This document shows positions 1-64,000 of a DNA stretch of 64,000 nucleotides, in pieces. The DNA is from Candidatus Saccharibacteria bacterium CPR2 (GTDB lineage Bacteria > Patescibacteriota > Saccharimonadia > Saccharimonadales > QWHN01): contig QWHN01000003.1 in NCBI GenBank assembly GCA_021404905.1, positions 23,080 to 87,079 on the forward strand. Reading direction: 5' to 3'. The notes below the pieces were generated by a model. That model was given only the letters and a program-made list of their open reading frames with translations, had not been told where the DNA came from and did no database searches. The first letter of the stretch is position 1, and every line of letters begins with the position of its first letter. The translations under genes and the position numbers were made by a program.

Positions 1-360
1 ATAAGCGGAGGAAAAGCACCTTACGCAATAAGTGTAGATTGGGGCGACGGTACCGTAGATCTAATTAGCCGTGAATTTGCCGGAGAATTTGAGATATCCC
101 ATGTTTATAAAGAACCGGGTACTTATAATGTGATAATAAAAATCACCGACGCGAATGGAAAAACCGCTTACTTGCAACTTGTAGCGGTAGCTAACGGTCC
201 GGTCGACACCACAACCACAAAACAATATGAGGACAAAGATCTAACCACGCAAACAAAAATTATCTTATGGCCGATGTATCTGTTAATCCCGTTGATACCA
301 ACAGCCTTTTATCTAGGCAAACGCCACGAACTCCACAGCCTGAAGAACCGCTTCAAATAA
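1..360 (+). CDS. C-terminal part of a surface protein: PKD-like domain plus C-terminal membrane anchor (5' end outside window)
   Basis: Frame 1 is open from base 1. Translation ISGGKAPYAISVDWGDGT...HVYKEPGTYNVIIKITDANGKTA fits the PKD-domain pattern (WxxGDG ... GxYxV). The tail ILWPMYLLIPLIPTAFYLGKRH is a hydrophobic helix followed by basic residues. Confidence 0.6.
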   Translation: MSGGKAPYAISVDWGDGTVDLISREFAGEFEISHVYKEPGTYNVIIKITDANGKTAYLQLVAVANGPVDTTTTKQYEDKDLTTQTKIILWPMYLLIPLIPTAFYLGKRHELHSLKNRFK

Positions 361-425
361 CATCAACCCATTGTTTATATAAGGGTTTGAAAGATTAGCC
401 GTTTACGGAGAATCATCAAAATCAT

Positions 426-481
426 CAAGGACAGACCCTGTAAATAACAGGGGTATTCTATACTCACAGGGTCTGTCCTTG
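426..481. repeat. Inverted pair of the 15-mer CAAGGACAGACCCTG (family C)
   Basis: Forward copy at 426-440 and exact reverse complement at 467-481, 26 nt apart. The same 15-mer recurs at 27333-27347, 27394-27408 and 39846-39860. Confidence 0.9.
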
Positions 482-531
482 TAATGCTCATAAAGCACGA
501 CAAAAACCTTATTAAACCATAATTTGCTATT

Positions 532-596
532 TTGCAGGGAGCCACCCTGCAAATACAGAGGTGGCTCATCTGTTATTGCAGGGTGGCTCCCTGCAA
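532..596. repeat. Compound palindrome built on TTGCAGGG(N5)CCCTGCAA (family D)
   Basis: TTGCAGGGAGCCACCCTGCAA (532-552) and its exact reverse complement TTGCAGGGTGGCTCCCTGCAA (576-596) flank a 23-nt centre. A related copy lies at 62855-62915. Confidence 0.85.
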
Positions 597-640
597 GACG
601 CTACGTTTCATATAAGCAAGGTGTTATACTGTTCCAGATT

Positions 641-1912
641 ATGAACAGGCTACCAAGAAATACTAAAGTTTATGTTGCCATGAGTGGTGGAGTTGATAGC
701 TCCGTGACTGCCGCGCTTCTCAAAGACCAGGGATATGATCTAACGGGTGTTTATATGAAAAACTGGACCAAAGACTTACCTGGTATGCGTTGCCCGTGGA
801 AAGAAGATGTGGCGGACGCAAAGCGTGTTGCAGTTGGGCTTGGCATCCCTTTTGAGATCTTTGATTTTCAAAAAGACTACAAGCAAAAAGTCGTAGACTA
901 TATGATCGATTCGTTTAAAAAAGGACTTACGCCAAACCCGGACATTATGTGCAACCAAGAGATAAAGTTTAAGTTGTTTTTGGAGACTGCGCTGGAGAAT
1001 GGAGCCGATTTAATAGCCACCGGACACTATGCCAGCCTGAAATCACTGGGCGCTTTGACTGCTAGATCGGCGAAGCCGACTACCCCTCAAAGCTCTCTGG
1101 GATCTACGTCGTCTAAACCTCCAGTACTCACTCATCGTATTGACGTGTACGACTCATTGCGTGCTTCGGTTTATCCTAGTAGCTCACCAGAGCCAATAAT
1201 TTCAGATACAGAAGTAGGAATGTTTATGGCTAAAGATGAGGCCAAAGACCAGACATATTTTTTATATCGCGTCTCTCAGGGGGCTTTGAAAAAAACTTTA
1301 ATGCCAATCGGTGATTATGCGAAATCAGAAGTTCGCGAATTGGCGAAAAAATATAAATTACCTACGGCAAACAAAAAGGACTCTGTCGGTATTTGTTTTG
1401 TGGGCGAGGTTGGGATTAAAGATTTTTTGGCGCAATATGTTAAAACTTCATCTGGCCCGATAGTAGACTCAGAAGGTAAGACAATCGGCCAACATGACGG
1501 CGCGATATTTTATACCATCGGTCAGCGCCATGGCTTAAAAGTTGGAGGCGGTTTCCCTTACTATGTTTGCGGCAAAGACATGAAGACGAATACGGTTTAC
1601 GTAACGCGGGACTTGGACGATGAAAGACTGTGGTCGGATGAGATTAAAATTATCCAAACGCATTGGATTAATTTACCGCCAAAGCCAGGTGAAAAATATA
1701 GAGTTCGTGTCAGACATCAGGGTGAATTAATTGACTGTCATGTTTCATCTCTAGCCAAAAATATCGCCACTCTAAAACTGGAAAAAGAAGTTCGGGCATT
1801 AGCCCCCGGCCAGTCCGCGGTGCTTTACTCGAAGTCGTTAGTGTTGGGTGGCGGAATCATAAATCTTTACAGGAAAACTGTTGTTTCAAGGCACCCCATT
1901 CTGCAAAACTAA
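641..1912 (+). CDS. mnmA: tRNA-specific 2-thiouridylase MnmA, with an unusual Ser/Pro/Thr-rich internal insertion
   Basis: PP-loop VYVAMSGGVDSSV, GHYA and KDQTYFLY motifs. ATG 641 is preferred over the track start 524 because 524-640 is the palindromic repeat. Confidence 0.9.
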   Translation: MNRLPRNTKVYVAMSGGVDSSVTAALLKDQGYDLTGVYMKNWTKDLPGMRCPWKEDVADAKRVAVGLGIPFEIFDFQKDYKQKVVDYMIDSFKKGLTPNPDIMCNQEIKFKLFLETALENGADLIATGHYASLKSLGALTARSAKPTTPQSSLGSTSSKPPVLTHRIDVYDSLRASVYPSSSPEPIISDTEVGMFMAKDEAKDQTYFLYRVSQGALKKTLMPIGDYAKSEVRELAKKYKLPTANKKDSVGICFVGEVGIKDFLAQYVKTSSGPIVDSEGKTIGQHDGAIFYTIGQRHGLKVGGGFPYYVCGKDMKTNTVYVTRDLDDERLWSDEIKIIQTHWINLPPKPGEKYRVRVRHQGELIDCHVSSLAKNIATLKLEKEVRALAPGQSAVLYSKSLVLGGGIINLYRKTVVSRHPILQN

Positions 1913-2297
1913 ATATATGTCTACATATATTTTGAAGCTGAACTTCATCTGGAGTAAATTTACAATCTTGTCTGGGTTGGTCGAAACCAAATAAACCATT
2001 TAGCTCTCGACGCATCTCCCTGCCTATTTGTTCTCTTTCTATTTCAGACTCTTTACTCTCAAGATCCAGTGACCCCATCCTTTTGCCAAATTCAAATGCT
2101 CTTTTCATTAAGCTAGGCAAATTTTCTTCTTCTATGCCATGATCTGCAAAATATGGCATGCAAAACCCCGGCTTGCCAACAGCCTCGGCAACCAACCATT
2201 CTATCTCCTGCTCTATATTCGGATTATTATAAGGATCAAAATCCATGCCAGAATCGGCAATTGTTTCAGTCATCTCTTTAATAGTTATATTAGACAT
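1857..2297 (-). CDS. Hypothetical acidic protein
   Basis: ORF with ATG at 2297 (MSNITIKEMTE...). No recognisable motif. Its 3' end overlaps the mnmA 3' end convergently by 56 nt. Confidence 0.5.
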   Translation of the reverse strand: MSNITIKEMTETIADSGMDFDPYNNPNIEQEIEWLVAEAVGKPGFCMPYFADHGIEEENLPSLMKRAFEFGKRMGSLDLESKESEIEREQIGREMRRELNGLFGFDQPRQDCKFTPDEVQLQNICRHIFSFAEWGALKQQFSCKDL

Positions 2298-2374
2298 CGA
2301 GAATAATACTCTCAAATACACCAAAGTCAATAGTTATTGATAATTGGCTGAAATTCGGCTACAATACCTCTGAT

Positions 2375-4273
2375 ATGAACGCTCACGAAATTCGCAGGAT
2401 CTATTTAGATTTTTTTAAGCAAAAAAATCACGCTATTTTACCTCGCACTACATTAGTGCCTCAAAACGACCCCACAACTTTGTTTACTGGTTCTGGGATG
2501 CAACCGATGTTGCCATATTTGCTTGGTGATGATCATCCAGAGGGGAAACGTTTGGCGGATTCTCAGACTTGTTTGCGAGCCGAGGATATTGAAGAAGTTG
2601 GGGATAACCGCCATACGACTTTTTTTGAAATGCTCGGCAACTGGAGTCTGGGAGATTATTTCAAGTCAGATCAACTACCTTGGTTTTTTGAGTTTTTGAC
2701 TGATGTAGTGGGACTTGATCCAAACAAACTTTACGTTTCTTGTTTTGCAGGAGACCAGGCTGCCAACATTTCTAAAGACGAAGAATCCGCGCACCTTTGG
2801 CAAAAACTTTTTGAAGACAAAAATGTGAGTGCCGAAATCATAGAGCTGGGCTCAGGCGAAGATGGCGCTAAAAAAGGTATGCAGGGCGGACGCATTTTTT
2901 ATTACGACGCGTCAAAAAACTGGTGGAGTCGAACCGGCGAGCCATCAAAAATGCCTTCAGGGGAACCGGGCGGGCCAGACAGTGAAGTTTTTTATGAGTT
3001 TAGTGAGATAGAGCACGACACAGCTTATGGTGAAAACTGCCACCCCAACTGCGATTGCGGCAGATATTTGGAAATTGGCAACTCCGTTTTTATGGAATAT
3101 ATCAAGCAAGATGATGGAAAATTGGTACATTTGCCGAAAAAAAACGTGGATTTTGGCGGAGGTTTGGAGCGTATCGCGGCGGCATCTTTAAACACTCCTG
3201 ATGTATTTAAAATCAGTTTGCTTTGGCCGATTGTTCAAAAGCTCGAAGAAGTATCCGGCCAAAAATATGAAGATCACCAGGAAAGCATGAGAGTAATTGC
3301 CGATCATTTACGGGCAGCTACATTTTTAGCGGTTGATGGCGTAATGCCCAGCAATAAGCAACAAGGCTACGTAATGCGTCGGTTAATGCGCCGGGCGATT
3401 CGGTTTTCTCTTGATTTAAATTTTGATTTTAACGTGTGCGAGCAAGTCGTGCCGGTGGTCGCCGATATTTACCACAATGATTTTCCCGAAGTTGCTCAGA
3501 ATCGAGAAATGATAACGGATGTCATGATTAAAGAAGAAAAGGCGTTTAAGCAGACCTTAAGGAAGGGTTTAAAAGTTTTTGAAAAACTTCTGGCCCGGAA
3601 GCACGAAGTACGAGGCACAAAGCACGGCGAAGTTATATTTAAGCTTTATGACACTTACGGATTTCCAGTTGAATTAACAATAGAAGAAGCACAGAAAAAA
3701 AACATCAAATTGGAAGATGAATGGCAAAAAGATTTTGATAATTTGCTCAAAGAACAACGTGAACGTTCACGTACGGCCACAAAAGGTGAATTTAAAGGTG
3801 GACTAGAAGGTTCTAACCCCATGCATAAGAAATATCACACTGCTACCCATCTGTTATACCGTGCTTTGAGGTTAGTCTTGGGCGATCACGTTTACCAACG
3901 AGGCAGTAATATTACTGAGGAAAGATTAAGATTTGATTTTTCCCATTCGGAAAAAATGACGGATGAAGAAATCAAAAAAACCGAAGATATTGTTAATAAA
4001 CAGATTAAAAATGACCTGCCGGTAAGGTGGGTAGAAATGAACACCAAAGAGGCTCAAGATCAAGGCGCGCGCGGACATTTTGGCGAGAAATACGGCGAAA
4101 CCAGCAAGGTTTACATAATGGGTGATGAGAAGAATCCGTTTAGCATGGAGCTATGCGGAGGGCCGCATGTAGATCATACCGGCGAATTATCAGAAGGCGA
4201 TAAAAAATTTAAAATAGTAAAAGAACAATCATCTTCAGCCGGAATTCGCAGAATTAAGGCGGTTTTGGAATAA
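2375..4273 (+). CDS. alaS: Alanine--tRNA ligase, short form lacking the C-terminal C-Ala domain
   Basis: Class-II core (FTGSGMQPM; WSLGDYF). Editing-domain metal motifs HTATHLLYRAL (HxxxH) and CGGPHV (CxxxH). Only 632 aa; the protein ends just after the editing domain. Confidence 0.9.
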   Translation: MNAHEIRRIYLDFFKQKNHAILPRTTLVPQNDPTTLFTGSGMQPMLPYLLGDDHPEGKRLADSQTCLRAEDIEEVGDNRHTTFFEMLGNWSLGDYFKSDQLPWFFEFLTDVVGLDPNKLYVSCFAGDQAANISKDEESAHLWQKLFEDKNVSAEIIELGSGEDGAKKGMQGGRIFYYDASKNWWSRTGEPSKMPSGEPGGPDSEVFYEFSEIEHDTAYGENCHPNCDCGRYLEIGNSVFMEYIKQDDGKLVHLPKKNVDFGGGLERIAAASLNTPDVFKISLLWPIVQKLEEVSGQKYEDHQESMRVIADHLRAATFLAVDGVMPSNKQQGYVMRRLMRRAIRFSLDLNFDFNVCEQVVPVVADIYHNDFPEVAQNREMITDVMIKEEKAFKQTLRKGLKVFEKLLARKHEVRGTKHGEVIFKLYDTYGFPVELTIEEAQKKNIKLEDEWQKDFDNLLKEQRERSRTATKGEFKGGLEGSNPMHKKYHTATHLLYRALRLVLGDHVYQRGSNITEERLRFDFSHSEKMTDEEIKKTEDIVNKQIKNDLPVRWVEMNTKEAQDQGARGHFGEKYGETSKVYIMGDEKNPFSMELCGGPHVDHTGELSEGDKKFKIVKEQSSSAGIRRIKAVLE

Positions 4274-4281
4274 AATCAAAA

Positions 4282-4356
4282 ATTAGGAAGTAGGAATCAG
4301 CAATTAGAAACTAGCGTTTTCAAAAACTAAATCCTAGTTTCCAATTGCTATTTCCC
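4282..4356. repeat. Degenerate copy of the TAGGAA/TAGAAA-word palindromic intergenic repeat (family A)
   Basis: GGAATCAGCAATTAGAAACTAG ... CTAGTTTCCAATTGCTATTTCC forms a roughly 22-bp imperfect hairpin just after the alaS stop. The word content matches the copies at 16811, 41365, 47638 and 62705. Confidence 0.7.
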
Positions 4357-4533
4357 GTCTTTATCCCCTTTTAAACACACCTTTGTGGAAGTAAAACAAA
4401 ACAGATTGAACTGATGACTGTTTGCAGTCCGAGCAGAGCGAGGACAAGTTCCGCAAGTTCAGTATGTTTTGGTGTAACTGGAACAAAGACAGTTGTTTGA
4501 ACTGGGGCGATACTTTTGGTAAAAGTACAAGCG

Positions 4534-4646
4534 ACAACTCTTACGCTTTTTTATGAGCTAAGGTACAATGTTATAGATGATATACGATAAAATAAAGGCC
4601 AAAGTTAAATCCCGTCAATCTGAGAATTCCAGGTATATCGTGTCTC
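4534..4646 (+). repeat. Direct repeat DR-A: orphan copy of the ftsA promoter region and first ~24 codons
   Basis: Hand alignment to 7893-8005 shows 109/113 identical positions. It encodes MIYDKIKAKVKSRQSENSRYIVS, then diverges into a stop. Confidence 0.9.
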
Positions 4647-4770
4647 CGCTCTCATAGGGATAAGCCCTAAGAGTAGCAGTGATCTCCTTTTGCTAGTTGA
4701 ATGGCGATCAAGCATTATAATTCTAAAGTGTCATGCGGATAATTATAGTGGGGTCGGTTGGAGTAAATTG

Positions 4771-6501
4771 ATGTCTAAAAGAATTAACATTTTACTTAAG
4801 AGATATAAAAATAGGCCAGAGAGCCACCCGACAATAATACTAGGGCAATTTGAGAGAGTCGGCTCTACTTATGTATTAGATACATATGAAAAGACAAATA
4901 TCGTTCACAATGAACCGTATAAGCAATTAGTTCCTACGGAATGGCCTATTTCATGTAGATATGATGACCAGCTTTCAACTATTGATGATTTTTTACTAGA
5001 TAAAAAAATCAGTTTGGAACATAAATATTGGTTGTATAATTTTGTATTGTCGCGATACTCCCCAGGCTCACAGGTGCTGAAAGAAACGAGCCTGCATCTT
5101 GCCCTTCCACAATTTCTCGAGTTATTCCCATATCACAAGCTAAAAGTGTTATCTAGGAATCCGCTTGGCATTGTTTCATCTTTTAAACGAAATGATCTTT
5201 ATGAGTTATGGAAATACGATAAAACGCGAGCAAGGCTAGACATACAAATAAAATCCGGAGCTGATAAATATTCAAGATTAACGTGCTTTACCAACAATGG
5301 ATCTCTATGGGATGAAAAACTGATGTGGCTAATTGGCCTAAATTCAATAATTTTATCTTGCAATTTAGCTAATATGGTATATGACACCGAATATTATGAT
5401 GATTTAATCAAACAATCTAACCCGACTAATTTAAAATTTAAAAATAAGGACAAAGAAGATTCTATATTTACCACAAACATTTGCAAAGAATACGATGATT
5501 TTGACAGAAGATTAACAAACACCGAGATTCGGAGGCTTAAATCCACAGCCGAATCCTGCATAGACTATGTCTATAAAAATTTTAATAAGAAAGAACGCCT
5601 CTTATTTGACAGGATATTTGGTTTCTATTTTTTGGGCAATGAAGCCAATTACACTTCCAAACGCACCCAAAATACCATGCATAGCCCGAGGGTTAACACG
5701 AGTACGCCAGGAAATTACAAAATAGTCGAGCGGGACGAGCTATACAACTATGAAGAAAAATATATACGAATGAAGGGAAGTCAGAATGTGCTATGGGCAA
5801 AGGGCTTGGTTACGAACGAAGCGATGTGTCATTTTCTGAATAATCTCCTGAGTGCGGGTTTTAGGTCGTCATTAAACTATTTGTTAGTTCGAGACAATAT
5901 GCCTCCCGAAAGGGGTGGTAGAATAATTTACAACAAAAGTTCCAACAGATTCGTTATGGTAAAAGGTTTCGAAAAACATCCTGTTTATTGGGTGAGTTGG
6001 TTATGCGCGTCAATATTCGCTAAGTATTGTGGCAGAAAATTACCAACTATCCATCAATGGATGAAGGCGTTCTATGCGAATAAGAGCATACTGATCAATA
6101 ATCAAAACAATCACTCGTATCTACATGATGATGTCGTCCCGACAGGAAAAACCTACAAGGGTTTACCTAAAGACTTCTTTGGTAATTTAAAAGTGTGGTG
6201 TAGAGATTGGGATATTAGTGCGGACAAGATAATGTTATCCAAAAATCTGGCTGGGATATCCTGGAAACATTACTATCACGATAAATACAAAATATGTTCC
6301 GAGAAACCATTCTTAACAAACTCAAGAGTGATTGGTATTCGGCTGGTTACTAGTCAGGCTGTCAGCAAAGAAAGAACAATCTATGGGATCGTCGAAGATC
6401 TAAATGATATAAATGACATCATTGCAAAGTCAGATATACGCACACCTAAAGATGCAAGTAGATTAAATGAAGCAGTGTCCGATATTTTAGATGGCTCGTA
6501 A
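4771..6501 (+). CDS. Fusion protein: sulfotransferase-like N-terminal domain plus FGE/SUMF1 (sulfatase-modifying-factor) like C-terminal domain
   Basis: N-terminal part: PAPS-loop-like QFERVGSTYV and RNPLGIVSSFKR. C-terminal part: HPVYWVSWLCASIFAKYCGRKLPTIHQWMKA and GNLKVWCRDW resemble the FGE-sulfatase core (PV..VSW..A..y..W.G.RLPTE.EW; GNV.EW). ATG 4771 is preferred over track start 4690. Confidence 0.55.
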   Translation: MSKRINILLKRYKNRPESHPTIILGQFERVGSTYVLDTYEKTNIVHNEPYKQLVPTEWPISCRYDDQLSTIDDFLLDKKISLEHKYWLYNFVLSRYSPGSQVLKETSLHLALPQFLELFPYHKLKVLSRNPLGIVSSFKRNDLYELWKYDKTRARLDIQIKSGADKYSRLTCFTNNGSLWDEKLMWLIGLNSIILSCNLANMVYDTEYYDDLIKQSNPTNLKFKNKDKEDSIFTTNICKEYDDFDRRLTNTEIRRLKSTAESCIDYVYKNFNKKERLLFDRIFGFYFLGNEANYTSKRTQNTMHSPRVNTSTPGNYKIVERDELYNYEEKYIRMKGSQNVLWAKGLVTNEAMCHFLNNLLSAGFRSSLNYLLVRDNMPPERGGRIIYNKSSNRFVMVKGFEKHPVYWVSWLCASIFAKYCGRKLPTIHQWMKAFYANKSILINNQNNHSYLHDDVVPTGKTYKGLPKDFFGNLKVWCRDWDISADKIMLSKNLAGISWKHYYHDKYKICSEKPFLTNSRVIGIRLVTSQAVSKERTIYGIVEDLNDINDIIAKSDIRTPKDASRLNEAVSDILDGS

Positions 6502-7056
6502 AATCAAGCATTGGTCAATTATATATTTGCAAATTTCCGGTATTTTATCGTTGTTGCCATTGTGTATCCTTACATCAGTTAAGTCTTTTACCTCATCCAG
6601 CTCATTTGCATCGTGGGCGTCAATAGCTAGCAATTGCGCGAGATTATCTACTTTATGCTTAACTAATCTACTTGTATGAGCTGGTGAGCCCCGACTAGTA
6701 CTTCTCGCGAGTCTTTCTTCTTGTGTCGCGATAACGTTGATAACATAAAAATTACGTTTTTTTAGTTCTTTTACGATTGCTGGAGATCTTACGCCATCTA
6801 CAGCCAAAGGATTTGGTAAATTATCTGAGAAAAAGTATAAAAGACCATTCAATGCAATCAATTCTTCTCTGGCATTCCTGTAGTCGGCGGGGGTAAATTC
6901 TGTTTCTGATGGTCGTGTATTAGCCAAGTGATTTAAAATATATTCCCCGGTATTAATACGACAGTATCCGAATTGTTCCTCTAAAGCACGTGCGATAGTG
7001 GATTTACCGGTCAGTATTTGGCCTGTAAGTAACAGATTTGGTTTGTCTGCGATCAT
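6487..7056 (-). CDS. P-loop nucleotide/nucleoside kinase-like protein
   Basis: Walker A TGQILTGKST. VDGVRSP...VINVIATQEERLARS resembles small adenylate/dephospho-CoA-kinase-like ATPases. Confidence 0.5.
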   Translation of the reverse strand: MIADKPNLLLTGQILTGKSTIARALEEQFGYCRINTGEYILNHLANTRPSETEFTPADYRNAREELIALNGLLYFFSDNLPNPLAVDGVRSPAIVKELKKRNFYVINVIATQEERLARSTSRGSPAHTSRLVKHKVDNLAQLLAIDAHDANELDEVKDLTDVRIHNGNNDKIPEICKYIIDQCLILRAI

Positions 7057-7073
7057 TTGTATATACTTAGAGC

Positions 7074-7508
7074 ATGTTTATAAGGGCTACCTGCTTTTGT
7101 ATTAAAGATTGTAAGGTATTGGTTGTCAAACAAAACTTTCCAGACGTAGACAGGGAATGGTCCCTTCCCGGGGGTAAGGTCGAAGAAAGTGAAACACTAT
7201 TTGAGGCGGTTGTGCGTGAGACAAAAGAAGAAACAGGCGTATTGGTTGAACCTAAGAAATTACTATATATAACGGAATCAATTCAAAAAGAAAAACACAT
7301 ACTACATATATTGATAGCATGCGACTATATTGAGGGAACAACTGGTGTAGGGCTGAAGTTAACTAAGAACGAGAGAATACCTATTGTTAAATTTATTTAT
7401 ATAGAAGAGTTGAAAAAGCTGGGTTTTGCCAACAAATTTATCAATTTAATTGAAACGAATTTTCCGGAACCTGTTTATCGCGGTAAAAAGGAAAATATAG
7501 GTTTGTAG
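7074..7508 (+). CDS. NUDIX hydrolase
   Basis: Nudix box GGKVEESETLFEAVVRETKEETGV (GX5EX7REUXEEXGU). Confidence 0.85.
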   Translation: MFIRATCFCIKDCKVLVVKQNFPDVDREWSLPGGKVEESETLFEAVVRETKEETGVLVEPKKLLYITESIQKEKHILHILIACDYIEGTTGVGLKLTKNERIPIVKFIYIEELKKLGFANKFINLIETNFPEPVYRGKKENIGL

Positions 7509-7532
7509 ATACTGTTCGATAATGTTATAAGT

Positions 7533-7772
7533 ATGTTTATTATGGCAGAAAATACAGGCCAGGATCCAACAGGTATTGATGCAATTTTTTCGGATATAGT
7601 TCACCGAGTTCCAGAACTTTTTGATTATGACGCTCGTCCAAGGGAAGTTCCATCTGAGCTTTTTGAACACCCCCCCAGGGGGCACATTGCTTTTAACGGT
7701 GGTTACGAGCAAGGCAAAGAGCTACCTTCGTGTAAAGATAATGGAGAACAAGATCAAGTCATAGAAGAATGA
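7533..7772 (+). CDS. Small acidic hypothetical protein
   Basis: 79-codon ORF, the last gene of the islet. No motif recognised. Confidence 0.35.
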   Translation: MFIMAENTGQDPTGIDAIFSDIVHRVPELFDYDARPREVPSELFEHPPRGHIAFNGGYEQGKELPSCKDNGEQDQVIEE

Positions 7773-7892
7773 TAAAAATATCCAATCAGAAAAACCAAAG
7801 CAACAATCTCTACATAAAGTGCCCGATTCCTTATCAAAAAATACATAAAAACCGCATTACAAAGCATTGTTTTTAAGTACAAAATCACAGTC

Positions 7893-8005
7893 ACAACTCT
7901 TACGCTTTTTTATGAGCTAAGGTACAATGTTATAGATGATATTCGACAAAATAAAGACCAAAGTTAAATCCCGGCAATCTGAGAATTCCAGGTATATCGT
8001 GTCTC
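7893..8005 (+). repeat. Direct repeat DR-B: functional ftsA promoter region and 5' end
   Basis: Partner of 4534-4646. Contains a TACAAT -10-like hexamer and the real ftsA start at 7936. Confidence 0.9.
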
Positions 8006-9210
8006 TCGATGTTGGTACCGAGTTTGTTAAAGCACTGATTGGGAGGGTTGACGGGGACGCAATAGAAATTATTGGCGTTGGCCGCAAACATCAGGAACTG
8101 GCGGATATGCACTCTGGGGCCATTGCGGACATCAGCGCGGTGGTTGCGAATTGCGAGAGCGCTTTGACGCAGGCCGAAAAACAAGCCGGGGTTAGTGCCA
8201 GGCAAACTGTTATCGGAGTAGCTGGTGAACTCGTAAAAGGAACAAATGGCACGATTCGTTATAAGCGCGCTAATCCTAAGCAGGAAATAACCATGGACGA
8301 AATGGAGTATATTGTAAAAAAAGTCCAGGAACGAGCTCAAAAACAGGCTAAGAAGCAATTAAATTGGGAACTCGGTATAAATGATGTTGACATTCGTATG
8401 GTCAACAGCGCGATTGTTTCAATACAGATTGACGGATATAAAGTCAGCAACCCCATTGGTTTTCAGGGTCGAGACGTAGCGATCCAGCTTTACACCGCTT
8501 TCGCGCCAATGATTCACATCGGAGCGCTTGAAAGAACCGCGACGGATCTCGACCTGGATTTAATAGCAATCGCAGCCGAACCGTTCGCGGTAGCACGCTC
8601 AGTTATCGGAGATGATGCCAGTAGCAATTTTAGCGCGGTTTTGATTGACGTAGGAGGCGGAACAACAGATATAGCCGTGGTTAATGACGGTGGTGTCGAA
8701 GGTACAAAGATGTTTGGAATCGGCGGCAGAAGCTTTACGAAAAATATCGCCAGTGAACTGAATCTAAGTTTTGGGGTGGCTGAAGAATTAAAGTTAAGGT
8801 TAAGTTCAGGAAAACTTGAAAAATCTCAGGAAGAAACAGCGCTTAAAGCCGTTCAAAAAACTCTTGCCGTTTGGCTGAGTGGAGTCGAGTTGGCGCTGAG
8901 TGAGTTTGAAAGCCTGGATCGTTTACCGACAAAAATTTTACTGTGCGGCGGCGGCGCTAGTCTAAAAGCCTTGGTTGATGCCCTAAAACAGAAACAGTGG
9001 CACATAAATCTGCCTTTTAGCAGGCAGCCCGACATACAGTATATCCAGCCGGAACAGGTAATTAAAATTACAGACACGACGGGTAAAGTCACGGATCATA
9101 GCTACATTACGCCAATGGGCTTGTTGAGAGTGGGCCATGATACAATACAAACCAGCAATGACACCAGTTCATCAATAACAGAGAAACTTAATCGAATGCT
9201 TAGAATATGA
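7936..9210 (+). CDS. ftsA: Actin-like cell-division protein FtsA
   Basis: SLDVGTEFVKALIG (phosphate-1), VLIDVGGGTTDIAV (phosphate-2), MFGIGGRSFTKNIA..AEELK, and a C-terminal amphipathic tail EKLNRMLRI. Confidence 0.75.
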   Translation: MIFDKIKTKVKSRQSENSRYIVSLDVGTEFVKALIGRVDGDAIEIIGVGRKHQELADMHSGAIADISAVVANCESALTQAEKQAGVSARQTVIGVAGELVKGTNGTIRYKRANPKQEITMDEMEYIVKKVQERAQKQAKKQLNWELGINDVDIRMVNSAIVSIQIDGYKVSNPIGFQGRDVAIQLYTAFAPMIHIGALERTATDLDLDLIAIAAEPFAVARSVIGDDASSNFSAVLIDVGGGTTDIAVVNDGGVEGTKMFGIGGRSFTKNIASELNLSFGVAEELKLRLSSGKLEKSQEETALKAVQKTLAVWLSGVELALSEFESLDRLPTKILLCGGGASLKALVDALKQKQWHINLPFSRQPDIQYIQPEQVIKITDTTGKVTDHSYITPMGLLRVGHDTIQTSNDTSSSITEKLNRMLRI

Positions 9211-9361
9211 GATCATTTACCAATTATCATTTAGCATTTAGCAATAATTTTGCATTATACAGCTGCCAATGGTCGCATCTTTTTAGAAAGAAAACTGAAA
9301 ATTGCCAATTTAATATTAACTGTAAACTGACAATTGTAAATTTGAGCGAGCAGGGAAAGCG

Positions 9362-10975
9362 ATGAAGAAGGATGTAATCTACATTGATGCTGATGATGAC
9401 ATTACGGCGATAATTGACAAAGTCAAGGGGTCTTCAGCTAAGATCATCGCGCTTGTTCCGCCAAAGCGCTCTACTGTCTTGCAAAGCTTGGTTAATATGA
9501 AGCTTTTAAAGCGCACCGCGGATGACGCTTCAAAAAGGATTGTATTAATTACCAACGAACAATCGCTTTTACCTTTAGCCGGCGGAATCGGGCTATACGT
9601 GGCGCGAAATTTACAATCCAAGCCATACATTCCTGAGGCAAAAGGATATGAACCTTCAGCGAAAGAGAACGTAATAGATGAAAGCGGAGAATTGGATGAG
9701 AGTCATAAGGTCCTGTCCCATAAACCATCCCAGACACAAGCTGTGCCTCCAAAGGCTCCAACAAGCTTCAGCAAAGACAAACCAGCTTCACCAAAGAAAA
9801 AAAGAATTCCAAGTTTTGAGAAGTTCCGCACTAAGTTATTTCTGATAATTGGGGGAGTGCTATTACTTGCCATTTTATGGTTCGTCGCATTTTGGGTAAT
9901 GCCTAAAGCCAATATTGTAATAAAGGCGCAAACGTCCAGAATTGAGATTAACGAATCATTTAATGTTGGTAAGAATTTGGAAACAAATAACGAGAAGAAC
10001 ACGTTCAAAGCCGAGGAACAAACGTTATCTAAAACAGTTACGGAAAAGTTTAAGGCTACTGGGGAAAAGAATATTGGCAACAAGGCGTCTGGAACTATTA
10101 CGGTTCAAAACTGCGATTCCTCAAGCTCAATAGAAGTTCCAGCAGGCACGACTTTTACTTCTTCGGGCGGTTTAAGTTTTGTCAGTTCTCAAGCGGCTAC
10201 GGTTTCGGGCGGTTCATTCTCCGGCGGTTCTTGTAGCGCTCCTGGAGAAAATAATGTCACTGTAACTGCCGATAAGCCCGGCGGAGAATATAATCTGGCT
10301 AGTGGCACGTCATACACATTGTCGGGTCAAAGCGGGTTTGTAACAGGCTATGGCGGGCAAATGAGTGGCGGCACGACTCAAATGGCCAAGGTCATTACCC
10401 AAGCTGATGTGGATGAGGCTAAAAACAAGCTTAGCCAGCAAAATAACGAAGAAGCAAAACAAGAACTATCCGCCAAATTTAATAAGGATTCCACTTATAT
10501 TCTAGGGGCTACCTTTACGGTTACCAGTTCACAGCCCACGGTTAGTCCAGCAGTTGACACACAAGCGGATGAGGGCACCGCGACTATGCAAATAACTTAT
10601 ACTATGCTTGCGCTTAGCAAAGACGAGTTTAACTCTTATCTTGATTTTAAAATTGAAGGCAAGATTGATAAAAACAAACAAGAAATATACGAAAATGGCA
10701 TTGAAAACATCAAACTATCACTAACCAGCCAAGACGGTTCAAAAACTTTTCTGTTTTCCGCTAAAGCAAATGCTTATGTCGGGCCAAAGTACGATAAAGA
10801 CGAGATTGCCAAAGAAATCAGCGGCAAACGATTCAGCGAGGTGATTAAAATACTGGAGAGCAGGCCAGGTGTTAATTCCGCGGATGTAAAATTCTCTCCT
10901 TTCTGGGTAAGTAAAGCCCCGCGGCCAAGCAGGATAAATATTGAGTTTGAAGTTTCCGAACACAACTTGCAGTAA
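9362..10975 (+). CDS. Hypothetical single-pass membrane protein with a large Ser/Thr/Gly-rich extracytoplasmic region
   Basis: Soluble N-domain, one TM helix (LFLIIGGVLLLAILWFVAFWVMP), then beta-rich sequence (ASGTITVQN...VPAGTTFTSSGGLSF). Sits directly after ftsA. Confidence 0.6.
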   Translation: MKKDVIYIDADDDITAIIDKVKGSSAKIIALVPPKRSTVLQSLVNMKLLKRTADDASKRIVLITNEQSLLPLAGGIGLYVARNLQSKPYIPEAKGYEPSAKENVIDESGELDESHKVLSHKPSQTQAVPPKAPTSFSKDKPASPKKKRIPSFEKFRTKLFLIIGGVLLLAILWFVAFWVMPKANIVIKAQTSRIEINESFNVGKNLETNNEKNTFKAEEQTLSKTVTEKFKATGEKNIGNKASGTITVQNCDSSSSIEVPAGTTFTSSGGLSFVSSQAATVSGGSFSGGSCSAPGENNVTVTADKPGGEYNLASGTSYTLSGQSGFVTGYGGQMSGGTTQMAKVITQADVDEAKNKLSQQNNEEAKQELSAKFNKDSTYILGATFTVTSSQPTVSPAVDTQADEGTATMQITYTMLALSKDEFNSYLDFKIEGKIDKNKQEIYENGIENIKLSLTSQDGSKTFLFSAKANAYVGPKYDKDEIAKEISGKRFSEVIKILESRPGVNSADVKFSPFWVSKAPRPSRINIEFEVSEHNLQ

Positions 10976-11021
10976 TAGTTATGCCTGCTGAATTAATTTG
11001 AGAATATAGAGATTTTGATCA

Positions 11022-11432
11022 ATGCAATTTAATAACGCTATAGCACTGGATGTGGGAGACAAGAGAATCGGCATCGCCAGGGTCAATAAAATTGCCCAGA
11101 TTGTCCGTCCGCTAGCAACAATAATTCGCGAGGGGGATGAATTTAAGCAATTAAAGGACATTATTTCTCGAGAGAGCATTGATTTAATTGTAATAGGCCG
11201 GCCTCGCAACATGAAGGGCGAAGAGACTTTGCAAACCGCGAGAATCGAAGAATTTGTTAGATTATTACCAGAAAATGGGATAAATATAAAAATTGTTTTT
11301 CAGGACGAATCTCTAACGTCTGTCCAAGCTGAAAATTTGCTAAAACAAGAGAAAAGAGATTATAACAAAAGTGATATAGATATGAGGGCAGCGTGCATCA
11401 TTCTGCAGGATTTCCTGGAAAGTAACATTTAA
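11022..11432 (+). CDS. ruvX: Putative pre-16S rRNA nuclease / Holliday-junction resolvase-like YqgF
   Basis: N-terminal IALDVGDKRIGIA motif and a ~135 aa size typical of YqgF/RuvX. Confidence 0.8.
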   Translation: MQFNNAIALDVGDKRIGIARVNKIAQIVRPLATIIREGDEFKQLKDIISRESIDLIVIGRPRNMKGEETLQTARIEEFVRLLPENGINIKIVFQDESLTSVQAENLLKQEKRDYNKSDIDMRAACIILQDFLESNI

Positions 11433-11437
11433 AAATT

Positions 11438-12466
11438 ATGGTAAGTTTTTTTAAATCCAAGGTTTTTATTATCGTGCTAGTCACCCTAACTATTTTAGGC
11501 ATCGGTGCAATAGGCGCATGGTATGGTGTAAACAGCTGGTACAAAAATTCTCTTGAGCCGAGAGATAAAATGGGCAGAGATGTTGTGGTAACAATAGAAA
11601 GTGGCCAAGGAGTGAGCGACATTGGGGACCTTCTTGAAAATAAGGCGGTTATTATAAGTTCAAAAGCATTTGGATGGTATGTATCACGCCAAAACGTTAA
11701 AGATCAACTTCAAGCAGGCACATACCGTTTAAGTCCGGCTTATTCAGTCCCCGAAATCGTCGAAATACTGGCAAATGGACGCGTGGATGTTAAATCAGTA
11801 ACTTTTACGCCCGGAATGCGCCTTGATCAAATAGAAGCCGTGCTAAAGGAGGAATTTGAAATATCTAAAGTAAGAGAAGCGCTAAATAAAAGATATGACC
11901 ACCCTGTGTTTAGTTTTATACCTGAAGGTTCGACCCTTGAGGGCTACATTTATCCGGACACTTATCAGATAAATAGCGAATCAAAACCAGAGGATGTTGT
12001 TAAGATGGCCTTAGATGAATTTGCTGCGAATCTGGAAGAGCCAATTAAACAAGGCATAGAAAAACAGGGTTTGAATATTCATCAGGCTGTTATTATCGCT
12101 TCGATCGTTCAGCAGGAAGTTCCGGATTATAAAACTCAGATTACGGTCGCGCAGGTTTTCTTAAAGCGATTTAGAGACCGAATGCCTTTGGGGGCCGACC
12201 CTACATTTAAGTATGCGGCTGCGATAACTGGAGCGGAATCAAGCCCTGATCTTGATTCGCCCTATAACACGAGAAAAAATACCGGCTTGCCACCCGGGCC
12301 TATTGGTAATTTTTTGATCGATGCGCTGCGAGCAGTATCCAGCCCAGACAACACCGATTATCTTTATTTTGTATCTGGCGATGATGGAATTACCAGATTT
12401 TCCAAAACGGAAGAAGAACATAACGTACTGGTGGAACAGTATTGCAAAGAGCTCTGTTCGCAGTAG
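11438..12466 (+). CDS. mltG: Endolytic murein transglycosylase MltG (YceG-like)
   Basis: N-terminal TM, AGTYRLSP, YNTRKNTGLPPGPIGNF and YLYFVSGDDG motifs. Confidence 0.85.
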   Translation: MVSFFKSKVFIIVLVTLTILGIGAIGAWYGVNSWYKNSLEPRDKMGRDVVVTIESGQGVSDIGDLLENKAVIISSKAFGWYVSRQNVKDQLQAGTYRLSPAYSVPEIVEILANGRVDVKSVTFTPGMRLDQIEAVLKEEFEISKVREALNKRYDHPVFSFIPEGSTLEGYIYPDTYQINSESKPEDVVKMALDEFAANLEEPIKQGIEKQGLNIHQAVIIASIVQQEVPDYKTQITVAQVFLKRFRDRMPLGADPTFKYAAAITGAESSPDLDSPYNTRKNTGLPPGPIGNFLIDALRAVSSPDNTDYLYFVSGDDGITRFSKTEEEHNVLVEQYCKELCSQ

Positions 12467-12499
12467 GATTGACATAAGAATTTTAATATTTTAGTAGAT

Positions 12500-12761
12500 A
12501 TGTTCTAACGGGGGTAGGACAGTGTGGAAAAACAATTGACTCCAGTCTCCGGCTTTGTTAAAATCACAAGCGTCTATCGGGTACTTTGGCAGTGGGAGCT
12601 TACCTTTGTTGCAGAATCAGAGCTGGTGGCACCAATGTCATCTGATAGCCTTCCGAGAAAGGTCGACACGAGAATAGATATGCGAGGTCGGCATTTCTCT
12701 GTCCCGATAACATCGGGAGCAAGACCAAGTATCGGAAGCGGTTCCAGCGGTAACGCGGAAC
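12500..12761 (+). promoter_or_regulatory. Structured, GC-enriched 5' leader of the LysM-CHAP hydrolase gene; possible ydaO-type (c-di-AMP) riboswitch
   Basis: About 260 nt are noncoding, with 32/60 G+C at 12661-12720, and four overlapping artefactual ORFs on both strands. AATCAGAGCTGGTGGCACCAAT resembles the ydaO core AUCAGAGCGGGGGACCCAAU. The hairpin GTTCCAGCG-GTAA-CGCGGAAC abuts the ATG at 12762. Confidence 0.4.
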
Positions 12762-13970
12762 ATGGAGAAGACAATTATTAGTACGAATATAAAGGCGAAA
12801 TCCGCTGTGGTTGGTCGCATACAAAAAAGTACTAAGAAAATAAACCGCTCTGCATTGAGCGTTGAAAAAACTTCTCGAATAATCAAGAATACTGTAACTA
12901 AAGACAAGCTCAGCATTGTTGCCAAATTTACCAAAAACCATTTGCTTGCGATTGGGCAAATAGCTCTCTTTGTATTTGTTGTAGTTTTAGTTACTGTCGG
13001 TTCTCAATCTAAAGAAAGCGGTGGCGCAGTAAAATCCGCTGACCCGACCATTGTTGGAGGTTACGGCGGCGTCAGGACGGTCGATGAAGTAGCTGCTGCC
13101 AGTATTGCGGCGGACATCGCCCAATCCGCGGAATTGATAGTCGCTGATAACGTTTCAAATCTGGCGGATTCAAGAAGCGCGCAAGTTGAGTTCTCTACGT
13201 CGCAAGGCAACTATTTATCTAAACCCCATCTTGTGCCAACTACAGGCGCCATTGGCAACAGCGTAACAACTTATGTGGCTGTTGAAGGTGACACTATTGA
13301 CTCAATAGCACAGAAGTTTAATATAACCAGTGACACAATCCGTTGGGCTAATGATATTGTGGGCAATAATGTTAGCCCCGGCAGAAGTCTAAAAATTCTT
13401 CCTGTCAGCGGTGTGTTGCATACTGTTACTGAAGGTGAAACTGCTGAAGCTATCGCTGAAAAATACAGGGCTAATTCAAAAGAAATAATTTCCTTTAATG
13501 ATGCTGAAATTGCCGGACTGAGAACCGGGCAACAGATTGTTGTACCAAACGGCTTACAACCAGCTCCTGCTCGACCAGCTTACTTTAGTAATGCTTCGAG
13601 CTATGTTGCGGGATTTGGCTTTGGTTCAGAACCTCTTTATGGGGGAAATGGTTATAGCTACGGATATTGTACTTGGCATGCTGCTAATCGTCGTGCCGAA
13701 ATTGGCCGTCCTGTCCCGAGGAATCTAGGCAACGCTATTACCTGGGCATCTCTATCGAGGTTGGCTGGTTTCGAAGTAGGATCGACTCCAAAAGAAGGAG
13801 CGGTTCTTTGGCATAGAAACATTGGGGGGCTGGGCCATGTTGGGTTTGTAGAAAGCATAAATCCTGATGGATCGTTGCGTGTTTCAGACATGAATTATCC
13901 TATTTGGGGAACTGTCACCTATCGAACCGTAAATGCAGACGAATTCGGAAATTACCTGTTTATCTATTAA
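12762..13970 (+). CDS. Secreted peptidoglycan hydrolase: two LysM domains plus C-terminal CHAP domain
   Basis: LysM repeats YVAVEGDTIDSIAQKFNITSDTIRWAN and HTVTEGETAEAIAEKYRANSKEIISFND. CHAP motifs YGYCTWHAANRR and GHVGFVESINPDGSLRVSDMNY. Confidence 0.85.
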   Translation: MEKTIISTNIKAKSAVVGRIQKSTKKINRSALSVEKTSRIIKNTVTKDKLSIVAKFTKNHLLAIGQIALFVFVVVLVTVGSQSKESGGAVKSADPTIVGGYGGVRTVDEVAAASIAADIAQSAELIVADNVSNLADSRSAQVEFSTSQGNYLSKPHLVPTTGAIGNSVTTYVAVEGDTIDSIAQKFNITSDTIRWANDIVGNNVSPGRSLKILPVSGVLHTVTEGETAEAIAEKYRANSKEIISFNDAEIAGLRTGQQIVVPNGLQPAPARPAYFSNASSYVAGFGFGSEPLYGGNGYSYGYCTWHAANRRAEIGRPVPRNLGNAITWASLSRLAGFEVGSTPKEGAVLWHRNIGGLGHVGFVESINPDGSLRVSDMNYPIWGTVTYRTVNADEFGNYLFIY

Positions 13971-14080
13971 TTAATTTTGTAAAACAAAAACGCTGATAAT
14001 GAGGAAGCGACTTTATGGAGACGAAGTCGCTTCTTTTCTTTATAGCTTTAAACTTTACACTTTCAACTTTATACTGATGA

Positions 14081-15370
<1,290 letters not shown>

Positions 15371-15373
15371 ATT

Positions 15374-16810
15374 ATGAGTTTTTACTTTTATGATCTGGAA
15401 ACATCTGGCAGAGACCCGCGCAGTCAGCGGATTATGCAATTTGCCGGCCAGCGCACCAATGACGATTTCGAGCCAGTAGGAGAACCGCTAGTAGAATATA
15501 TTGCTCTTAGCGACGAGGTTTTACCAGATCCGGAAGCAGTTCTTATTACAGGAATTACACCGCAAAAAACTCAGGAGCTAGGGTACTCTGAAGCGGAATT
15601 TTTGAAACTGTTTTATAAACACGCCGCCAAACCCAACACGATTTTTCTTGGATATAACACCATCAGATTTGATGATGAATTTATGCGTTTTGCTCTGTAT
15701 AGAAATTTTTATGACCCCTATGAATGGCAGTGGAAAGATGGGTGCTCTAAGTGGGACATTCTTGATGTAGTGCGTATGGCAAGGGCTCTGCGGCCCGAGG
15801 GGATTAAGTGGCCGGTTACAGACGAAGGCAAGCCAAGCAATAAGCTGGAAGCTATTACGGATGCTAATTCAATCACGCACAAGGCAAAACATGATGCCCA
15901 TAGCGATGTGCTTGGAACAATCGCGGTCGCAAGAATGCTAAAAGAAAAACAACCCAAATTATTTAATTTTCTCTTAGAGCATCGGCAAAAAGATAAAATC
16001 AGCAAAGTCGTCTCCTTAAGCGATCCAAAACCATTTGTTCATACCTCTGGTAAACTTTCTGGTGAATTTTTGAGTACGTCAATTTTTGTGCCAATCGCGG
16101 CTCACCCGACAAATTCCAGTGCTATTTTGGTTTACGATTTAAGATATGACCCGACACCATTCAAAAATTTATCATCAGAAGAACTTGCGGATCGGATTTT
16201 TCTCTCAAGGGAGGAACTGGATAAAAGCGACATCGAACGTTTACCTGTAAAATCCATTCATGTTAATAGGGCGCCAGCAGTAGCTCCTTTGGGCGTGCTT
16301 GATCAAAATGCCCAGCAGAGAATTCAGCTGACAATAGAGGACGCAGCCAAGAACTTAAAAAAACTTGCTCAAATAAAGAATTTCGCTGCGCTAATTCATG
16401 GCGCCTTTTCTATAGAAAGAGAATATGAAGAATCTGATGATGTTGACACAATGCTCTATCAAGGTTTTTTTGACGATCACGATAAAAAATTAATAACAAA
16501 AGTTCGGGGGCTAGATGCAAATAGCTTAGCTGATTACAATCCAGAGTTTCACGATGGTCGCTTGGACAGCTTATTGTTGCGTTATAAGGCTCGTAATTAC
16601 CCAAATTCTCTGTCTGAATCTGAACGATCTTTATGGGAAGTTTATAAGCAAAAGCGCTTAATTGAGGGAGCACTTGGCGCATTGAGCCTGGAATCGTTTC
16701 TAGGAAAGCTCAACGAATTGTCGGTAACTGTTTCGGGAGATACGGATAAAGAGTTTTTACTGGAAGAACTTGCGCTTTATGCCCAATCCATTGCACCAAC
16801 GGATGGGTAG
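15374..16810 (+). CDS. sbcB: Exodeoxyribonuclease I
   Basis: FYDLETSG (ExoI motif), IRFDDEF, HDAHSD. The 478 aa length matches SbcB. Confidence 0.85.
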   Translation: MSFYFYDLETSGRDPRSQRIMQFAGQRTNDDFEPVGEPLVEYIALSDEVLPDPEAVLITGITPQKTQELGYSEAEFLKLFYKHAAKPNTIFLGYNTIRFDDEFMRFALYRNFYDPYEWQWKDGCSKWDILDVVRMARALRPEGIKWPVTDEGKPSNKLEAITDANSITHKAKHDAHSDVLGTIAVARMLKEKQPKLFNFLLEHRQKDKISKVVSLSDPKPFVHTSGKLSGEFLSTSIFVPIAAHPTNSSAILVYDLRYDPTPFKNLSSEELADRIFLSREELDKSDIERLPVKSIHVNRAPAVAPLGVLDQNAQQRIQLTIEDAAKNLKKLAQIKNFAALIHGAFSIEREYEESDDVDTMLYQGFFDDHDKKLITKVRGLDANSLADYNPEFHDGRLDSLLLRYKARNYPNSLSESERSLWEVYKQKRLIEGALGALSLESFLGKLNELSVTVSGDTDKEFLLEELALYAQSIAPTDG

Positions 16811-16933
16811 TATGGAGTATAGAGTATAGATGTTAGGAAACAGCAATTGGGAAATAGAAAATAGTATATTTTTAAAAACTAATTCCTAGTTTCTAATTCC
16901 CAGTTCCTATTTTCTAGTTTCTATGTTTCTAAA
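16811..16933. repeat. TAGGAA/TAGAAA-word palindromic intergenic repeat (family A), well-conserved copy
   Basis: AGGAAACAGCAATTGGGAAATAGAAAATAGTATATTTTTAAAAACTAATTCCTAG... Its reverse complement aligns over ~100 nt with 41365-41525 and 47638-47733. It fills the gap between convergent genes. Confidence 0.85.
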
Positions 16934-17287
16934 CTATGTGCTGGCGATCTTCAACTCTTCAATTTCAACTTCCGGAGTATGTTTTTGATCTTGTTCTAGA
17001 GTTTTTGCGGTCATTTTAGCCTTAACTGCTTCTTTTCGCGTAGACTCGAGTTTAAAAGCAATTAACTGTTCATTAACCTTTTTTGCCCACCGCCAAATGT
17101 AAACCAAACAGATTAACCCGAGTATTGCTACCATGTAAAGATTAAGTGAAAAGTTGGTTCCAGGAATAATACCCAGCACGAAGAAGTCTAGAATAACTTC
17201 GTCCATGTTTAACAACCCCAGTATTTTGTACGCAATAAATACTAGAGCTACCAAAACCAGGTATTTTTTTACCGCTCTCCAGTTCAT
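16934..17287 (-). CDS. Hypothetical membrane protein
   Basis: Three hydrophobic helices followed by a charged C-terminal tail. No motif recognised. Confidence 0.5.
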   Translation of the reverse strand: MNWRAVKKYLVLVALVFIAYKILGLLNMDEVILDFFVLGIIPGTNFSLNLYMVAILGLICLVYIWRWAKKVNEQLIAFKLESTRKEAVKAKMTAKTLEQDQKHTPEVEIEELKIAST

Positions 17288-17321
17288 AATGACGATATTA
17301 TAACACGTAGATCAACAAAGT

Positions 17322-17576
17322 TCAATGCTTACGTTTAGATTCTTCCCCTGAATGTTTAATAAGCTTTGCTTTTGCTTTTTCGTAATATTTTTTTGCTGTT
17401 TCAAGAGGTTTTTTTGCCCAAGGATAATTTCTGGCAAGCAGACCAAGCCCAAGAAGTATCACCAATAAGCCAGGCCCAGGCAAACCGGGTAGCGACAAAA
17501 TCAATCCAATAACTAACAGCGTGAATCCTACTAAATCATTGGCGACTCTTTTGGTGCTGTTTTTTAAATAATCCAT
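17322..17576 (-). CDS. Small PGPGW-motif transmembrane protein
   Basis: LPGLPGPGLLVILLGLGLLARNYPW matches the PGPGW family signature. Confidence 0.6.
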   Translation of the reverse strand: MDYLKNSTKRVANDLVGFTLLVIGLILSLPGLPGPGLLVILLGLGLLARNYPWAKKPLETAKKYYEKAKAKLIKHSGEESKRKH

Positions 17577-17655
17577 TCTCTGATAATATCACGACGCCAA
17601 CTTCACCTATAGACAATTGCCACAGATAGGCATTCTTCTCTATAATAGATAGGTT

Positions 17656-20490
17656 ATGGCGGAGAATATCACAGTTAAGGGCGCGCGGGAGCATAATCTA
17701 AAAAATATTGACCTCACGATTCCGCGCGAAAAACTTATCGTAATAACAGGATTGTCTGGTTCAGGCAAATCGAGCCTTGCGTTTGACACAATTTACGCTG
17801 AAGGGCAGCGCAGATATGTTGAATCCTTGAGTTCGTATGCGCGCCAGTTTTTAGGGCTAATGGAAAAACCGGACGTTGACCAAATTGACGGACTGAGTCC
17901 GGCTATTTCGATTGATCAAAAATCAACCAGCCGCAATCCACGATCCACGGTTGCTACTGTTACCGAAATTTATGATTATCTGAGGTTGTTATTTGCCAGG
18001 ATCGGTATCCCTCATTGTCCTGCCCGTTTGCCAAACGGGAAGATTTGTTCCAAGCCTGTGTCTCGGCAAACTCCGCAGGTCATTGTTGACAAAATCTTTG
18101 CTTTGGGAAAGGGTGCCAAATTGATAATTTTAGCGCCAATTATTATCGACAAAAAAGGCGAGCATGCGCACGTGCCGGATCAGTTTATGAAAGCGGGTTT
18201 TGCCCGGGCGCGCGTTGACGGAGTAATTTATCCTCTTGATGAATTTCCAAAACTGGATAAACAAAAGAAGCATACCATTGAACTGGTAGTGGACAGAGTT
18301 ATCAATGACGCGGATTCTAGCGGGCGCATAACTCAATCTGTTGAGCAAGCCCTGGAGCTTGCTGATGGGATTGTGAAAGTACAAGATGCCACCAACGAAA
18401 AAGAATATCTATATTCCCAGCATTATGCCTGCATGGACCACCCCGACGTTGCCATCCCCGAGCTGGCACCACGAACTTTTTCCTTTAACTCCCCCCATGG
18501 TGCTTGTCCGGTTTGCACGGGTCTTGGGAACAGGCTGGAGGTTGACCCAAACTTGGTCATCCCCAATGGAAATTTGACCATAGCTGAGGGCGCTATACGC
18601 CCGTGGAATACATTGAGGGTTGACTCATGGTATTACAAAATCATTAAAACCGTTGCCCAGAAGAACGATATTTCGCTTCACATCCCGACGGGCAGTTTAA
18701 GTAAAGATAAATTGGATATTATTCTTTATGGAACCGGCCAGGAACAGCATGAGATTATGCTTGGTAGCGGGCGAAGTTACCACACGACTTTTGAAGGCAT
18801 AATTCCAAATCTTGAAAGGCGTCATAAAGAAACAGAATCTGATTTTGTACGCCGCGAAATCGAAAAGTATATGAGAGAAATCCCGTGCCATGAGTGCGGT
18901 GGCAGAAGATTAAAACCCGAATCTTTAGCGGTAACGATTAACAATATGTCCATTATGGATATCTGCGACTTAGCTATAAATGACGCGGCAGATTTTTTTG
19001 AAAGCCTGAAGCTTAGCGAAAAAGAACTGATAATAGCCAAACAGATTTTAAAAGAGATAAAAGCGCGCATTAGATTTTTGGTTGATGTTGGCCTGGAATA
19101 TTTAAGTTTGTCGCGCGCCGCGAACACGCTCTCTGGCGGTGAAGCTCAAAGAATTCGACTGGCGACGCAAATCGGCTCGGGCCTAATGGGCGTTTTATAT
19201 GTTTTGGACGAACCATCCATTGGTCTGCATCAGCGTGATAATAATCGTTTAATTGAAACGCTCAAAAAAATGCGCGATCTTGGCAACACCGTTATAGTGG
19301 TTGAACACGATGAGGAAACTATCAAAACGGCTGACTTTTTGGTTGATATTGGGCCTGGAGCTGGAGAACATGGCGGATATATCGTTGCCACAGGTACGCC
19401 AAGGGAAGTTGCCAAAAACCAAAAAAGTATAACGGCCGCGTATTTAAATGGCAAAAAATCTATACCTTCACCTAAAAAAAGAAGAATCGGGAGCGGAAAA
19501 TCTTTAACAGTAATCGGTGCGAATGAAAATAATTTAAATAACATTGACGTAGAAATTCCCCTCGGGAAGCTGGTCGTTGTTTCCGGAGTTTCGGGCTCTG
19601 GGAAATCATCTCTGGTGAACGAGATTTTGGCAAAAGAACTGCAACACCGACTTCATCGGGCTAATGTTGTGCCAGGAAGGCATAGCGACATTAAAGGCAT
19701 AGAAAATTTGGACAAAGTAATAGTTATTGACCAGTCGCCTATTGGCAGAACTCCGCGCTCCAATCCGGCAACATATACAGGAGTGTTCACCGCTATTCGC
19801 GAACTTTTTGCCATGACTCCCGAAGCCAGAATAAGAGGTTACAAGGCTGGCCGATTTAGTTTCAATGTGCGCGGAGGAAGATGTGAAAACTGCCGCGGTG
19901 ATGGAATTATAAAAATCGAGATGCATTTTTTACCCGACGTTTATGTGCCGTGCGAAGTGTGCCGCGGCGAGCGCTATAATCGTGAAGCTTTGGAAATACA
20001 CTATAAAGATAAAAATATTGCCAACGTTCTTAATATGACGGTTGAAACGGCTCTTGATTTCTTTAAGAATATTCCTTCGATCCAGCGAAAATTGCAGACT
20101 CTATACGACGTAGGCATTGGCTATATCAGATTAGGCCAACCGGCAACTACTTTATCAGGCGGTGAAGCTCAGCGCATCAAGCTGGCTTCTGAACTTTCCC
20201 GTAGAGCAACCGGTAAAACTCTGTATATTCTAGATGAACCAACGACCGGGCTTCACATGGAAGACGTTAAAAAGTTACTGGAAGTGCTTCATGCGCTTGT
20301 ATCCGCTGGAAATTCCATGATTGTCATTGAACATAATCTTGACGTTATAAAATCTGCTGATTACGTAATAGATATGGGGCCGGAAGGTGGTGACAAAGGG
20401 GGTAATGTAATTGCTAGTGGCACCCCCGAAGAAGTTGCCAAGGAGCCAAAATCTTTTACGGGGAAATATTTACAGAAGATCTTTAAGTAA
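17656..20490 (+). CDS. uvrA: Excinuclease ABC subunit A
   Basis: Two ABC modules ([18 protein letters not shown]; LSGGEAQR twice) and zinc modules (CPVCTG; CENCRGDG...CEVCRG). Confidence 0.97.
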
Positions 20491-20496
20491 AATTTC

Positions 20497-20973
20497 ATGG
20501 GTGAAATCAATCAAAAAAACCCGGAACAAGATAAGCCTACCTCATCCGCGCGATTTGCTGAGGGTTATTACTTTGCTCTTTATTGTTTTGAGCATCCTGA
20601 TGAGGAACGTAGAGCCAATGCCCTGATTGCTGATGTAGATTACGAATTGTCTCCTCCTGTAAAACCGTGGAGCGAAGAGAATAAACGTGAGAGATTAACT
20701 TCGATATTGCGCACGATGGTATTTATTGCAGCGAGAGAACTGATGCCAGATGACAACACAGACACCAGGTTACAGCAATATTGTTTGGAGCAGTGGGAAG
20801 TAGGCAGGGAGTTAGCGCAAGATTTAATAGACGATGAACCTGAGCTGGGTAGTTTAGCGTGCCCTCTTCAGGAAGAACCGGTTTTTCAGAAGATTCTTGG
20901 CCAACTACTAGGCAATCCGAGAAGGTCTTTGTCTATGAAATCACTGACACCAAAGGACCCCAGCCGGTCCTGA
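20497..20973 (+). CDS. Hypothetical protein
   Basis: 158-codon ORF starting 7 nt after uvrA. No motif recognised. Confidence 0.45.
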   Translation: MGEINQKNPEQDKPTSSARFAEGYYFALYCFEHPDEERRANALIADVDYELSPPVKPWSEENKRERLTSILRTMVFIAARELMPDDNTDTRLQQYCLEQWEVGRELAQDLIDDEPELGSLACPLQEEPVFQKILGQLLGNPRRSLSMKSLTPKDPSRS

Positions 20974-20989
20974 CCCTGACTGGTTATCG

Positions 20990-21859
20990 TTATTTTGTTT
21001 GTGTAGCTAAATCTAATTGTTTTAATCTGTCAAATAACGGGTCCATTAACACTGGAGGCATATCCGGTTTATCGCCGTTATCGTACATTTCATCAATTTC
21101 CATATGACCGAGGAAATTTGCTCTTTCCACTGGTATACCTTGCTCTCTCATGAAAGATAAAGACAGGTATATAAATGACTCTAGTTGTTTTGGACTTAGG
21201 TCGTTTAATCCGCTCGCTTCAATTTCTACTCCCTGCGTAAAACTGTTAGCTCCACGAGCATGGCTAGTCATTTGGTTTGCTTCAGTAAATTGAAAGGCGT
21301 TACCATTTTTGTCTATAAAAAACATTACGTTGCAACATTTACCCGGACGGTTGGAAATTGATGAAATAAAATGGTCAACACCATTTTCATACGTTGATGC
21401 TGTCCAGTGTCCAACAAATTTCTCAGGTTTTATGGTTCTTTCTGGCAACTCAGCGCTAAACGCACCAATGTGGTTTTTGTCAATCGTGAATGCATTAAAC
21501 CTATCAACACTTATATTAATTTGGTTAACCAGTTGGTCAATTTCTAGATTTCCAGTATTTTGCTCCTGTGGTTGTTCAATTTGGGCTGTCGTTGGTGGTT
21601 TAGTAGCCTCAACGATATCATTCTTGGCGTAAGTCATTCCAACAAGACTTAATACTACAGCACCAACAATCAACTTTGCTTTTATGCGGTCAAAAACAGT
21701 GCTGGAATCAATTTCTGGTGAGTCGTATATCCCTGATGAATTAATAGCCTCACCAGGTACATAGTAATTATCGTTCAATTCATCGCCCTGGACAGCTATC
21801 GAGCCTGGCGAATAATAACAATAGTTTGACATGGAGTATACATTAGCAGAATATTGCAA
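20990..21859 (-). CDS. Membrane-anchored N-acetylmuramoyl-L-alanine amidase (amidase_2/PGRP-like)
   Basis: TM helix LIVGAVVLSLVGMTYA. HWTAS..., HARGANSFTQGVEIEASG and FLGHMEI resemble the amidase_2 core. Confidence 0.65.
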   Translation of the reverse strand: MQYSANVYSMSNYCYYSPGSIAVQGDELNDNYYVPGEAINSSGIYDSPEIDSSTVFDRIKAKLIVGAVVLSLVGMTYAKNDIVEATKPPTTAQIEQPQEQNTGNLEIDQLVNQINISVDRFNAFTIDKNHIGAFSAELPERTIKPEKFVGHWTASTYENGVDHFISSISNRPGKCCNVMFFIDKNGNAFQFTEANQMTSHARGANSFTQGVEIEASGLNDLSPKQLESFIYLSLSFMREQGIPVERANFLGHMEIDEMYDNGDKPDMPPVLMDPLFDRLKQLDLATQTK

Positions 21860-21892
21860 AAAAGTCTATAACATGTTAGATTATTATATCCT

Positions 21893-22588
21893 TTGCCCCA
21901 AAGGATATTGTCCAGTCTGCGTGGAGAAACGTGGAAGGAAGTGATTCAAATGGCGGGTTATGGAACCCACTCGGGAACCGTGCGAGAGGTGGTCAAGTTT
22001 TTGGGGAAATTTCTCAAAAACACTACTGCCGTCCTCGCCGGGATTCTCATTATCCTGGCGGATGTAATTGTGGGCGGGATCGCCTACATGGAGGCTTTCA
22101 AGGAAGCGGAGGGTGCTTTCACGGTACCTCTCACGGACACAGTGATGTCCGTAGCATTCGCGTTCGGGTTTGGCCTCTCAGTTGTAACATCCGGAGTGCA
22201 GATCGCGCTCTGGAATTGGCTCAAATCAAATCTCGCGACGGAGGGTCGGATGAAGTTCAGACCCGAACATTGGGTCGCCATCGGGTTCGCGATCATACTT
22301 ATGGTCGTAGACACCGGCGCCGACATGGCGGGTCTGACACAGCTAATGTCGCCTGCCAACGCTGGCGGGATTTTGCCTCAAGGGGCGAATCCAGTCATAT
22401 GGCTGGCGTTTATCGCCGGTTCAATGGTGTGCCTTCTCAACGAGGCATTCTTGGATTATTTCTTTGGTCTGGACAAGGAGTCCAAGGTCAAAGAAAAGAC
22501 CAGGAATCGAATTGCCTCAGTGTGTGACGTTTTTTCAAAATGTCGCTCCACCCATTGCCTGTCCTCGCACAAAATTTTATTAGAATAA
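21893..22588 (+). CDS. GC-rich polytopic membrane protein of unknown function
   Basis: Four hydrophobic helices. 35/60 G+C at both 22081-22140 and 22261-22320, against 26/60 at 22621-22680. Alternative-frame ORFs on both strands are consistent with GC-rich foreign DNA. The start may be ATG 21950. Confidence 0.55.
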   Translation: MPQRILSSLRGETWKEVIQMAGYGTHSGTVREVVKFLGKFLKNTTAVLAGILIILADVIVGGIAYMEAFKEAEGAFTVPLTDTVMSVAFAFGFGLSVVTSGVQIALWNWLKSNLATEGRMKFRPEHWVAIGFAIILMVVDTGADMAGLTQLMSPANAGGILPQGANPVIWLAFIAGSMVCLLNEAFLDYFFGLDKESKVKEKTRNRIASVCDVFSKCRSTHCLSSHKILLE

Positions 22589-22599
22589 TATGAAGATAT

Positions 22600-23304
22600 A
22601 TGGAACAACTTAAGATTAAATTCGAAGATAAAAGAGAGCCTTCTAACATTAGGGCTAAGTTAGTAATCACTGCGCTTGCTGGCAGCCTCATCTTTGCTAT
22701 TGGTAAAGCTGAAGCTAGTAGAGAGCCCAAACCCGCAGAACATGAAGATAAAATTGAAACAATCACAACTCCCCAGGAAAATCCTAATACGGCTCCAGAT
22801 CAACAAATAGAATTTGCCTCAAACGAAAAGCTCGCAAATTTTGTGAAGCAACATAAATCAGCTGCTATTAGAGTCCAAGAAGAGTATGGTGTTCCGTATC
22901 AAGTAACTTTGGCTCAAGCGATTCTTGAATCTGGATATGGCGAGTCAGAGCTGGCTAAAAGAGCTAATAATATGTTTGGCATGAAAACTAACTCAGACTG
23001 GCACGGCGATACATATGAGATTATTACAGGTGAGCATACTGACAACGGCCCAGTTAAAGTTATGGCAACTTTTAAGAAATTTACTACAGTAGAAGACGGT
23101 TTTTTGGAATATGGAAATTATCTGAAAAATCGCGGATTTTACGATGATGCGTTTGATAATATAAGCAATCCGGCAAAATTTTTACAGTGTTTAGTTGATG
23201 AAAACGGCCCTCGTTACGCTACTGACCCAGAATATGCCAACAAGGTTTTAGATATAATGAATCAAATTCAAAGCTTTGAGGGCAATCCTAACCTTGCATT
23301 TTGA
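22600..23304 (+). CDS. Secreted mannosyl-glycoprotein endo-beta-N-acetylglucosaminidase-like muramidase
   Basis: Signal/anchor LVITALAGSLIFAIGKAEA. Glucosaminidase motif AQAILESGYGESELAKRANNMFGMK. Confidence 0.8.
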   Translation: MEQLKIKFEDKREPSNIRAKLVITALAGSLIFAIGKAEASREPKPAEHEDKIETITTPQENPNTAPDQQIEFASNEKLANFVKQHKSAAIRVQEEYGVPYQVTLAQAILESGYGESELAKRANNMFGMKTNSDWHGDTYEIITGEHTDNGPVKVMATFKKFTTVEDGFLEYGNYLKNRGFYDDAFDNISNPAKFLQCLVDENGPRYATDPEYANKVLDIMNQIQSFEGNPNLAF

Positions 23305-23402
23305 TAAAGTCTAATTAGCCACTACACAAATTTGAATTATATGCGATAGTATTTAGATATAAGGGTTTAGAAAAAATTATCGGCAAGCACGAACGACCAA
23401 GT

Positions 23403-24881
23403 GTGTATATTCCAAAACATGAAGCCCCTCGAACCGAGATTCCGGGAGATCGTTATTTTGACGACTTAAAAACAAAATTGAAAAAAACTGCCGCGGTTAT
23501 GTCTGCGGCAGTGGCTCTTGGCGGCGCTGTATTTTTTGCAGGGGAGATCAGCGAGGACGAACCAGAGTCGTTGGCAGATGTCGCTACCTCTGTAATTGAA
23601 AGATATTACGAAAATGTGAGCAGTGAAGAAGCCGAAGATAAAAGAGTAGCTGACGATACAGGACCAAGCGACCAAGGCCAATTGACTTTTGCGGACACAT
23701 TAACTCCAGTAGACTCAAAAACACCCGAACAAATTCGACTAGAAAACTTCATATCTTCATACAAGGATGCTGCCATTGTTGCCCAAAATACGTTTCAAGT
23801 GCCCTATGAAGCCGTGTTAGCTGAAGCAATCGTCGCGTCAAATTATGGAGAGATTGAGACAATAAAAACCGCGAATTCGGTGTTTATAGAACCCGTTCCG
23901 ACCGATTGGCAGGGTCCAAAACATAAAATTTATATTAATGAACTTGCGTCTAAAGAAAATATAGATATAAAACTGGCAAATGGTGAACAATTTAGGTTTG
24001 TAGGCGATCAAGAAGGTGACTTTATCTCTGTAAAAGCATATGAGAACGGCCAGCCCAAAGAAACTTCTATGTCTGGCGAGATTTTTAAACTAATGAAAAT
24101 AGGCGGCGTGAAACTGGAAATAATATCTCATCGAGAAGACGGCTTGGTGTTAATTGAAAAACCAATTTATATTCGTAAATTTAATTCTCCTGGCGAATCA
24201 ATATTGCGTTTAGCCGAAATCATGAGGTCTTATTACGTCAGTGACGCGTTGCTTGACAGCAACCCGGGCTGGTTTATAGGCAAACATGCGTTTGTGGCTG
24301 GTCAGCCAGAAAACTACGCGAATCATCGTTTGAACATTATTAATGAAATAAGAAAAACTGAAGGACAACCCGAAACTGGCTTTGCCCCGCCGCCGGAAAC
24401 GAAAGAAATAACGCCTGAATATTATTTACAAGATTCCAGTCAAATACCGTGTCCAGTTGGCGTTGACAGAGGTGCGCGGGTGGGTTACTTCAACGGAGTG
24501 ACTCACAACATTCGTGTTTGTAATATTGTCGACGGTATAACAGTAAACACACTTTTGGCAGGCAATGTTTACAATATGCTACAAGCCGCTGAAGCTGAAG
24601 GGGTGAACATTAAACTTGGTTGGGGTTATGCCAGCTACGAGTTTCAAGCTGAAAAAAGAGAACGAAATGGTTGCAATGATGGTGATGGCTGCGAAACACC
24701 AACAGCGTTGCCGGAGAACTCAGAGCATGTCAATGCTGGAGCAATTGACTTTCGTAACGTCGATGGAACACTTTTAGACTACGGTGACCCAGGACATAAT
24801 TGGCTAAAACTTCATGCTCACGAATACGGGTTTTATCAACTGCCTTCCGAATCTTGGCATTGGTCGTGGAACGGGGAATAA
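23403..24881 (+). CDS. Two-domain wall hydrolase: degenerate glucosaminidase-like domain plus C-terminal M15 (VanY-type) D-Ala-D-Ala carboxypeptidase
   Basis: AVLAEAIVASNYGEIETIKTANSVF (degenerate glucosaminidase). SEHVNAGAIDF ... YGFYQLPSESWHWSWNG (M15 zinc-peptidase motifs). GTG start and an N-terminal TM helix. Confidence 0.7.
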   Translation: MYIPKHEAPRTEIPGDRYFDDLKTKLKKTAAVMSAAVALGGAVFFAGEISEDEPESLADVATSVIERYYENVSSEEAEDKRVADDTGPSDQGQLTFADTLTPVDSKTPEQIRLENFISSYKDAAIVAQNTFQVPYEAVLAEAIVASNYGEIETIKTANSVFIEPVPTDWQGPKHKIYINELASKENIDIKLANGEQFRFVGDQEGDFISVKAYENGQPKETSMSGEIFKLMKIGGVKLEIISHREDGLVLIEKPIYIRKFNSPGESILRLAEIMRSYYVSDALLDSNPGWFIGKHAFVAGQPENYANHRLNIINEIRKTEGQPETGFAPPPETKEITPEYYLQDSSQIPCPVGVDRGARVGYFNGVTHNIRVCNIVDGITVNTLLAGNVYNMLQAAEAEGVNIKLGWGYASYEFQAEKRERNGCNDGDGCETPTALPENSEHVNAGAIDFRNVDGTLLDYGDPGHNWLKLHAHEYGFYQLPSESWHWSWNGE

Positions 24882-24894
24882 TTAAAAACTAATG

Positions 24895-25542
24895 TCAACG
24901 TTTTTTTACTAGCATCTCACGGAGGTGTTTGCGCTGTTTCGGGTCTTTTAAAATGTGGTAAATGGCTGGTGCCACAGATGAAATAACTATTAGTATCACT
25001 ATCGGTAAAAGGTATTTATCTACATTTGGAATTTTTGAACCCAAGAAATAACCTGTATAAGTTATGCCTAAAGCCCAAATTGCCGCTCCAATTATGTTGT
25101 ATGCCAAGAAAGTCGGGTAATGCATTTTGCCAACCCCAGCAATGATGGGCGCAAAAGTTCTCACAATTGGAGTAAAACGCGCCAAAACTATAGTTTTACC
25201 CCCGTGTTTTTTATAAAATTCCTGAGTTCGCGTAATATTATCCTTATTAAACAGCAAAGACTCTTCTTTATTGAAAAGCCTTGGCCCAACTCTGAAGCCA
25301 AAAGCATATCCCACGCTATCACCGGCTACTGCAGCAATAAACACCAGCAGAGCCAAGAGATGTATATTGAACAGTCCTTGGCTAGCCAAAAACCCGGCGG
25401 TAAATAGCAAGCTATCGCCTGGTAAGAAGAAACCTACAAGCAGGCCGGATTCAGTAAACACCATAATTACGACCCCCAAGAGGCCGACTGTACGGATAAG
25501 CGCTGGAATATCAAAATCAAACACTATCGTAAATACTAGCAT
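24895..25542 (-). CDS. DedA-family membrane protein
   Basis: GFFLPGDSLLFTAGFLA motif and topology typical of DedA/SNARE-associated proteins. Confidence 0.85.
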   Translation of the reverse strand: MLVFTIVFDFDIPALIRTVGLLGVVIMVFTESGLLVGFFLPGDSLLFTAGFLASQGLFNIHLLALLVFIAAVAGDSVGYAFGFRVGPRLFNKEESLLFNKDNITRTQEFYKKHGGKTIVLARFTPIVRTFAPIIAGVGKMHYPTFLAYNIIGAAIWALGITYTGYFLGSKIPNVDKYLLPIVILIVISSVAPAIYHILKDPKQRKHLREMLVKKR

Positions 25543-25619
25543 GGGCTATTGTCACAATAAAATTCAGAACCCAACTAACCAACCGATACCTCTAAGGGCG
25601 TGATAAAATTAAAAAGAAT

Positions 25620-26177
25620 ATGGAGAGATTAGAACCAAAAACCAATCTGCTCGGCAAACGTTCCAAGTTATTTGTTCCGGATTTTTTTGTGAAATCTGTA
25701 ACGGAGATTGAACCCAGAAAGTTGAAAAATCTTGGAGTAAGCGCGGTCGCATTTGATGTAGACAGCACTCTAGTGGCGCACGGTTCAAAAAAATTTAGTC
25801 CGAAAATAATAAAATTTTTAGACGAAATGAGGGAGCTTGATTTTATTGAAGGCATTGCTCTAGCCTCAAATAGAAGTAAAAACGGGCTAGCAAAAATTGC
25901 CAGAGAGCATAATTTTAAACTTGTACATGCCAGCCTATATAGTCGCAAGCCATCTTTGTCGTATTACCGTCGTTTAAGCCAAATCCTAAATGTTAAACCT
26001 CGCCAAATTGCTATGGTCGGAGATAAATTGCTTCAAGATGTTTATGGTGCCAACAAAGTCGGTATGGTCTCTATTCTTGTTGAACCTCTCGGCCCTCAAG
26101 CTTGGTATGATGCCTTGTTAATGCGCCGCGCCCGCCAAACAATGAAGCTAAAACGAATTAGCCGTAAGCAAAAATAA
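25620..26177 (+). CDS. HAD-superfamily phosphatase (YqeG-like, subfamily IIIA)
   Basis: FDVDSTLV (DxDxT) and MVGDKLLQDVYGANKVG motifs. Confidence 0.75.
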   Translation: MERLEPKTNLLGKRSKLFVPDFFVKSVTEIEPRKLKNLGVSAVAFDVDSTLVAHGSKKFSPKIIKFLDEMRELDFIEGIALASNRSKNGLAKIAREHNFKLVHASLYSRKPSLSYYRRLSQILNVKPRQIAMVGDKLLQDVYGANKVGMVSILVEPLGPQAWYDALLMRRARQTMKLKRISRKQK

Positions 26178-26189
26178 TATTATTAAATT

Positions 26190-27716
26190 ATGAAAAGAGA
26201 AAATTTGGAGAAAAAAATCTCTCAATTGCCAAGTTGTCCTGGAGTATATTTTTTTAAAAATAAAAAAATGCAAATTATTTATGTTGGTAAAGCTTCAAAC
26301 TTGAAGAATAGAGTCAGGCAGTATTTTCAAAATTCACGTCCTAAAGATCCTAAAACACAAGTTTTAATAAATGAAATTAGTGATGTTGAGATCATTGAGG
26401 TGGCTTCGGAAATTGACGCGTTATTTCTTGAAGCCGAACTCATTAAAAGGTACAAACCACCTTACAACATAGAAGAACGAGACGATAAGTCGAATCTGTT
26501 TATTCGTATTGATATAAACTCACCACATCCAACCGTATCGTTTACGAGGCGGCCGTTTGATGATGGAGCGAAATACTTTGGCCCCTATATATCAGGGCCG
26601 GCAATTCGCAAAGCCATGCGGTATTTACGTCGGGTTTTCCCTTATGACACTAAGGTTGCCAGAAGTAGGAAGCAAAATCTCGAGCATCACCTGGGCTTAT
26701 CTCCAGGACTTGAACTTGGAAAAACTACTTTAAGCGAATATAGGGATAATCTCAGAAGACTTATTTCTTATTTGAAAGGGAATCGTACTAAACTGATCCG
26801 CGAACTTGAAGCTGAAATGAAAAAAACCGCGAAAGCTCAGAATTTCGAACAAGCAGCAATTTATCGAAATCAAATATCACATTTAAAAGAGGTTACTAGG
26901 CAGATTGTTTTTGGTAACGAAGAATTTTTGGATATATCTAAAGACCAAGCGCTAAATGGTTTGTGCGAAATTTTGGGTTTGGCGAACGCCCCAAAACGCA
27001 TCGAAGGCTATGATATCTCTCACATGAGCGGAACTAATAATGTCGCGAGTTTGGTGGTTTTTACTAACGGCTTACCAGATAAGGCACAGTACCGCAAGTT
27101 TAAAATGAGGCTCAAGGGAAATGATGATTTTGCGCATATGCGGGAAGTGTTAACCCGTAGGTTTAGCGGTAATAATCTTCAAAATTGGCCAAAACCGGAT
27201 TTGATCCTTATCGACGGCGGAAAAGGCCAGCTTGCTGCGGCAATTAATGTTCTTCTCGAAAAAAAAATACATATACCAGCCATTGGTTTGGCAAAAAAAC
27301 ATGAGGAAATCATCATCAACCGCGAATATCTTCAAGGACAGACCCTGCAAAATAGAAAAAAAGACAGAGGTAGTATTAACGAAACCGAGTTTTCAAGGAC
27401 AGACCCTGTAAGAGGTGGAAATGGGAAATATGAAGTGCTCTCGTTGGGGGAAGATTCACACGTTAGAAAGTTGCTTCAGAGGATTCGCGATGAATCTCAT
27501 CGTTTTGCCGTAAGTTATCATTCTCTACTCAGAGTCAAAGCGCAAAAAATCAGCGAGCTTGATTCTATAACCGAAATCGGGCCAGCTACAAGAAAAAAAT
27601 TAATTAAAAATTTTGGCAGCGTTTTGGGCATAAAAACTGCCAGCCAAAATGAACTTGCAAAAGTTGTTGGAAAAAATAAAGCTAGTATACTTAGGCAATA
27701 TTTCTCTAAAAAGTAG
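26190..27716 (+). CDS. uvrC: Excinuclease ABC subunit C, with an in-frame insertion carrying two copies of the family C 15-mer
   Basis: GIY-YIG (GVYFFKNKKMQIIYVGKASNLKNRV), UVR motif (FEQAAIYRNQISHLK), IEGYDISH, RDESHRFAV and a C-terminal HhH. Confidence 0.93.
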   Translation: MKRENLEKKISQLPSCPGVYFFKNKKMQIIYVGKASNLKNRVRQYFQNSRPKDPKTQVLINEISDVEIIEVASEIDALFLEAELIKRYKPPYNIEERDDKSNLFIRIDINSPHPTVSFTRRPFDDGAKYFGPYISGPAIRKAMRYLRRVFPYDTKVARSRKQNLEHHLGLSPGLELGKTTLSEYRDNLRRLISYLKGNRTKLIRELEAEMKKTAKAQNFEQAAIYRNQISHLKEVTRQIVFGNEEFLDISKDQALNGLCEILGLANAPKRIEGYDISHMSGTNNVASLVVFTNGLPDKAQYRKFKMRLKGNDDFAHMREVLTRRFSGNNLQNWPKPDLILIDGGKGQLAAAINVLLEKKIHIPAIGLAKKHEEIIINREYLQGQTLQNRKKDRGSINETEFSRTDPVRGGNGKYEVLSLGEDSHVRKLLQRIRDESHRFAVSYHSLLRVKAQKISELDSITEIGPATRKKLIKNFGSVLGIKTASQNELAKVVGKNKASILRQYFSKK

Positions 27717-27729
27717 CAAGAATTTACAC

Positions 27730-28932
27730 ATGAATCACTATCAGCAAAACAGGACACGGCTTGCTAATATTACCGGCGGTCTAATTGTCATTCCCGCAAA
27801 CTATAAAATGGAAATGAGTTTAGATACGGCCTATCCGTTTCGTCAAGATAGCAACTTTTATTATCTCACTGGAGTTGACGAACCAGGCTGGATACTTGTG
27901 ATAGACAAAAATAACGGCGATTATTTAATTGCTCCTAAAAAATCGACCCAGGAAACAATTTTTGATGGTGAAAATAATTTTGAAAATATTAGCGGAATTA
28001 GCGCCGTTAAAAATATATATGAGCATAGAGAAGGCTGGGAAAAACTCAAAAAACAAATAAAAACTGCCAGCCAAATTTATTTGCCCGTATCTTCATCAAA
28101 AATTGATTGGCAAATAGCACCAAACCCGTCGAACATTAGTTTAACGCGTAAAGTTAAAGCAATAAAAACATCAATTAATATCAAAGATATAAAGCCAAAT
28201 TTGGCAAAAATGCGCTCCATCAAGCAAGATTACGAGATTGATTTATTACAAAAAGCGGTTGATAGCACGTGCGAAACTCTAAGAAATGTCAGAAATAACC
28301 TGAAAAATTTTCAAAATGAGAGTGAAGTCGAAGCCGCGATTACGGGCAAATTCGCTATTCAATACGGGGTTTGCCATGCCTATGAACCAATAGTCGCAAG
28401 CAGTAAAAATGCCACGACGATTCATTACATTAAAAACGACTCCGAATTTAGGAATGGTGACCTGCTTCTAATCGATGCCGGTGCATACCAGAATAATTAC
28501 TGTGGTGATATCAGCCGCACGTTTTCGATTGGCGGCGATCCCTCTACTCGCCAGCGCGATATCCACGAGGCAGTGCAATCCGTGTTAACTAAAACTCTAG
28601 AAATATTAAAACCAGGAATCTCGTGGAGGGATTATGTTGCAAAGGTGGAAAAATTCATGGGCGAGGAACTGGTTAAATTAAAGCTAATTTCATCGTCTGA
28701 AAGCAAAAAGAGCATCAGAAAATATTTTCCTCATTTAATCTCACACTCGTTAGGCCTGGATGTGCACGACCCGATAAATTTTGAAGATCCGATAAGTCAG
28801 AATATGGTAATTACAGTCGAGCCGGGTATTTATGTTCCCGAAGAAGGAATCGGTGTGCGTATCGAGGAAGATGTGTTGATTACCAAAAACGGTAACAAGG
28901 TTTTGAGTTCTGATTTAGACACAGAACTCTAA
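27730..28932 (+). CDS. Xaa-Pro aminopeptidase (M24B)
   Basis: IDAGAYQNNYCGDISRTF, HSLGLDVHD, VITVEPGIY and VRIEEDV metal ligands. ATG 27730 is preferred over track start 27649, which overlaps uvrC. Confidence 0.85.
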   Translation: MNHYQQNRTRLANITGGLIVIPANYKMEMSLDTAYPFRQDSNFYYLTGVDEPGWILVIDKNNGDYLIAPKKSTQETIFDGENNFENISGISAVKNIYEHREGWEKLKKQIKTASQIYLPVSSSKIDWQIAPNPSNISLTRKVKAIKTSINIKDIKPNLAKMRSIKQDYEIDLLQKAVDSTCETLRNVRNNLKNFQNESEVEAAITGKFAIQYGVCHAYEPIVASSKNATTIHYIKNDSEFRNGDLLLIDAGAYQNNYCGDISRTFSIGGDPSTRQRDIHEAVQSVLTKTLEILKPGISWRDYVAKVEKFMGEELVKLKLISSSESKKSIRKYFPHLISHSLGLDVHDPINFEDPISQNMVITVEPGIYVPEEGIGVRIEEDVLITKNGNKVLSSDLDTEL

Positions 28933-28986
28933 TGGTTTCTGAATCTGAGAAGCATAACCATAATATTTGGGGTATAATCAGTCTAT

Positions 28987-29361
28987 ATGCGTTGGCAACT
29001 TATTAGATTTGGTTTGCGGTGGGGCGCAAACAGTTTGGGCTTATGGATAGCGGCCCAGCTTTTTGATTCTGTGGAGTACAACAATCGTCTGCGAACAATT
29101 TTTTTCGCGGGACTCGTACTCTCGCTGGTGAATGTAATCATTAAACCTATTGTTGTAATACTTTCTTTGCCGGCGATCGTGTTTACTCTTGGAATATTTA
29201 TCGTTTTTGTGAACGGTTTAATGGTATACTTGGCGAGTCTATTAGTTCCAGCTTTTGAGGTAGATAGTTATGGAACAGCTATTGTTGCAGGGATGATAAT
29301 AGGCTTGGTAAACTATTCTCTAACGGCATTTTGGGATAGGAAGCAATTACACGATGGATAA
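28987..29361 (+). CDS. YvlD/phage-holin-4-like small membrane protein
   Basis: 124 aa with four helices and a GANSLGLWIAAQLF N-terminus typical of the family. Confidence 0.6.
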   Translation: MRWQLIRFGLRWGANSLGLWIAAQLFDSVEYNNRLRTIFFAGLVLSLVNVIIKPIVVILSLPAIVFTLGIFIVFVNGLMVYLASLLVPAFEVDSYGTAIVAGMIIGLVNYSLTAFWDRKQLHDG

Positions 29362-29569
29362 AGTTTTAAACATCATTACTATAGTTTCGATGGTTTTTAT
29401 GACCTTATTTATTTTGCTGCAATCACGCGGAGCCAGTTTGGGCGCTGGTTTTGGAGGTTCTGGAGAGCTTCATACTACCCGCCGAGGTGTAGATAAAACA
29501 ATGCATCAGATAACGATACTTCTAGCCGTGGTATTTGTTGTGTCGATTTTACTGAGTGTGATGATATAG
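29354..29569 (+). CDS. secG: Preprotein translocase subunit SecG
   Basis: 71 aa, two TM helices, LLQSRGASLGAGFGGSG motif. Confidence 0.8.
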   Translation: MDKVLNIITIVSMVFMTLFILLQSRGASLGAGFGGSGELHTTRRGVDKTMHQITILLAVVFVVSILLSVMI

Positions 29570-29580
29570 CACTTTAAGCT

Positions 29581-31350
29581 ATGCCAAAAAGCAATTATTT
29601 CAAACTAAAGCTTAGACATCAATTCAGAAAAACACAGCATGATGTTAACAAAGCCGGTCAAAGTACAGCCCAACATGTAGATCGTCACATCCTGCGGCGC
29701 TGGCAAAATCTTCAGGAAATTAGACGCTTTATTTCCGGTTGGTTGTTTTTAGCAATTATTCTGGCGGTTGGCGTTATTTTGCAAAGCCGTCAGCTATCAG
29801 CATATTACCAGGAAAATGTTCCAGCGCCTGGAGGAGTTTATGTAGAAGGAATGGCTGGGGAGGCCAAAAATTTTAACCCTATATTTGCTACTGATTTAGT
29901 TGACACATCTGTTTCAAGGTTAATCTTTAGCTCTATTTTAAAATATGATGAGAATAACAAACTTGTTGGGGACTTGGCGTCCAACTGGGAAGTGAATGAA
30001 GACAGCACTCAATACACGATAAAACTAAAGGAGGCTTTTTGGAACGATGGCGCTAAGATAACCAGCGGAGATGTTGTATATACATTTGAACTGGCTCAGC
30101 ATCCCGATACCCGTTCACCCTTAAATTCAAGTTGGCGAGATATTGAGATCCAAGCTATTGACGAACAAACTGTCGTATTTAAATTACCCAACCCATTTAC
30201 ACCTTTCCCCCATTCGTTAACCACTGGCATTCTACCGAAACATATCTTGAGCAATTCCGACAATAAAGATCTACGCTCACACGAATTTAACTTGTCGCCA
30301 AAAGTCAGTTCCGGGCCATTTCAATTTACTCAAATTGTCCAGGATCAAAATGTTAAACAAGTGGAACTTGCTAAAAATGACAAATACCATGGGTCTGAGC
30401 CAATGCTTGACCAATTTATAGTGCGGATATTTAATGACAATGATGCCTTGCTAAAAGCGTTCCAAAATAACGAAATTACCGCCGCGGCGGACATAAAAAA
30501 CGTTGAAGCGCCAATGTTTGACCACAAAAATGAAGGCAAATATATGGCCATGCAACTTTATAGCGGGGTATATGCCTTTTTGCATAATCAGGACGAGTTA
30601 TTACAAGATAAAAATCTTCGTGCTGCTCTGAATGTGGCGACGAACAAAAATGAATTATTTCAATCTTTAGATAAAAAACTTGCTTTAATAGATGGTCCGC
30701 TGCTCAGTGACCATTTGGGCTATCAAAGAGCCGATTCAGTTCATAAATATGATGTTGAAGAAGCAAAGAGGATTCTCAATGAAAATGGTTGGTTGGAAAA
30801 TAGCAACGGTGTGCGCCAAAAAGATGGCAAGAAACTCAAATTAAGCTTAGTGGCTCAAAACAGCGACGAATATCCAATAGCAGCCCAAGAGTTGCAAAAA
30901 CAATGGCAAGCGCTTGGCGCTGAAGTTGAAATTTCACTAGTTGAGCCAAATGAACTTCAGCAAAACCATGTTTCTTCGCATAACTACCAGGTTCTTTTGC
31001 TTGGTGTGACACTAGGAGTTGACCCGGACGTTTTCGCGTATTGGCACTCATCTCAAGCGAGCCTGCGCGGGTTTAACTTATCTGAGTATAAATCTCCTAT
31101 TGCTGACAGAGCGCTTGAAGCCGGACGCACCAGAAACAACCCGGAAATACGAGCTGCGAAATACAAAACTTTCCAAGAACAATGGAGAAGTGATATTCCA
31201 GCCATTCCTCTATATCAGCCGGTTTTTGGATACGCGCTGCAAACTACCGCAACGGGGCCAGCTGGAGGAGATTTAGCTACACCAGAACACAGGTATTCGA
31301 ATATCAGCTTTTGGTCCGTAAACGAACAAACCATCAGAAAAAAACTCTAG
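29581..31350 (+). CDS. Membrane-anchored ABC-transporter solute-binding protein, family 5 (peptide/nickel type)
   Basis: N-terminal anchor helix WLFLAIILAVGVILQS. Length and sequence blocks (NFNPIFA, SGPF.F) are typical of SBP_bac_5. No permease or ATPase genes are adjacent. Confidence 0.7.
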   Translation: MPKSNYFKLKLRHQFRKTQHDVNKAGQSTAQHVDRHILRRWQNLQEIRRFISGWLFLAIILAVGVILQSRQLSAYYQENVPAPGGVYVEGMAGEAKNFNPIFATDLVDTSVSRLIFSSILKYDENNKLVGDLASNWEVNEDSTQYTIKLKEAFWNDGAKITSGDVVYTFELAQHPDTRSPLNSSWRDIEIQAIDEQTVVFKLPNPFTPFPHSLTTGILPKHILSNSDNKDLRSHEFNLSPKVSSGPFQFTQIVQDQNVKQVELAKNDKYHGSEPMLDQFIVRIFNDNDALLKAFQNNEITAAADIKNVEAPMFDHKNEGKYMAMQLYSGVYAFLHNQDELLQDKNLRAALNVATNKNELFQSLDKKLALIDGPLLSDHLGYQRADSVHKYDVEEAKRILNENGWLENSNGVRQKDGKKLKLSLVAQNSDEYPIAAQELQKQWQALGAEVEISLVEPNELQQNHVSSHNYQVLLLGVTLGVDPDVFAYWHSSQASLRGFNLSEYKSPIADRALEAGRTRNNPEIRAAKYKTFQEQWRSDIPAIPLYQPVFGYALQTTATGPAGGDLATPEHRYSNISFWSVNEQTIRKKL

Positions 31351-31396
31351 CTGGCAAAGAGTATCTAAAGTCGCTATTATTTACAAGTTAGCACAT

Positions 31397-31483
31397 GGGG
31401 ATGTGGCGGAATCGGTAGACGCGCTAGCTTCAGGAGCTAGTGGGCATTTGCCCGTGGAGGTTCGAGTCCTCTCATCCTCACCA
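31397..31483 (+). tRNA. tRNA-Leu(CAG)
   Basis: Hand-folded cloverleaf: acceptor GGGGATG/CATCCTC, anticodon loop TTCAGGA, long variable arm TGGGCATTTGCCCGT, T-loop TTCGAGT, encoded CCA. Confidence 0.9.
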
Positions 31484-31624
31484 TTCGACTCGCTTTACTC
31501 GCCTATCTCATTCGATAATGGCGAAAAACAAATTTCATTCTTGGATTGAATATAGGTAATTGTTATTATTGATACATTCGTTAAAGCCATAAGAATTTAA
31601 ACTTTTTTGGGGGTAGAACAATTT

Positions 31625-33256
31625 ATGGAAAAAGTCGCCCAGTACTTGCAAGAACATATAGCTGGCGAAGTAATAACTTCAAAAGATGCGCGAAAATATT
31701 TTTCAACTGATGGCAGTGTTTTTGAATTGGAACCACAAATTATTGTTTACCCCAGGAATTCGAGCGATATAAGGAAAGTCGCGCGCTTTTCCTGGCAGCT
31801 TGCTGAACGTGGCAAACATTTGCCGATCACGGCGCGCGGGCGAGGCAGCGATCAGTCAGGCGGATCTTTAGGTAGCGGTGTTATGGTAGTTTTCCCTGCT
31901 CATATGAATAAGCTCCTCGAGCTCGATACAGGCAAGGGGGTGGTGACAGTTCAGGCTGGCGCTCTTTTTAGTGACTTGCAAAATACACTTCACACTCACG
32001 GCAGGTTTTTGCCCCCCTATCCATCTTCGATCGATTTCAGCACAATCGGCGGCGCGATAGCCAATAATGCTGGCGGTGAGAAAACAGTTAAATACGGGCA
32101 AACACGGAAATTCACTAAAGAGCTGGATGTCGTGCTTGCAAACGGCGAGTTAGTGCGCACAGTTAGGCTTAGCAAGCGTGAGCTTAACCGTAAAAAGGGC
32201 TTAACAAGTTTCGAGGGCGAAGTTTACCGGCAACTTGACAATTTAATAACTGATAATTGGGAACTAATTCAGAATATTTCAATTAACACTACGAAAAATT
32301 CTGCTGGGTATGCCCTCTGGGAGGTAAAGCGAAAAGACGGTTCGTTTGATCTCACTCCTCTTATAGTTGGTTCTCAAAGTACTCTCGGCGTAATTACCGA
32401 AGCGGTTCTTCAAACTGAAAGTTACAACCCCAACCCCACTCTAATCTCAGCCTCTTTTGAAAACATTGATTTAGCTAACCAGGCTGTTGAGGAAATATTA
32501 AAGCTAGGCCCCAGTGCTCTGGAAATCGTAGACAAATATCTGCTTGATTTCATAAAACAAAATAACCCTAACCAATTGGTTGGTTTAGTTGAAGAACCTC
32601 ATCCGGCTTTCATACTTCTGGCTGAATTCGACGACGTTTCCGACAGAAAACAAAAACGACGTTCAAAAAGGGCAGTAAAAATTCTTAAAAATCTTGCGCG
32701 TGATTTTAGCGTGGCGACAGACGAACATGAGCGCGATATGCTTTGGAAGATTCGACACAGTGCAGCCGCAGTAATTTGGCACTCTAACGGCTCTAAAAAA
32801 GCTTTGCCGATTATTGAAGACGGAGTGGTACCGCGCGAGAGATTGAGGGAATACATCAGCGGAATTTACGATTTGTTTAATAAATATAATCTACAAATAG
32901 CTCTATGGGGCCACGCGGGTGACGCGAATCTGCATATGCAACCTTTCTTGGATTTATCAAAGGTTGGCGATAGGCAGTTGGTGTTTAAAATAATGGATGA
33001 ATATTATCAAATGGTCATTAGTTTGGGCGGTAGTACGTCCGGCGAGCACAATGACGGACGGTTGCGCGCACCATACTTGGCGCAACTCTATGGCAACGAT
33101 GTGTACGAATTATTTAAAAAAGTTAAGAAAATATTCGATCCATACAATATCTTGAATCCAGGGGTAAAAGTTAACGTAACTCAAAAAGATGTCGCACCCC
33201 TCCTCCGGAAAGAATATTCCATGGAACACCTCTCGGACCATTTACCCAGAACGTAA
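31625..33256 (+). CDS. FAD-linked oxidase (GlcD / D-lactate dehydrogenase family)
   Basis: PCMH-type FAD-binding N-domain (ARGRGSDQSGGSLG) and C-terminal GGSTSGEHNDGRLR motif. ATG 31625 is preferred over TTG 31607. Confidence 0.8.
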   Translation: MEKVAQYLQEHIAGEVITSKDARKYFSTDGSVFELEPQIIVYPRNSSDIRKVARFSWQLAERGKHLPITARGRGSDQSGGSLGSGVMVVFPAHMNKLLELDTGKGVVTVQAGALFSDLQNTLHTHGRFLPPYPSSIDFSTIGGAIANNAGGEKTVKYGQTRKFTKELDVVLANGELVRTVRLSKRELNRKKGLTSFEGEVYRQLDNLITDNWELIQNISINTTKNSAGYALWEVKRKDGSFDLTPLIVGSQSTLGVITEAVLQTESYNPNPTLISASFENIDLANQAVEEILKLGPSALEIVDKYLLDFIKQNNPNQLVGLVEEPHPAFILLAEFDDVSDRKQKRRSKRAVKILKNLARDFSVATDEHERDMLWKIRHSAAAVIWHSNGSKKALPIIEDGVVPRERLREYISGIYDLFNKYNLQIALWGHAGDANLHMQPFLDLSKVGDRQLVFKIMDEYYQMVISLGGSTSGEHNDGRLRAPYLAQLYGNDVYELFKKVKKIFDPYNILNPGVKVNVTQKDVAPLLRKEYSMEHLSDHLPRT

Positions 33257-33274
33257 CTCTCTCTGCGAAGAAGC

Positions 33275-33440
33275 TAGAACCCATTTTGAGAAAACGGCTG
33301 AATAAAACAGGCGTCAACCCAGAAAAAGCTTTAGCATTTTTTGAGATTTCCCCCGCCGAGATTTTTATTTTTAAGGAAAAGGTTTTTGTCGTGTAGTGCT
33401 GCGCTTGAAGCGCAGGTGGTTCGGGGCTTCGCCTAACTCG
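33275..33440 (+). repeat. GC-rich repeat (family B), copy X
   Basis: Aligns in inverted orientation with 36080-36290. The 30-bp core TTTTTTGAGATTTCCCCCGCCGAGATTTTT (33337-33366) is the exact reverse complement of 36144-36173. Confidence 0.85.
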
Positions 33441-33475
33441 TAAGTTTATCTCTGTTAATGTGCTACTATTAAACA

Positions 33476-34108
33476 ATGATTACAGTTTTAGCGAATTCAG
33501 CGAACGAAGCATGGCTCACAACTTTCAAAACTTTGATGAATGATGGGGACGAAACTGGCAACGATAGATACCTGCGCGATGAAGTAGCACTAATTGAAAT
33601 TTCTAATCCAGAGGTTGAACCCATAGATTCTCGTTTTCCTATGAGTCAAGCGGATGTTGACTTAATAAATAGATATATCTACACGGGTGAGAACGAAGAG
33701 AAAATAACACACGAATGGACGAAACTTTATTATCACCGGGCATTCGACGAGCCAAACTCTCAAATAGAATTCTTGATTAAAAAACTTAACGAAAAACTAC
33801 CGGCCGGAGAAACTCAAATTTCAATGTGGGATAAGAACATCGACCAAGACAAAAAGATATCGCCCTGCACACAGATAATATGGGCACGCATAAAGCATGG
33901 AAAACTTGAGCTACATGTTCATACAAATTCCTCTGATGCTTACAAGAAACTTTTAATGAACATCTTGGAATTTATCTCTTTACAGCACTATATTGCCAGC
34001 CGTATTCATTTACCGGTGGGGAAATATTATCACTTCATAGATTCCTGTCATTTACACCTCAAGGACAGCAACAAGATCCAGCTTCTACAAAGCTATTTAC
34101 AGAAGTAA
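33476..34108 (+). CDS. Short ThyA-family protein (thymidylate synthase / dNMP hydroxymethylase-like)
   Basis: SPCTQIIWARIKHGKLELHVHTNSSDAYKKLLMNI aligns with the ThyA catalytic block PC..QFyV.dGKLs..lyQRS.D...G.pfNI. Downstream, VGKYYHFIDSCHLH matches G......d.HiY. Only 210 aa. Confidence 0.55.
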   Translation: MITVLANSANEAWLTTFKTLMNDGDETGNDRYLRDEVALIEISNPEVEPIDSRFPMSQADVDLINRYIYTGENEEKITHEWTKLYYHRAFDEPNSQIEFLIKKLNEKLPAGETQISMWDKNIDQDKKISPCTQIIWARIKHGKLELHVHTNSSDAYKKLLMNILEFISLQHYIASRIHLPVGKYYHFIDSCHLHLKDSNKIQLLQSYLQK

Positions 34109-34112
34109 ATAT

Positions 34113-34241
34113 GGCAGTACTCAAATAGATCGTAGACACATCCATCTCGTAGAATAGGGTTTGTAAAAACAACTAACTACGAAAGGAGAGACAATAATGT
34201 CTAACCGTATTGGATCATCTACGATCTATTTGAGTACTGCC
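34113..34241. repeat. 129-bp element with perfect 24-bp terminal inverted repeats
   Basis: GGCAGTACTCAAATAGATCGTAGA (34113-34136) and its exact reverse complement (34218-34241). The 81-nt interior holds TAGAAT and AAAGGAGAG-N7-ATG. Confidence 0.9.
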
Positions 34242-34292
34242 AACTTAGTTCGGTTTAGGTCAGAAGTGGTAAACCACTTACAACAATTCTAA
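34197..34292 (+). CDS. Possible 31-aa small ORF starting inside the inverted-repeat element
   Basis: Strong SD GAAAGGAGAG 7 nt upstream of ATG 34197. Translation MSNRIGSSTIYLSTANLVRFRSEVVNHLQQF. It is below the track size cut-off and there is no homology evidence. Confidence 0.3.
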   Translation: MSNRIGSSTIYLSTANLVRFRSEVVNHLQQF

Positions 34293-34347
34293 CATTTACA
34301 CTGTTGTTTTAATATGCTAACAGATAATATCTGGTATAATAACACTA

Positions 34348-34728
34348 ATGAAACAGGGTAAAATCACACCCAATGGTGTTGTGCTTCATACGCACGAAAA
34401 CGCTACCGTCGTATTCTTGACTGAGCAGGGTTTTGACGTTGAGTTACTGCCACCAGTCCAACGCAAAGGCGCACGAACCCCTGATATTAAAATGCTCGAC
34501 GTTGAGTGGGAAATGAAAAGCCCAAGAAGCAACGGCAAATACACCATTGAGCATAGTTTCAGGTCAGCTCTTAAACAATCACCGTACATTATCTTTGATA
34601 TTCGAGGTAGCAAAATACCACAGCAAAAATGTATAGCCGAAATAGAGCGCCGTTTTAACGATTTCAAGAAAGTCAAAAGAGTGATAATCATCACCAAAAC
34701 ACGCAAACTACTTGATTTTAATAAGTAG
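34348..34728 (+). CDS. Small PD-(D/E)xK nuclease-fold protein, toxin-like
   Basis: E(16)...TPDIKMLDVEWEMKSP gives a D-x(n)-E-x-K arrangement. The 126 aa size and the following KQSPYIIFDIRGS block resemble stand-alone REase-fold toxin domains. Confidence 0.45.
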   Translation: MKQGKITPNGVVLHTHENATVVFLTEQGFDVELLPPVQRKGARTPDIKMLDVEWEMKSPRSNGKYTIEHSFRSALKQSPYIIFDIRGSKIPQQKCIAEIERRFNDFKKVKRVIIITKTRKLLDFNK

Positions 34729-34804
34729 ATTTAGTATAATTCCAGATAAGAAATGCGACCTCTGCTGTATAGCTCAGGTCGCATTTCACTTTTCAGAGGA
34801 CTTA

Positions 34805-35254
34805 CTATAAGCCAAGTAGTTGCTTCTTCTTTGTCGTAAACTCTTCTTCGGTTATGATGCCTTTTTCTTTTAATGTTGCTAATTTTTCAAGTTCATCTGC
34901 ACCGCTATGAGATTGTTGGCTACCGCTTGATTGCGATATTTTTGCTTCAATCTTTTCTTTTGCTTCAAGGAAATCTTTATTCTTTCTGGCGTGGAAGTTT
35001 ACAGTATTTTCGTCTGTGGTTGATTGCATAAGACCACTTTTAGCTTCAGAGCCACCTTTTAGGCTTAGCTGAAGATAGCCAGCAGTCATACCAGCTTTTT
35101 TAAGCTGAACAGCAACAATACTCGTGTAGGGTATCGTCTTATCACCTCGAAGCATACCGCCACCAAGCAAAAAGCCTTTCGCACCTCTTTTGATTATTAC
35201 GCCAGCATCAGTAAGTATAATCGTGCCGTTATAGCCTTTATATTCATCGTTCAT
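34805..35254 (-). CDS. Bacterial PH-like (DUF4429-type) domain protein with C-terminal SHOCT domain
   Basis: GTIILTDAGVIIKRGAKGF...IVAVQLKKAGMTAGYLQL (bPH-like). C-terminal ELEKLATLKEKGIITEEEFTTKKKQLLG is the SHOCT signature. Confidence 0.7.
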   Translation of the reverse strand: MNDEYKGYNGTIILTDAGVIIKRGAKGFLLGGGMLRGDKTIPYTSIVAVQLKKAGMTAGYLQLSLKGGSEAKSGLMQSTTDENTVNFHARKNKDFLEAKEKIEAKISQSSGSQQSHSGADELEKLATLKEKGIITEEEFTTKKKQLLGL

Positions 35255-35272
35255 TTTATCTAACCTATCCTT

Positions 35273-35875
35273 TTACAGCCCTACTGAATCTGCGCCATAA
35301 GTGGCTTGAGCTGTCGTGAATTTATCGAACACCAATTGATCGATCAGACCTTGCCTTGAGAAAGACGAAAACTCCATGTATGATTTCGCTTTTTTAGCAG
35401 CTTGTTCATTCCAGTCAGCACCCGCATTGTCTGCGCCATACACAGCGTCTGCATGAGAAAATTTGTCAAATTCCAGTTGTGCGACCAAACCATCACGAGA
35501 AAATCCTGCAAAATCGAGATAACTCTTTGCTTTACTAACAGCATTTTTCTGGCTTGTTGTTTCTGTTGGCTTTGCCGGTTCTTGAGGTTTTGGCTCTTCT
35601 GCTGGCTTCTGCTCTGTTTTTGTTTCCGCTTCTGTAGCCTGTTGTGCAGTTTCTTGAGGTGTTTCTTCTTTGCTTGCTGTATTATTGGTCTGAGGCGTGC
35701 TAGGACTAGCAAGCGAAGCGATTACCACAATGCCCACCAAAATGCTTACTCCTATTTTGGCTCCTTTTGCCCAATTAGTGTACTTCCACATTAGATACAA
35801 ACCTACTGGGAAAAAGAAAATTAGCAATAAGATTATTGCTGGTGTTTTTTCGTACCATTTAGTATTATTTGACAT
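35273..35875 (-). CDS. Membrane-anchored protein with two Ltp-type repeats (phage superinfection-exclusion lipoprotein family)
   Basis: ATG 35875 (MSNNTKWYEKT...), a TM hairpin and a Pro/Glu/Thr linker. Two repeats follow: KAKSYLDFAGFSRDGLVAQLEFDKFSHADAVYGAD and KAKSYMEFSSFSRQGLIDQLVFDKFTTAQATYGAD. The longer track start 36169 runs into repeat DNA. Confidence 0.7.
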   Translation of the reverse strand: MSNNTKWYEKTPAIILLLIFFFPVGLYLMWKYTNWAKGAKIGVSILVGIVVIASLASPSTPQTNNTASKEETPQETAQQATEAETKTEQKPAEEPKPQEPAKPTETTSQKNAVSKAKSYLDFAGFSRDGLVAQLEFDKFSHADAVYGADNAGADWNEQAAKKAKSYMEFSSFSRQGLIDQLVFDKFTTAQATYGADSVGL

Positions 35876-36079
35876 TTTTACTCCTTTGCTTTGGTTAATT
35901 ATATCGCCCGTTTGCGAGAACCAAAAAGCCCGCCACGAGCGGCAGCCGAAGCCACCCAATGCCGTTTCCAGCATTGACCACAGAAAGAAGTACTCATGAC
36001 GAGCTGTTTCTTTCTGTGGATTTGTAAACCATGCCAAGCTATTGCTTGGTTTAGGTTTATGAATTGATTGTACTATTTG

Positions 36080-36290
36080 CACCGCTGTTTTGCCAGATAT
36101 AGCGAAGCGCACCCGACCAGAAAACACCCTTTTCCAAATCCTAAAAAATCTCGGCGGGGGAAATCTCAAAAAATATGCAAAGGGTTTTTCTGGCGGGGCG
36201 CAGCGGGCAGACTTGCCCGCTAGGCGGCGGGGCTGAGCTTACACTTCAGCCTTAGCACTTCGTGCTAAAATAGGTTCTAGCCTTTTCGTA
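36080..36290 (-). repeat. GC-rich repeat (family B), copy Y, inverted relative to copy X
   Basis: 36144-36173 is the exact reverse complement of 33337-33366. Flanks align too (ccagaaaaaccctttgcat vs ccagaaaaagctttagcat; ggaaaagggtgttttc vs ggaaaaggtttttgtc). Confidence 0.85.
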
Positions 36291-36291
36291 T

Positions 36292-36378
36292 TGGTGCGCG
36301 AGAGAGGACTTGAACCTCCACGGGATTGCTCCCAACGGCCCCTCAAGCCGCAGCGTCTACCGATTCCGCCACTCGCGC
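36292..36378 (-). tRNA. tRNA-Leu(GAG)
   Basis: The reverse complement folds as GCGCGAG/CTCGCGC acceptor, anticodon loop TTGAGGG, long variable arm TGGGAGCAATCCCGT, T-loop TTCAAGT, and CCA. Confidence 0.88.
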
Positions 36379-36484
36379 GAATATTTCTTTATCAGCATAG
36401 GGGTCAGCTCTTAAAAAATCAATAAATTTATCACGCTTTCTCCGTAAGTCTAAAGATTCCACAAAAGAAATATCAGAAAATACA

Positions 36485-36595
36485 AAAATTGGAGCTTACA
36501 AGCAAGTTTGCTTGCTAGGCGGCAGAGCCGAGCTTCTCTTATTTAGCGGTTTGTCTCAGAATGGTTCTGGCTTCTTCATAGAGAGACACCAGAAA
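36485..36595 (+). repeat. GC-rich repeat (family B), partial copy Z
   Basis: gcttgctaggcggcagagccgagctt...ggttctggcttcttcata parallels gcccgctaggcggcggggctgagctt...ggttctagccttttcgta in copy Y. It lacks the 30-bp core. Confidence 0.65.
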
Positions 36596-36640
36596 TACTT
36601 TAAACTTTTAAATTTATACTTTATACTACCTCTATTCGAG

Positions 36641-36716
36641 GGTCTATAGCTCAGTCGGCTAGAGCGTCTGGTTTACACCCAGAAGGTCGTAGGTTCGAGT
36701 CCTACTGGACCCACCA
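36641..36716 (+). tRNA. tRNA-Val(TAC)
   Basis: GGGTCTA/TGGACCC acceptor, anticodon loop TTTACAC, T-loop TTCGAGT, CCA. Confidence 0.92.
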
Positions 36717-36815
36717 AATTCGGTTTACTCCAAGATACCCCTAACATAAGCATAAATGCTACCAAAAGTGGCATCAGAGTGTTACAATAAATGGAGCAAT
36801 TAAAGGGGGCTTAAT

Positions 36816-37385
36816 ATGACAATTTTAATAATCTTAGGCGTAGTTTTAGCAGTTTTCGTGCTTTGGCTATGGGCAACCTATAACGGATTGGTCAAAGCGA
36901 ATGTTCGCGTTGATGAGGCGTGGAGCGATATCACCGTTCAGCTCAAAAGACGAACTGATCTAATCCCAAATCTAGTCAATACCGTAAAGGGATATGCAAA
37001 ACACGAGGAAGGTGTTTTTAAGGAAGTTACCGAAGCGCGTTCGGCTATAATGAACGCCAAAGGTGTAAAAGAGACCGCGCAAGCCGAAAATATGTTTGAG
37101 GGCGCTCTAAAAAGCCTGTTTGCGGTCGCGGAAAATTATCCCGATCTTAAAGCCGATCAAAACTTTCGCCACTTACAGGAGGAGCTGGTAGATACGGAAA
37201 ATAAAATCCAGGCGTCGAGGCGCTTTTACAATGGCTCTGCTCGAGATCTGAACATAAAAGTTAAAGTTTTCCCAACCAATATATTTGCCAAGCAACTTGG
37301 CTTTAATGAAAGAGAATTTTTTGAAGTTGAAGACAGAAATGCGATAGAAAATCCTGTCAACGTAGACTTCGGTACAAAATCATAA
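36816..37385 (+). CDS. lemA: LemA-family membrane protein
   Basis: N-terminal TM, then YNGLVKANVRVDEAWSDITVQLKRRTDLIPNLVNTVKGYAKHE, typical of LemA. Confidence 0.85.
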   Translation: MTILIILGVVLAVFVLWLWATYNGLVKANVRVDEAWSDITVQLKRRTDLIPNLVNTVKGYAKHEEGVFKEVTEARSAIMNAKGVKETAQAENMFEGALKSLFAVAENYPDLKADQNFRHLQEELVDTENKIQASRRFYNGSARDLNIKVKVFPTNIFAKQLGFNEREFFEVEDRNAIENPVNVDFGTKS

Positions 37386-37425
37386 TATACCTTTCCTTGA
37401 TCCCTAATTTCTAATCGCCACCTCA

Positions 37426-38307
37426 ATGTATAGCCAAATTGCCAGCAATAAAAGAAAAACCTACATTATCATGTTTTTCTTTTTGCTTTTTGCCGGCTTT
37501 CTGGGCTGGTTCGCTGGATATTATTTCGGTGATGTGAGCATAACCGTTATTGTACTCTCGGTTGCGCTTATGTACGCTTTGTTCAGTTATTTTAACGCGG
37601 CGAAAATTGCAGTGGCAGTGAATGGAGCGCACCCTATTGAGCAAAAAGATAACCCCAGACTTTATAAAATCGTAGAAAATTTGGCGATTACTGAGGGCAT
37701 GCCTATGCCAAAGGTCTATGTTATTAACGATCCTGCTCCTAACGCGTTTGCTACCGGCAGAGACCCTAACCATGCTATCGTGGCTGCGACCACGGGACTG
37801 CTGGAAATTATGGACGATCAAGAGCTCGAAGGCGTAATGGCCCATGAGCTGGGGCATGTAAAAAACTACGACATTCGGGTGATGATGATAGTATTTGCTC
37901 TGGTGACAGTGATCGCCCTGCTGAGCGATATAATACTCAGAATGACTTTTTTCTCGAGAGATGACGACAGCAGAAGCAGCGGAGGAAATGTATTAGTGAT
38001 AGTTGGGCTGGTAGCTATGATTCTCGCGCCGCTTGCCGCGACTTTGTTAAAACTTGCGATTTCACGAAAACGGGAATACCTGGCTGATGCCACCGGAGCT
38101 CTAACTACAAGATATCCGGATGGACTGGCGAGAGCACTAGAGAAAATTGGTCAATACGGCTCTTCTTTGCGCCGTCAAAACAGCTCAACCGCCCATTTGT
38201 TTTTCGCAAATCCACTCAAGGGAGGCTCAATTGCAAGCCTATTTAGTACGCATCCCCCAATTGAGGATAGAATAAATCGCCTGCGTGAAATGAGCACAAG
38301 CCTGTAA
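37426..38307 (+). CDS. htpX: Zinc metalloprotease HtpX (M48)
   Basis: HELGHVKN zinc motif, four TM segments, C-terminal STHPPIEDRI. Confidence 0.9.
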   Translation: MYSQIASNKRKTYIIMFFFLLFAGFLGWFAGYYFGDVSITVIVLSVALMYALFSYFNAAKIAVAVNGAHPIEQKDNPRLYKIVENLAITEGMPMPKVYVINDPAPNAFATGRDPNHAIVAATTGLLEIMDDQELEGVMAHELGHVKNYDIRVMMIVFALVTVIALLSDIILRMTFFSRDDDSRSSGGNVLVIVGLVAMILAPLAATLLKLAISRKREYLADATGALTTRYPDGLARALEKIGQYGSSLRRQNSSTAHLFFANPLKGGSIASLFSTHPPIEDRINRLREMSTSL

Positions 38308-38316
38308 AATTAGTTT

Positions 38317-39255
38317 ATGGTAAAGGCTAAGAAAAAACCGGAAAAGTCCAAGTCAAAGACAAAATCTAATAAAAAGACTCAAAAAAATTTATGGCAAAGA
38401 ATACGTCCGCAAAAGCGCGAGTATGATGAAGTCTTAACGTTTTGGCTGGCGACCAAAGAGACGCTAAAGTTTATAAAAACATCCTGGAAAAAGCTTGGCG
38501 GAATAGCACTGATTTACTTAATTCTCTACCTTTTGTTTGTAAAGGGTAGTGAAAAATTTAATCTTGATGAGATAAATCAATCTCTCGATGAGGTTTTGGG
38601 GGCGAACGGCAACAAGATAATTCGATCAGCTACATTAGTTGGAGTTACTCTAGGCTCTCAAAGTCAAAGCTCTGAATCCAGTTCTGTTTACGGTATGTTT
38701 CTGTCTGTTATATTTATATTAGCCCTCATCTGGGGAGTCAGGCGTCTTAATAATAAAGATAAATTTAAAATAAGAGATGCTTTTTATTTTGGCGTGCAAC
38801 CTATCATTCCGTTTATACTAGTAACCTCTGTTATTGCGGCTCAGCTTATACCATTTGCGCTTGGTAGCTTTTTATACGAAACGGTGAAGCAAAATGCAAT
38901 CGTAGCGTATTTTTGGGAAGAATCCATATTTTTAGGAATTTGGTTAATTGGAGCGCTGTTGAGTGCCTATTGGCTGGCTGTTTCAGTAAATGCTTTATTT
39001 GTAGTTTCTCTGCCGAATATGTATCCGCTTCAGGCTTTAAAGGAAGCAAAGCAGTTGGTTAGATATCGGCGATGGATAGTTTTTCGCCGCATGATTGCCT
39101 TCCCAATTGCGGTTGCGATAGTTGGTTTGATAATTTTAATCATTACGGCGTACTTAGCCCCATCGTTGACAGTTTGGATTTTTGAGATACTTAAAGCATT
39201 TGGGATAGTTGCCATCATTGTTTATTTGTATAAAATCTATCGTTCTATGGTATGA
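38317..39255 (+). CDS. Hypothetical polytopic membrane protein with Lys-rich N-terminus
   Basis: KKKPEKSKSKTKSNKK head followed by about six hydrophobic helices. Overlaps the ligA start by 4 nt. Confidence 0.55.
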   Translation: MVKAKKKPEKSKSKTKSNKKTQKNLWQRIRPQKREYDEVLTFWLATKETLKFIKTSWKKLGGIALIYLILYLLFVKGSEKFNLDEINQSLDEVLGANGNKIIRSATLVGVTLGSQSQSSESSSVYGMFLSVIFILALIWGVRRLNNKDKFKIRDAFYFGVQPIIPFILVTSVIAAQLIPFALGSFLYETVKQNAIVAYFWEESIFLGIWLIGALLSAYWLAVSVNALFVVSLPNMYPLQALKEAKQLVRYRRWIVFRRMIAFPIAVAIVGLIILIITAYLAPSLTVWIFEILKAFGIVAIIVYLYKIYRSMV

Positions 39256-41270
39256 ATGAATCCCAGGCAAAAATCAGGGTAGAAAAATTAAGAGAAGAAA
39301 TAGAGAAGCATCGCTATGCGTACTACGTTTTAGATATTCCAGAGATTAGCGATGAAGCATATGATTCTCTTGTGCACGAGCTGGAAAAACTGGAAGCTAA
39401 ATTTCCTGAATTGGCAGATCCAAATTCTCCTACCAGGCGTGTTGGCGCTAAACCTCTTGAAAAATTTCAATCCGCAAAACATTCGCGCCCAATGCTTAGT
39501 CTCAACGACGCGTTTGATAAAAAGGACGTCGAAGCATGGGTTCAGCGGATTTCAAAATTTTTACCAAAAAGCTATAAGCCCAAGTATCATGTTCAATTAA
39601 AGCTGGACGGTCTTGCTTGCGCCATAATTTATGAAAATGGTATTTTCCAGAAAGCTTTAACCAGGGGTGATGGTAAAGTTGGCGAAGATGTATCTCAAAA
39701 TGTGCGCACTATCAGATCAATTCCGTTAAAATTACGTCGCAGCAGTAAAGCACCAAAAGAAGCATATACGTCAAGGGTTGAAGTTCGTGGCGAGATAGTT
39801 ATTTATAAGAGAGATTTTGAAAAGATTAACAAAGAAAGAGAAGAACAAGGACAGACCCTGTTCATGAATCCGCGCAATACTGCCGCTGGGACGATTAGGC
39901 AACTTGATCCAAAACTGGTAGCTTCGCGCCCCTTAAGGTTTTATGCGTGGGGGCTTGAAATTGATGGAGCCTCAATAGAGAAGCATTCTGAGGAATACGA
40001 ACTTGCCAAGGAACTTGGGTTTGTTGTAAGTACCCAAACTACTGTTGCGTACAATGTTGATGAGGTAATGAAATTCGTAAAAACCTGGGAGCAAAAGCGT
40101 CATGATTTGCCCTTTAATACTGATGGTTTGGTAATTGCTATCAATAATCGGAAAATATATGACGATCTTGGGTCGGTAGGAAAAGCACCGCGAGGGGCCT
40201 TGGCGTATAAATATCCGCCCGAGCAACAGACAACAAAAGTAAAAGACATATTCGTTTCAATTGGCCGAACCGGCGCGGCGACGCCAGTAGCTATGCTTGA
40301 GCCAGTTATAATTGCTGGCTCCAGGGTGGAAATGGCCACGCTTCATAATGAGTCGGAAGTGAAGCGCAAAGACGTGAGAATTGGCGATACCGTAATAGTA
40401 CACAAGGCAGGAGATATTATTCCCGAAATAGTCGAATCTATAAAAAGCTTGAGGGATGGCAGCGAAAAAATTTTTCATATGCCAAAAAAATGTCCGGATT
40501 GCAGCACCGAGTTAATAAAACCAGCTGACGAGGCAGTTTGGCGTTGCCCGAACAGAAATTGTCCTGCTCGCGTGCAAAATCACATCAGGCATTTTGCTTC
40601 TAAATCCGCCATAGACATTGAAGGTCTTGGTGAAAAAAACGTAACTGTCTTACTGGAGTCTGGGCTCATAAAAGACGAGGCGGATTTGTATTCATTAAAA
40701 GAGGAAGACGTTTCGAAACTGGAACGCTTCGCGGAGCTTTCGGCGAAAAATTTAGTAAATGCTATTAATGCCAAGAAAAACCCTAGCTTGGAGAGGTTCA
40801 TTTTTGCTCTCGGGATAAGACATGTAGGTGTGCAAACGGCTATCGATTTAGCCAAAAAATTTGGATCTTTAGAATCACTGACGCGGTCTTCAATCCAGCA
40901 GCTAGAGGAAGTGGACGGCGTTGGCGGGAAAGTCGCCGAGAGCATAGCCGCGTGGTTCGCGGACGACGAAAATCAAAAGTTGTTAAATAAGTTCGAAAAA
41001 GCTGGGGTTAAACCGCAAAAATATGCCATAGTCAGCGGAAAACTGGAAGGCAAATCATTTGTAGTTACGGGTACGCTAGAGACTATGGGCAGGGAAAAAG
41101 CAGCAGAATTAATACGCAAGATGGGTGGCAAATTTATCTCCAGCGTATCAAAAGACACTACTTATCTTGTTGTTGGCGACAATCCTGGGGAGTCAAAACG
41201 CCAGGCAGCAAAAAAACACGGCATTAAAATTATCAACGAAGATGAGTTTATAGGATTATTAAAAAGTTGA
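39252..41270 (+). CDS. ligA: NAD-dependent DNA ligase
   Basis: KLDG adenylation motif, Zn finger CPDCSTELIKPADEAVWRCPNRNCPAR, HhH repeats and a C-terminal BRCT (FVVTGTL...). Confidence 0.95.
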   Translation: MNESQAKIRVEKLREEIEKHRYAYYVLDIPEISDEAYDSLVHELEKLEAKFPELADPNSPTRRVGAKPLEKFQSAKHSRPMLSLNDAFDKKDVEAWVQRISKFLPKSYKPKYHVQLKLDGLACAIIYENGIFQKALTRGDGKVGEDVSQNVRTIRSIPLKLRRSSKAPKEAYTSRVEVRGEIVIYKRDFEKINKEREEQGQTLFMNPRNTAAGTIRQLDPKLVASRPLRFYAWGLEIDGASIEKHSEEYELAKELGFVVSTQTTVAYNVDEVMKFVKTWEQKRHDLPFNTDGLVIAINNRKIYDDLGSVGKAPRGALAYKYPPEQQTTKVKDIFVSIGRTGAATPVAMLEPVIIAGSRVEMATLHNESEVKRKDVRIGDTVIVHKAGDIIPEIVESIKSLRDGSEKIFHMPKKCPDCSTELIKPADEAVWRCPNRNCPARVQNHIRHFASKSAIDIEGLGEKNVTVLLESGLIKDEADLYSLKEEDVSKLERFAELSAKNLVNAINAKKNPSLERFIFALGIRHVGVQTAIDLAKKFGSLESLTRSSIQQLEEVDGVGGKVAESIAAWFADDENQKLLNKFEKAGVKPQKYAIVSGKLEGKSFVVTGTLETMGREKAAELIRKMGGKFISSVSKDTTYLVVGDNPGESKRQAAKKHGIKIINEDEFIGLLKS

Positions 41271-41364
41271 AAGCGCAGCAAACATATCTTATAATCATAA
41301 GCGACTTATGTGACTCGGAGCTTTAGCTCGTGCACATGGGTGGGCGTGCATGAGCCCACAACAA

Positions 41365-41525
41365 ATTAGGAAACAGCAACTAGCAATTAGAAACTAGAAA
41401 ATAGGAACTAGTTTTTAAAACATACTATTTTCTATTTCCTAATTGCTGTTTCCTAATTTCTATACTCTATACTCTATTTCCCAGTTTCTAACTTCTATTT
41501 TCTAACCAATAATTCCCATTTTCTT
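41365..41525. repeat. TAGGAA/TAGAAA-word palindromic intergenic repeat (family A)
   Basis: AGGAAACAGCAA...TTGCTGTTTCCT inverted arms. The core CATACTATTTTCTATTTCCTAATTGCTGTTTCCTAATTTCTATACTCTATACTC is near-identical to 47669-47730 and to the reverse complement of 16811-16870. Confidence 0.85.
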
Positions 41526-41568
41526 ATCAAACCTGATATTATTTATTCAATTTATCGGGAGAAAATTT

Positions 41569-42756
41569 ATGAAGCAACGCACCTTACTGCTGGCGTCGGC
41601 AATTGCCGGGTTAGTAGTTATTTTTTTTGTGCTCAGCAGCGCCATTTCATTTGGGCCAAAGATTGAAGTAAGTGGCAATGTAGTTTTGCCAAAAAATGAA
41701 GTTTTTGTTGGTACGTATCTAAGGGCTGCCAGCGACGTAGAGATAAACGGCACTATTGAGGGTGATGTATTTATTGCCGCTCAAAATATTACTATCAATG
41801 GTATGGTTCGAGGTAACGTTTATTTGGCTGCTGCCAATATTAACGTCAATGGAAACATTGGCGGCGCAGTACACGCGGCTGCCCAAAACGTTAACATAAC
41901 CGGCAGTATAGATCAGAATATTGTTACTGCTGGCGCTACGGTTAATATTGGCTCAGGTGAAGAGAATGACAGGATTGGTGGTGGAGTGATGGCGGCTGGA
42001 AGCGTAGTTAAAGTGAATAGTTTTGTTGCTTCGGATCTTTACGCGGCGGGAGAAAATCTGATTTTAAACTCAGAAATACGCGGTAACGCCCGTCTTGCAG
42101 GCAACAACATAACGCTCGAACAAAACGCACTGGTTAATGGTAATGTAAAGTATGTTTCAGAAAACGATCTTCAGCAAAAAGATGGAAGCAAAGTCATTGG
42201 CTCTACAGAGAAGATTGCCGATAAAACGAAACCAAGTACTGCAACACAATTGAAACAAAATCTTGCCTGGGCACTGTTTGGGGTGCTTTCAACTACGCTT
42301 ATTGGTGCCATACTATTGCGGTCACTGCCTAAAACCACTCGTGAAATCGCCGCAAGGGTTAGAAATAATTTCCTAAAATCTCTTGGTGCTGGTTGGTTGT
42401 TTATCATTACTGTCCCTCTGATATCGCTCTTACTTCTGCCTACGCTAATTGGGATGAAGCTTGCTTTGATAATGATTTTTGTTTACGCACCAATACTCCT
42501 GCTTGGAGGGCTATATGTGGCACTGGCTATTGGCAACTTGATCTTGCCCGAAGAAAAGAAAGATCTTGTAAATGGTTTGAGTGCGTTACTTGTTGGTTTG
42601 GTAATTCTTGGGATTATTCGCTTTATCCCGATAGTGAACGTGTTGTTTGCGTTGATTGTTTCTCCGGCCGGTATAGGCGCATTAGTCTTGCATTTACGGG
42701 ATGGCTACAGGGCAATTAGGGAAAAAGAGCAGAAAGCTATAAAAGCAAAGGCATAG
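41569..42756 (+). CDS. Membrane protein with bactofilin-like beta-helix repeats and a C-terminal multi-TM domain
   Basis: N-terminal TM. Repeats of the type DVEINGTIEGDVFIAAQNITINGMVRGNVYLAAANINVNGNIGG. Four C-terminal hydrophobic helices. Confidence 0.55.
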   Translation: MKQRTLLLASAIAGLVVIFFVLSSAISFGPKIEVSGNVVLPKNEVFVGTYLRAASDVEINGTIEGDVFIAAQNITINGMVRGNVYLAAANINVNGNIGGAVHAAAQNVNITGSIDQNIVTAGATVNIGSGEENDRIGGGVMAAGSVVKVNSFVASDLYAAGENLILNSEIRGNARLAGNNITLEQNALVNGNVKYVSENDLQQKDGSKVIGSTEKIADKTKPSTATQLKQNLAWALFGVLSTTLIGAILLRSLPKTTREIAARVRNNFLKSLGAGWLFIITVPLISLLLLPTLIGMKLALIMIFVYAPILLLGGLYVALAIGNLILPEEKKDLVNGLSALLVGLVILGIIRFIPIVNVLFALIVSPAGIGALVLHLRDGYRAIREKEQKAIKAKA

Positions 42757-42758
42757 AT

Positions 42759-42980
42759 TTGAAGTTACTAATTGAAGTTCCAAATGAAATTGGTAAAGAG
42801 TTTGAAAGTATTGCCAAAAAAGCTGGATTCGCGTCCGCGCAAAGTCTGCTAACAAACTACGTACGTGAAGTTATTCTTGCTGCTCGGTCTGATTTAGCCG
42901 CTCAAAAGGCACGCGAGATAGCAATCGAAACTTCCAAGGATCTAGACAATTTGATACCGCCCGAGAAATTGACAAAATAA
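42759..42980 (+). CDS. Small hypothetical protein, possibly ribbon-helix-helix
   Basis: TTG start. KLLIEVPNEIGKEFESIAKKAGFASAQSLLTNYVREVI has a strand-helix-helix pattern. Weak evidence. Confidence 0.35.
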   Translation: MKLLIEVPNEIGKEFESIAKKAGFASAQSLLTNYVREVILAARSDLAAQKAREIAIETSKDLDNLIPPEKLTK

Positions 42981-43057
42981 AAACGTCTTTACGGTCGTTA
43001 ATTGCATAAATTTAACGTTACTATTACAATTAGGCTAGATAAAAATTGGGGAGGTGT

Positions 43058-43246
43058 ATGTTTAACCTTGGATGGCAAGAACTTTTAATAATATTGCTTA
43101 TACTAGTGCTTATTTTTGGCGCGAAAAAACTTCCGGAATTAATGCGCAGCGTTGGTCGTAGTGCCGGCGAATTCAAAAAAGGCGTTGAAGAAGGCCAATC
43201 TGAAAGTGATAAGAATAAATCCACCACGAAAGGTAACGAAAAGTAA
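43058..43246 (+). CDS. tatA: Twin-arginine translocase subunit TatA/E
   Basis: MFNLGWQELLIILLILVLIFGAKKLPELMRSVGRSAGEFKKG. SD GGGGAGG lies just upstream of ATG 43058. Confidence 0.9.
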   Translation: MFNLGWQELLIILLILVLIFGAKKLPELMRSVGRSAGEFKKGVEEGQSESDKNKSTTKGNEK

Positions 43247-43248
43247 AG

Positions 43249-44157
43249 TTGCAAGACGTAGCGGTGGGTTACGAGACGAGGTTAGACCATAGCAAACCGT
43301 TAATTGAACACTTGCGGGAGCTTAGATTTAGGCTGTCTGTTTGTATTGTAGCGATTGCGGCAATGTCGGTAGTTGGTTTCTGGAAAAGTAATTTGATAAT
43401 CGGCTGGTTGCGCAAACCGCTAGATATGACATTATACTTCTCGGCACCAGCGGGCGGCCTGACGTTTATTATAAAAATTGCGTTATTTTCTGGTTTTTTA
43501 TTGTCTTTGCCGATAGTAATGTATCAGTTTGTGAAATTTATCGCTCCGGTCTTGCCGCAAAAGAAAACTAGAAATAAGCTAATTTCGTTTGTGCTGGCAA
43601 GTTTATTGCTAACTGCCATCGGAGTTGGTTTTGGGTATTTTGTGAGTTTGCCGATCGCTCTTGGTTTTTTAACGTCAATAGTCACTGAAGGCGTAGAACC
43701 ATTAATATCGGCAGATGAATATTTTAATTTCACAGTTGCGTACTTGATCGCGTTTGCCTTGATATTCCAATTGCCTTTAATATTTTTATTTATAAATAAA
43801 ATCAAACCACTTAATCCAAAAAAGTTACTGTTTGGACAAAAATGGGTAATAGTCGCCAGTCTTTTCTTGGCAGCTATATTAACGCCCACACCCGACTTCA
43901 TTAATCAGGCGGTCATGGCCGCGCCAATCATATTGCTCTATCAAATATCCGTACTAATGGTTTGGATCGGGCAATTTACGCGGAAGAAAGAGTTGCCGTT
44001 AGCATCAAGCCCACATGAATTTACTGCGGTTTTGCCAAAGAGTATCAAGGTTCAGCTCCACCCCACACCGGGCGCGTATATAAACGTACAACAGCCAATT
44101 CTCGATTCGCTTAAAAATATGCCAAAATTAGACCCCTTGTTCACAATTAGGCGTTAA
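43249..44157 (+). CDS. tatC: Twin-arginine translocase subunit TatC
   Basis: LIEHLRELRFRL N-terminal motif and six hydrophobic helices. TTG start 3 nt after tatA. Confidence 0.88.
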   Translation: MQDVAVGYETRLDHSKPLIEHLRELRFRLSVCIVAIAAMSVVGFWKSNLIIGWLRKPLDMTLYFSAPAGGLTFIIKIALFSGFLLSLPIVMYQFVKFIAPVLPQKKTRNKLISFVLASLLLTAIGVGFGYFVSLPIALGFLTSIVTEGVEPLISADEYFNFTVAYLIAFALIFQLPLIFLFINKIKPLNPKKLLFGQKWVIVASLFLAAILTPTPDFINQAVMAAPIILLYQISVLMVWIGQFTRKKELPLASSPHEFTAVLPKSIKVQLHPTPGAYINVQQPILDSLKNMPKLDPLFTIRR

Positions 44158-44217
44158 CGATTTGAACCAGCTTATGTAGTTCGTGTATATTGTATAGCGT
44201 AAGCACAGTGTGAAGTT

Positions 44218-44430
44218 ATGCTAAATCTAGATCCTTTGCGAGGGGTTCTAAAAAAGGAGATGACGCGTCGAGAATTTTTGACGCATCTGGGTGCAGCCGT
44301 AATTGCTATGGTAGGCATAACGGCGTTTCTTCGAATAGTCTCTGAATCGTTCAATCCGGCCTCGAAACCCTCCGTGAACAGTACGGATAAAAAAGGAAGT
44401 TCATATGGTGGGGGAGCGTATGGTGCATGA
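44218..44430 (+). CDS. Mini-protein consisting essentially of a twin-arginine signal peptide plus a short Ser/Gly tail
   Basis: MTRREFLTHLGAAVIAMVGITAFL matches (S/T)RRxFLK plus an h-region. No obvious AxA cleavage site. The tail ends GSSYGGGAYGA. The start could be ATG 44260. Confidence 0.55.
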   Translation: MLNLDPLRGVLKKEMTRREFLTHLGAAVIAMVGITAFLRIVSESFNPASKPSVNSTDKKGSSYGGGAYGA

Positions 44431-44441
44431 GGGGGCTATAA

Positions 44442-45455
44442 ATGGCTGACCAAAGATTACCAGTAGTTGGAAGCGATGACGGGCAATGGGGCACCATCCT
44501 TAACCAATTTTTAGAAAAAGAGCACTATAACACCGGTGTAGATAATGTTGACAACGGAGGACATAAGACCGTAACGATACGAGCAGGTACCGCTACTGCG
44601 GGAACTGCGCCACTTAAATTTACATCAGGAACTGTACTTACAACCCCTGAAGCGGGCGCGATGGAGTTTAATTCGGACTCTTTGTATTTCACAACGACTA
44701 CCGGACCTACCAGAAAAACAGTCGCATGGACAGATTTTTCAAACGTGAGCGGCACATTAGGAGTGGCAAACGGAGGCACAGGAGCAACTACTTTAACCGG
44801 AATACTTAAGGGAAATGGCACAAGCGCTTTCACGGCCGTTACAGCTCCCAGCGGTGATATTGTTGGGACTACGGACACTCAGACTTTATCAAATAAAACG
44901 CTAACTACCCCTAAAATTGCTGACCTAGGATATATTGCTGACCCTAATGGAAATGAATATGTAATTTTTGATAGTGTTTCCAGCGCGGTCAATGAGATCA
45001 CGATTACAAATGCGGTTACCACAACGGCGCCACAAATTGCAGCAACTGGCGGCGACACGAATGTTTCGCTCAACTTGTCAGCTAAGGGCACTGGGGCGCT
45101 GGTGGCTAAAAGTGATCTCAATATGGAAGATGAAAATGTCTATTTTACAGAGTACGATAACGGTACAAAAACAACTAACTTTACGGTAGATTGGACTGTC
45201 GGGCAAAAGCAAAAAGTAACGATCAATGCTGCCGGTCCTTTGACGGTTACTTTTACCGCACCTGCTGGCCCATGTAATTTACTTATCAAAATAGTACAAG
45301 GCTCGACACCGGGAACCTTGAGCTGGCCGGGCACTGTAAAATGGCCAGGAGGAACCGCGCCGACGTTGTCTGGTTCTACCAACCAAGTTGATATCGCTTC
45401 TTTTTATTATGACGGCACGAACTATAATGGTGTAGCTAATCTAAACTTCTCATAA
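44442..45455 (+). CDS. Phage tail-fibre-like beta-rich protein without a signal peptide
   Basis: N-terminal LPVVGSDDGQWGTILNQFL, AGTAPLKFTSGTVLTTPEAGAMEFNSDSLYFT, GVANGGTGATTLTG and LSNKTLTTPKI are recurrent blocks of phage fibre/minor tail proteins. No other phage genes are nearby. Confidence 0.5.
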   Translation: MADQRLPVVGSDDGQWGTILNQFLEKEHYNTGVDNVDNGGHKTVTIRAGTATAGTAPLKFTSGTVLTTPEAGAMEFNSDSLYFTTTTGPTRKTVAWTDFSNVSGTLGVANGGTGATTLTGILKGNGTSAFTAVTAPSGDIVGTTDTQTLSNKTLTTPKIADLGYIADPNGNEYVIFDSVSSAVNEITITNAVTTTAPQIAATGGDTNVSLNLSAKGTGALVAKSDLNMEDENVYFTEYDNGTKTTNFTVDWTVGQKQKVTINAAGPLTVTFTAPAGPCNLLIKIVQGSTPGTLSWPGTVKWPGGTAPTLSGSTNQVDIASFYYDGTNYNGVANLNFS

Positions 45456-45457
45456 AA

Positions 45458-46624
45458 ATGTCCAAAATCGTAAAAGTAATCCCGCTTTTTAATGCAATAA
45501 CTGGCACAACCGCAAGTACCTCCTATGTAGCCATCTCAGCGCAACCTATAGTTTACTGGGACAACGATGCCTACGATGGAACTGTTGAAGTGTATTTTGA
45601 GGCTGTTTTATCTACGACCTCAGGAGGAACAGCATATGCTCAAGCCTACACCAATGCTGGTTCTGCGGTGACTGGCGCCGAAGTAACCACTACGTCAACG
45701 ACTGCGACCAGAGTGCGTAGTGGCGATATAAAATCTAACCTTTCCGATAATACCGACTATGTTTTTCGCATAAAAGCAAGTTCTGGCGCGACTACCACGG
45801 TACATACGGCAAGACTGATCGTGGTTCAAAGCGGAATAGTTACGAAAACCGAAACGCAAATATCACTTGCCGGACAGTATGCGAGCACAACCAGCACCAG
45901 TGTAGTAGACCGTGGATATACTTATCTATTTTACTACGATAGTGCTCAGTTTGACGGGACCGTAACCATATATTTAGAATCAACTGGAGCAAGGACTGGA
46001 TTCGGTTCTAATTACCACTTTACGTTTTTATACGACACGTCAAATAACTTTGTTTCAGACTCTACGTTAACTTTCAATAACAACGCATATTATAGAAAGC
46101 GCTCATCGGCCATTTCACTTACGGATGGCTTAACTTATAAGGTGCGATTCCGCACTACGTCCGCATTTAGTACGGCACAAAGCGGCGACGCGCGTTTAAT
46201 TGTGCAGCAGTCTGACTTTACCAAAACGGAAACGCATTACACAATTAGAACTTCAGAACAAACTGATACAACAACTGCCGGATCAAACCTCAACGGTTAT
46301 ATTTATTGGGATAATGACGAATGGAGCGTAGTAAAAAACACCATTTATTATGAGTCTACTCTTTCAATATCAGACGGCACGAAAACCGCGTATCTGGACT
46401 TAAATGACGGTACGAGCGATTTGGTGACAAACAGCACTTCGTCTACCTCGAAAACCAGAGTTAGGAGTAGTGCCATAACGCCGTCGGACAACACAACATA
46501 CGACGCTCAACTTAGCATAAGCGCGACAACAGCCACAGCCACTTCAAACGGTCCACGGTTGATAGTCCAGTCCATAATTACCAATCCATACGGCAATCCG
46601 CCTTTTTACGGAATGAATTTTTAA
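45458..46624 (+). CDS. Hypothetical protein made of three ~125-aa tandem repeats
   Basis: Each repeat ends ARLIVVQS / ARLIVQQS / PRLIVQS and contains a Y(W/Y)D(N/S)(D/A) block. No signal peptide. Confidence 0.6.
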   Translation: MSKIVKVIPLFNAITGTTASTSYVAISAQPIVYWDNDAYDGTVEVYFEAVLSTTSGGTAYAQAYTNAGSAVTGAEVTTTSTTATRVRSGDIKSNLSDNTDYVFRIKASSGATTTVHTARLIVVQSGIVTKTETQISLAGQYASTTSTSVVDRGYTYLFYYDSAQFDGTVTIYLESTGARTGFGSNYHFTFLYDTSNNFVSDSTLTFNNNAYYRKRSSAISLTDGLTYKVRFRTTSAFSTAQSGDARLIVQQSDFTKTETHYTIRTSEQTDTTTAGSNLNGYIYWDNDEWSVVKNTIYYESTLSISDGTKTAYLDLNDGTSDLVTNSTSSTSKTRVRSSAITPSDNTTYDAQLSISATTATATSNGPRLIVQSIITNPYGNPPFYGMNF

Positions 46625-46651
46625 AGACTCTGAGTATTATATTATTTAGTT

Positions 46652-47590
46652 ATGCTGAGGGCATCTAACCAAATTGCTAAGTCGGTGATTATCATTATTT
46701 TTGTATTTTTGTTTCAAGCGCCAAATATCTCGTTTGCGCAAAACGAACCCAGCAAAGAGGGTATAGAACTAAAACCATCGAGACTCAACTACCAGCTTAG
46801 TCCTGGAGACAAAAGCGGAGACAAGTTAACCATAAAGAATCTTGGCACTTTAAGCGTTAATATAAAATTCTACTTAGAGCCGTACGGCCTGGAGGGTGAA
46901 CAATACGAACAAAAGTTCGAAAAATTGCCGGGTTGGAAAACGGCTGAGGAATGGATAAGTTTTGATAAAGACGAAATTGAGTTGAATCCTGATGAAGAAA
47001 AAACCGTATTGATTAATATTAATGTTCCCGGTAATGCTGAGGTCGGAGGCCACTACGGCGCTATTTTCGCTGAAACAACCCCGAAAGATAGCCAAACCGA
47101 AAGCATAAAAACGTCAAAACGAGTCGGCGCGCTGGTGTATTTTGAAATAGGAGGCGAATTAACTAAAAACTTAAGCGTTGAAAGTTATAGTTCAAAGTGG
47201 TGGAGCAAGAATAATACGCTAGAGTACAATTTACGCATAAAAAATTCTGGTAATACTCACGCGTTAACTAACACAACACTTTATGCCAAGCGATTTGGAT
47301 TTGGCTCATGGAGCGTGGAGAAGAAAGCAAATATTTTTCCCGGCACTATTCGCAAAATAGATATGAATATTTCTGATCTGTCGCCCGGACTTTATCGCGT
47401 CAGAGCCAAGGTAAGCGCCGATGGCCTTCAAGAAGAAACTGGAACAAGATGGGTGTTGGTAGCCTCCGTTTGGCAGATAGCATTGGCCGCACTTCTGTTA
47501 ATAGCGATAACGACCTTGATAGTTAATAAATTGAAAAACAAAAAAACACCAGCCAAGGACAGAAAACAGCAATTGGAAACTAGAATCTAG
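46652..47590 (+). CDS. DUF916/DUF3324-like cell-surface protein with C-terminal TM anchor (paralogue 1)
   Basis: Signal peptide, two beta-sandwich-like halves (IELKPSRLNYQLSPGD..LTIKNLG; GGHYGAIFAE; VGALVYFEIGGE; SPGLYRVRAKV), TM helix VWQIALAALLLIAITTLIV, and a basic tail. Confidence 0.5.
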   Translation: MLRASNQIAKSVIIIIFVFLFQAPNISFAQNEPSKEGIELKPSRLNYQLSPGDKSGDKLTIKNLGTLSVNIKFYLEPYGLEGEQYEQKFEKLPGWKTAEEWISFDKDEIELNPDEEKTVLININVPGNAEVGGHYGAIFAETTPKDSQTESIKTSKRVGALVYFEIGGELTKNLSVESYSSKWWSKNNTLEYNLRIKNSGNTHALTNTTLYAKRFGFGSWSVEKKANIFPGTIRKIDMNISDLSPGLYRVRAKVSADGLQEETGTRWVLVASVWQIALAALLLIAITTLIVNKLKNKKTPAKDRKQQLETRI

Positions 47591-47733
47591 AATCTGGAAT
47601 CTAGAATCTAGTAAAAAGTTATCAAGTTCATAAAGTTGGAGATAGCAATTAGCAACTAGGAATTAGTTTTTAAAAATATACTATTTTCTATTTCCTAATT
47701 GCTGTTTCCTAATTTCTATACGCTATACTTCAT
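47581..47733. repeat. TAGAATC tandem run followed by a family A palindromic intergenic repeat
   Basis: tagaatctagaatctggaatctagaatctag (47581-47611), then GCAATTAGCAACTAGGAATTAGTTTTTAAAAATATACTATTTTCTATTTCCTAATTGCTGTTTCCTAATTTC. Confidence 0.85.
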
Positions 47734-47735
47734 AC

Positions 47736-48278
47736 TCAATCCGTTTCTGGAGTAACTGTGTATTGAATCGTATCCGTAAATTGTCCGGCGGCTGTCGCGA
47801 GAGTGGCTTTGACGCCGTATGTCACGGTTGTTACATCACCAGACGTAAAGGGCCCGTTCGCGTCTTTGAGCAACACGTTTGACGTAGTTACACCAACAAA
47901 ATCGCTTGAACCGTCCGTATTGTAACCCCAAGTGTCGTTTGCCAAAGCCGCCGGAGATCCATTAGCGCTGGCTGGAATATTAAAACTCCCGTTTACGAGA
48001 TTGGTGTTCGCGTCCTTATCTTTTATGTAGAGTTTATAACCAATGACGTCGCTGCTGGTAACGGTCACTGTGTCGGTAGAAGTCGACAAAACGCCGGATG
48101 TCGACGGGGTGAGGTTGATTGTAATTGAGCCGGAAGTCGTAAGAGAAATAGAGGTTTCATCGCCATAAGGCACATTGGCGTTATAGATTCCGCTGCCATA
48201 TGGATTCGCATTTACATTGCCAATAAAAAAAACGGTTACTACTAGAATAAATGACAGGGTTAGAACCAACGCACGCAT
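47736..48278 (-). CDS. Secreted Thr/Ser-rich beta protein, small fimbrial-subunit-like paralogue
   Basis: Signal peptide MRALVLTLSFILVVTVFFIGNVNA. The C-terminal block AAGQFTDTIQYTVTPE is related to the C-termini of the 48344 and 49458 proteins. Confidence 0.55.
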   Translation of the reverse strand: MRALVLTLSFILVVTVFFIGNVNANPYGSGIYNANVPYGDETSISLTTSGSITINLTPSTSGVLSTSTDTVTVTSSDVIGYKLYIKDKDANTNLVNGSFNIPASANGSPAALANDTWGYNTDGSSDFVGVTTSNVLLKDANGPFTSGDVTTVTYGVKATLATAAGQFTDTIQYTVTPETD

Positions 48279-48343
48279 AGTTATTACTGTTAATATATCA
48301 CATTAAGCATAATTATTTTTTCAAAATTAGCTATAATAAATGC

Positions 48344-49381
48344 ATGAGAAGAGTATTTGGGATTGCTGGGTTATCCTTGCTGGTTGTTTTGGGTACTCTG
48401 GTTAATATTCTTTCCATGCCAAATCAAGCCAGAGCGGATGTTATCGCGGATAGAGTGATGTCTCTAACCAGTACGGCCGCTGGCGTTAGTGGAGTTGTAT
48501 ACACGTTTTCGTTCGATGTTCCTTCGACAACCATAATTAAATCTTTTAAAGCCGAGATATGCACTACTGCCAGTGGTACCTGTACTCCCCCGTCTGACTT
48601 TAGCGCCTTGTCCGCGGACTTAAATTCTCAGCCCAGCGGCTTTGGCGATGCTAGCGGATGGACTGACGAAAGCCTCACAGGAGCGATGAGAATGAAAAAC
48701 TCTACCAACTCCAGTTCTCCTGGTGCCACTCAATCCGTCGCCTTCAATACGGTTACCAACCCTTCCGATATGGCAACATCCTTTTTCGCGCGCATTTATA
48801 CGTACTCTGACGATTCTTACACGACTTTGATTGATGGTGGCACAATTGTATCGCCTACGGGCGAAGACAGTGTTTTGACAGTCAATGTAGACGAAGTTAT
48901 GTCATTTTGTATTTATACTGGCGCAAATTGTGCTGCCGGTGGATATTCGGTAAGCCTTGGTGCTATTTCAATATCAACGACCGGCTTCGGTACCAGTAAA
49001 ATGGATGTTGCAACTAACGCGGGAAGCGGTTTTAACATCACGGTTTCAGGTAATACGCTGAGCTCGGCATCGGATAGCATTATTGCTTTGGCATCTCAAA
49101 CTGCTTCTTCAGTTGGATCTAGCCAGTTTGGAATAAACTTGGTGGATAACGTTAACCCAGACGTCGGTAGCTTTAGAACGGGCGACACCAATGCGAACCC
49201 AACCAATAGCTATGACGACATTGATCTTTATAAATTTGTCAGCGGAGAAACAATTGCAAGCTCTACTCAACCCACAAACACCTCAACTTTTACAGTCGCC
49301 TACATTGCCAACATTGCCTCCGACACGGAAGCGGGAAGTTATTCTACCACTCTAACATACAACTGCTCGGCAACTTTTTAA
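48344..49381 (+). CDS. Secreted fimbrial/SCPU-like subunit paralogue
   Basis: Signal peptide ending QARA. VDEVMSFCIY..., SSQFGINL, and the C-terminus FTVAYIANIASDTEAGSYSTTLTYNCSATF. Confidence 0.55.
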   Translation: MRRVFGIAGLSLLVVLGTLVNILSMPNQARADVIADRVMSLTSTAAGVSGVVYTFSFDVPSTTIIKSFKAEICTTASGTCTPPSDFSALSADLNSQPSGFGDASGWTDESLTGAMRMKNSTNSSSPGATQSVAFNTVTNPSDMATSFFARIYTYSDDSYTTLIDGGTIVSPTGEDSVLTVNVDEVMSFCIYTGANCAAGGYSVSLGAISISTTGFGTSKMDVATNAGSGFNITVSGNTLSSASDSIIALASQTASSVGSSQFGINLVDNVNPDVGSFRTGDTNANPTNSYDDIDLYKFVSGETIASSTQPTNTSTFTVAYIANIASDTEAGSYSTTLTYNCSATF

Positions 49382-49457
49382 TTTTAATTTAAGGTTGACT
49401 AGTAGCATTATTTTACATTATTCTTAAACCATAAGAGAAAAGGATGCCGTGAGGGGT

Positions 49458-50513
49458 ATGAAATCAAAAAGAATTAGATATTCGGCATTGTTGTTGGCGG
49501 TTCTGCTTGTTGTAGCGCAGCTCGTGTTTATAACGGACAAAGGCGAGGCGGCTGCAACAACTTCAAAATCCGACATTTTATCTCGGCTGAAAACCAGTAC
49601 GGCTGCGAACCATGAAATAAAATTTGTTACTCCAAGTGGTGTTGATGCTGGGGAGACGATCACGTTAACGTTCGATGCTGGATTCAGCATGGGCTCAGTC
49701 GCGTTTGGAGATATAGATTTGGCGGAAGATAGTGACAATGATTGTACTAATGGCGGTTTTAGCGACAAAACTTTGGCCGCAACTCCCTCGGGAGCTACTT
49801 GGGGAGCAGCTATATCCGGGCAGGTTTTAACCTTCACGAGTGGTACGGGGACGATTACCGCGGACAGGTGTGTCCAAGTAGAAATTGGCACCAATGCTTC
49901 CGGCGGTAGTAATCAAATTACGAACCCAGGCACTGGTGGCACTAAAGAGGTAAACATTGGTGGCACATTTGGGGATACTGGCGATATAGCGGTCGTAATA
50001 CTCAGTGATGATCAAGTTGTTGTTACGGCAACAGTTGATGAGTCTATGACTTTCAGTATTTCGGACAATACCATAGAATTTGGCACATTGTCTGCCAGTG
50101 ATGATTTCTTCGCTGATGATTCCGGAGGTAACGCGACGGAAGTAGAAGCCCATAACCTTGTGGCTGGGACTAATGCTTCGGGTGGGTATGGTATTACCAT
50201 AAACGGTAGTACGCTAACTGCGGGCGCGTATACCATTGATGCGATTGGCGCTTCAAACACTGCCTCCGCTACAGGGACGGAACAATATGGTATTCGCATG
50301 ACTGCATCGGGTGGGTCAGGTACTGTCAGTACTCCTTATGCTGCAGCGGGTTTTGCTCTTGATACTGGTTCCTTCCCAGATCAAGTGGCGTCCTCGACCG
50401 GCGCGTCTGCTAACACGACTTATTCTGTGCGCTATCTCGCTAATATAGCGTCAAACACTGAAGCTGGTGCATATAGCGCCACTATGACATACGTAGCAAC
50501 CGCGATTTTTTAG
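49458..50513 (+). CDS. Secreted fimbrial/SCPU-like subunit paralogue
   Basis: Signal peptide. VDESMTFSISDNTIEFGTL, TEQYGIRM, and the C-terminus YSVRYLANIASNTEAGAYSATMTYVATAIF, parallel to the 48344 protein. Confidence 0.55.
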   Translation: MKSKRIRYSALLLAVLLVVAQLVFITDKGEAAATTSKSDILSRLKTSTAANHEIKFVTPSGVDAGETITLTFDAGFSMGSVAFGDIDLAEDSDNDCTNGGFSDKTLAATPSGATWGAAISGQVLTFTSGTGTITADRCVQVEIGTNASGGSNQITNPGTGGTKEVNIGGTFGDTGDIAVVILSDDQVVVTATVDESMTFSISDNTIEFGTLSASDDFFADDSGGNATEVEAHNLVAGTNASGGYGITINGSTLTAGAYTIDAIGASNTASATGTEQYGIRMTASGGSGTVSTPYAAAGFALDTGSFPDQVASSTGASANTTYSVRYLANIASNTEAGAYSATMTYVATAIF

Positions 50514-50572
50514 GTTTTCATTAAAAATAATGAGACAGCCTAATTCATTTGCTACAATGTTGTGAGATTGTT

Positions 50573-51613
50573 ATGAAGAATATACTTCTAAGGTATTCTC
50601 TGGTTCTAATCGGGGCTTCGATTGGTCTATTGCTGTTTTTGCAAATAAATAATGTCAATGCCGCGCAAAGTATTACTCAAGGTCAGGGGTTTGAGATATC
50701 TCCACCGCTTATTGATCTTGCGACGAATCCAGGCAGGAAAATCCCAGTCAAGCTAAAACTCACTAATATTACGGATGCCAGCTTTAGGGTATCCGCAAAA
50801 GTTTATGATTTTGAACCAAAAGGGGAAACCGGTACGGCGAGCATCATAGAGGATCCTAATATAGAACCTCCTTTTTCGCTCAAAGCCTGGGTATCTGAGG
50901 TTGATGAGTTTGATTTCGCTCCAAAAGAAAAAAAGGAAATTGATATAACAATAGATGTTCCGGAAAACGCTGAGCCTGGTGGACATTTTGGGCTGATACG
51001 CTTCTCAGGGAAATTACCCGAAGTAGGCGAAGGCCAAGTGGGTCTGTCTGCCAGTATAGACAGTTTGATACTGCTAAAAGTTGCAGGTGAGACGAATGAA
51101 CGTTTGTTCGTCAAGGAATTTTACAGCGGGCCGAGTCACGGCACGCTTAAAAAACAAAAGTTTTTCGAAAAAGCGAATTTGGTTTTCGCGACTCGTCTTG
51201 AAAACGAAGGTAATGTACATGTTAAACCGGTTGGAAATATCGAAATATTTAATGTGCTAAATAAAAAAGTTGCGAATATTGAATTCAATAACACCGGCGG
51301 GAATGTTTTGCCAGGTAGTATTCGCAGATTTGAAAATAACTTTGAAGGGCGTAATATGTTTGGGCCGTATAAAGCCCAGCTAACACTTACCTATGGCGCA
51401 GGAAACACTTTATCATCAGAAAAAATTTTATTCTGGATTTTACCCTATAAAATAATTGCTCTAATCAGTGCAATAATAATTCTTTTAGCCTTAATTATCA
51501 CCAAATTCGTCAAAAGATACCGAAAATACGCCAGGATTGCCAAGAAGGCTGAAGAAGCGAAGGATGATAAAGAAGAAACTAAAAACAAAAAGAAAAAAAC
51601 TGAGAAAAAGTAA
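50573..51613 (+). CDS. DUF916/DUF3324-like cell-surface protein with C-terminal TM anchor (paralogue 2)
   Basis: Same architecture as 46652-47590: FEISPPLIDLATNPGRKIPVKLKLTNIT, GGHFGLIRFSG, SLILLKVAGE, TM helix IIALISAIIILLALIITKFV, and a Lys-rich tail. Confidence 0.5.
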   Translation: MKNILLRYSLVLIGASIGLLLFLQINNVNAAQSITQGQGFEISPPLIDLATNPGRKIPVKLKLTNITDASFRVSAKVYDFEPKGETGTASIIEDPNIEPPFSLKAWVSEVDEFDFAPKEKKEIDITIDVPENAEPGGHFGLIRFSGKLPEVGEGQVGLSASIDSLILLKVAGETNERLFVKEFYSGPSHGTLKKQKFFEKANLVFATRLENEGNVHVKPVGNIEIFNVLNKKVANIEFNNTGGNVLPGSIRRFENNFEGRNMFGPYKAQLTLTYGAGNTLSSEKILFWILPYKIIALISAIIILLALIITKFVKRYRKYARIAKKAEEAKDDKEETKNKKKKTEKK

Positions 51614-51713
51614 GAGAGCAAAGAACAAAACAGGGTAAGGCAAATTTGGGATTATACGTGTTATAATCTTTTTAGCTTAGTCTAGTAAACAAAAATCTAA
51701 GCAAAAACAAAAA

Positions 51714-52616
51714 ATGCTAGTTTTAAAGAAAATAATTCCACCGTTTTTTTTCTTGTTTGTTTTTTTGGTAAATTTTGGCAATGTCTTCGCGCTTGATACG
51801 ACTGTAACGGCCTATGTAAATCCCACTGCTCCACCTCTAGCGCCAGTTATCACAAGCCCTCTAAATACGGAAGTGACTTATACTGACTCACCCAATATTT
51901 TGGTAGAAGGAAATAGCGAGAGCTTCGCGACAATAAAGGTGTATGTTAATTCTGTTTATAGGGGCGAAGTTACCGCTGCGAACGGTGGACTGTTTAGTAT
52001 CAGCACACCTCTATATTTGGGGCAAAATATCATTTATGTTACAGCAACAAATAATCTTGGCACTAGTCCGCCTTCCGATACGGTAGAGGTTTTTAGAGAC
52101 GCGCCACCCGCACAACCAGCCCAGCCTTCTGGAGTGGATGAAAGCTCACAGCCGGTTGCAGAGCAAACAACTCCGAGGGAACCGGCTGGTGCAGATAAAA
52201 CACCAAGTGCGCCTACTATAGAATCCATTAATGACGGTGATAAAACCAGTTCATATAATATTGTTGTCAGTGGCCACGCGAACGGAGCTGACAGCGTAGA
52301 GATATATGTCAATGGTGGGCTGGTTGCTAAGATTTTTCTTGACGAAGATGGATTTTATAGCGCACTGGTAGCACTCAAGAAAGGCGACAATTTCATAGAA
52401 GTGTATGCTATTAACAAATACGGCAAGAGTTTGTCTGCGAGGGTAAGTATTGTAGTAGAAGATAAAGAAAAAGATAAAAATCCGATCACAACCCTTTATA
52501 TATCACCAGATTATTTGGAGGAAATTTTGTTAATAATTTGTTACACTCTACTTGCGATTTTGGCATTAATGTCGCTGAAAAAACGGCAAAAAAGTTTTGG
52601 GTACCCTAAACATTAA
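51714..52616 (+). CDS. Membrane-anchored protein with two Ig-like domains
   Basis: Signal peptide. Two ~90-aa repeats (SPNILVEGNSESFATIKVYVNS...NIIYVTATN; YNIVVSGHANGADSVEIYVNG...NFIEVYAIN), a Pro/Ala linker and a C-terminal TM plus KKRQK. Confidence 0.55.
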   Translation: MLVLKKIIPPFFFLFVFLVNFGNVFALDTTVTAYVNPTAPPLAPVITSPLNTEVTYTDSPNILVEGNSESFATIKVYVNSVYRGEVTAANGGLFSISTPLYLGQNIIYVTATNNLGTSPPSDTVEVFRDAPPAQPAQPSGVDESSQPVAEQTTPREPAGADKTPSAPTIESINDGDKTSSYNIVVSGHANGADSVEIYVNGGLVAKIFLDEDGFYSALVALKKGDNFIEVYAINKYGKSLSARVSIVVEDKEKDKNPITTLYISPDYLEEILLIICYTLLAILALMSLKKRQKSFGYPKH

Positions 52617-52661
52617 AGGGGCCGTAGCCCTCCGATGGTTGGCGGATGGCTAGAGTTTTCT

Positions 52662-52736
52662 GGGGTCGTCGTATAACGGCTAGTACGTATCCATGGCATG
52701 GATAAAATGGGAGTTCGATTCTCCCCGACTCCACCA
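52662..52736 (+). tRNA. tRNA-Ala(GGC)
   Basis: Acceptor GGGGTCG/CGACTCC with the G3:U70 alanine identity pair, anticodon loop ATGGCAT, T-loop TTCGATT, CCA. Confidence 0.85.
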
Positions 52737-52756
52737 ATAGAAACTTGTATTCTAAG

Positions 52757-52831
52757 GGGCCGGTAGCTCAGAGGCAGAGCATCGCATTCGCATTGCGGGG
52801 GTCGTGGGTTCAATTCCCACTCGGTCCACCA
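52757..52831 (+). tRNA. tRNA-Ala(CGC)
   Basis: Acceptor GGGCCGG/TCGGTCC with G3:U70, anticodon loop TTCGCAT, T-loop TTCAATT, CCA. Confidence 0.88.
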
Positions 52832-52912
52832 GCGCGACTAATTAAGGGCTAAAGAGCTTTTGCATTTATCATATACCCAGAGTTATACTTGAATAAGTAA
52901 AAGGGTGATGTT

Positions 52913-53683
52913 ATGGAATGGATAATAGCAATTTTATCGCCAATTTTCCTTATTATTTTTTTGGTGATTATATCTGGAATACGCATCATCAACCAATATG
53001 AACGCGGGGTCATACTAACGCTTGGCCGTTATAGCGGCACACGTCATCCCGGATTAAACATAATAATCCCAGTAATCCAACAGTTAATTAAAGTAGACAT
53101 GCGTCTTGCGACAGTTGACATACCGGGGCAAGAAGTGATAACTCGAGATAATGTAACGATAGGTATAGACGCGGTTGTATACTTTAGGGTAAAAAATGCC
53201 GAACAGGCAGTGCTTGAAGTTCAGAATTTTAGGCTTGCGACTGTTCAGTATGCTCAAGCCGCGATGCGCGACGTAGTTGGAGGCGTAAATATGGACACCT
53301 TACTTTCCGAACGTGAACGAGTCACGGAAGATATAAAAAACATTGTTGATATAGAAACAGAACAATGGGGGATAGATATTGAAAGCATTAAAGTCCAAAA
53401 CGTAGAACTTCCTCAAGACATGAAACGCGCGATGGCAAAACAAGCGGAAGCAGAGCGAGAACGGCGAGCCGTGATTATTAATGCCGAAGGTGAATACGCA
53501 GCAGCCCAGAAAATTGCCGAAGCTGCTCACGTACTTAGTAGTGTCCCTGGCGCCATGAACCTGCGAACACTGGAGACTTTGGAAAAAATTTCCGTTGAAA
53601 AATCACAAAAAACTCTGTTCGTACTACCTACCGACCTGTACGATACAACCACGCGCGTGGCCAGCCTGGACGCATCTGACTAG
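52913..53683 (+). CDS. SPFH/Band-7 (stomatin/prohibitin-like) membrane protein
   Basis: N-terminal TM, RIINQYERGVILTLGRY, and a C-terminal AKQAEAERERRA coiled region. Confidence 0.88.
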   Translation: MEWIIAILSPIFLIIFLVIISGIRIINQYERGVILTLGRYSGTRHPGLNIIIPVIQQLIKVDMRLATVDIPGQEVITRDNVTIGIDAVVYFRVKNAEQAVLEVQNFRLATVQYAQAAMRDVVGGVNMDTLLSERERVTEDIKNIVDIETEQWGIDIESIKVQNVELPQDMKRAMAKQAEAERERRAVIINAEGEYAAAQKIAEAAHVLSSVPGAMNLRTLETLEKISVEKSQKTLFVLPTDLYDTTTRVASLDASD

Positions 53684-53812
53684 AAAATTTTTTAGCGGTA
53701 CAACGGATTGAAATTTTTCTGTATAATTAGTCTGCTCAACTCTTATTTAAAAAGGAGTAGTGTTTAACATTTGGCAGTTAGCATTAAGCATTAATTTGTC
53801 ATTGAACAATGG

Positions 53813-53877
53813 TCATTGATAATTTATTGAAAACTGTAAACTGTTAATTGAAAAGTGTTTTTGCACAGCAAAAACGA
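53813..53877 (+). promoter_or_regulatory. AT-rich upstream module (family E) ending at the 5' end of the tRNA-like sequence
   Basis: TCATTGATAATTTATTGAAAACTGTAAACTGTTAATTGAAAAGTG... aligns at about 75% with 55315-55377 upstream of tRNA-Gly and partly with 9300-9345. Confidence 0.5.
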
Positions 53878-54115
53878 GGCGCTATAGCTCAGTTGGTAAA
53901 GCGGAGGCTTGATAAGCGTCAACCCTGAGCCTGTCGAATGGATTGACCTTTATAGCAAGCTGATATAATTATTCAATCAGCGAGTGTTAGAGCCTTGTGT
54001 CCCTGGTTCGGTGAACACAGCTCCTCAGTCAAACGAAAATGCTTGCATTTTCAATTGGCGAGGAGCGAGGAAGGAGGTCGAAGCCAACAGGCAAGACCGA
54101 TGTCCAGGTGGCGAA
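53878..54115 (+). pseudogene. Disrupted or decayed tRNA (Phe/Ile-like) upstream of tRNA-Phe
   Basis: A perfect 5' half GGCGCTATAGCTCAGTTGGTAAAGCGGAGGCTTGATAA is followed by ~76 nt of unrelated sequence. Then comes AGAGCCTTGTGTCCCTGGTTCG (19/22 identical to tRNA-Phe), ~90 nt more, then TGTCCAGGTGGCGAA. The 3' acceptor pairs at only 5/7 positions. Confidence 0.5.
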
Positions 54116-54144
54116 ATCTTGTAGTTACTTTAAACTAGTTGTGA

Positions 54145-54220
54145 GGCACCTTAGCTCAGTTGGTAGAGCAGAGGCTTGAAGAGCCTTGTGTCCTCGGTTC
54201 GAGTCCGAGAGGTGCCACCA
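54145..54220 (+). tRNA. tRNA-Phe(GAA)
   Basis: GGCACCT/AGGTGCC acceptor, anticodon loop TTGAAGA, T-loop TTCGAGT, CCA. Confidence 0.93.
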
Positions 54221-54294
54221 GTTCGTTCGATAGTTTCAGCTTACGTGAGTTTCTTCGTAACTCACTTTCAGCTTCCATATCGAGCCTCACTTTC

Positions 54295-54329
54295 AAATCA
54301 ACAAACAGCTTTGCTTGGTTTGTTGATTT
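54295..54329 (+). terminator. Hairpin terminator candidate after tRNA-Phe
   Basis: AAATCAACAAAC-agctttgcttg-GTTTGTTGATTT forms a 12-bp perfect stem ending in TTT. Confidence 0.55.
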
Positions 54330-54438
54330 GGGAGAAAAACATCTAATTATGTAAAAGAGAAGCTAGGCCTGCATTTTGGAGTCAGCTTGAAACGTTGACC
54401 CGTGTGAAATAAGTTATTAGCGCAAAACTAGATAAACA

Positions 54439-55269
54439 ATGAAACAACGCTTGCAAAATCAGGCTATCGCTCTGTCTTTAACGGCAATTACTTGCGCCGT
54501 AATGGTAGTGATTCTTTGGGTGGAAGTTGTATTGCTAAATAAAGTTACCAGCGAAAAAATCCTACTTCACGTTAGGCTGGGCGATGTATTGGTAGGGCTG
54601 ACAATTTATTTAAAAACCGCTATAGATTTCGCGATTTTTATTGGGCGTCTCATGGATAAAAATCCAGGTCTAAAAGGGCGTATTGGCATAGAAATTGGCA
54701 CGGCTCTGGGCAACGCGGTTGGAACATTCGCGATTCTGCTTATCTGGACATTTTTTAAAGAAGTAAATTGGCTGCTTGCGATAATGATAATTATTGCCGC
54801 GTTGGTGCTTGTGCGCCTCGCGCAGGATAGTCTGGACCACGTCAACACAAAAAATCCTAATTATCCAAAATGGTTTAGTAAACTTACAACTATTTTTGAT
54901 AATTTCCTGCGCTTGGCGAACAGGATGTTTGAGCCGATTTTGTCTAAAGTCTTGCCTTCCCATTCGCTTAAAGTAGAGGCAAAGAACACGTTTTTGAGCT
55001 TACTCGTCATGTCTTTTACGGTTCCGTTTATTCTGGGATTGGATGATTTTGCCGGTTATGTGCCTTTGTTCAACATTGTAAACGTGTTCGGATTCGCGAT
55101 TGGCGTGTTTGTCGGGCACATGATACTGAACATATTCCTATACATTTCTCCTTCAAGAACAATCAAAGCGGTTAAAAACCCGATCATCGCGCTGTTTGGC
55201 AGCATCGCGTTTGTTTTACTGGCCGTCTGGGGTTTCGTTGAGGCCTATAAACTTCTCTTCCTCCATTAA
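54439..55269 (+). CDS. Hypothetical polytopic membrane protein
   Basis: Seven to eight hydrophobic helices. Repeated acidic motifs AIDFAIFIG and GLDDFAGYV suggest a two-repeat transporter-like fold. No confident family call. Confidence 0.55.
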   Translation: MKQRLQNQAIALSLTAITCAVMVVILWVEVVLLNKVTSEKILLHVRLGDVLVGLTIYLKTAIDFAIFIGRLMDKNPGLKGRIGIEIGTALGNAVGTFAILLIWTFFKEVNWLLAIMIIIAALVLVRLAQDSLDHVNTKNPNYPKWFSKLTTIFDNFLRLANRMFEPILSKVLPSHSLKVEAKNTFLSLLVMSFTVPFILGLDDFAGYVPLFNIVNVFGFAIGVFVGHMILNIFLYISPSRTIKAVKNPIIALFGSIAFVLLAVWGFVEAYKLLFLH

Positions 55270-55314
55270 TCTTGATTGGGTTGTGATAAAATTAGTTTTG
55301 CTATTGACCAATTA

Positions 55315-55377
55315 TCATTGATAACTTATTGAAAATTGTTAACTTGTAACTGATAATTGTTTTGTCACGCAAAATAT
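55315..55377 (+). promoter_or_regulatory. AT-rich upstream module (family E) with a sigma-70-like promoter for tRNA-Gly
   Basis: TTGAAA-17 nt-GATAAT lies about 25 nt before the tRNA 5' end. Homologous to 53813-53877. Confidence 0.5.
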
Positions 55378-55454
55378 GCGGGTGTAGCTCAGTTGATTAG
55401 AGCGCATCCTTGCCAAGGATGAGGCCAGGGGTTTGAGTCCCCTCACCCGCACCA
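55378..55454 (+). tRNA. tRNA-Gly(GCC)
   Basis: GCGGGTG/CACCCGC acceptor, anticodon loop TTGCCAA, CCA. The D-loop reads AGTTGATTA and the T-loop TTTGAGT, implying an A19/U56 pair instead of G19/C56. Confidence 0.88.
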
Positions 55455-55507
55455 ATACAACCCAAACGTTTTTCAAACAGTATACTTTCAAACAATTGAG
55501 GCTATTT

Positions 55508-55876
55508 ATGTCCGATAAGCATCAAGAATTAGATAACATCCTGGAACAGCACTTCGAAATAAGTGAGGTCAGTTGGGGCGAACAAGAAGATTTTGATGCC
55601 ACAAATATGGCCACAATTCACGAAGACAAAGCTGATACGGTTTCAAATAAAGGACATTTTACAGTCCATAACTTTGTAGATAAAAATGATAACCGTTACA
55701 AGCTAGTTCATTACAAGGGGAACTTTCAGGATGATGATGAGCTGGTAACTTTTATGAAAGATGCTGAATACAGCACCATAAAGGACTACGAAACTGTACA
55801 GCCTAAAACAAGTGTGAGCAACTACACGCTTTACAAGCTCATCCCTTATACAGTTAATGGCGAACCACAATGGTAG
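55508..55876 (+). CDS. Hypothetical protein
   Basis: ATG 55508 (MSDKHQELDNILEQH...). The track start 55433 lies inside tRNA-Gly. Confidence 0.45.
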   Translation: MSDKHQELDNILEQHFEISEVSWGEQEDFDATNMATIHEDKADTVSNKGHFTVHNFVDKNDNRYKLVHYKGNFQDDDELVTFMKDAEYSTIKDYETVQPKTSVSNYTLYKLIPYTVNGEPQW

Positions 55877-55918
55877 TTATATTAGCTCGCCTGAAAGATT
55901 AAATATTTCAACCAGGTG

Positions 55919-55985
55919 CTTTAGTTTATAATCATTGACGGCACTGATAGCAGATGTTTGAAATGCGTCAACTATCTTGCACCAA
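55919..55985 (+). repeat. 67-nt promoter-like repeat, copy 1
   Basis: CTTTAGTTTATAATC...GATGTTTGAAATGCGTCAACTATCTTGCACCAA. 61/67 identical to 56576-56642, with the last 34 nt identical. Confidence 0.85.
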
Positions 55986-55998
55986 TACCATAAGCATT

Positions 55999-56538
55999 AT
56001 GAACAGTACTAAACTTTCTCAACAAGAATTAGACGAGTTTGACAGTATGCACGGCAAAGCTAAGCTAGACCTACTTTTCAGACTTGTTGAACAATCCACT
56101 AAAGCGTTCATACAATCTGGTTCACAGGTTAGTGACTTGAATACACTACTTGCAACTTACGAGAGTCTGTCTGACGATGATTTACGACGAAACTTAATCG
56201 TTCACTACCTGTATGATGAGATGTTCTCTCCTGAATGGGATGACTACGACATTGAGGCACTAAGGCAACCTGATGAGAATGAGTCAGACTTCTTGAAAGC
56301 AAAAGCTGAATCAGTTCTGAAAATTGTGGAAGATTATAAAGTCGGAGTTGAATATACTGAAGAAAAATATGTGGCTGCACTTGTCGGCAGTGAGTATGTG
56401 AGGGCAGAAAGTATGGATTATGACCGACAAAAGAAAGAGTTAAGGGTTGAGTATCCAGAGAGCAAACTCTTCATTGTCACGAAGCATTTCGGTAGAGACC
56501 ACACTACTCTACATATTGGCTACGAAGAGGTTAATTAA
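55999..56538 (+). CDS. Hypothetical acidic protein
   Basis: ATG 55999 (MNSTKLSQQELDEF...). The longer track start at 55954 lies in the shared repeat. Confidence 0.45.
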   Translation: MNSTKLSQQELDEFDSMHGKAKLDLLFRLVEQSTKAFIQSGSQVSDLNTLLATYESLSDDDLRRNLIVHYLYDEMFSPEWDDYDIEALRQPDENESDFLKAKAESVLKIVEDYKVGVEYTEEKYVAALVGSEYVRAESMDYDRQKKELRVEYPESKLFIVTKHFGRDHTTLHIGYEEVN

Positions 56539-56575
56539 GTAACTTGTCCGATAGCTGAAATTCCTTGGCTAGTAA

Positions 56576-56642
56576 CTTTAGTTTATAATCGTTGGTAGCA
56601 CTAATAGCTGATGTTTGAAATGCGTCAACTATCTTGCACCAA
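56576..56642 (+). repeat. 67-nt promoter-like repeat, copy 2
   Basis: See 55919-55985. Confidence 0.85.
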
Positions 56643-56715
56643 ATGTTTAATTTTGCTTCGCCGACATTTCACTCGATTGAAATTGAACATCCCAAAAGTG
56701 TATAATTTAGCCACT

Positions 56716-56994
56716 ATGAATGGCGTTGCAACTAAAGGTGATATCAAAGATATCATGAAGCAAATTGATCATATGGCGGCAAAGATTGTCGAAAGGTTTG
56801 ATCGTATAGAGAAATCACTCGAGGAAAAAGCAACAAAAGATGATATTCGTAAAATTATGGATACATTGGATTTCATATCGAAGCGTCAAGAAATATCTGA
56901 CGATGAACGGCTAGTTATGGGCCATCAGCTTGAGCGTTTAGATCAATGGACTCATGAACTTGCGAAAAAAATAGGTTACAAACTATCTACTTGA
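56716..56994 (+). CDS. Small coiled-coil protein (paralogue of 57084-57410)
   Basis: ATG 56716, preceded by TATAAT at 56701-56706. The C-terminus LERLDQWTHELAKKIGYKLS parallels IARLERWIEQIAEKTGVKLT in the neighbour. Confidence 0.5.
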   Translation: MNGVATKGDIKDIMKQIDHMAAKIVERFDRIEKSLEEKATKDDIRKIMDTLDFISKRQEISDDERLVMGHQLERLDQWTHELAKKIGYKLST

Positions 56995-57083
56995 TTAAAA
57001 TCGATCTGCAACCTGTATCAACTCAACCCAAACATTTTTCAAACATTTGAGCCTTACTAGGCTCTTTTTGTTATAATTGCGTT

Positions 57084-57410
57084 ATGACAGAAATTACAAA
57101 GTTAGAAAAGAAGTTGGACAAACGGTTTGAAAAAATTGACAAACGGTTTGATGATCTGACTATGCTAATGAGCGATTTTGCAAATGACGTTAATGCCAGA
57201 TTCGACCAACAAGATGCCAGATTCGACCGAATTGAAGCCCGGCTCGATAAATTAGAGGCAAGCCATCAAAGACTACTGAGTACGATAGACGCTTTAATTA
57301 AACGCATAGACGATTACGAAACCGAACTTGTAGCAAGAGATCACAAAATCGCAAGGCTCGAACGTTGGATCGAACAAATAGCAGAAAAAACCGGCGTAAA
57401 GCTGACATAA
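57084..57410 (+). CDS. Small coiled-coil protein (paralogue of 56716-56994)
   Basis: Heptad-rich sequence with repeated RFD/RFE units (KRFEKIDKRFDD, ARFDQQDARFDRIEARLDKLE). Confidence 0.5.
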   Translation: MTEITKLEKKLDKRFEKIDKRFDDLTMLMSDFANDVNARFDQQDARFDRIEARLDKLEASHQRLLSTIDALIKRIDDYETELVARDHKIARLERWIEQIAEKTGVKLT

Positions 57411-57490
57411 TACCATCACTCGCACCGAGTAGTATCAATTGTAAGACAAGCTCATTATGTTTTTGCTTTCTGCTGTTTTACAATTGAGCC

Positions 57491-58282
57491 ATGAAGCATA
57501 AGCAATATGGGTTCGCGTTAGTTGAAGTTTTTCTTGTTATCTTGGTTGTAGTTGTTATTGGTGTGGCCGGTTATTTAGTGCTAAATAAAAAATCGACTGG
57601 CAAAAATGGCTCAGGACAATCGAAAACTTCAAACGAAGAAAGTGCTAGTCAAGCCAAGATAAAACACCTTGGAGTTAATCTGGATTATTATAACCCTGCC
57701 ACCAACAAAGCCGGTGATTTTGTGTTTACCAAAGCAAAGTTTACGTCAGGGATACAGCTGTTATTCACGGATTTTGGATATGTCATTGAGGGTGAAAATA
57801 CTGACACAGGGCAAGACAAGGCTAATCCGCAACCCACCTTTATTTTACCGCTTGGCTCAAAAGTATATTCGCCGGTTGACGGCGAGGTGCAAGATGTACC
57901 ACAACTTTATAGTAGTGACTACAGCGTAATGATAAGAACCGAAGACAGCGAATTGGTATTCGAAACCGAGCACGTTATAAACGTTAAAGTAAAGAAAGGC
58001 GATAAAGTTAAAGCCGGCCAGGAAATCGCCGAAGTCAGTGGTTACTCCGCGCATGGATATGATGGCATGGGCCTGGTTGAAATCGGCGTGCTTAGGGGCG
58101 GGAACCCTCCGGAACATCTTTGCCCGTTTGATTATTTAGATGATTCTATAAAAGATGAAACTATAAACAAAATCAACGCTCTTAAAAAATCTTGGGAAGA
58201 ATATCGGGGCGATGATAACTTGTATGATGAGTCAAAAGAAGTTACGCCAGGTTGTCTAACGCAAGATCCAATACCTGGTTAA
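57491..58282 (+). CDS. Type IV pilin-like N-terminus fused to a degenerate LytM/M23-like domain
   Basis: Prepilin motif KQYGFALVEVFLVILVV (G/F...E5). VYSPVDGEV and VKKGDKVKAGQEIAEVSG match the M23 barrel, but the HxH position reads GLVEIG. Confidence 0.6.
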   Translation: MKHKQYGFALVEVFLVILVVVVIGVAGYLVLNKKSTGKNGSGQSKTSNEESASQAKIKHLGVNLDYYNPATNKAGDFVFTKAKFTSGIQLLFTDFGYVIEGENTDTGQDKANPQPTFILPLGSKVYSPVDGEVQDVPQLYSSDYSVMIRTEDSELVFETEHVINVKVKKGDKVKAGQEIAEVSGYSAHGYDGMGLVEIGVLRGGNPPEHLCPFDYLDDSIKDETINKINALKKSWEEYRGDDNLYDESKEVTPGCLTQDPIPG

Positions 58283-58377
58283 ATAAATTTTATTTTCAGT
58301 AAATAAAACTAAAGCTCTGATTTCAATATTGTGGCTAAATAATATATAGTTTATAGAGGTAACCTGAGGATTTATTA

Positions 58378-58788
58378 ATGGGAGCCTGGCCCTGGCGTGA
58401 ATGGCATAAGAGAGCAGAATGTAGGCAGCAGTTTTCTGAAGAAGGAGACAAAAAAGAAGCGGCGCGGATATTTTTCGGGCCGGAAACGACAAGTGGCAGA
58501 AAACATGAAAATAAAGAAGAAATTATCGCAAGATTAAAAACAGCTGCGGAAATTTGTGGGCGCTGCGCGGTCATTAACGAGTGTTATCAACAGTTACAAA
58601 ATATTGAGCTGAAAGTAAGAGATAACAAAGGAGGTATCTGGGCTGGTCATCTGGTGTTTAAACAGCCTAGGGGTAGCGGAACACTTGCTGAAACAGCAAT
58701 TTTGCCACTAGAAGAAGCGATCCAACATTTTGAAGAACATACCAGAAAAAGACAGCCTCAAGAAAAACCAGACACTGACGTTGCTTAA
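58378..58788 (+). CDS. WhiB-like (Wbl) iron-sulfur transcription factor
   Basis: W..AEC(15)...FFGPE...AAEIC(60)GRC(63)AVINEC(69) gives the C-Xn-C-X2-C-X5-C pattern. The GGIWAGH turn corresponds to G(V/I)WGG. It aligns well by eye with WhiB1. Confidence 0.75.
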   Translation: MGAWPWREWHKRAECRQQFSEEGDKKEAARIFFGPETTSGRKHENKEEIIARLKTAAEICGRCAVINECYQQLQNIELKVRDNKGGIWAGHLVFKQPRGSGTLAETAILPLEEAIQHFEEHTRKRQPQEKPDTDVA

Positions 58789-58874
58789 TATTTATAAATT
58801 GCTTTTAGCAAACAACAATCCTTGCAGTCTTAGATTTGCCAAGATACGATATTAGAGTAGTATTTTGTCTGTAT

Positions 58875-58948
58875 GGCGCGTTGGCCGAGGAGTTAGGCAC
58901 ATCTCTGCAAAAGATGTTACAGCGGTGCGAGTCCGCTACGCGCCTCCA
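58875..58948 (+). tRNA. tRNA-Cys(GCA)
   Basis: GGCGCGT/ACGCGCC acceptor, anticodon loop CTGCAAA, U73 discriminator, CCA. The T-loop reads TGCGAGT (G at position 55), which is unusual. Confidence 0.8.
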
Positions 58949-58968
58949 TACTTCGCGTAAAGCTTCGT

Positions 58969-59148
58969 ATGGCAAGCCATTCTAATCCTATCACGGATGT
59001 TGATGCCCTGATTAGACTAAGCCATATTAATGGCGACAAGTCAGATAACCGACTAGAGAACTTAAGAATACTATGCCCAAATTGCCATAGCCTTCAACCC
59101 ACACATCGTGATAAAAATAAGAAGGTAAGATATGCGCGGGTGACGTAA
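58969..59148 (+). pseudogene. HNH endonuclease fragment (59 codons) wedged between two tRNA genes
   Basis: MASHSNPITDVDALIRLSHINGDKSDNRLENLRILCPNCHSLQPTHRDKNKK carries the H-N-(N)-H/CxxCH core only. The last 15 nt overlap tRNA-Leu(TAA). It is below the track size cut-off. Confidence 0.6.
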
Positions 59149-59220
59149 CTGGTAGCCGTACTAGACTTAAAATCTGGGGGTCGCAAGACCGTGTGGGTTC
59201 GAGTCCCACCCCGCGCACCA
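59134..59220 (+). tRNA. tRNA-Leu(TAA)
   Basis: GCGCGGG/CCCGCGC acceptor, anticodon loop CTTAAAA, long variable arm GGGTCGCAAGACCGT, T-loop TTCGAGT, CCA. Confidence 0.88.
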
Positions 59221-59273
59221 CGCTCTACACAAAGTTTCCTGTGGTAAGCTTTCGGCGATGATACAATAGATTT

Positions 59274-60032
59274 ATGAATTTGATAGTTAACAATTTGAAG
59301 ATACATGTTCAAGATGTTGGCAAACGTTCTAAACCCTGCGTTTTGTTTTTACACGGATGGGGTGCTTCGGGGAATAGTTTTTCAAAGTTGATTGAAGAGA
59401 TTGGTGATAATTACCGATGCGTAGCTCCAGATTTGCCCGGTTTTGGTGCGAGTGAAATACCAACGAAAGCTTGGGGCGTCAAGGAATACGCGAATTTTGT
59501 ACACGACTTAACCGCTAAATTAGGAATAAAAAAGATTCATGCGATTTGCAGCCATTCCATGGGTGGCCGGATTGCCATGCACATTACTGCCCAAAGGATT
59601 CTCAGGCCTGGGAAGCTGATCTTAATCGGATCCCACGGGATAGTGCAGGCAAAGTCTTTGCGAAATCGCGCATATAAGGTAGTAGCGAAAGTGGGCAAAA
59701 AAGCAACACTTGTACTGCCCAACCGTGTTCGTTCGCAGCTTAGAGATAAATTGTATAGACAAGCAGGGGCTAGTGATTATCTTACCGCTGGAGCTATGCG
59801 CGATACCTTTATAAATTTAATAAATACAGATAGTCAGCCGGACGCGGCCTTAATAGATATTCCTTCCCTGTTAATCTACGGTAAGAATGATAAACAAACA
59901 CCGCCGTCTTTTGGCAAGATATTTCATGAATTAATGCCCAACTCCAAGTTAAATATTGTCTCTGGAGCCGATCATTTTATACACGAGACTGAACCAAAAA
60001 TTGTTGCAACTCAACTTAAGGAGTTTTTGTGA
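59274..60032 (+). CDS. Alpha/beta-fold hydrolase
   Basis: HGWGASG, nucleophile elbow SHSMGG, C-terminal GADHFIHE. Confidence 0.8.
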   Translation: MNLIVNNLKIHVQDVGKRSKPCVLFLHGWGASGNSFSKLIEEIGDNYRCVAPDLPGFGASEIPTKAWGVKEYANFVHDLTAKLGIKKIHAICSHSMGGRIAMHITAQRILRPGKLILIGSHGIVQAKSLRNRAYKVVAKVGKKATLVLPNRVRSQLRDKLYRQAGASDYLTAGAMRDTFINLINTDSQPDAALIDIPSLLIYGKNDKQTPPSFGKIFHELMPNSKLNIVSGADHFIHETEPKIVATQLKEFL

Positions 60033-61480
60033 TACAGAGAATATTAAGTTTTTATCACCCAAATTATTACAAAACTTTAGTAGCTATGCTGCAAGAGTGC
60101 GAGTACGAGGCTAATCAATTTTACAAATGGTTTTGGCGCAGAAAGGATTTTGATTTTAAGAGGCACGAAAATTCTTACAAGCCTACCGCGAAATCCAAAT
60201 TACTATTGCTTATAATGCTTACGCTAGCTGCTATCTTGTCCGTGTTTAGCCTCGCACTTATTGTTAAGTGGTACATCTCCGGATTTGATATGTTCTTTTT
60301 ATTTTGGGGACTTTCTCTTTTTGTTGGCACGCCTTTGTTTATAGCGGCTATTGTTCCAATACTTGTAAAAGTAGGCGAAATTATTATTCAAAAACCTAAA
60401 GAAAAGCAAATTATTGCCGAGGCTGCGAGGGTTTTTAAAAACTCCAAAGCGAAGGTCATAGTAGTTGCTGGAAGTTACGGCAAAACATCAATGAAAGAAA
60501 TTTTGTTTGCCATTTTGTCCTCAGAGAAAAAAACTGCCGCCACCCCGGGCAATTACAATACTCCTCTAGGAATAGGCAAATTTGTAAAAAAGCTTGACGG
60601 TGACGAAGAAGTGATAATTGTCGAGATGGGCGAATATAAACCCGGAGACATAAAAGAGCTTTGTGAAATAGTAGACCCGGATATTGGCGTAATTACAGGT
60701 ATTAATGAGCAGCACCATGAGAGATTTAAAACCATCGATGCTGCTATTAGCACAATCCATGAGCTTAGCGATTATTTAGACGATAAGCCTGTTTATATTA
60801 ATGCCCAGAGCCCCTACCAGCGCGAAGAAGTTAGCCCTTCAGCACATTCTTACAGCCAAAGCGGCGTGGGAGAGTGGAAAGTAAAAAACGCAAAAACAGG
60901 CCTAAAGGGTACAGAATTTGATCTGGTTAGCCCAAAGCAAACCATCAAGATAAAAACTAAATTATTAGGGCTGCATCAAATTGGGCCTATCTGTGCTGCG
61001 GTTGCTATCGCAAAGAACTTAGGGCTGGACAATACAGCGATTGAGAATGCGGTAAAAAGCATTCCTCAAGCCAAGCACAGGCTGCAAATATTAAACCAAT
61101 TTGGCGCGACTATAATCGATGATAGTTACAACGGAAATCCAACTGGGTTTGAGGCAGGAATAAAATTTTTGGCTGATCTAAAAAATGCCGTGCGAAAAGT
61201 TTATGTTACTCCCGGGATATTTGAACTTGGAGATAAGGAGGAAGAAATTCATTATAATTTGGGCAAAAAAATAGGTGAAACAGCAATAGATGAGGTGGTT
61301 TTTGTTAGAACTAATGGCGCGGAGATTATGGCCAAGGGTATCGCCGAAGCCAAGGGAAACCAAAATATAACCTGGGTCGATGATCCGTCTGATTTTTATA
61401 GCCATTTGGATTTATACATAAAAGCAGGTGATGTAGTAATGCTCCAAAATTGCGCGCCGGAGCATTATCTGAAAAAATAA
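60029..61480 (+). CDS. murF: MurF-like Mur ligase with a membrane-spanning N-terminal region
   Basis: P-loop VVAGSYGKTSMKE, IIDDSYNGNP, and GDVVMLQ near the end. The first ~125 aa hold three hydrophobic helices instead of the usual soluble N-domain. Confidence 0.7.
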   Translation: MIQRILSFYHPNYYKTLVAMLQECEYEANQFYKWFWRRKDFDFKRHENSYKPTAKSKLLLLIMLTLAAILSVFSLALIVKWYISGFDMFFLFWGLSLFVGTPLFIAAIVPILVKVGEIIIQKPKEKQIIAEAARVFKNSKAKVIVVAGSYGKTSMKEILFAILSSEKKTAATPGNYNTPLGIGKFVKKLDGDEEVIIVEMGEYKPGDIKELCEIVDPDIGVITGINEQHHERFKTIDAAISTIHELSDYLDDKPVYINAQSPYQREEVSPSAHSYSQSGVGEWKVKNAKTGLKGTEFDLVSPKQTIKIKTKLLGLHQIGPICAAVAIAKNLGLDNTAIENAVKSIPQAKHRLQILNQFGATIIDDSYNGNPTGFEAGIKFLADLKNAVRKVYVTPGIFELGDKEEEIHYNLGKKIGETAIDEVVFVRTNGAEIMAKGIAEAKGNQNITWVDDPSDFYSHLDLYIKAGDVVMLQNCAPEHYLKK

Positions 61481-61486
61481 AGCCTC

Positions 61487-62704
61487 ATGAAATATCACCA
61501 CAAACCATCAGGGTCTGACTCTTTGCGGGAAATTTTGCCGCGTGAACCTCTGTTATTAATGGGCGCTGGTCCTGTGCCAATAGCCGAGCCGGTGTCTCGA
61601 GCTAATGGAGTGATTATCAATCATCTTGGCGATACAATGTCGCGAGTAATAACCGGCGTCCAAAAAATGTCCCAATATGTATTTCAAACTAAATCAGACA
61701 AAATTATCGGAGTTGCCGGGCCTTCATCCGCGGCTATGGAAATGACAATAACCAATTTACTCTGGCCGGGCCGCAAAGTATTGGTACTAAAAAATGGAAC
61801 GTTCAGCGCGCGTTTTGGAGAAATGGCGGAAGCTGTTGGTGCAGATGTAGACTATATTGAGCCAAAAACCCAACCTGGCTATATCGAGGCAAGGGCTGTG
61901 AAAAACGCGCTAAAGAATAAACAATATGATGTGCTTACTATAACTCACGGCGAGACATCATGTGGTGTATTGAATCCTGAAATTGAAGAAATATCATTCT
62001 TGGCCAAAGAGCGTGGGGTATTAATAATCGTAGACGCCGTTGTGACGCTAGGCGCAATGCCTGTTTTTATGGAAAAATGGGGGCTGGACGCAGTTATAGC
62101 TGGCGGTCAAAAAGCGCTGGGCTCAATTCCGGGGATTTCTCTGGTTGCGTTTTCAGAATCTGCGTGGGGTGTAATCGAAAATCGCAAAAATACTATTCCA
62201 CACTGGTGTTTGGACGCACGTAAGGCTTGGGAATTTTGGGGTTTTCATAACTATCACTACACTGCACCGGTTCCAGGAGTGTTAGCTTTGCATGAAGCAC
62301 TAAATCTGATAGAAGAGGAAACATTGGCAGTTAGATTTGCCCGCCATAGCATGAGCTCAAAAGCGCTTCAAGAGGCAATTAAGGCCATGGGTTTAGATTT
62401 ATACGCGCCAGAGGATATGCGCCTTAATTCCGTTGTAGCGATAGAATCTCCAGATAGCGCAAGCAATGCAAAAATACGAAACTATATGTCAGAGACTTTT
62501 GGCGTTGAAATCTCCGGCGCGTTTGGGCTGGATATAATGCGAATAGGCCAAATGGGCGAACAGTGCCGAGCGCACAATTTATTTAAAACTCTCTATGCTC
62601 TTGGAATTTCATGCAGATATTATGGGGTGGATGTTAATATCGCAAAAGCGATGTCAGTACTTGAGGAAAACCTGGCTCAAGATCCGGAAACGTTTGTACC
62701 ATAG
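61487..62704 (+). CDS. Class-V pyridoxal-phosphate aminotransferase (alanine-glyoxylate / serine-pyruvate type)
   Basis: ITHGETSCG, VDAVVTLG, GGQKALGSIPG (PLP lysine). Confidence 0.75.
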   Translation: MKYHHKPSGSDSLREILPREPLLLMGAGPVPIAEPVSRANGVIINHLGDTMSRVITGVQKMSQYVFQTKSDKIIGVAGPSSAAMEMTITNLLWPGRKVLVLKNGTFSARFGEMAEAVGADVDYIEPKTQPGYIEARAVKNALKNKQYDVLTITHGETSCGVLNPEIEEISFLAKERGVLIIVDAVVTLGAMPVFMEKWGLDAVIAGGQKALGSIPGISLVAFSESAWGVIENRKNTIPHWCLDARKAWEFWGFHNYHYTAPVPGVLALHEALNLIEEETLAVRFARHSMSSKALQEAIKAMGLDLYAPEDMRLNSVVAIESPDSASNAKIRNYMSETFGVEISGAFGLDIMRIGQMGEQCRAHNLFKTLYALGISCRYYGVDVNIAKAMSVLEENLAQDPETFVP

Positions 62705-62995
62705 CGATTAGGAACTGGCAATCAGGAAATAGAAAATAGTATATTTTTAAAAACTAGTTCCTAATTCCCAACTTCTAGTTTTCAATTTTCATTCGCTTGG
62801 TAGCGAATCAATTTTCAAATTCTTTTTCCTAATTGCCAATTGCTATTTGCTCTCTTGCAGGGTGGCACCCTGCAAGAACAGATAGTGGCCCCTGGAGTTG
62901 AAAGGAGCCACCCTTACTACTGTTCTCTCCTAATTCCCAATTCCTATTTTCTAGTTTCCAATTTCTGTTTTCTGTTCCCGGCCGGCTATTTCATT
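62705..62995. repeat. Composite intergenic repeat block: family A copy, a family D TTGCAGGG palindrome (62855-62915) and more TAGGAA-type words
   Basis: GGAAATAGAAAATAGTATATTTTTAAAAACTAGTTCCTAATTCC (family A core). TTGCAGGGTGGCACCCTGCAAGAACAGAT is related to the reverse complement of 532-596. Confidence 0.8.
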
Positions 62996-63024
62996 TTCTT
63001 GGCTCCATAGATATACTTAAAAGT

Positions 63025-64000
63025 ATGAAGAACGTTGCAGTGATTTTTGGGGGACGTTCGACGGAACATGATGTGTCTATCGTTACGGCTCTTTCCTCAA
63101 TAATTGCGCCGATCGAGATGCTTTCGGGCTATAAACCAATTCCTGTATATATCGCGCGCGATGGTTCCTGGTACACCGGCGATGACCTTAAAGAAGTTCA
63201 TTTTTATAGTGGCGGCAACTTGGAAGATAAACTCAAGAAAATGAAAAAATTAAGCTTGAAGTTTGACGATGGACTTTGGCTGCTTAAACCCGGTCTTGGC
63301 GGCGAAAAAATTCGTGTTGATATTGTCTTCCCATCGATGCATGGCACATATGGCGAAGATGGCAGCTTAATGGGATTACTGAGAATGGCGGGGGTGCCAT
63401 TTGTTGGATGCGATATGGCCGCTTCCGTTATTGCAATGGATAAGGTGTTAACCAAACAGCTTGTAAGTGATGCTGGTCTTGCAGTCACAAAATATGTTTG
63501 GTTTGAAAAGCGGGATTGGCAAAAAAATAGCAAAGAGATAATAACGAAAATCAACAACTTGAAATATCCTCTGTTTGTTAAGCCCGCTCATCTTGGTTCA
63601 AGTATTGCTATTACTAAAGTCAAAACTAAGGACGAGCTGGAGAATGCCCTTGAAGTAGCTATGCATTACGACGATAAAATATTGGTTGAGGAGGGCGTTA
63701 CCAATTTAACGGAAGTAACCGTGCCGGTAATGGGTAATGACAAACCAAGAGTTGGAATGGTTGAGGAAAGCCTTGCTAAGGCTGAGTTCTTTGATTTTGA
63801 AAGTAAATACATGAATGGTGGCAAAAAAATAAAAGGTTTTGGCAAGGATGAGGGCGGCGATAAAAGCACCTGGAGCCGCATCCCGGCAAAAATCCCCAAA
63901 CCTCTTTATAAAGAATGCGAAAACCTTGCGCTCGCCACTTATAAGGTTCTTGGGTGTAGCGGTATATCAAGAGTGGATTTGCTGATTGATAGCGGCAAAA
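63025..64000 (+). CDS. ddl: D-alanine--D-alanine ligase (3' end outside window)
   Basis: Absent from the ORF track because it has no stop in the window. ATG 63025, and frame 1 reads through to 64000. MKNVAVIFGGRSTEHDVS, HGTYGEDGSLMGLLRMAGVPFVGC, FVKPAHLGSSIAI, SRVDLLID. Confidence 0.9.
   Translation, partial: MKNVAVIFGGRSTEHDVSIVTALSSIIAPIEMLSGYKPIPVYIARDGSWYTGDDLKEVHFYSGGNLEDKLKKMKKLSLKFDDGLWLLKPGLGGEKIRVDIVFPSMHGTYGEDGSLMGLLRMAGVPFVGCDMAASVIAMDKVLTKQLVSDAGLAVTKYVWFEKRDWQKNSKEIITKINNLKYPLFVKPAHLGSSIAITKVKTKDELENALEVAMHYDDKILVEEGVTNLTEVTVPVMGNDKPRVGMVEESLAKAEFFDFESKYMNGGKKIKGFGKDEGGDKSTWSRIPAKIPKPLYKECENLALATYKVLGCSGISRVDLLIDSGK

Follow-up and report, generated by a model that had tools for sequence, protein, structure and literature searches.

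A toxin-type nuclease with a candidate hairpin RNA partner and a LOOT-associated Ltp/bPH-SHOCT gene pair in a Saccharimonadales genome

Directly downstream of a gene encoding a stand-alone nuclease of 126 aa, in the chromosome of a Saccharimonadales bacterium, lies a conserved hairpin, preceded by a predicted promoter, the RNA product of which is a candidate antitoxin of the nuclease in the manner of type III toxin-antitoxin (TA) systems. The gene is carried in the window (the stretch of 64,000 nucleotides from Candidatus Saccharibacteria bacterium CPR2 that was analysed), within a tRNA-flanked variable region where the genes on either side of the accessory block are housekeeping genes. It is about an even call that this interval consists of two independent and convergent accessory modules, Module A being a type III-like TA/Abi pair and Module B an exclusion cargo of LOOT RNA, Ltp and bPH-SHOCT genes (Table 1). 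A first-pass annotation of the same DNA had located the three protein-coding genes of these modules exactly and had grouped them as a trio with a flavour of defence or exclusion; it had noticed neither the hairpin that follows the nuclease gene nor the LOOT RNA that precedes the Ltp gene.

Table 1. Features of the accessory block and its surroundings, in window coordinates
Feature	Position	Strand	Basis or remark
tRNA-Leu(CAG)	31397-31483
Inverted ~90-140-nt repeat, left copy	33266-33406	+	contains GAGATTTCCCCCGCCGAGATTTTT
ThyA-superfamily short protein, 210 aa	33476-34108	+	partial Pfam/NCBIfam matches
Perfect 25-bp inverted repeat around 81 nt	34112-34242	n/a	fold z-score -10.3; encloses RBS and start of 31-aa ORF
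31-aa ORF (orf31)	34197-34292		strong RBS
Module A (nuclease cassette, ~465 bp)	34332-34795	+
P1, predicted extended -10 box	34332-34340	+	TGGTATAAT; sequence inspection
Stand-alone PD-(D/E)xK nuclease, CdiA-CT(II)Bp1026b type, 126 aa	34348-34728	+	Pfam, fold, active site
P2, predicted promoter	34712-34740	+	TTGATT-17-TATAAT; 10/12 consensus matches
Conserved two-tier hairpin with T-run	34750-34795	+	hairpin 34750-34787 (38 nt); T-run 34790-34793
Module B (LOOT, Ltp gene, bPH-SHOCT gene)	36096-34805	-
Cytoplasmic bPH (DUF4429) + SHOCT protein, 149 aa	34805-35254	-	Pfam; second gene of predicted Ltp operon
Double-Ltp membrane protein, 200 aa	35273-35875	-	Pfam, PHROGs
LOOT terminator-like hairpin and T-run	35945-35930	-	bases shared with last LOOT helix
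LOOT RNA gene, RF03000	36057-35941	-	Rfam; element 35930-36096
LOOT predicted promoter	36096-36067	-	CTGGCA-18-TACAAT
Inverted ~90-140-nt repeat, right copy	36105-36288	-
tRNA-Leu(GAG)	36292-36378	-	edge of variable segment
tRNA-Val	36640-36716

The nuclease and the hairpin downstream of its gene

The restriction endonuclease (REase) fold that had been called for the 126-aa protein is upheld by profile and by structure. The Pfam model CdiA_C (PF18451) matches residues 43-120 over profile positions 1-80 of 81 with 55 bits (cut-off 26.6), and the AF2 model of the protein (pLDDT 73, residues 1-29 being of low confidence) has 4g6v_A as its sole Foldseek match in the PDB with E below 0.001 (E 1e-4, probability 1.0, TM 0.59/0.57, 104 columns). 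A single-sequence search of the PDB gave no match and a profile search gave only a weak match, to 4G6V (E 0.33). The PD...ExK core of the nuclease is TPDIKMLDVEWEMK, with E17, D46, E55 and K57 invariant in 27 homologues, and in a profile alignment E17, D46 and E55 align with the E, the D of NPD and the D of FD of 4G6V_A, with R/K72 opposite a later Lys.

With CdiA-CT(II)Bp1026b (4G6V) and SitA3 of Myxococcus the nuclease shares the PD-(D/E)xK fold, a domain of ~130 aa and the Glu/Asp/(Asp/Glu) catalytic positions. It differs from CdiA-CT(II)Bp1026b in that its catalytic Lys is in the canonical ExK position (K57), and in that it is predicted to be free-standing and cytoplasmic: it lacks the CdiA filament as well as any pretoxin or lipoprotein part for delivery, and its gene has no immunity gene of the CdiI type. 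CdiA-CTII Bp1026b and SitA3 are PF18451 members known to be tRNase toxins (PMC9990079), and by analogy with these characterised relatives the nuclease probably acts as an RNase or tRNase.

The family comprises 743 clusters at 50% identity, nearly all of them stand-alone proteins of 125-135 aa (~95% of the representatives listed are of this length), with an identity of 60-90% across Saccharimonadales. Its distribution across phyla is patchy, some genomes having 2-3 paralogues each with its own hairpin, and the stand-alone form is also found in free-living Lachnospiraceae and in Endomicrobia. It is absent from IMG/VR and from plasmids, and nothing useful was found in PADLOC, NCBIfam or PHROGs except a match to a fusion, phrog_13257. 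The 126 aa are toxin domain throughout, with no fused delivery part of the CdiA, Rhs, MuF or lipoprotein kind; fusions of the domain are found in distant relatives only, such as that of Streptococcus phage Javan46, where the domain forms the C-terminal end of a 480-aa protein whose gene adjoins the portal gene.

Stand-alone toxin-domain proteins without an immunity gene are a recurring annotation puzzle. As judged by comparison of loci, the protein of 126 aa consists of a nuclease domain of toxin type and has no protein partner for immunity, and the remark in the first-pass annotation that no cognate immunity gene was obvious holds for proteins, as no neighbouring ORF of at least 50 aa is conserved in 70 loci. 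No gene for an immunity protein lies directly downstream, where the next gene in the window is convergent, and the recurrent neighbours are backbone genes only, namely an FAD oxidase (9 loci), LemA/HtpX and tRNA-Leu, with the last adjoining the nuclease gene in relatives L007, L016, L023 and L035. Locus L001 sits inside an island of toxin-antitoxin genes. Two ORFs were rejected as immunity candidates: an antisense ORF at 34386-34706, which recurs only by its overlap with the conserved nuclease gene, and orf31, which is confined to the present genome. The comparison points instead to an RNA partner that is unreported by Pfam, PADLOC and Rfam 15, and the hairpin RNA would be the likeliest candidate for the missing immunity.

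The similarity of the DNA to that of relatives starts at 34331-34335, with the conserved block being exactly 34331-34795 and no conservation upstream of the gene past the -10 box. This box, P1, is 7 nt 5' of the nuclease ATG and there is no Shine-Dalgarno sequence, from which it would seem that the nuclease mRNA is probably leaderless; TGnTAnAnT boxes are likewise found 6-9 nt 5' of the ATG in L001, L003 and L005. The predicted promoter P2 lies across the end of the nuclease gene, covering its final codons and stop codon, and stops 9 nt 5' of the hairpin. Of 42 distinct loci, 76% have a -10 box (at least 5/6 matches) at a distance of 3-16 nt 5' of the hairpin, compared to 22% in shuffles, and 20 of the 42 have a TGn extension of the box, whilst the Lachnospiraceae loci have a full TTGACA-17-TAtnAT. 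In L066 and L067 the hairpin begins 2-5 nt past the stop codon, which leaves no space for a promoter. The predicted product is a small RNA of ~48 nt, which would also form the 3' end of the nuclease mRNA.

The hairpin is found 3' of the nuclease gene in every lineage examined, these being Saccharibacteria, Endomicrobia, Nomurabacteria and Lachnospiraceae. In sequence-only alignments of two groups the proposed pairs are paired in 96.7% of cases in both, with double changes at 14 of the 15 pairs in one group (A12) and 12 of the 15 in the other (A10), whereas slid controls are 26-53% paired. The GA/CCAA bulges and the G-N-A-U apex are unpaired yet invariant across phyla, and the identity of the hairpin (79-97%) exceeds that of the nuclease coding sequence (61-81%), the spacer (42-59%) and the 4-fold sites, which are saturated (25-44%).

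The linkage of hairpin and nuclease gene is exclusive. Model R3, built from the bulged hairpin subclass, has 17 significant matches in 580 kb, all of them directly 3' of a nuclease gene, and none in 633 kb of controls; one blind match exposed a second nuclease paralogue in L069. The subclass found in the window scores just 16 bits with R3 (E 0.7). A single covariance model for all subclasses failed for this reason and the two classes were tested separately, thus the homology of the subclasses rests on position, architecture and a shared CUGCUG(G/U)AU apex and not on a single model. No Rfam family matches the hairpin. Hairpins and paralogous proteins show strict 1:1 co-diversification, with three clustered nuclease paralogues in L042 each having a different hairpin, and the hairpin is single at all loci other than L057, where there are two in tandem.

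Two other roles for the hairpin were considered and rejected. A type I-like antisense role against the 5' end of the mRNA does not fit an RNA from the same strand, and over the first 60 nt of the cognate mRNA its duplex energies do not surpass those of shuffles (median z -0.1 in 30 loci). An integron attC-like hairpin would be expected to have RYYYAAC/GTTRRRY cores, which are lacking, and the T-run of the hairpin is directional and a predicted promoter precedes it.

What the hairpin RNA may do

The analysis shows the family of the protein, its conserved catalytic residues, the lack of a conserved protein partner, and a hairpin that is conserved, covarying, exclusively linked to the gene and preceded by a promoter signal. 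From these we infer transcription of the RNA, its binding to and inhibition of a toxic protein, and a role of the module in defence against phage. The nuclease would be kept inactive by an abundant hairpin RNA of ~48 nt, made from P2 and also carried at the 3' terminus of the toxin mRNA, and if this unstable RNA were lost, for instance when a phage shuts off host transcription, the nuclease would be freed. Tentatively, and as something we hold possible rather than probable, the CdiA-CT-type nuclease and its hairpin RNA of ~45-60 nt may represent an undescribed family of RNA-neutralised toxins in CPR, Endomicrobia and Lachnospiraceae that acts as an abortive-infection or addiction cassette with a single protein.

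Known type III antitoxins are tandem repeats found upstream of ToxN-fold toxins, with a terminator between the two. Module A shares with ToxIN, CptIN and TenpIN the genetic coupling of a nuclease and a small structured RNA in the absence of a protein antitoxin, a layout of promoters and terminator by which more RNA than toxin would be made, and paralogous pairs that co-diversify, some copies of which are in TA or defence islands. Its toxin, however, has the PD-(D/E)xK fold and not that of ToxN/AbiQ, and its RNA is a single downstream hairpin with its own predicted promoter in place of upstream tandem repeats, thus none of the traits of tandem repetition, upstream position and ToxN fold apply to it, which counts against the antitoxin reading. 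So does the poor score of the window hairpin with R3, and P1, P2 and the RNA itself are predictions.

Further points against an RNA antitoxin form the basis of a plainer explanation, namely that the hairpin is a mere intrinsic terminator, with the -10-like box an incidental product of AT-rich DNA, and that the nuclease is a non-toxic, vertically inherited cellular enzyme of repair, recombination or RNA processing for which no antidote would be required. We regard this as unlikely, if by no means negligible. A hairpin followed by a T-run matches the terminator consensus, the two loci without space for a promoter are as expected of a terminator, and a cellular nuclease would fit with the strong conservation of the protein, its loose synteny near the FAD oxidase, tRNA-Leu and LemA in relatives, its absence from IMG/VR and plasmids and the lack of a PADLOC match. 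A terminator alone does not account for a hairpin better conserved than the coding sequence at saturating synonymous divergence, nor for unpaired bulge and apex bases that are invariant across phyla, and the excess of -10 boxes over shuffles, with the TGn extensions and the full Lachnospiraceae promoter, argues against the box being incidental. The patchy spread of the gene across phyla and its paralogues, each with their own hairpin, do not suggest a vertically inherited enzyme, and the closest characterised relatives are all toxins.

It is also possible, but improbable, that the hairpin RNA is functional without being an antitoxin, acting as a trans sRNA derived from the 3' UTR, as a stabiliser of the mRNA, or as a substrate or cofactor of the nuclease such as a processing site. 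The same evidence of conservation and linkage applies to such an RNA, and its doubling as the 3' end of the mRNA would be in keeping with it. The lack of excess complementarity to the cognate mRNA over its first 60 nt is against it, as is the fact that the RNA is nearly all self-paired and thus has little sequence left for pairing with a target, whilst strict 1:1 co-diversification with paralogous proteins is what would be expected of a protein-binding partner.

Saccharibacteria are epibionts, and the nuclease might be thought of as an orphan polymorphic toxin used against other cells, whether the actinobacterial host or competitors, with no need of immunity if the producer's own target differs. 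The domain family is known from contact-dependent inhibition (CDI), from myxobacterial outer-membrane exchange (SitA3) and from phage head-protein fusions. This seems quite improbable for a protein without a signal peptide or a delivery, pretoxin or repeat domain and with no secretion genes nearby; the same stand-alone form is found in the free-living Lachnospiraceae and in Endomicrobia, and the linked RNA would be left unexplained.

If the hairpin does neutralise the nuclease, type III-like TA biology would take in a toxin fold and an RNA architecture that are both new to it, and Saccharibacteria, with their tiny genomes and few known defences, would have a compact defence or addiction module. 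Carriers of such a module that can be cultivated include Pseudobutyrivibrio xylanivorans DSM 14809, Pseudobutyrivibrio sp. MD2005 and Lachnospiraceae bacterium G41, and the 465-bp cassette would be directly testable in the Pseudobutyrivibrio strains.

LOOT, Ltp and bPH-SHOCT

The double Ltp repeats that the first-pass annotation had seen in the 200-aa protein are borne out by Lipoprotein_Ltp (PF07553), which matches in two stretches with 100 bits, the best being residues 154-197, and by phrog_4980 (144 bits) and phrog_15667, both of which are annotated in PHROGs as superinfection exclusion. The ORF starts at an ATG with a good RBS, and the protein has two N-terminal TM helices (~residues 12-30 and 40-56), an acidic, Pro- and Thr-rich linker and then the two repeats. 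It contains no cysteine and thus no lipobox, therefore it is not a lipoprotein.

The Ltp of Streptococcus thermophilus phage TP-J34 blocks the injection of phage DNA via the tape measure protein (PMC3952083). The window protein resembles it in having two C-terminal Ltp repeats after a flexible linker, predicted to be on the outer side of the membrane, and in belonging to a family annotated as superinfection exclusion with relatives in mobile-element contexts. It differs in that it is anchored by two TM helices in place of a lipobox cysteine, that its gene lies in the chromosome of a CPR bacterium outside any recognisable prophage and not, as in a lysogeny module, beside an integrase (no homologue of two query serine recombinases), and that the gene is predicted to be co-transcribed with the bPH-SHOCT gene with a LOOT RNA upstream. 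By homology, Ltp repeats exposed in this way may bind the tape measure protein of an incoming phage and thereby prevent injection of its DNA.

The call of a bPH (DUF4429-like) and SHOCT protein was likewise correct, as both Pfam models score above their cut-offs: DUF4429 (PF14472) at residues 36-102 with 29.7 bits (cut-off 25) and SHOCT (PF09851) with 37.4 bits (cut-off 27) at residues 120-147 of the 149, the extreme C-terminus. It also matches phrog_2700 (81 bits), for which PHROGs names no function, and has 436 homologues of 70-97% identity across CPR groups. The stop codon of the Ltp gene is separated from this gene by an 18-nt spacer that contains an RBS, and from this arrangement the two are taken to form an operon. 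Anchoring of proteins at the inner leaflet has been predicted for SHOCT-like domains (PMC11237479), and the bPH-SHOCT protein might act there as a partner of the Ltp protein.

Upstream of this pair is a full-length match to the LOOT RNA with its four-hairpin structure, which scores 82.6 bits where the gathering score is 46.4. An alignment of 15 homologues has 93% of its cells paired, compared to 34-43% in slid controls, with changes on both sides at 37 of the 41 pairs, and no LOOT is found in 610 kb of control loci. The LOOT motif was found in the screen of Weinberg et al. 2017 (PMC5737381), and Rfam lists it as an sRNA with no function named. Here it could act as an sRNA with a terminator of its own, or else as a leader that controls read-through. 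In other loci it likewise precedes Ltp and/or bPH-SHOCT genes and shares their strand: L073-77 have the order LOOT-Ltp-SHOCT, L012/13 the order LOOT-Ltp-(228-aa gene) and L078 the order recombinase-LOOT-SHOCT. It precedes the SHOCT gene in 13 of 80 metagenomic loci, and it is present with a minority of bPH-SHOCT genes only.

The suggestion that these genes are morons of a mobile element stands for the pair and not for the window. Of the 80 metagenomic loci, which are independent, 21 have an Ltp-domain gene immediately 5' of the SHOCT gene and 14 have large serine recombinases within 4 kb, a linkage that fits a mobile-element moron; relatives of the Ltp protein are found in 119 IMG/VR contigs and near serine recombinases in L014, L195, L198 and L211. 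The window itself has no serine recombinase homologue (two serine recombinases as queries) and no recognisable prophage. Module B as a whole fits a surface-exclusion operon of mobile-element origin, and as LOOT, a variable gene and bPH-SHOCT are found beside large serine recombinases in other CPR genomes, the window copy is best read as the cargo or remnant of an integrative element beside tRNA-Leu. LOOT may be the regulatory RNA of an integrase-adjacent exclusion slot in CPR mobile elements, in the order LOOT, variable cargo and bPH-SHOCT. Its consistent position before Ltp/bPH-SHOCT cassettes beside serine recombinases would give LOOT its first functional context.

The surrounding region

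The first-pass annotation had also drawn in a ThyA-like gene, the identity of which is only partly sustained, with a partial Thymidylat_synt match (39 bits) and a TIGR03283 score of 67 bits that is below the cut-off of that model. The gene is apparently leaderless, with TGCTACTAT 6 nt 5' of its ATG. It has no homologue at the nuclease, Ltp and SHOCT loci compared, it is absent from IMG/VR, and its identity to phage ThyA-type proteins is just 22-33%; it is a neighbour outside both modules. The upstream 31-aa ORF is present with its strong RBS, as had been noted, and has no homologue at any other locus (69 other nuclease loci, 5 kb). The PADLOC search that had been proposed recognised none of the proteins as defence components, as PADLOC-DB 2.0 has no match for the nuclease, the ThyA-like protein or orf31, and the SHOCT and Ltp proteins have weak matches only (E 0.004 and 0.001), in low-complexity regions. 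A prophage reading of the window was rejected, with no homologue of the two query recombinases present and both the nuclease and the ThyA-like gene missing from IMG/VR, the former from plasmids also.

That the nuclease, bPH-SHOCT and Ltp genes, perhaps with the ThyA-like gene, cooperate as a single prophage moron block or anti-phage islet is very improbable and already contradicted by the comparative data, for although the genes are adjacent in the window, each has a defence or exclusion flavour and an inverted repeat and tRNA genes bracket them, an Ltp, SHOCT, ThyA-like or orf31 homologue is found within 5 kb at 0 of the 69 other nuclease loci and a nuclease or ThyA-like gene at 0 of the 80 SHOCT loci, transcription is convergent from separate promoters, and the window has neither a recombinase homologue nor a PADLOC match. 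The co-occurrence that had been proposed as a check, of the nuclease gene with the 31-aa ORF or the SHOCT gene, is thus seen at none of the 69, and the genes are scattered and unlinked in related genomes, the finding that had been named beforehand as speaking against the trio.

The perfect 25-bp inverted repeat at the start of orf31 is seen in the present genome alone, with no copy in 244 loci or IMG/VR. The longer inverted repeat has its left copy upstream of the ThyA-like gene and its right copy upstream of LOOT, the pair thereby bracketing the accessory block. Whilst the motif of this repeat has no exact copy elsewhere in the 243 loci scanned, part of it is also found upstream of LOOT in L013.

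Linkage of the genes in the accessory block

The three open reading frames of interest lie where the first-pass annotation placed them, their coordinates having been rechecked in the window, and its assignments of a nuclease fold, a bPH-SHOCT protein and an Ltp protein are right, each Pfam score exceeding the curated cut-off. The proposal that these genes cooperate did not survive. Among 69 other loci with a homologue of the nuclease, each with flanks of up to 5-6 kb, there are no homologues of the Ltp, bPH-SHOCT or ThyA-like genes or of the 31-aa ORF, and neither the nuclease nor the ThyA-like gene is found in 80 metagenomic bPH-SHOCT loci. The genes thus occur scattered and unlinked, and on this gene-neighbour evidence the model of a cooperative trio is wrong. 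Nor did PADLOC, proposed as a check on a defensive role, recognise any of the proteins of the block.

The surrounding segment is chromosomal and mostly plus-strand. The recurrent neighbours in the 69 nuclease loci are backbone genes only, namely the FAD oxidase (9 loci), LemA/HtpX (L011) and tRNA-Leu (several), which suggests that in close relatives the nuclease gene has a loosely syntenic home, though its neighbours turn over. The ThyA-like gene is a short member of the ThyA superfamily, apparently leaderless, and is linked neither to the nuclease and its hairpin nor to the LOOT RNA, Ltp and bPH-SHOCT genes.

Features of the accessory block and of compared loci (window coordinates unless a locus number is given)
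Feature	Position	Strand	Details
Accessory block	~33260-36290		left flank: solute-binding protein and FAD-linked oxidase; right flank: tRNA-Leu(GAG), tRNA-Val, LemA, HtpX, LigA
Inverted ~90-140-nt repeat	33266-33406 / 36105-36288	+ / -	exact 24-mer GAGATTTCCCCCGCCGAGATTTTT shared by both copies, one at each end of the accessory block
Perfect 25-bp inverted repeat	34112-34242		arms 81 nt apart; RNA fold -84 kcal/mol, z-score -10
Extended -10 box TGGTATAAT	34332-34340	+	7 nt upstream of nuclease ATG, without ribosome-binding site
Promoter-like TTGATT-17-TATAAT	34712-34740	+	spans nuclease stop codon, ends 9 nt upstream of hairpin
Two-tier hairpin, 38 nt	34750-34787	+	T-run next
LOOT RNA (RF03000)	36057-35941	-	Rfam full-length, 82.6 bits; directly upstream of Ltp gene
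LOOT RNA region with -10 box, hairpin and T-run	35930-36096	-	
LOOT upstream of bPH-SHOCT, other loci	L073:4225-4344, L012:4823-4941, L078:4785-4925, L204:3763-3884, L226:684-807, and others		same strand as bPH-SHOCT
Cargo between LOOT and bPH-SHOCT	L193:2956-3861, L231:1081-1677, L228:3319-3987, L206:424-1431, L230:1017-1472		

The nuclease gene and its downstream hairpin

The 126-aa protein, 100% identical to one from 'Candidatus Saccharibacteria bacterium CPR2', belongs to Pfam CdiA_C (PF18451, 55 bits), a family whose members characterised so far are tRNase toxins (PMC9990079). Its AF2 model has a pLDDT of 73, the N-terminal 29 residues being poor, and the sole significant PDB neighbour of the model is 4g6v_A (E 1e-4, TM 0.59), a CdiA-CT toxin of Burkholderia pseudomallei 1026b. 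E17, D46, E55 and K57 are invariant among 27 homologues, and in a profile alignment with 4G6V_A the first three face the Glu, the NPD Asp and the FD Asp respectively. The family comprises 743 clusters at 50% identity, found in Saccharibacteria, Nomurabacteria, Endomicrobia and Lachnospiraceae, with two or three copies in some genomes, and nearly every member stands alone, at 125-135 aa, and aligns over the full query. As had been remarked for the window, there is no obvious cognate immunity gene; comparison of neighbours across the nuclease loci finds no conserved protein partner in any lineage.

Carriage of the domain is not limited to stand-alone genes, as in Streptococcus phage Javan46 (L244:1873-3315) a 480-aa protein, whose gene directly follows the portal gene, ends in a CdiA_C-like domain. 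This is the position of head-protein toxin fusions and the protein looks like one of them; two tiny ORFs come next. Within a Saccharimonadales genome (L001:5213-9280) the nuclease cassette sits amid Fic/MazE-like, Zeta-toxin and ParE/RelB genes, a toxin-antitoxin island.

At the DNA level the window resembles its relatives from 13-17 nt upstream of the nuclease ATG to just beyond the hairpin (34331-34795). The extended -10 box close to the ATG, the lack of a ribosome-binding site and the same layout in relatives imply that the nuclease mRNA is probably leaderless. The ThyA-like gene (33467-33478) has an extended -10 at 6-7 nt upstream of its ATG without a Shine-Dalgarno, as does the nuclease gene (34332-34350), and the two layouts suggest that this Saccharibacterium uses leaderless mRNAs.

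Behind the nuclease gene the order stop codon, -10 box, hairpin and T-run is found in all four lineages. When a -10 hexamer is scored as present at ≥5/6 matches, 76% of 42 distinct loci have one 3-16 nt before the hairpin, against 22% in shuffled spacers; the TGn extension occurs in 20 of the 42, and Lachnospiraceae loci have a full TTGACA-17-TAtnAT promoter in this position. The hairpins fall into two classes. In the symmetric class (window type and Endomicrobia) 96.7% of cells are paired and 14 of 15 pairs have two-sided changes, the alignment being gap-free and built from sequence alone, with slid controls 26-48% paired. In the bulged class (Lachnospiraceae and other Saccharibacteria) the same 96.7% of cells are paired, 12 of 15 pairs have two-sided changes and the unpaired bases CGAC...GCC.A are invariant.

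The hairpin is tightly linked to the gene. Searching 580 kb with a covariance model built on the bulged class gave 17 significant matches, each of them on the gene strand and directly 3' of a nuclease gene, whereas 633 kb of unrelated loci gave no significant match. One match (L069:753-794) had no prior protein match as an anchor; it trails a second nuclease paralogue, a divergent one, which has a TTGACA-17-TATACT promoter. That paralogue (L069:326-794) is tail-to-tail with a 426-aa reverse-transcriptase-like gene (792-2072, YVDD motif). Gene and hairpin also diversify together, with three clustered paralogues in L042 having three different hairpins; the cluster (L042:4475-6317) has alternating strands and a distinct hairpin downstream of each gene. 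In L057, downstream of 5082, two hairpins follow one nuclease gene in tandem, symmetric first and bulged second, the latter ~73 nt beyond the stop codon.

The main rival explanation is that the hairpin is a terminator, with its T-run, and the nuclease harmless. This is weakened by the promoter signal upstream of the hairpin and by a conservation that exceeds that of the gene, as identity between the window and its relatives is 79-97% in the hairpin, 61-81% in the nuclease coding sequence and 42-59% in the spacer. With four-fold-type third positions at saturation (25-44% identity), the better conservation of the hairpin amounts to purifying selection on its primary sequence, something that a simple terminator would lack. 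An antisense role against the 5' end of its own mRNA is not supported, as complementarity there is not in excess. We read the hairpin as a small RNA with transcription of its own and as the partner of the nuclease, most likely an RNA antitoxin. The two form a compact, widely distributed protein-RNA cassette, best explained as a variant of RNA-antitoxin systems. Comparative sequence analysis establishes the protein family, the linkage and the selection on the RNA; from these we infer that the hairpin RNA would be transcribed and bind the nuclease, that the nuclease would be toxic and that the pair might act against phage. No family in Rfam 15 matches the nuclease-linked hairpin, and among the papers searched none pairs CdiA-CT with an RNA antitoxin.

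LOOT RNA and the Ltp and bPH-SHOCT genes

The 200-aa protein has two Lipoprotein_Ltp stretches (100 bits) and matches phrog_4980, 'superinfection exclusion', at 144 bits in PHROGs. It lacks cysteine and carries two hydrophobic helices near the N-terminus, so its anchor is transmembrane, not lipid. Homology with Ltp of TP-J34 (PMC3952083) gives it a likely role at the cell surface, where it would keep phage from injecting their DNA. The gene for the 149-aa protein (SHOCT 37 bits, DUF4429/bPH 30 bits) is spaced 18 nt from the Ltp gene. For SHOCT-like domains a role in keeping proteins at the inner leaflet has been predicted (PMC11237479), which suggests bPH-SHOCT as a partner on the cytoplasmic face. 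The pair is a known kind of module; its link to LOOT RNA appears to be unreported.

The structure of LOOT has good support, 93% of cells being paired and 37 of 41 pairs covarying. Each copy has a -10 box of its own, and the conserved hairpin with T-run that follows it shares bases with the last LOOT helix, so that LOOT may act as an sRNA or as a read-through-gated leader. In the window a TATAAT box and ribosome-binding site lie between the T-run and the Ltp ATG. The arrangement turns up again in unrelated contexts: L073-77 have LOOT-Ltp-SHOCT, L012/13 have LOOT-Ltp-(228-aa gene) and L078 has serine recombinase-LOOT-SHOCT. Of the 80 metagenomic bPH-SHOCT loci, 13 have a same-strand LOOT upstream, 21 have an Ltp-domain gene directly upstream (nearby in 4 more) and 14 have a large serine recombinase ≤4 kb away. 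In 610 kb of control loci there was no LOOT, and Rfam's model found no further copies in 20 of the loci scored negative by our own model.

Where there is a gene between LOOT and SHOCT it varies: it may encode Ltp, another transmembrane or surface protein, a Cys-rich protein or, in two cases, a protein in which PD-(D/E)xK-like motifs were read by eye. In this the slot is similar to a moron or defence hotspot. LOOT stands consistently ahead of bPH-SHOCT genes on their strand, often with a large serine recombinase as its immediate upstream neighbour. With two serine recombinases as queries no homologue was found in the window. The block at L014:5001-9815, probably an integrated element, combines an Ltp homologue of 52% identity with DUF5681, DUF5659, an HTH protein and a serine recombinase of 545 aa abutting a tRNA gene.

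Repeats in the block

The loop of the perfect inverted repeat holds a strong ribosome-binding site and the ATG of the 31-aa ORF, with the right arm inside that ORF; no other copy of the repeat is present in the window, the 244 compared loci or IMG/VR. One copy of the bracketing repeat precedes the ThyA-like gene and the other precedes LOOT; they may be a shared regulatory region or insertion scars adjoining tRNA-Leu. Part of this repeat is conserved upstream of LOOT in L013.

What the first reader, a model, noticed from the sequence alone, without database searches (positions are those of the whole stretch)
58378..58788. WhiB-like Fe-S transcription factor in a low-GC, CPR-like genome
The protein has the Wbl hallmarks in order: W..A.C, FF.PE, A.EIC..C.V..EC (C-X2-C-X5-C) and the GIW(G/A)G turn. 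It aligns by eye with WhiB1. To my knowledge, Wbl proteins are essentially restricted to Actinobacteria and their phages. Here the gene sits among tRNA-linked accessory genes, and its 5' part is GC-richer (32/60 at 58381-58440). Acquisition from an actinobacterial host or an actinophage is an attractive explanation and would be a marker of the host association.
Basis: partly seen in the sequence, partly recalled or inferred. Interest (0 to 1): 0.58.

Follow-up and report, generated by a model that had tools for sequence, protein, structure and literature searches.

The report
Divergent WhiB-like protein in CPR bacterium
A small gene in an ultra-small (CPR/Patescibacteria) bacterium encodes a real but very divergent member of the WhiB-like iron-sulfur regulators, which the literature describes as exclusive to Actinobacteria and their phages; it is an old resident of this lineage, not a recent import.

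Summary
ORF 58378-58788 (+) encodes a 136-aa protein. It matches Pfam Whib above the curated cut-off (29.5 vs 23.6 bits, E 1e-6) and an actinobacterial/phage Wbl profile by hhalign (97.6%, E 3e-12). It has exactly four Cys (C15, C60-x2-C63-x5-C69), the GIWAG turn and all four 'aromatic patch' residues used by Wbl proteins to dock on sigma region 4.

The window is ordinary chromosome of a Patescibacteria MAG deposited as 'Ca. Saccharibacteria bacterium CPR2'. The same gene in the same setting occurs in at least 23 independent assemblies.

The recent-transfer reading is not supported:
- Gene GC (43.8%) is like the window (41.7%), and the GC-rich 5' stretch is unremarkable.
- An exhaustive HMMER search of 1.84 billion protein representatives found one true relative (44% identity), at the syntenic position in a related uncultured organism.
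- All other Wbls share about 26-41% identity over the core. That is as distant as the deepest splits inside the family.
- Crude trees lean weakly towards actinophage Wbls.

Best reading: a new, insertion-rich Wbl subfamily fixed in a narrow CPR lineage, probably from an old transfer out of the actinobacterial/actinophage pool. Host association cannot be inferred. Cluster binding and sigma binding are untested, and the organism's sigma-70 gene was not available.

The parts
58378..58788 (+). wbl-like gene, 136 aa plus stop. Cluster ligands are Cys15, Cys60, Cys63 and Cys69. Aromatic patch is W9, F32, F33 and W88. Beta-turn is G86-I-W-A-G90. The lineage-specific C-terminal extension covers residues 91-136.
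   Evidence: ORF. Pfam Whib 29.5 bits, above the gathering cut-off of 23.6. PHROG 472. hhalign 97.6%. Alignments A1 and A2. It is the only Wbl-profile hit among 656 ORF segments in the window.
58283..58377 (+). 95-nt AT-rich upstream intergenic region with a Shine-Dalgarno GAGG at 58366-58369. The promoter is not resolved.
   Evidence: Sequence. The strict sigma-70 scan calls no site here. In the relative L011 the upstream gene is on the opposite strand, so there the wbl gene must have its own promoter.
58875..58948 (+). tRNA-Cys(GCA), starting 87 nt after the wbl stop codon. It is the conserved downstream neighbour in both species that carry the gene.
   Evidence: ARAGORN. Rfam tRNA 53.7 bits. 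84% nucleotide match to L011 2511-2597.
58969..59148 (+). Remnant (59 aa) of an HNH homing endonuclease between tRNA-Cys and tRNA-Leu. It is context, not part of the regulator.
   Evidence: Pfam HNH_3 and HNH. PHROG 10822 E 2.5e-16. A full-length 161-aa copy sits at the same place in L011, E 4.9e-44.
57491..58282 (+). Upstream neighbour: a membrane-anchored M23 peptidase. It is not conserved next to wbl in the relative.
   Evidence: Pfam Peptidase_M23 33 bits. L011 has an unrelated 152-aa membrane protein on the opposite strand instead.
57084..57410 (+). 108-aa coiled-coil protein. It is a syntenic anchor shared with the relative's locus.
   Evidence: 65% amino-acid identity ungapped to L011 1013-1339. 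71% nucleotide identity.

Best explanation
The ORF encodes a bona fide but highly divergent WhiB-like (Wbl) protein that is a stable chromosomal gene of a CPR/Patescibacteria bacterium.

Inferred mechanism, by homology with WhiB1, 3, 4, 5, 6 and 7:
- Cys15, Cys60, Cys63 and Cys69 hold one oxygen- and NO-labile [4Fe-4S] cluster.
- The cluster pocket, lined by the aromatic patch W9, F32, F33 and W88, docks the monomer on region 4 of the cell's primary sigma factor.
- Cluster loss or nitrosylation then changes transcription of a regulon.
- The protein has a neutral pI, and its conserved but acidic C-terminal extension carries only a short RKR patch in place of an AT-hook or long basic tail. It therefore probably acts mainly as a sigma-bound cofactor with weak or no DNA contact of its own.

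Inferred origin: the gene was already present in the common ancestor of at least two related CPR species and has been kept under purifying selection. It most likely entered that lineage long ago from the actinobacterial/actinophage Wbl pool. It has since diverged into its own subfamily, with four insertions relative to WhiB1.

Shown here: family membership by sequence, the conserved motifs, the chromosomal context, the synteny, and the absence of close relatives. Inferred, not shown: cluster binding, sigma binding, the regulatory role, and the direction and age of transfer.
For: Family membership:
- Pfam Whib above the gathering cut-off; PHROG WhiB families; hhalign 97.6%, E 3.3e-12.
- With the CPR-free Wbl profile A4, P0001 scores 34.4 bits and P0002 40.0 bits. 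Accepted members score similarly: Mtb WhiB7 46.0 bits and WhiB6 21.6 bits.

Motifs:
- The four Cys and W88 are invariant in the alignment with WhiB1, 3, 7 and three phage Wbls.
- W9, F32, F33 and W88 align with the aromatic patch AP1-4 (W3, F17, F18, W60 of WhiB1). PMC13013590 shows this patch mediates sigma-A region 4 binding. All four residues are conserved in the 44%-identical homologue.

Fold: the top Foldseek hits of the AF2 model are WhiB3 and WhiB1 in the PDB and WhiB proteins in BFVD, but none is significant.

Resident, not contaminant:
- The 64-kb window carries housekeeping genes: MnmA, AlaRS, FtsA, MltG, Obg, UvrA, UvrC, LigA, TatC and MurF. GC is even across it.
- The identical gene with identical neighbours appears in at least 23 contigs from many sequencing runs.

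Old and selected:
- Syntenic orthologue in L011.
- Between the two orthologues pS is 0.85 (saturated) and pN is 0.40.
- Composition matches the genome.

No donor: one relative in 1.84e9 representatives; none in GTDB representatives, IMG/VR or JGI metagenomes; BLAST scores to other Wbls of 20-42 bits, equal to those between the deepest Wbl subfamilies.

Lean towards phage Wbls: the sister group is all-phage in 176 of 200 NJ bootstraps, and all 153 phage-database hits of P0002 are actinophage WhiB genes.
Against: - No biochemical evidence exists.
- The AF2 models are poor (pLDDT 48.7 and 56.0) and the fold matches are not significant (E about 0.1-1).
- The organism's own sigma-70 gene is not in the window or in the 7.6 kb of upstream extension, so the docking site could not be checked.
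- The one Patescibacteria RpoD seen by chance (L070) ends ...ALEKIQKMAGIEKLRDY and lacks the His-Pro pair that Wbls need on sigma-A region 4.
- The C-terminal part is acidic (pI 5.8) and has no AT-hook, so a DNA-binding role is doubtful.
- The phage-ward tree placement rests on 85-90 columns, NJ distances and a cellular sample limited to WhiB1-, WhiB3- and WhiB7-like sequences.
- The transfer direction is inferred only from how lopsided the family's known distribution is.
Confidence: 0.6

Rival explanations
1. Recent horizontal acquisition from the current actinobacterial host or one of its phages, so that the gene marks the host association.
For: - Wbls are otherwise reported only from Actinobacteria and actinophages.
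- Every annotated-database hit is an actinophage or Rhodococcus Wbl.
- The gene lies next to a strain-variable cassette and a homing-endonuclease remnant.
- The first 123 nt are 52% GC.
- From my own knowledge: cultured Saccharibacteria live on Actinobacteria.
Against: - The best identity to any non-CPR Wbl is 26-41% over the core, with E no better than 1e-3.
- No hit other than one CPR-type relative turned up in 1.84e9 representatives.
- Whole-gene GC and GC3 match the genome.
- A syntenic orthologue exists in a second, diverged species; tRNA-Cys is only 84% identical and synonymous sites are saturated.
- The gene lies in the conserved part of the locus in all strain contigs.
- The organism is deeply divergent. 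Its MurF shares at most 42% identity with any GTDB species representative. It is labelled CPR2, and I know of no identified host for it.
Confidence: 0.05
2. An ancient, vertically inherited non-actinobacterial Wbl lineage. On this view Wbls arose outside or before Actinobacteria, and this is a relic of a once broader distribution in CPR.
For: - The origin of wbl genes is stated to be unknown.
- The CPR pair is as distant from every sampled Wbl as the deepest intra-family splits.
- The gene is fully adapted in composition and syntenic in two species.
Against: - Only two members were found by exhaustive HMMER.
- None was found in GTDB species representatives with the subfamily patterns.
- None was found in 1.19 Mb around murF of 80 other Patescibacteria species.
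- In rough trees the pair nests among actinophage Wbls rather than outside all Wbls.
Confidence: 0.12
3. The protein keeps the Wbl scaffold but no longer works through the cell's own sigma factor. It might be a redox or disulfide protein, or act on another partner. In the most exotic version it acts on the sigma-A of an actinobacterial host, as phage Wbls do.
For: - A Patescibacteria RpoD seen by chance lacks the His-Pro docking pair.
- The C-terminal region is acidic and lacks an AT-hook.
- The extension conserved with the relative (LVF...ILPL[ED]EAI[QK]H[FY]E) has no counterpart in known Wbls.
- Phage Wbls do bind host sigma-A region 4.
Against: - All four aromatic-patch residues that make the sigma contact are conserved in both homologues. 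That is hard to explain without a sigma-like partner.
- Neither protein has an N-terminal hydrophobic stretch or twin-arginine motif that would suggest export (sequence).
- No secretion genes flank the wbl gene.
- The RpoD observation is one sequence from a different Patescibacteria class.
Confidence: 0.12
4. Artefact: a mis-binned or chimeric actinobacterial or phage fragment, or a chance ORF.
For: The genome is a metagenome-assembled genome, and Wbls are typical of Actinobacteria.
Against: - The window has continuous composition of about 42% GC, far below what I know of typical Actinobacteria.
- CPR-type housekeeping genes lie on both sides.
- The same junctions appear in at least 23 independently assembled contigs.
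- Profile E-values range from 1e-6 to 3e-12.
- The orthologue is conserved with non-synonymous divergence far below synonymous divergence.
Confidence: 0.01

Closest known systems
WhiB-like (Wbl) family, Pfam PF02467; structurally characterised members are M. tuberculosis WhiB1 (PDB 6ONO/5OAY) and WhiB3 (8CWR/8CYF)
   Same: - Small single-domain protein.
- Four Cys in the pattern C-Xn-C-X2-C-X5-C.
- FF(G)P(E/D) after helix 1.
- G-I-W-(A/G)-G turn.
- All four aromatic-patch positions (W3, F17, F18, W60 of WhiB1) are matched by W9, F32, F33 and W88.
- 27% identity to WhiB1 and to WhiB3 in the alignment.
- WhiB3 and WhiB1 are the top PDB hits by profile and by fold.
   Different: - Host phylum is CPR, not Actinobacteria.
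- Relative to WhiB1 it has about 9 extra residues between Cys1 and FF, about 8 between FF and CxxC, about 5 between Cys4 and the turn, and about 13 after the turn.
- No SExER-type helix 4 directly follows the turn.
- The tail is acidic or neutral with only an RKR patch, where WhiB1 has a basic tail.
- NCBIfam gives no hit.
Actinophage Wbls (PHROG 472 and 12112), e.g. Gordonia phage Gmala1 gp46, Rhodococcus phage ReqiDocB7 WhiB, Mycobacterium phage MaryV gp81
   Same: - These are the best-scoring annotated relatives. Gmala1 gives 33.7% over residues 8-90 and 51% over residues 54-90. It carries the same GIWAG turn and CG.CPVIN.C string.
- ReqiDocB7 gives 40.8% to P0002.
- They are the sister group in crude NJ trees.
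- MaryV gp81 also has a long extension after the turn.
   Different: - E-values are only 1e-3 to 3.
- The phage proteins are usually shorter (66-112 aa) and lack the CPR-specific insertions and the ILPLxEAIxH element.
- The window gene is chromosomal, with no phage structural genes nearby.
M. tuberculosis WhiB7 and WhiB6 (divergent accepted Wbls; PDB 7KIF, 8D5V)
   Same: They are about equally far from the family consensus. Against the same WhiB1/3-weighted profile, WhiB7 scores 41.5-46 bits, WhiB6 21.6 bits, and the CPR proteins 34-40 bits. This shows that such divergence is compatible with sigma-A region 4 binding.
   Different: WhiB7 has a C-terminal AT-hook (RGRPRK), which is absent here. 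WhiB6 lacks two aromatic-patch residues, whereas the CPR protein keeps all four.

Membership tests
Wbl (WhiB-like) family, PF02467 | Significant match to the family profile above the curated threshold | tested here: met
   - Pfam Whib 29.5 bits against a gathering cut-off of 23.6, E 1.1e-6.
- hhalign against 32 Wbls gives 97.6%, E 3.3e-12.
- The CPR-free HMM gives 33.8 bits, against 5.6 bits for the next ORF segment in the window.
Wbl (WhiB-like) family, PF02467 | Four invariant cluster-ligating cysteines, C-Xn-C-X2-C-X5-C | tested here: met
   C15, C60, C63 and C69 are the only cysteines in the protein. They are invariant columns in alignments with WhiB1, 3 and 7, three phage Wbls and 119 database Wbls. 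They are conserved in P0002. The spacing from Cys1 to Cys2 is 44 residues, against 27 in WhiB1.
Wbl (WhiB-like) family, PF02467 | Gly-rich beta-turn G[V/I]WGG after helix 3 | tested here: met
   G86-I-W-A-G90 here and GIWGG in P0002. The GIWAG variant also occurs in the Gordonia phage Gmala1 and RobinSparkles WhiB proteins.
Wbl (WhiB-like) family, PF02467 | Aromatic patch AP1-4 (W3, F17, F18, W60 of WhiB1) that mediates sigma-A region 4 binding (PMC13013590) | tested here: met
   W9, F32, F33 and W88 occupy the aligned columns and are conserved in P0002. The test is by sequence alignment only, not by structure.
Wbl (WhiB-like) family, PF02467 | Wbl fold: four helices wrapped round the cluster | tested here: inconclusive
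Wbl (WhiB-like) family, PF02467 | Binds an O2/NO-sensitive [4Fe-4S] cluster | not testable with these tools
   This needs anaerobic purification or reconstitution with UV-visible or EPR spectroscopy.
Wbl (WhiB-like) family, PF02467 | Binds region 4 of the primary sigma factor through the sigma His516-Pro517 pair | not testable with these tools
   No sigma-70 gene is in the window or in the 7.6 kb of upstream extension. A Patescibacteria RpoD from another class (L070) has Lys-Met where the His-Pro pair would be, so the point is genuinely open.
Wbl (WhiB-like) family, PF02467 | Basic C-terminal tail or AT-hook for DNA contact (present in many subfamilies but not all) | tested here: inconclusive
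   Only the short patches R123-K-R125 here and RRDKK in P0002 are present. Residues 91-136 have pI 5.8 and the whole protein 6.97, and there is no RGRP motif.
Wbl (WhiB-like) family, PF02467 | Occurrence in Actinobacteria or actinophages. This is a statement about distribution, not a structural criterion. | tested here: not met
   The host is a Patescibacteria/CPR MAG. This is the point of interest and does not bear on homology.

The most novel reading that the evidence does not exclude
The Wbl is not an ordinary house regulator. On this reading it is a tool of the epibiotic lifestyle, captured from an actinophage and used, as phage Wbls are, to bind the sigma-A region 4 of an actinobacterial host cell. 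At the very least it would be a molecular fossil showing that this host-unknown CPR2-type lineage lives or lived on Actinobacteria. Three observations fit this: the aromatic patch is intact, the tail is acidic and unlike a DNA-binding tail, and at least one Patescibacteria sigma-70 lacks the His-Pro docking pair. The evidence does not exclude it, but there is no export signal and no secretion context.
Probability: 0.05. Interest if true: 0.85.

Novelty: new member of a known kind. Interest (0 to 1): 0.45.

Why it matters
Wbl proteins are described, as recently as 2026, as exclusive to Actinobacteria and their phages, with an unknown origin (PMC13013590). A conserved chromosomal Wbl with every functional motif intact in a CPR bacterium is a clean exception.

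It would show that the sigma-bound Fe-S regulator design can be kept under selection outside Actinobacteria. It offers a natural test of how much of the Wbl-sigma interface is portable. It also gives the field an outgroup-like, insertion-rich sequence.

For CPR biology it is one of few candidate redox or NO sensors in a reduced genome. It is a possible, though currently unreadable, trace of gene flow from the actinobacterial virosphere.

The significance is limited. The clade has only two members, no donor can be named, and nothing can yet be said about the host.

Tried and rejected
- **Word-indexed protein search with the single protein and with the two-sequence profile:** only the protein itself and P0002 were found.
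- **Exhaustive phmmer over 1.84e9 representatives:** it returned P0002 plus one spurious hit. That hit is a 623-aa Armatimonadetes repeat protein with no Wbl Cys pattern, and I rejected it.
- **Pattern plus tblastn scans with the CPR profile:** nothing in GTDB species representatives, IMG/VR or JGI metagenomes.
- **Second GTDB scan, spent on the neighbouring MurF to look for syntenic Wbls:** 80 Patescibacteria loci (1.19 Mb), none with a Wbl. The best MurF identity was only 42%, so no close genome was available.
- **Search for the organism's sigma-70:** not in the window. Extending 7.6 kb upstream through the AlaRS look-up gave ATP synthase and hypothetical genes only. Short-read contigs break at a repeat at 62753, so no extension downstream was possible.
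- **Fe-S assembly link:** the class-V aminotransferase at 61487-62704 looked like a possible cysteine desulfurase. It scores far better as an AGXT/PhnW-type transaminase, so I rejected the link.
- **Prophage context:** the neighbours have no phage structural hits. Only the HNH remnant and generic M23 and coiled-coil matches appear.
- **dN/dS:** synonymous sites are saturated, so only pN much lower than pS can be stated.
- **Literature:** I found no paper on WhiB/Wbl in Saccharibacteria, Patescibacteria or CPR. None was found that names the MAG or the sequencing runs either.
- **NCBIfam:** no Wbl model hit. I treat this as uninformative.
Full report
**1. Observation**

GAGG lies 8 nt before the start.

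The protein is MGAWPWREWHKRAECRQQFSEEGDKKEAARIFFGPETTSGRKHENKEEIIARLKTAAEICGRCAVINECYQQLQNIELKVRDNKGGIWAGHLVFKQPRGSGTLAETAILPLEEAIQHFEEHTRKRQPQEKPDTDVA. It has exactly four cysteines: C15, C60, C63 and C69, giving C-x44-C-x2-C-x5-C. It also has FFGPE at 32-36 and GIWAG at 86-90.

The statistical support is solid:
- Pfam Whib (PF02467) scores 29.5 bits against a gathering cut-off of 23.6, E 1.1e-6.
- PHROG 472 'WhiB transcriptional factor' gives E 1.6e-7.
- hhalign of the CPR pair against 32 actinobacterial and phage Wbls gives 97.6% probability, E 3.3e-12.
- A Wbl HMM built without any CPR sequence scores this ORF at 33.8 bits. The next best of 656 ORF segments in the window scores 5.6 bits.

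The local GC count of 32/60 is right but ordinary. 8.7% of 60-nt windows reach it. Gene GC is 43.8% against 41.7% for the window, and GC3 is 33.6%.

**2. Whose genome**

The exact protein is MCE7936828.1 / DYH10_03530 of 'Candidatus Saccharibacteria bacterium CPR2', an unclassified member of Saccharimonadota.

The window is ordinary chromosome with even composition. It carries MnmA, AlaRS, FtsA, MltG/YceG, Obg, exonuclease I, UvrA, UvrC, LigA, TatC, MurF, nine tRNAs and many cell-wall hydrolases.

The MurF next door finds only Patescibacteria-type relatives among GTDB species representatives, and none above 42% identity. The organism is therefore deeply divergent from every sampled species. 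It may belong to the CPR2 class rather than to Saccharimonadia proper; that is my inference from the depositor's name and the low identities.

The identical protein is on record in at least 23 contigs from many sequencing runs. These contigs are 99.6-100% identical to the window from 56577 to 62753. Contamination or chimerism is excluded.

**3. Locus anatomy**

The gene order is:
1. tRNA-Gly (55378)
2. a strain-variable cassette
3. a 127-aa protein and a 108-aa coiled-coil protein
4. a membrane-anchored M23 peptidase (57491-58282)
5. wbl
6. tRNA-Cys, starting 87 nt after the wbl stop
7. a 59-aa HNH endonuclease remnant
8. tRNA-Leu
9. an alpha/beta hydrolase, MurF and a class-V aminotransferase

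Other strains carry different cargo upstream of 56577. Examples are Mrr, APH and NUDIX in one set, and an HTH protein and a Trp-repressor in another. The segment from the 127-aa gene through wbl to the aminotransferase is constant. The gene thus sits beside a hot spot but not inside it. No neighbour has a phage structural signature.

**4. Relatives**

An exhaustive HMMER search of 1.84 billion cluster representatives returned one real relative, P0002 (141 aa, 44% identity). It also returned one spurious repeat protein.

P0002 comes from short contigs of runs ERR4450749-57. There it lies between a homologue of the 108-aa coiled-coil gene (65% amino-acid identity) and tRNA-Cys (84% nucleotide identity). 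These are followed by a full-length copy of the same HNH endonuclease and by tRNA-Leu. That is synteny, so the gene predates the split of two clearly diverged species.

Synonymous sites between the two are saturated (pS 0.85), while pN is 0.40. The conserved positions include the four Cys, W9, FFGP, GIWxGH and a subfamily-specific C-terminal element, LVF...ILPL(E/D)EAI(Q/K)H(F/Y)E. The gene is under purifying selection.

Scans with the pair's profile found nothing in GTDB representatives, IMG/VR or JGI metagenomes. No Wbl lies within 10 kb of murF in 80 other Patescibacteria species.

**5. Relation to known Wbls**

- In the phage collection, every WhiB-annotated match is in an actinophage. The best are Gordonia phage Gmala1 (33.7% over residues 8-90, E 0.07) for the window protein and Rhodococcus phage ReqiDocB7 (40.8%, E 1e-3) for P0002. 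The window protein also gave eight weak matches (E 7) to Pseudomonas phages under tail-sheath or hypothetical genes. All 153 P0002 hits are to actinophages.
- In plasmids there is one weak Rhodococcus hit.
- BLAST scores of the CPR proteins to WhiB1, WhiB3, WhiB7 and phage Wbls are 20-42 bits. That is the same range as between the deepest Wbl subfamilies.
- Against one WhiB1/3-weighted profile, the CPR proteins score 34-40 bits, WhiB7 46 bits and WhiB6 21.6 bits.

Crude NJ trees on 85-90 columns keep the pair together in 62-77% of bootstraps. They put the pair next to actinophage Wbls, with an all-phage sister group in 176 of 200 bootstraps. This is a lean, not a result. Branches are long, and my cellular sample covers only WhiB1-, WhiB3- and WhiB7-like proteins, because the last word-indexed search listed only its top 120 hits.

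**6. Mechanism**

The Wbl literature defines three motifs (PMC13013590):
- the four cluster cysteines;
- the Gly-rich turn;
- an aromatic patch AP1-4 (W3, F17, F18, W60 of WhiB1), which forms the docking surface for the His516-Pro517 pair of sigma-A region 4.

That paper reports this mode of binding for all seven M. tuberculosis Wbls and for phage Wbls. In alignment A2 the window protein has W9, F32, F33 and W88 at AP1-4, and so does P0002.

I therefore take the most likely function to be that of a monomeric [4Fe-4S] redox/NO/O2-responsive factor bound to region 4 of the primary sigma factor.

Differences from WhiB1:
- insertions of about 9, 8, 5 and 13 residues;
- a neutral pI (6.97) and an acidic C-terminal part (pI 5.8);
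- only an RKR patch, and no AT-hook.

These differences suggest little direct DNA contact.

Structure prediction did not settle the fold. pLDDT was 48.7 with 2 sequences and 56.0 with 121. WhiB3 and WhiB1 are the top three PDB hits, and WhiB-named proteins make up most of the top viral hits, but with E of 0.1-1.

The main open point is the partner. The organism's rpoD is not in the window or in 7.6 kb of extension. The single Patescibacteria RpoD that happened to lie in a fetched locus ends ...RQIEAKALEKIQKMAGIEKLRDY (L070, another class). That places Lys-Met where, from my memory of the sequences, E. coli and B. subtilis sigma factors have the His-Pro of LRHPSRS.

**7. Comparison and novelty**

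Every sequence-defined criterion of the Wbl family that could be tested is met. The fold and the C-terminal tail tests were inconclusive, and cluster binding and sigma binding are untestable here. I file the protein as a member: a new, two-member, insertion-rich subfamily.

What is unusual is the host. A 2026 paper still states that Wbls are found exclusively in Actinobacteria and actinophages and that their origin is unknown. I found no paper mentioning a Wbl in Saccharibacteria, Patescibacteria or CPR.

There is no compositional anomaly and no donor, and the gene has a syntenic orthologue. Old transfer from the actinobacterial/actinophage pool into the ancestor of a narrow CPR clade is the most economical history. 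The evidence for it is the family's lopsided distribution plus a weak tree.

**8. Verdict**

This is a real and mildly surprising finding: a known kind of protein in an unexpected phylum, with a testable mechanistic question of whether the Wbl-sigma interface exists in a CPR cell. Interest is 0.45. The most novel reading not excluded is a phage-style appropriation of an actinobacterial host's sigma-A, or a fossil of such a host association. I give that about 5%.

Noticed in passing
window 35941-36057 (-): A full-length match to the Rfam LOOT RNA motif (RF03000): 82.6 bits against a gathering score of 46.4. It lies between tRNA-Leu(GAG) and the part of ORF 35273-36169 (-) that encodes Lipoprotein_Ltp repeats. 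The mechanical ORF start probably overcalls into the RNA.
   Followed up: no
window 4317-4361, 16809-16927, 41363-41522, 47628-47743, 62701-62978: A dispersed family of 50-105-nt AT-rich, partly palindromic intergenic repeats built from TAGGAA/TTCCTA-type units around TATATTTTTAAAAA. Copies are up to 89-91% complementary between sites. All short-read contigs of this species end at 62753, inside one copy. These may be REP/MITE-like elements or bidirectional terminators.
   Followed up: partly
window 55883-55985 and 56540-56642; loci L001-L004: A 103-nt direct repeat (78% identity) provides the shared 5' end (MFEMRQLSCT...) of two unrelated ORFs. It also marks the edge of a strain-variable cassette downstream of tRNA-Gly. 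Other strains carry either DUF3850, SDR, NUDIX, His_Phos, peptidase S51, APH and Mrr, or HTH, Trp-repressor and AstE_AspA genes there.
   Followed up: partly
window 58969-59148 (+); L011 2662-3147: A decayed HNH homing endonuclease (59 aa left) lies between tRNA-Cys and tRNA-Leu. The related organism has the intact 161-aa gene at the same site (PHROG 10822, E 4.9e-44).
   Followed up: yes
window 53876-53917 (and to about 54030): A tRNA-like 5' half that is 83% identical to the start of tRNA-Phe (54143-54184). After about 75 nt there is a degenerate copy of the 3' half. Neither ARAGORN nor Rfam calls it. It is probably a pseudo-tRNA or an interrupted duplicate.
   Followed up: partly
window 44442-51613 (+): Six consecutive + strand ORFs of 312-388 aa, plus a 180-aa ORF on the - strand among them (47736-48278), with no Pfam match at 1e-5. 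They are followed by a Glucodextran_B-domain protein. This may be a lineage-specific surface-protein block.
   Followed up: no
window 12762-13970, 20990-21859 (-), 22600-23304, 23403-24881, 57491-58282: An unusual density of peptidoglycan hydrolases in 64 kb: LysM-CHAP, Amidase_2, glucosaminidase, VanY and M23. This fits the cell-wall-attacking lifestyle described for CPR epibionts; that link is from my own knowledge.
   Followed up: no
L070 6065-7405 (+) (Patescibacteria group bacterium SO_2017_LW3_40): This organism's RpoD ends ...VTRERIRQIEAKALEKIQKMAGIEKLRDY. It has no His-Pro pair at the position used by Wbl proteins to dock on sigma region 4. The comparison with other bacteria's LRHPSRS motif is from my memory.
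   Followed up: partly
window 4534-4646 and 7893-8005: A 113-nt direct repeat at 96% identity, lying upstream of two unrelated genes: a 603-aa protein and FtsA. It may be a shared promoter/leader or a small mobile element.
   Followed up: no
L098 1-971 (upstream of the window): F-type ATP synthase beta and epsilon subunit genes lie about 9 kb upstream of AlaRS, so this CPR organism keeps an ATP synthase.
   Followed up: no
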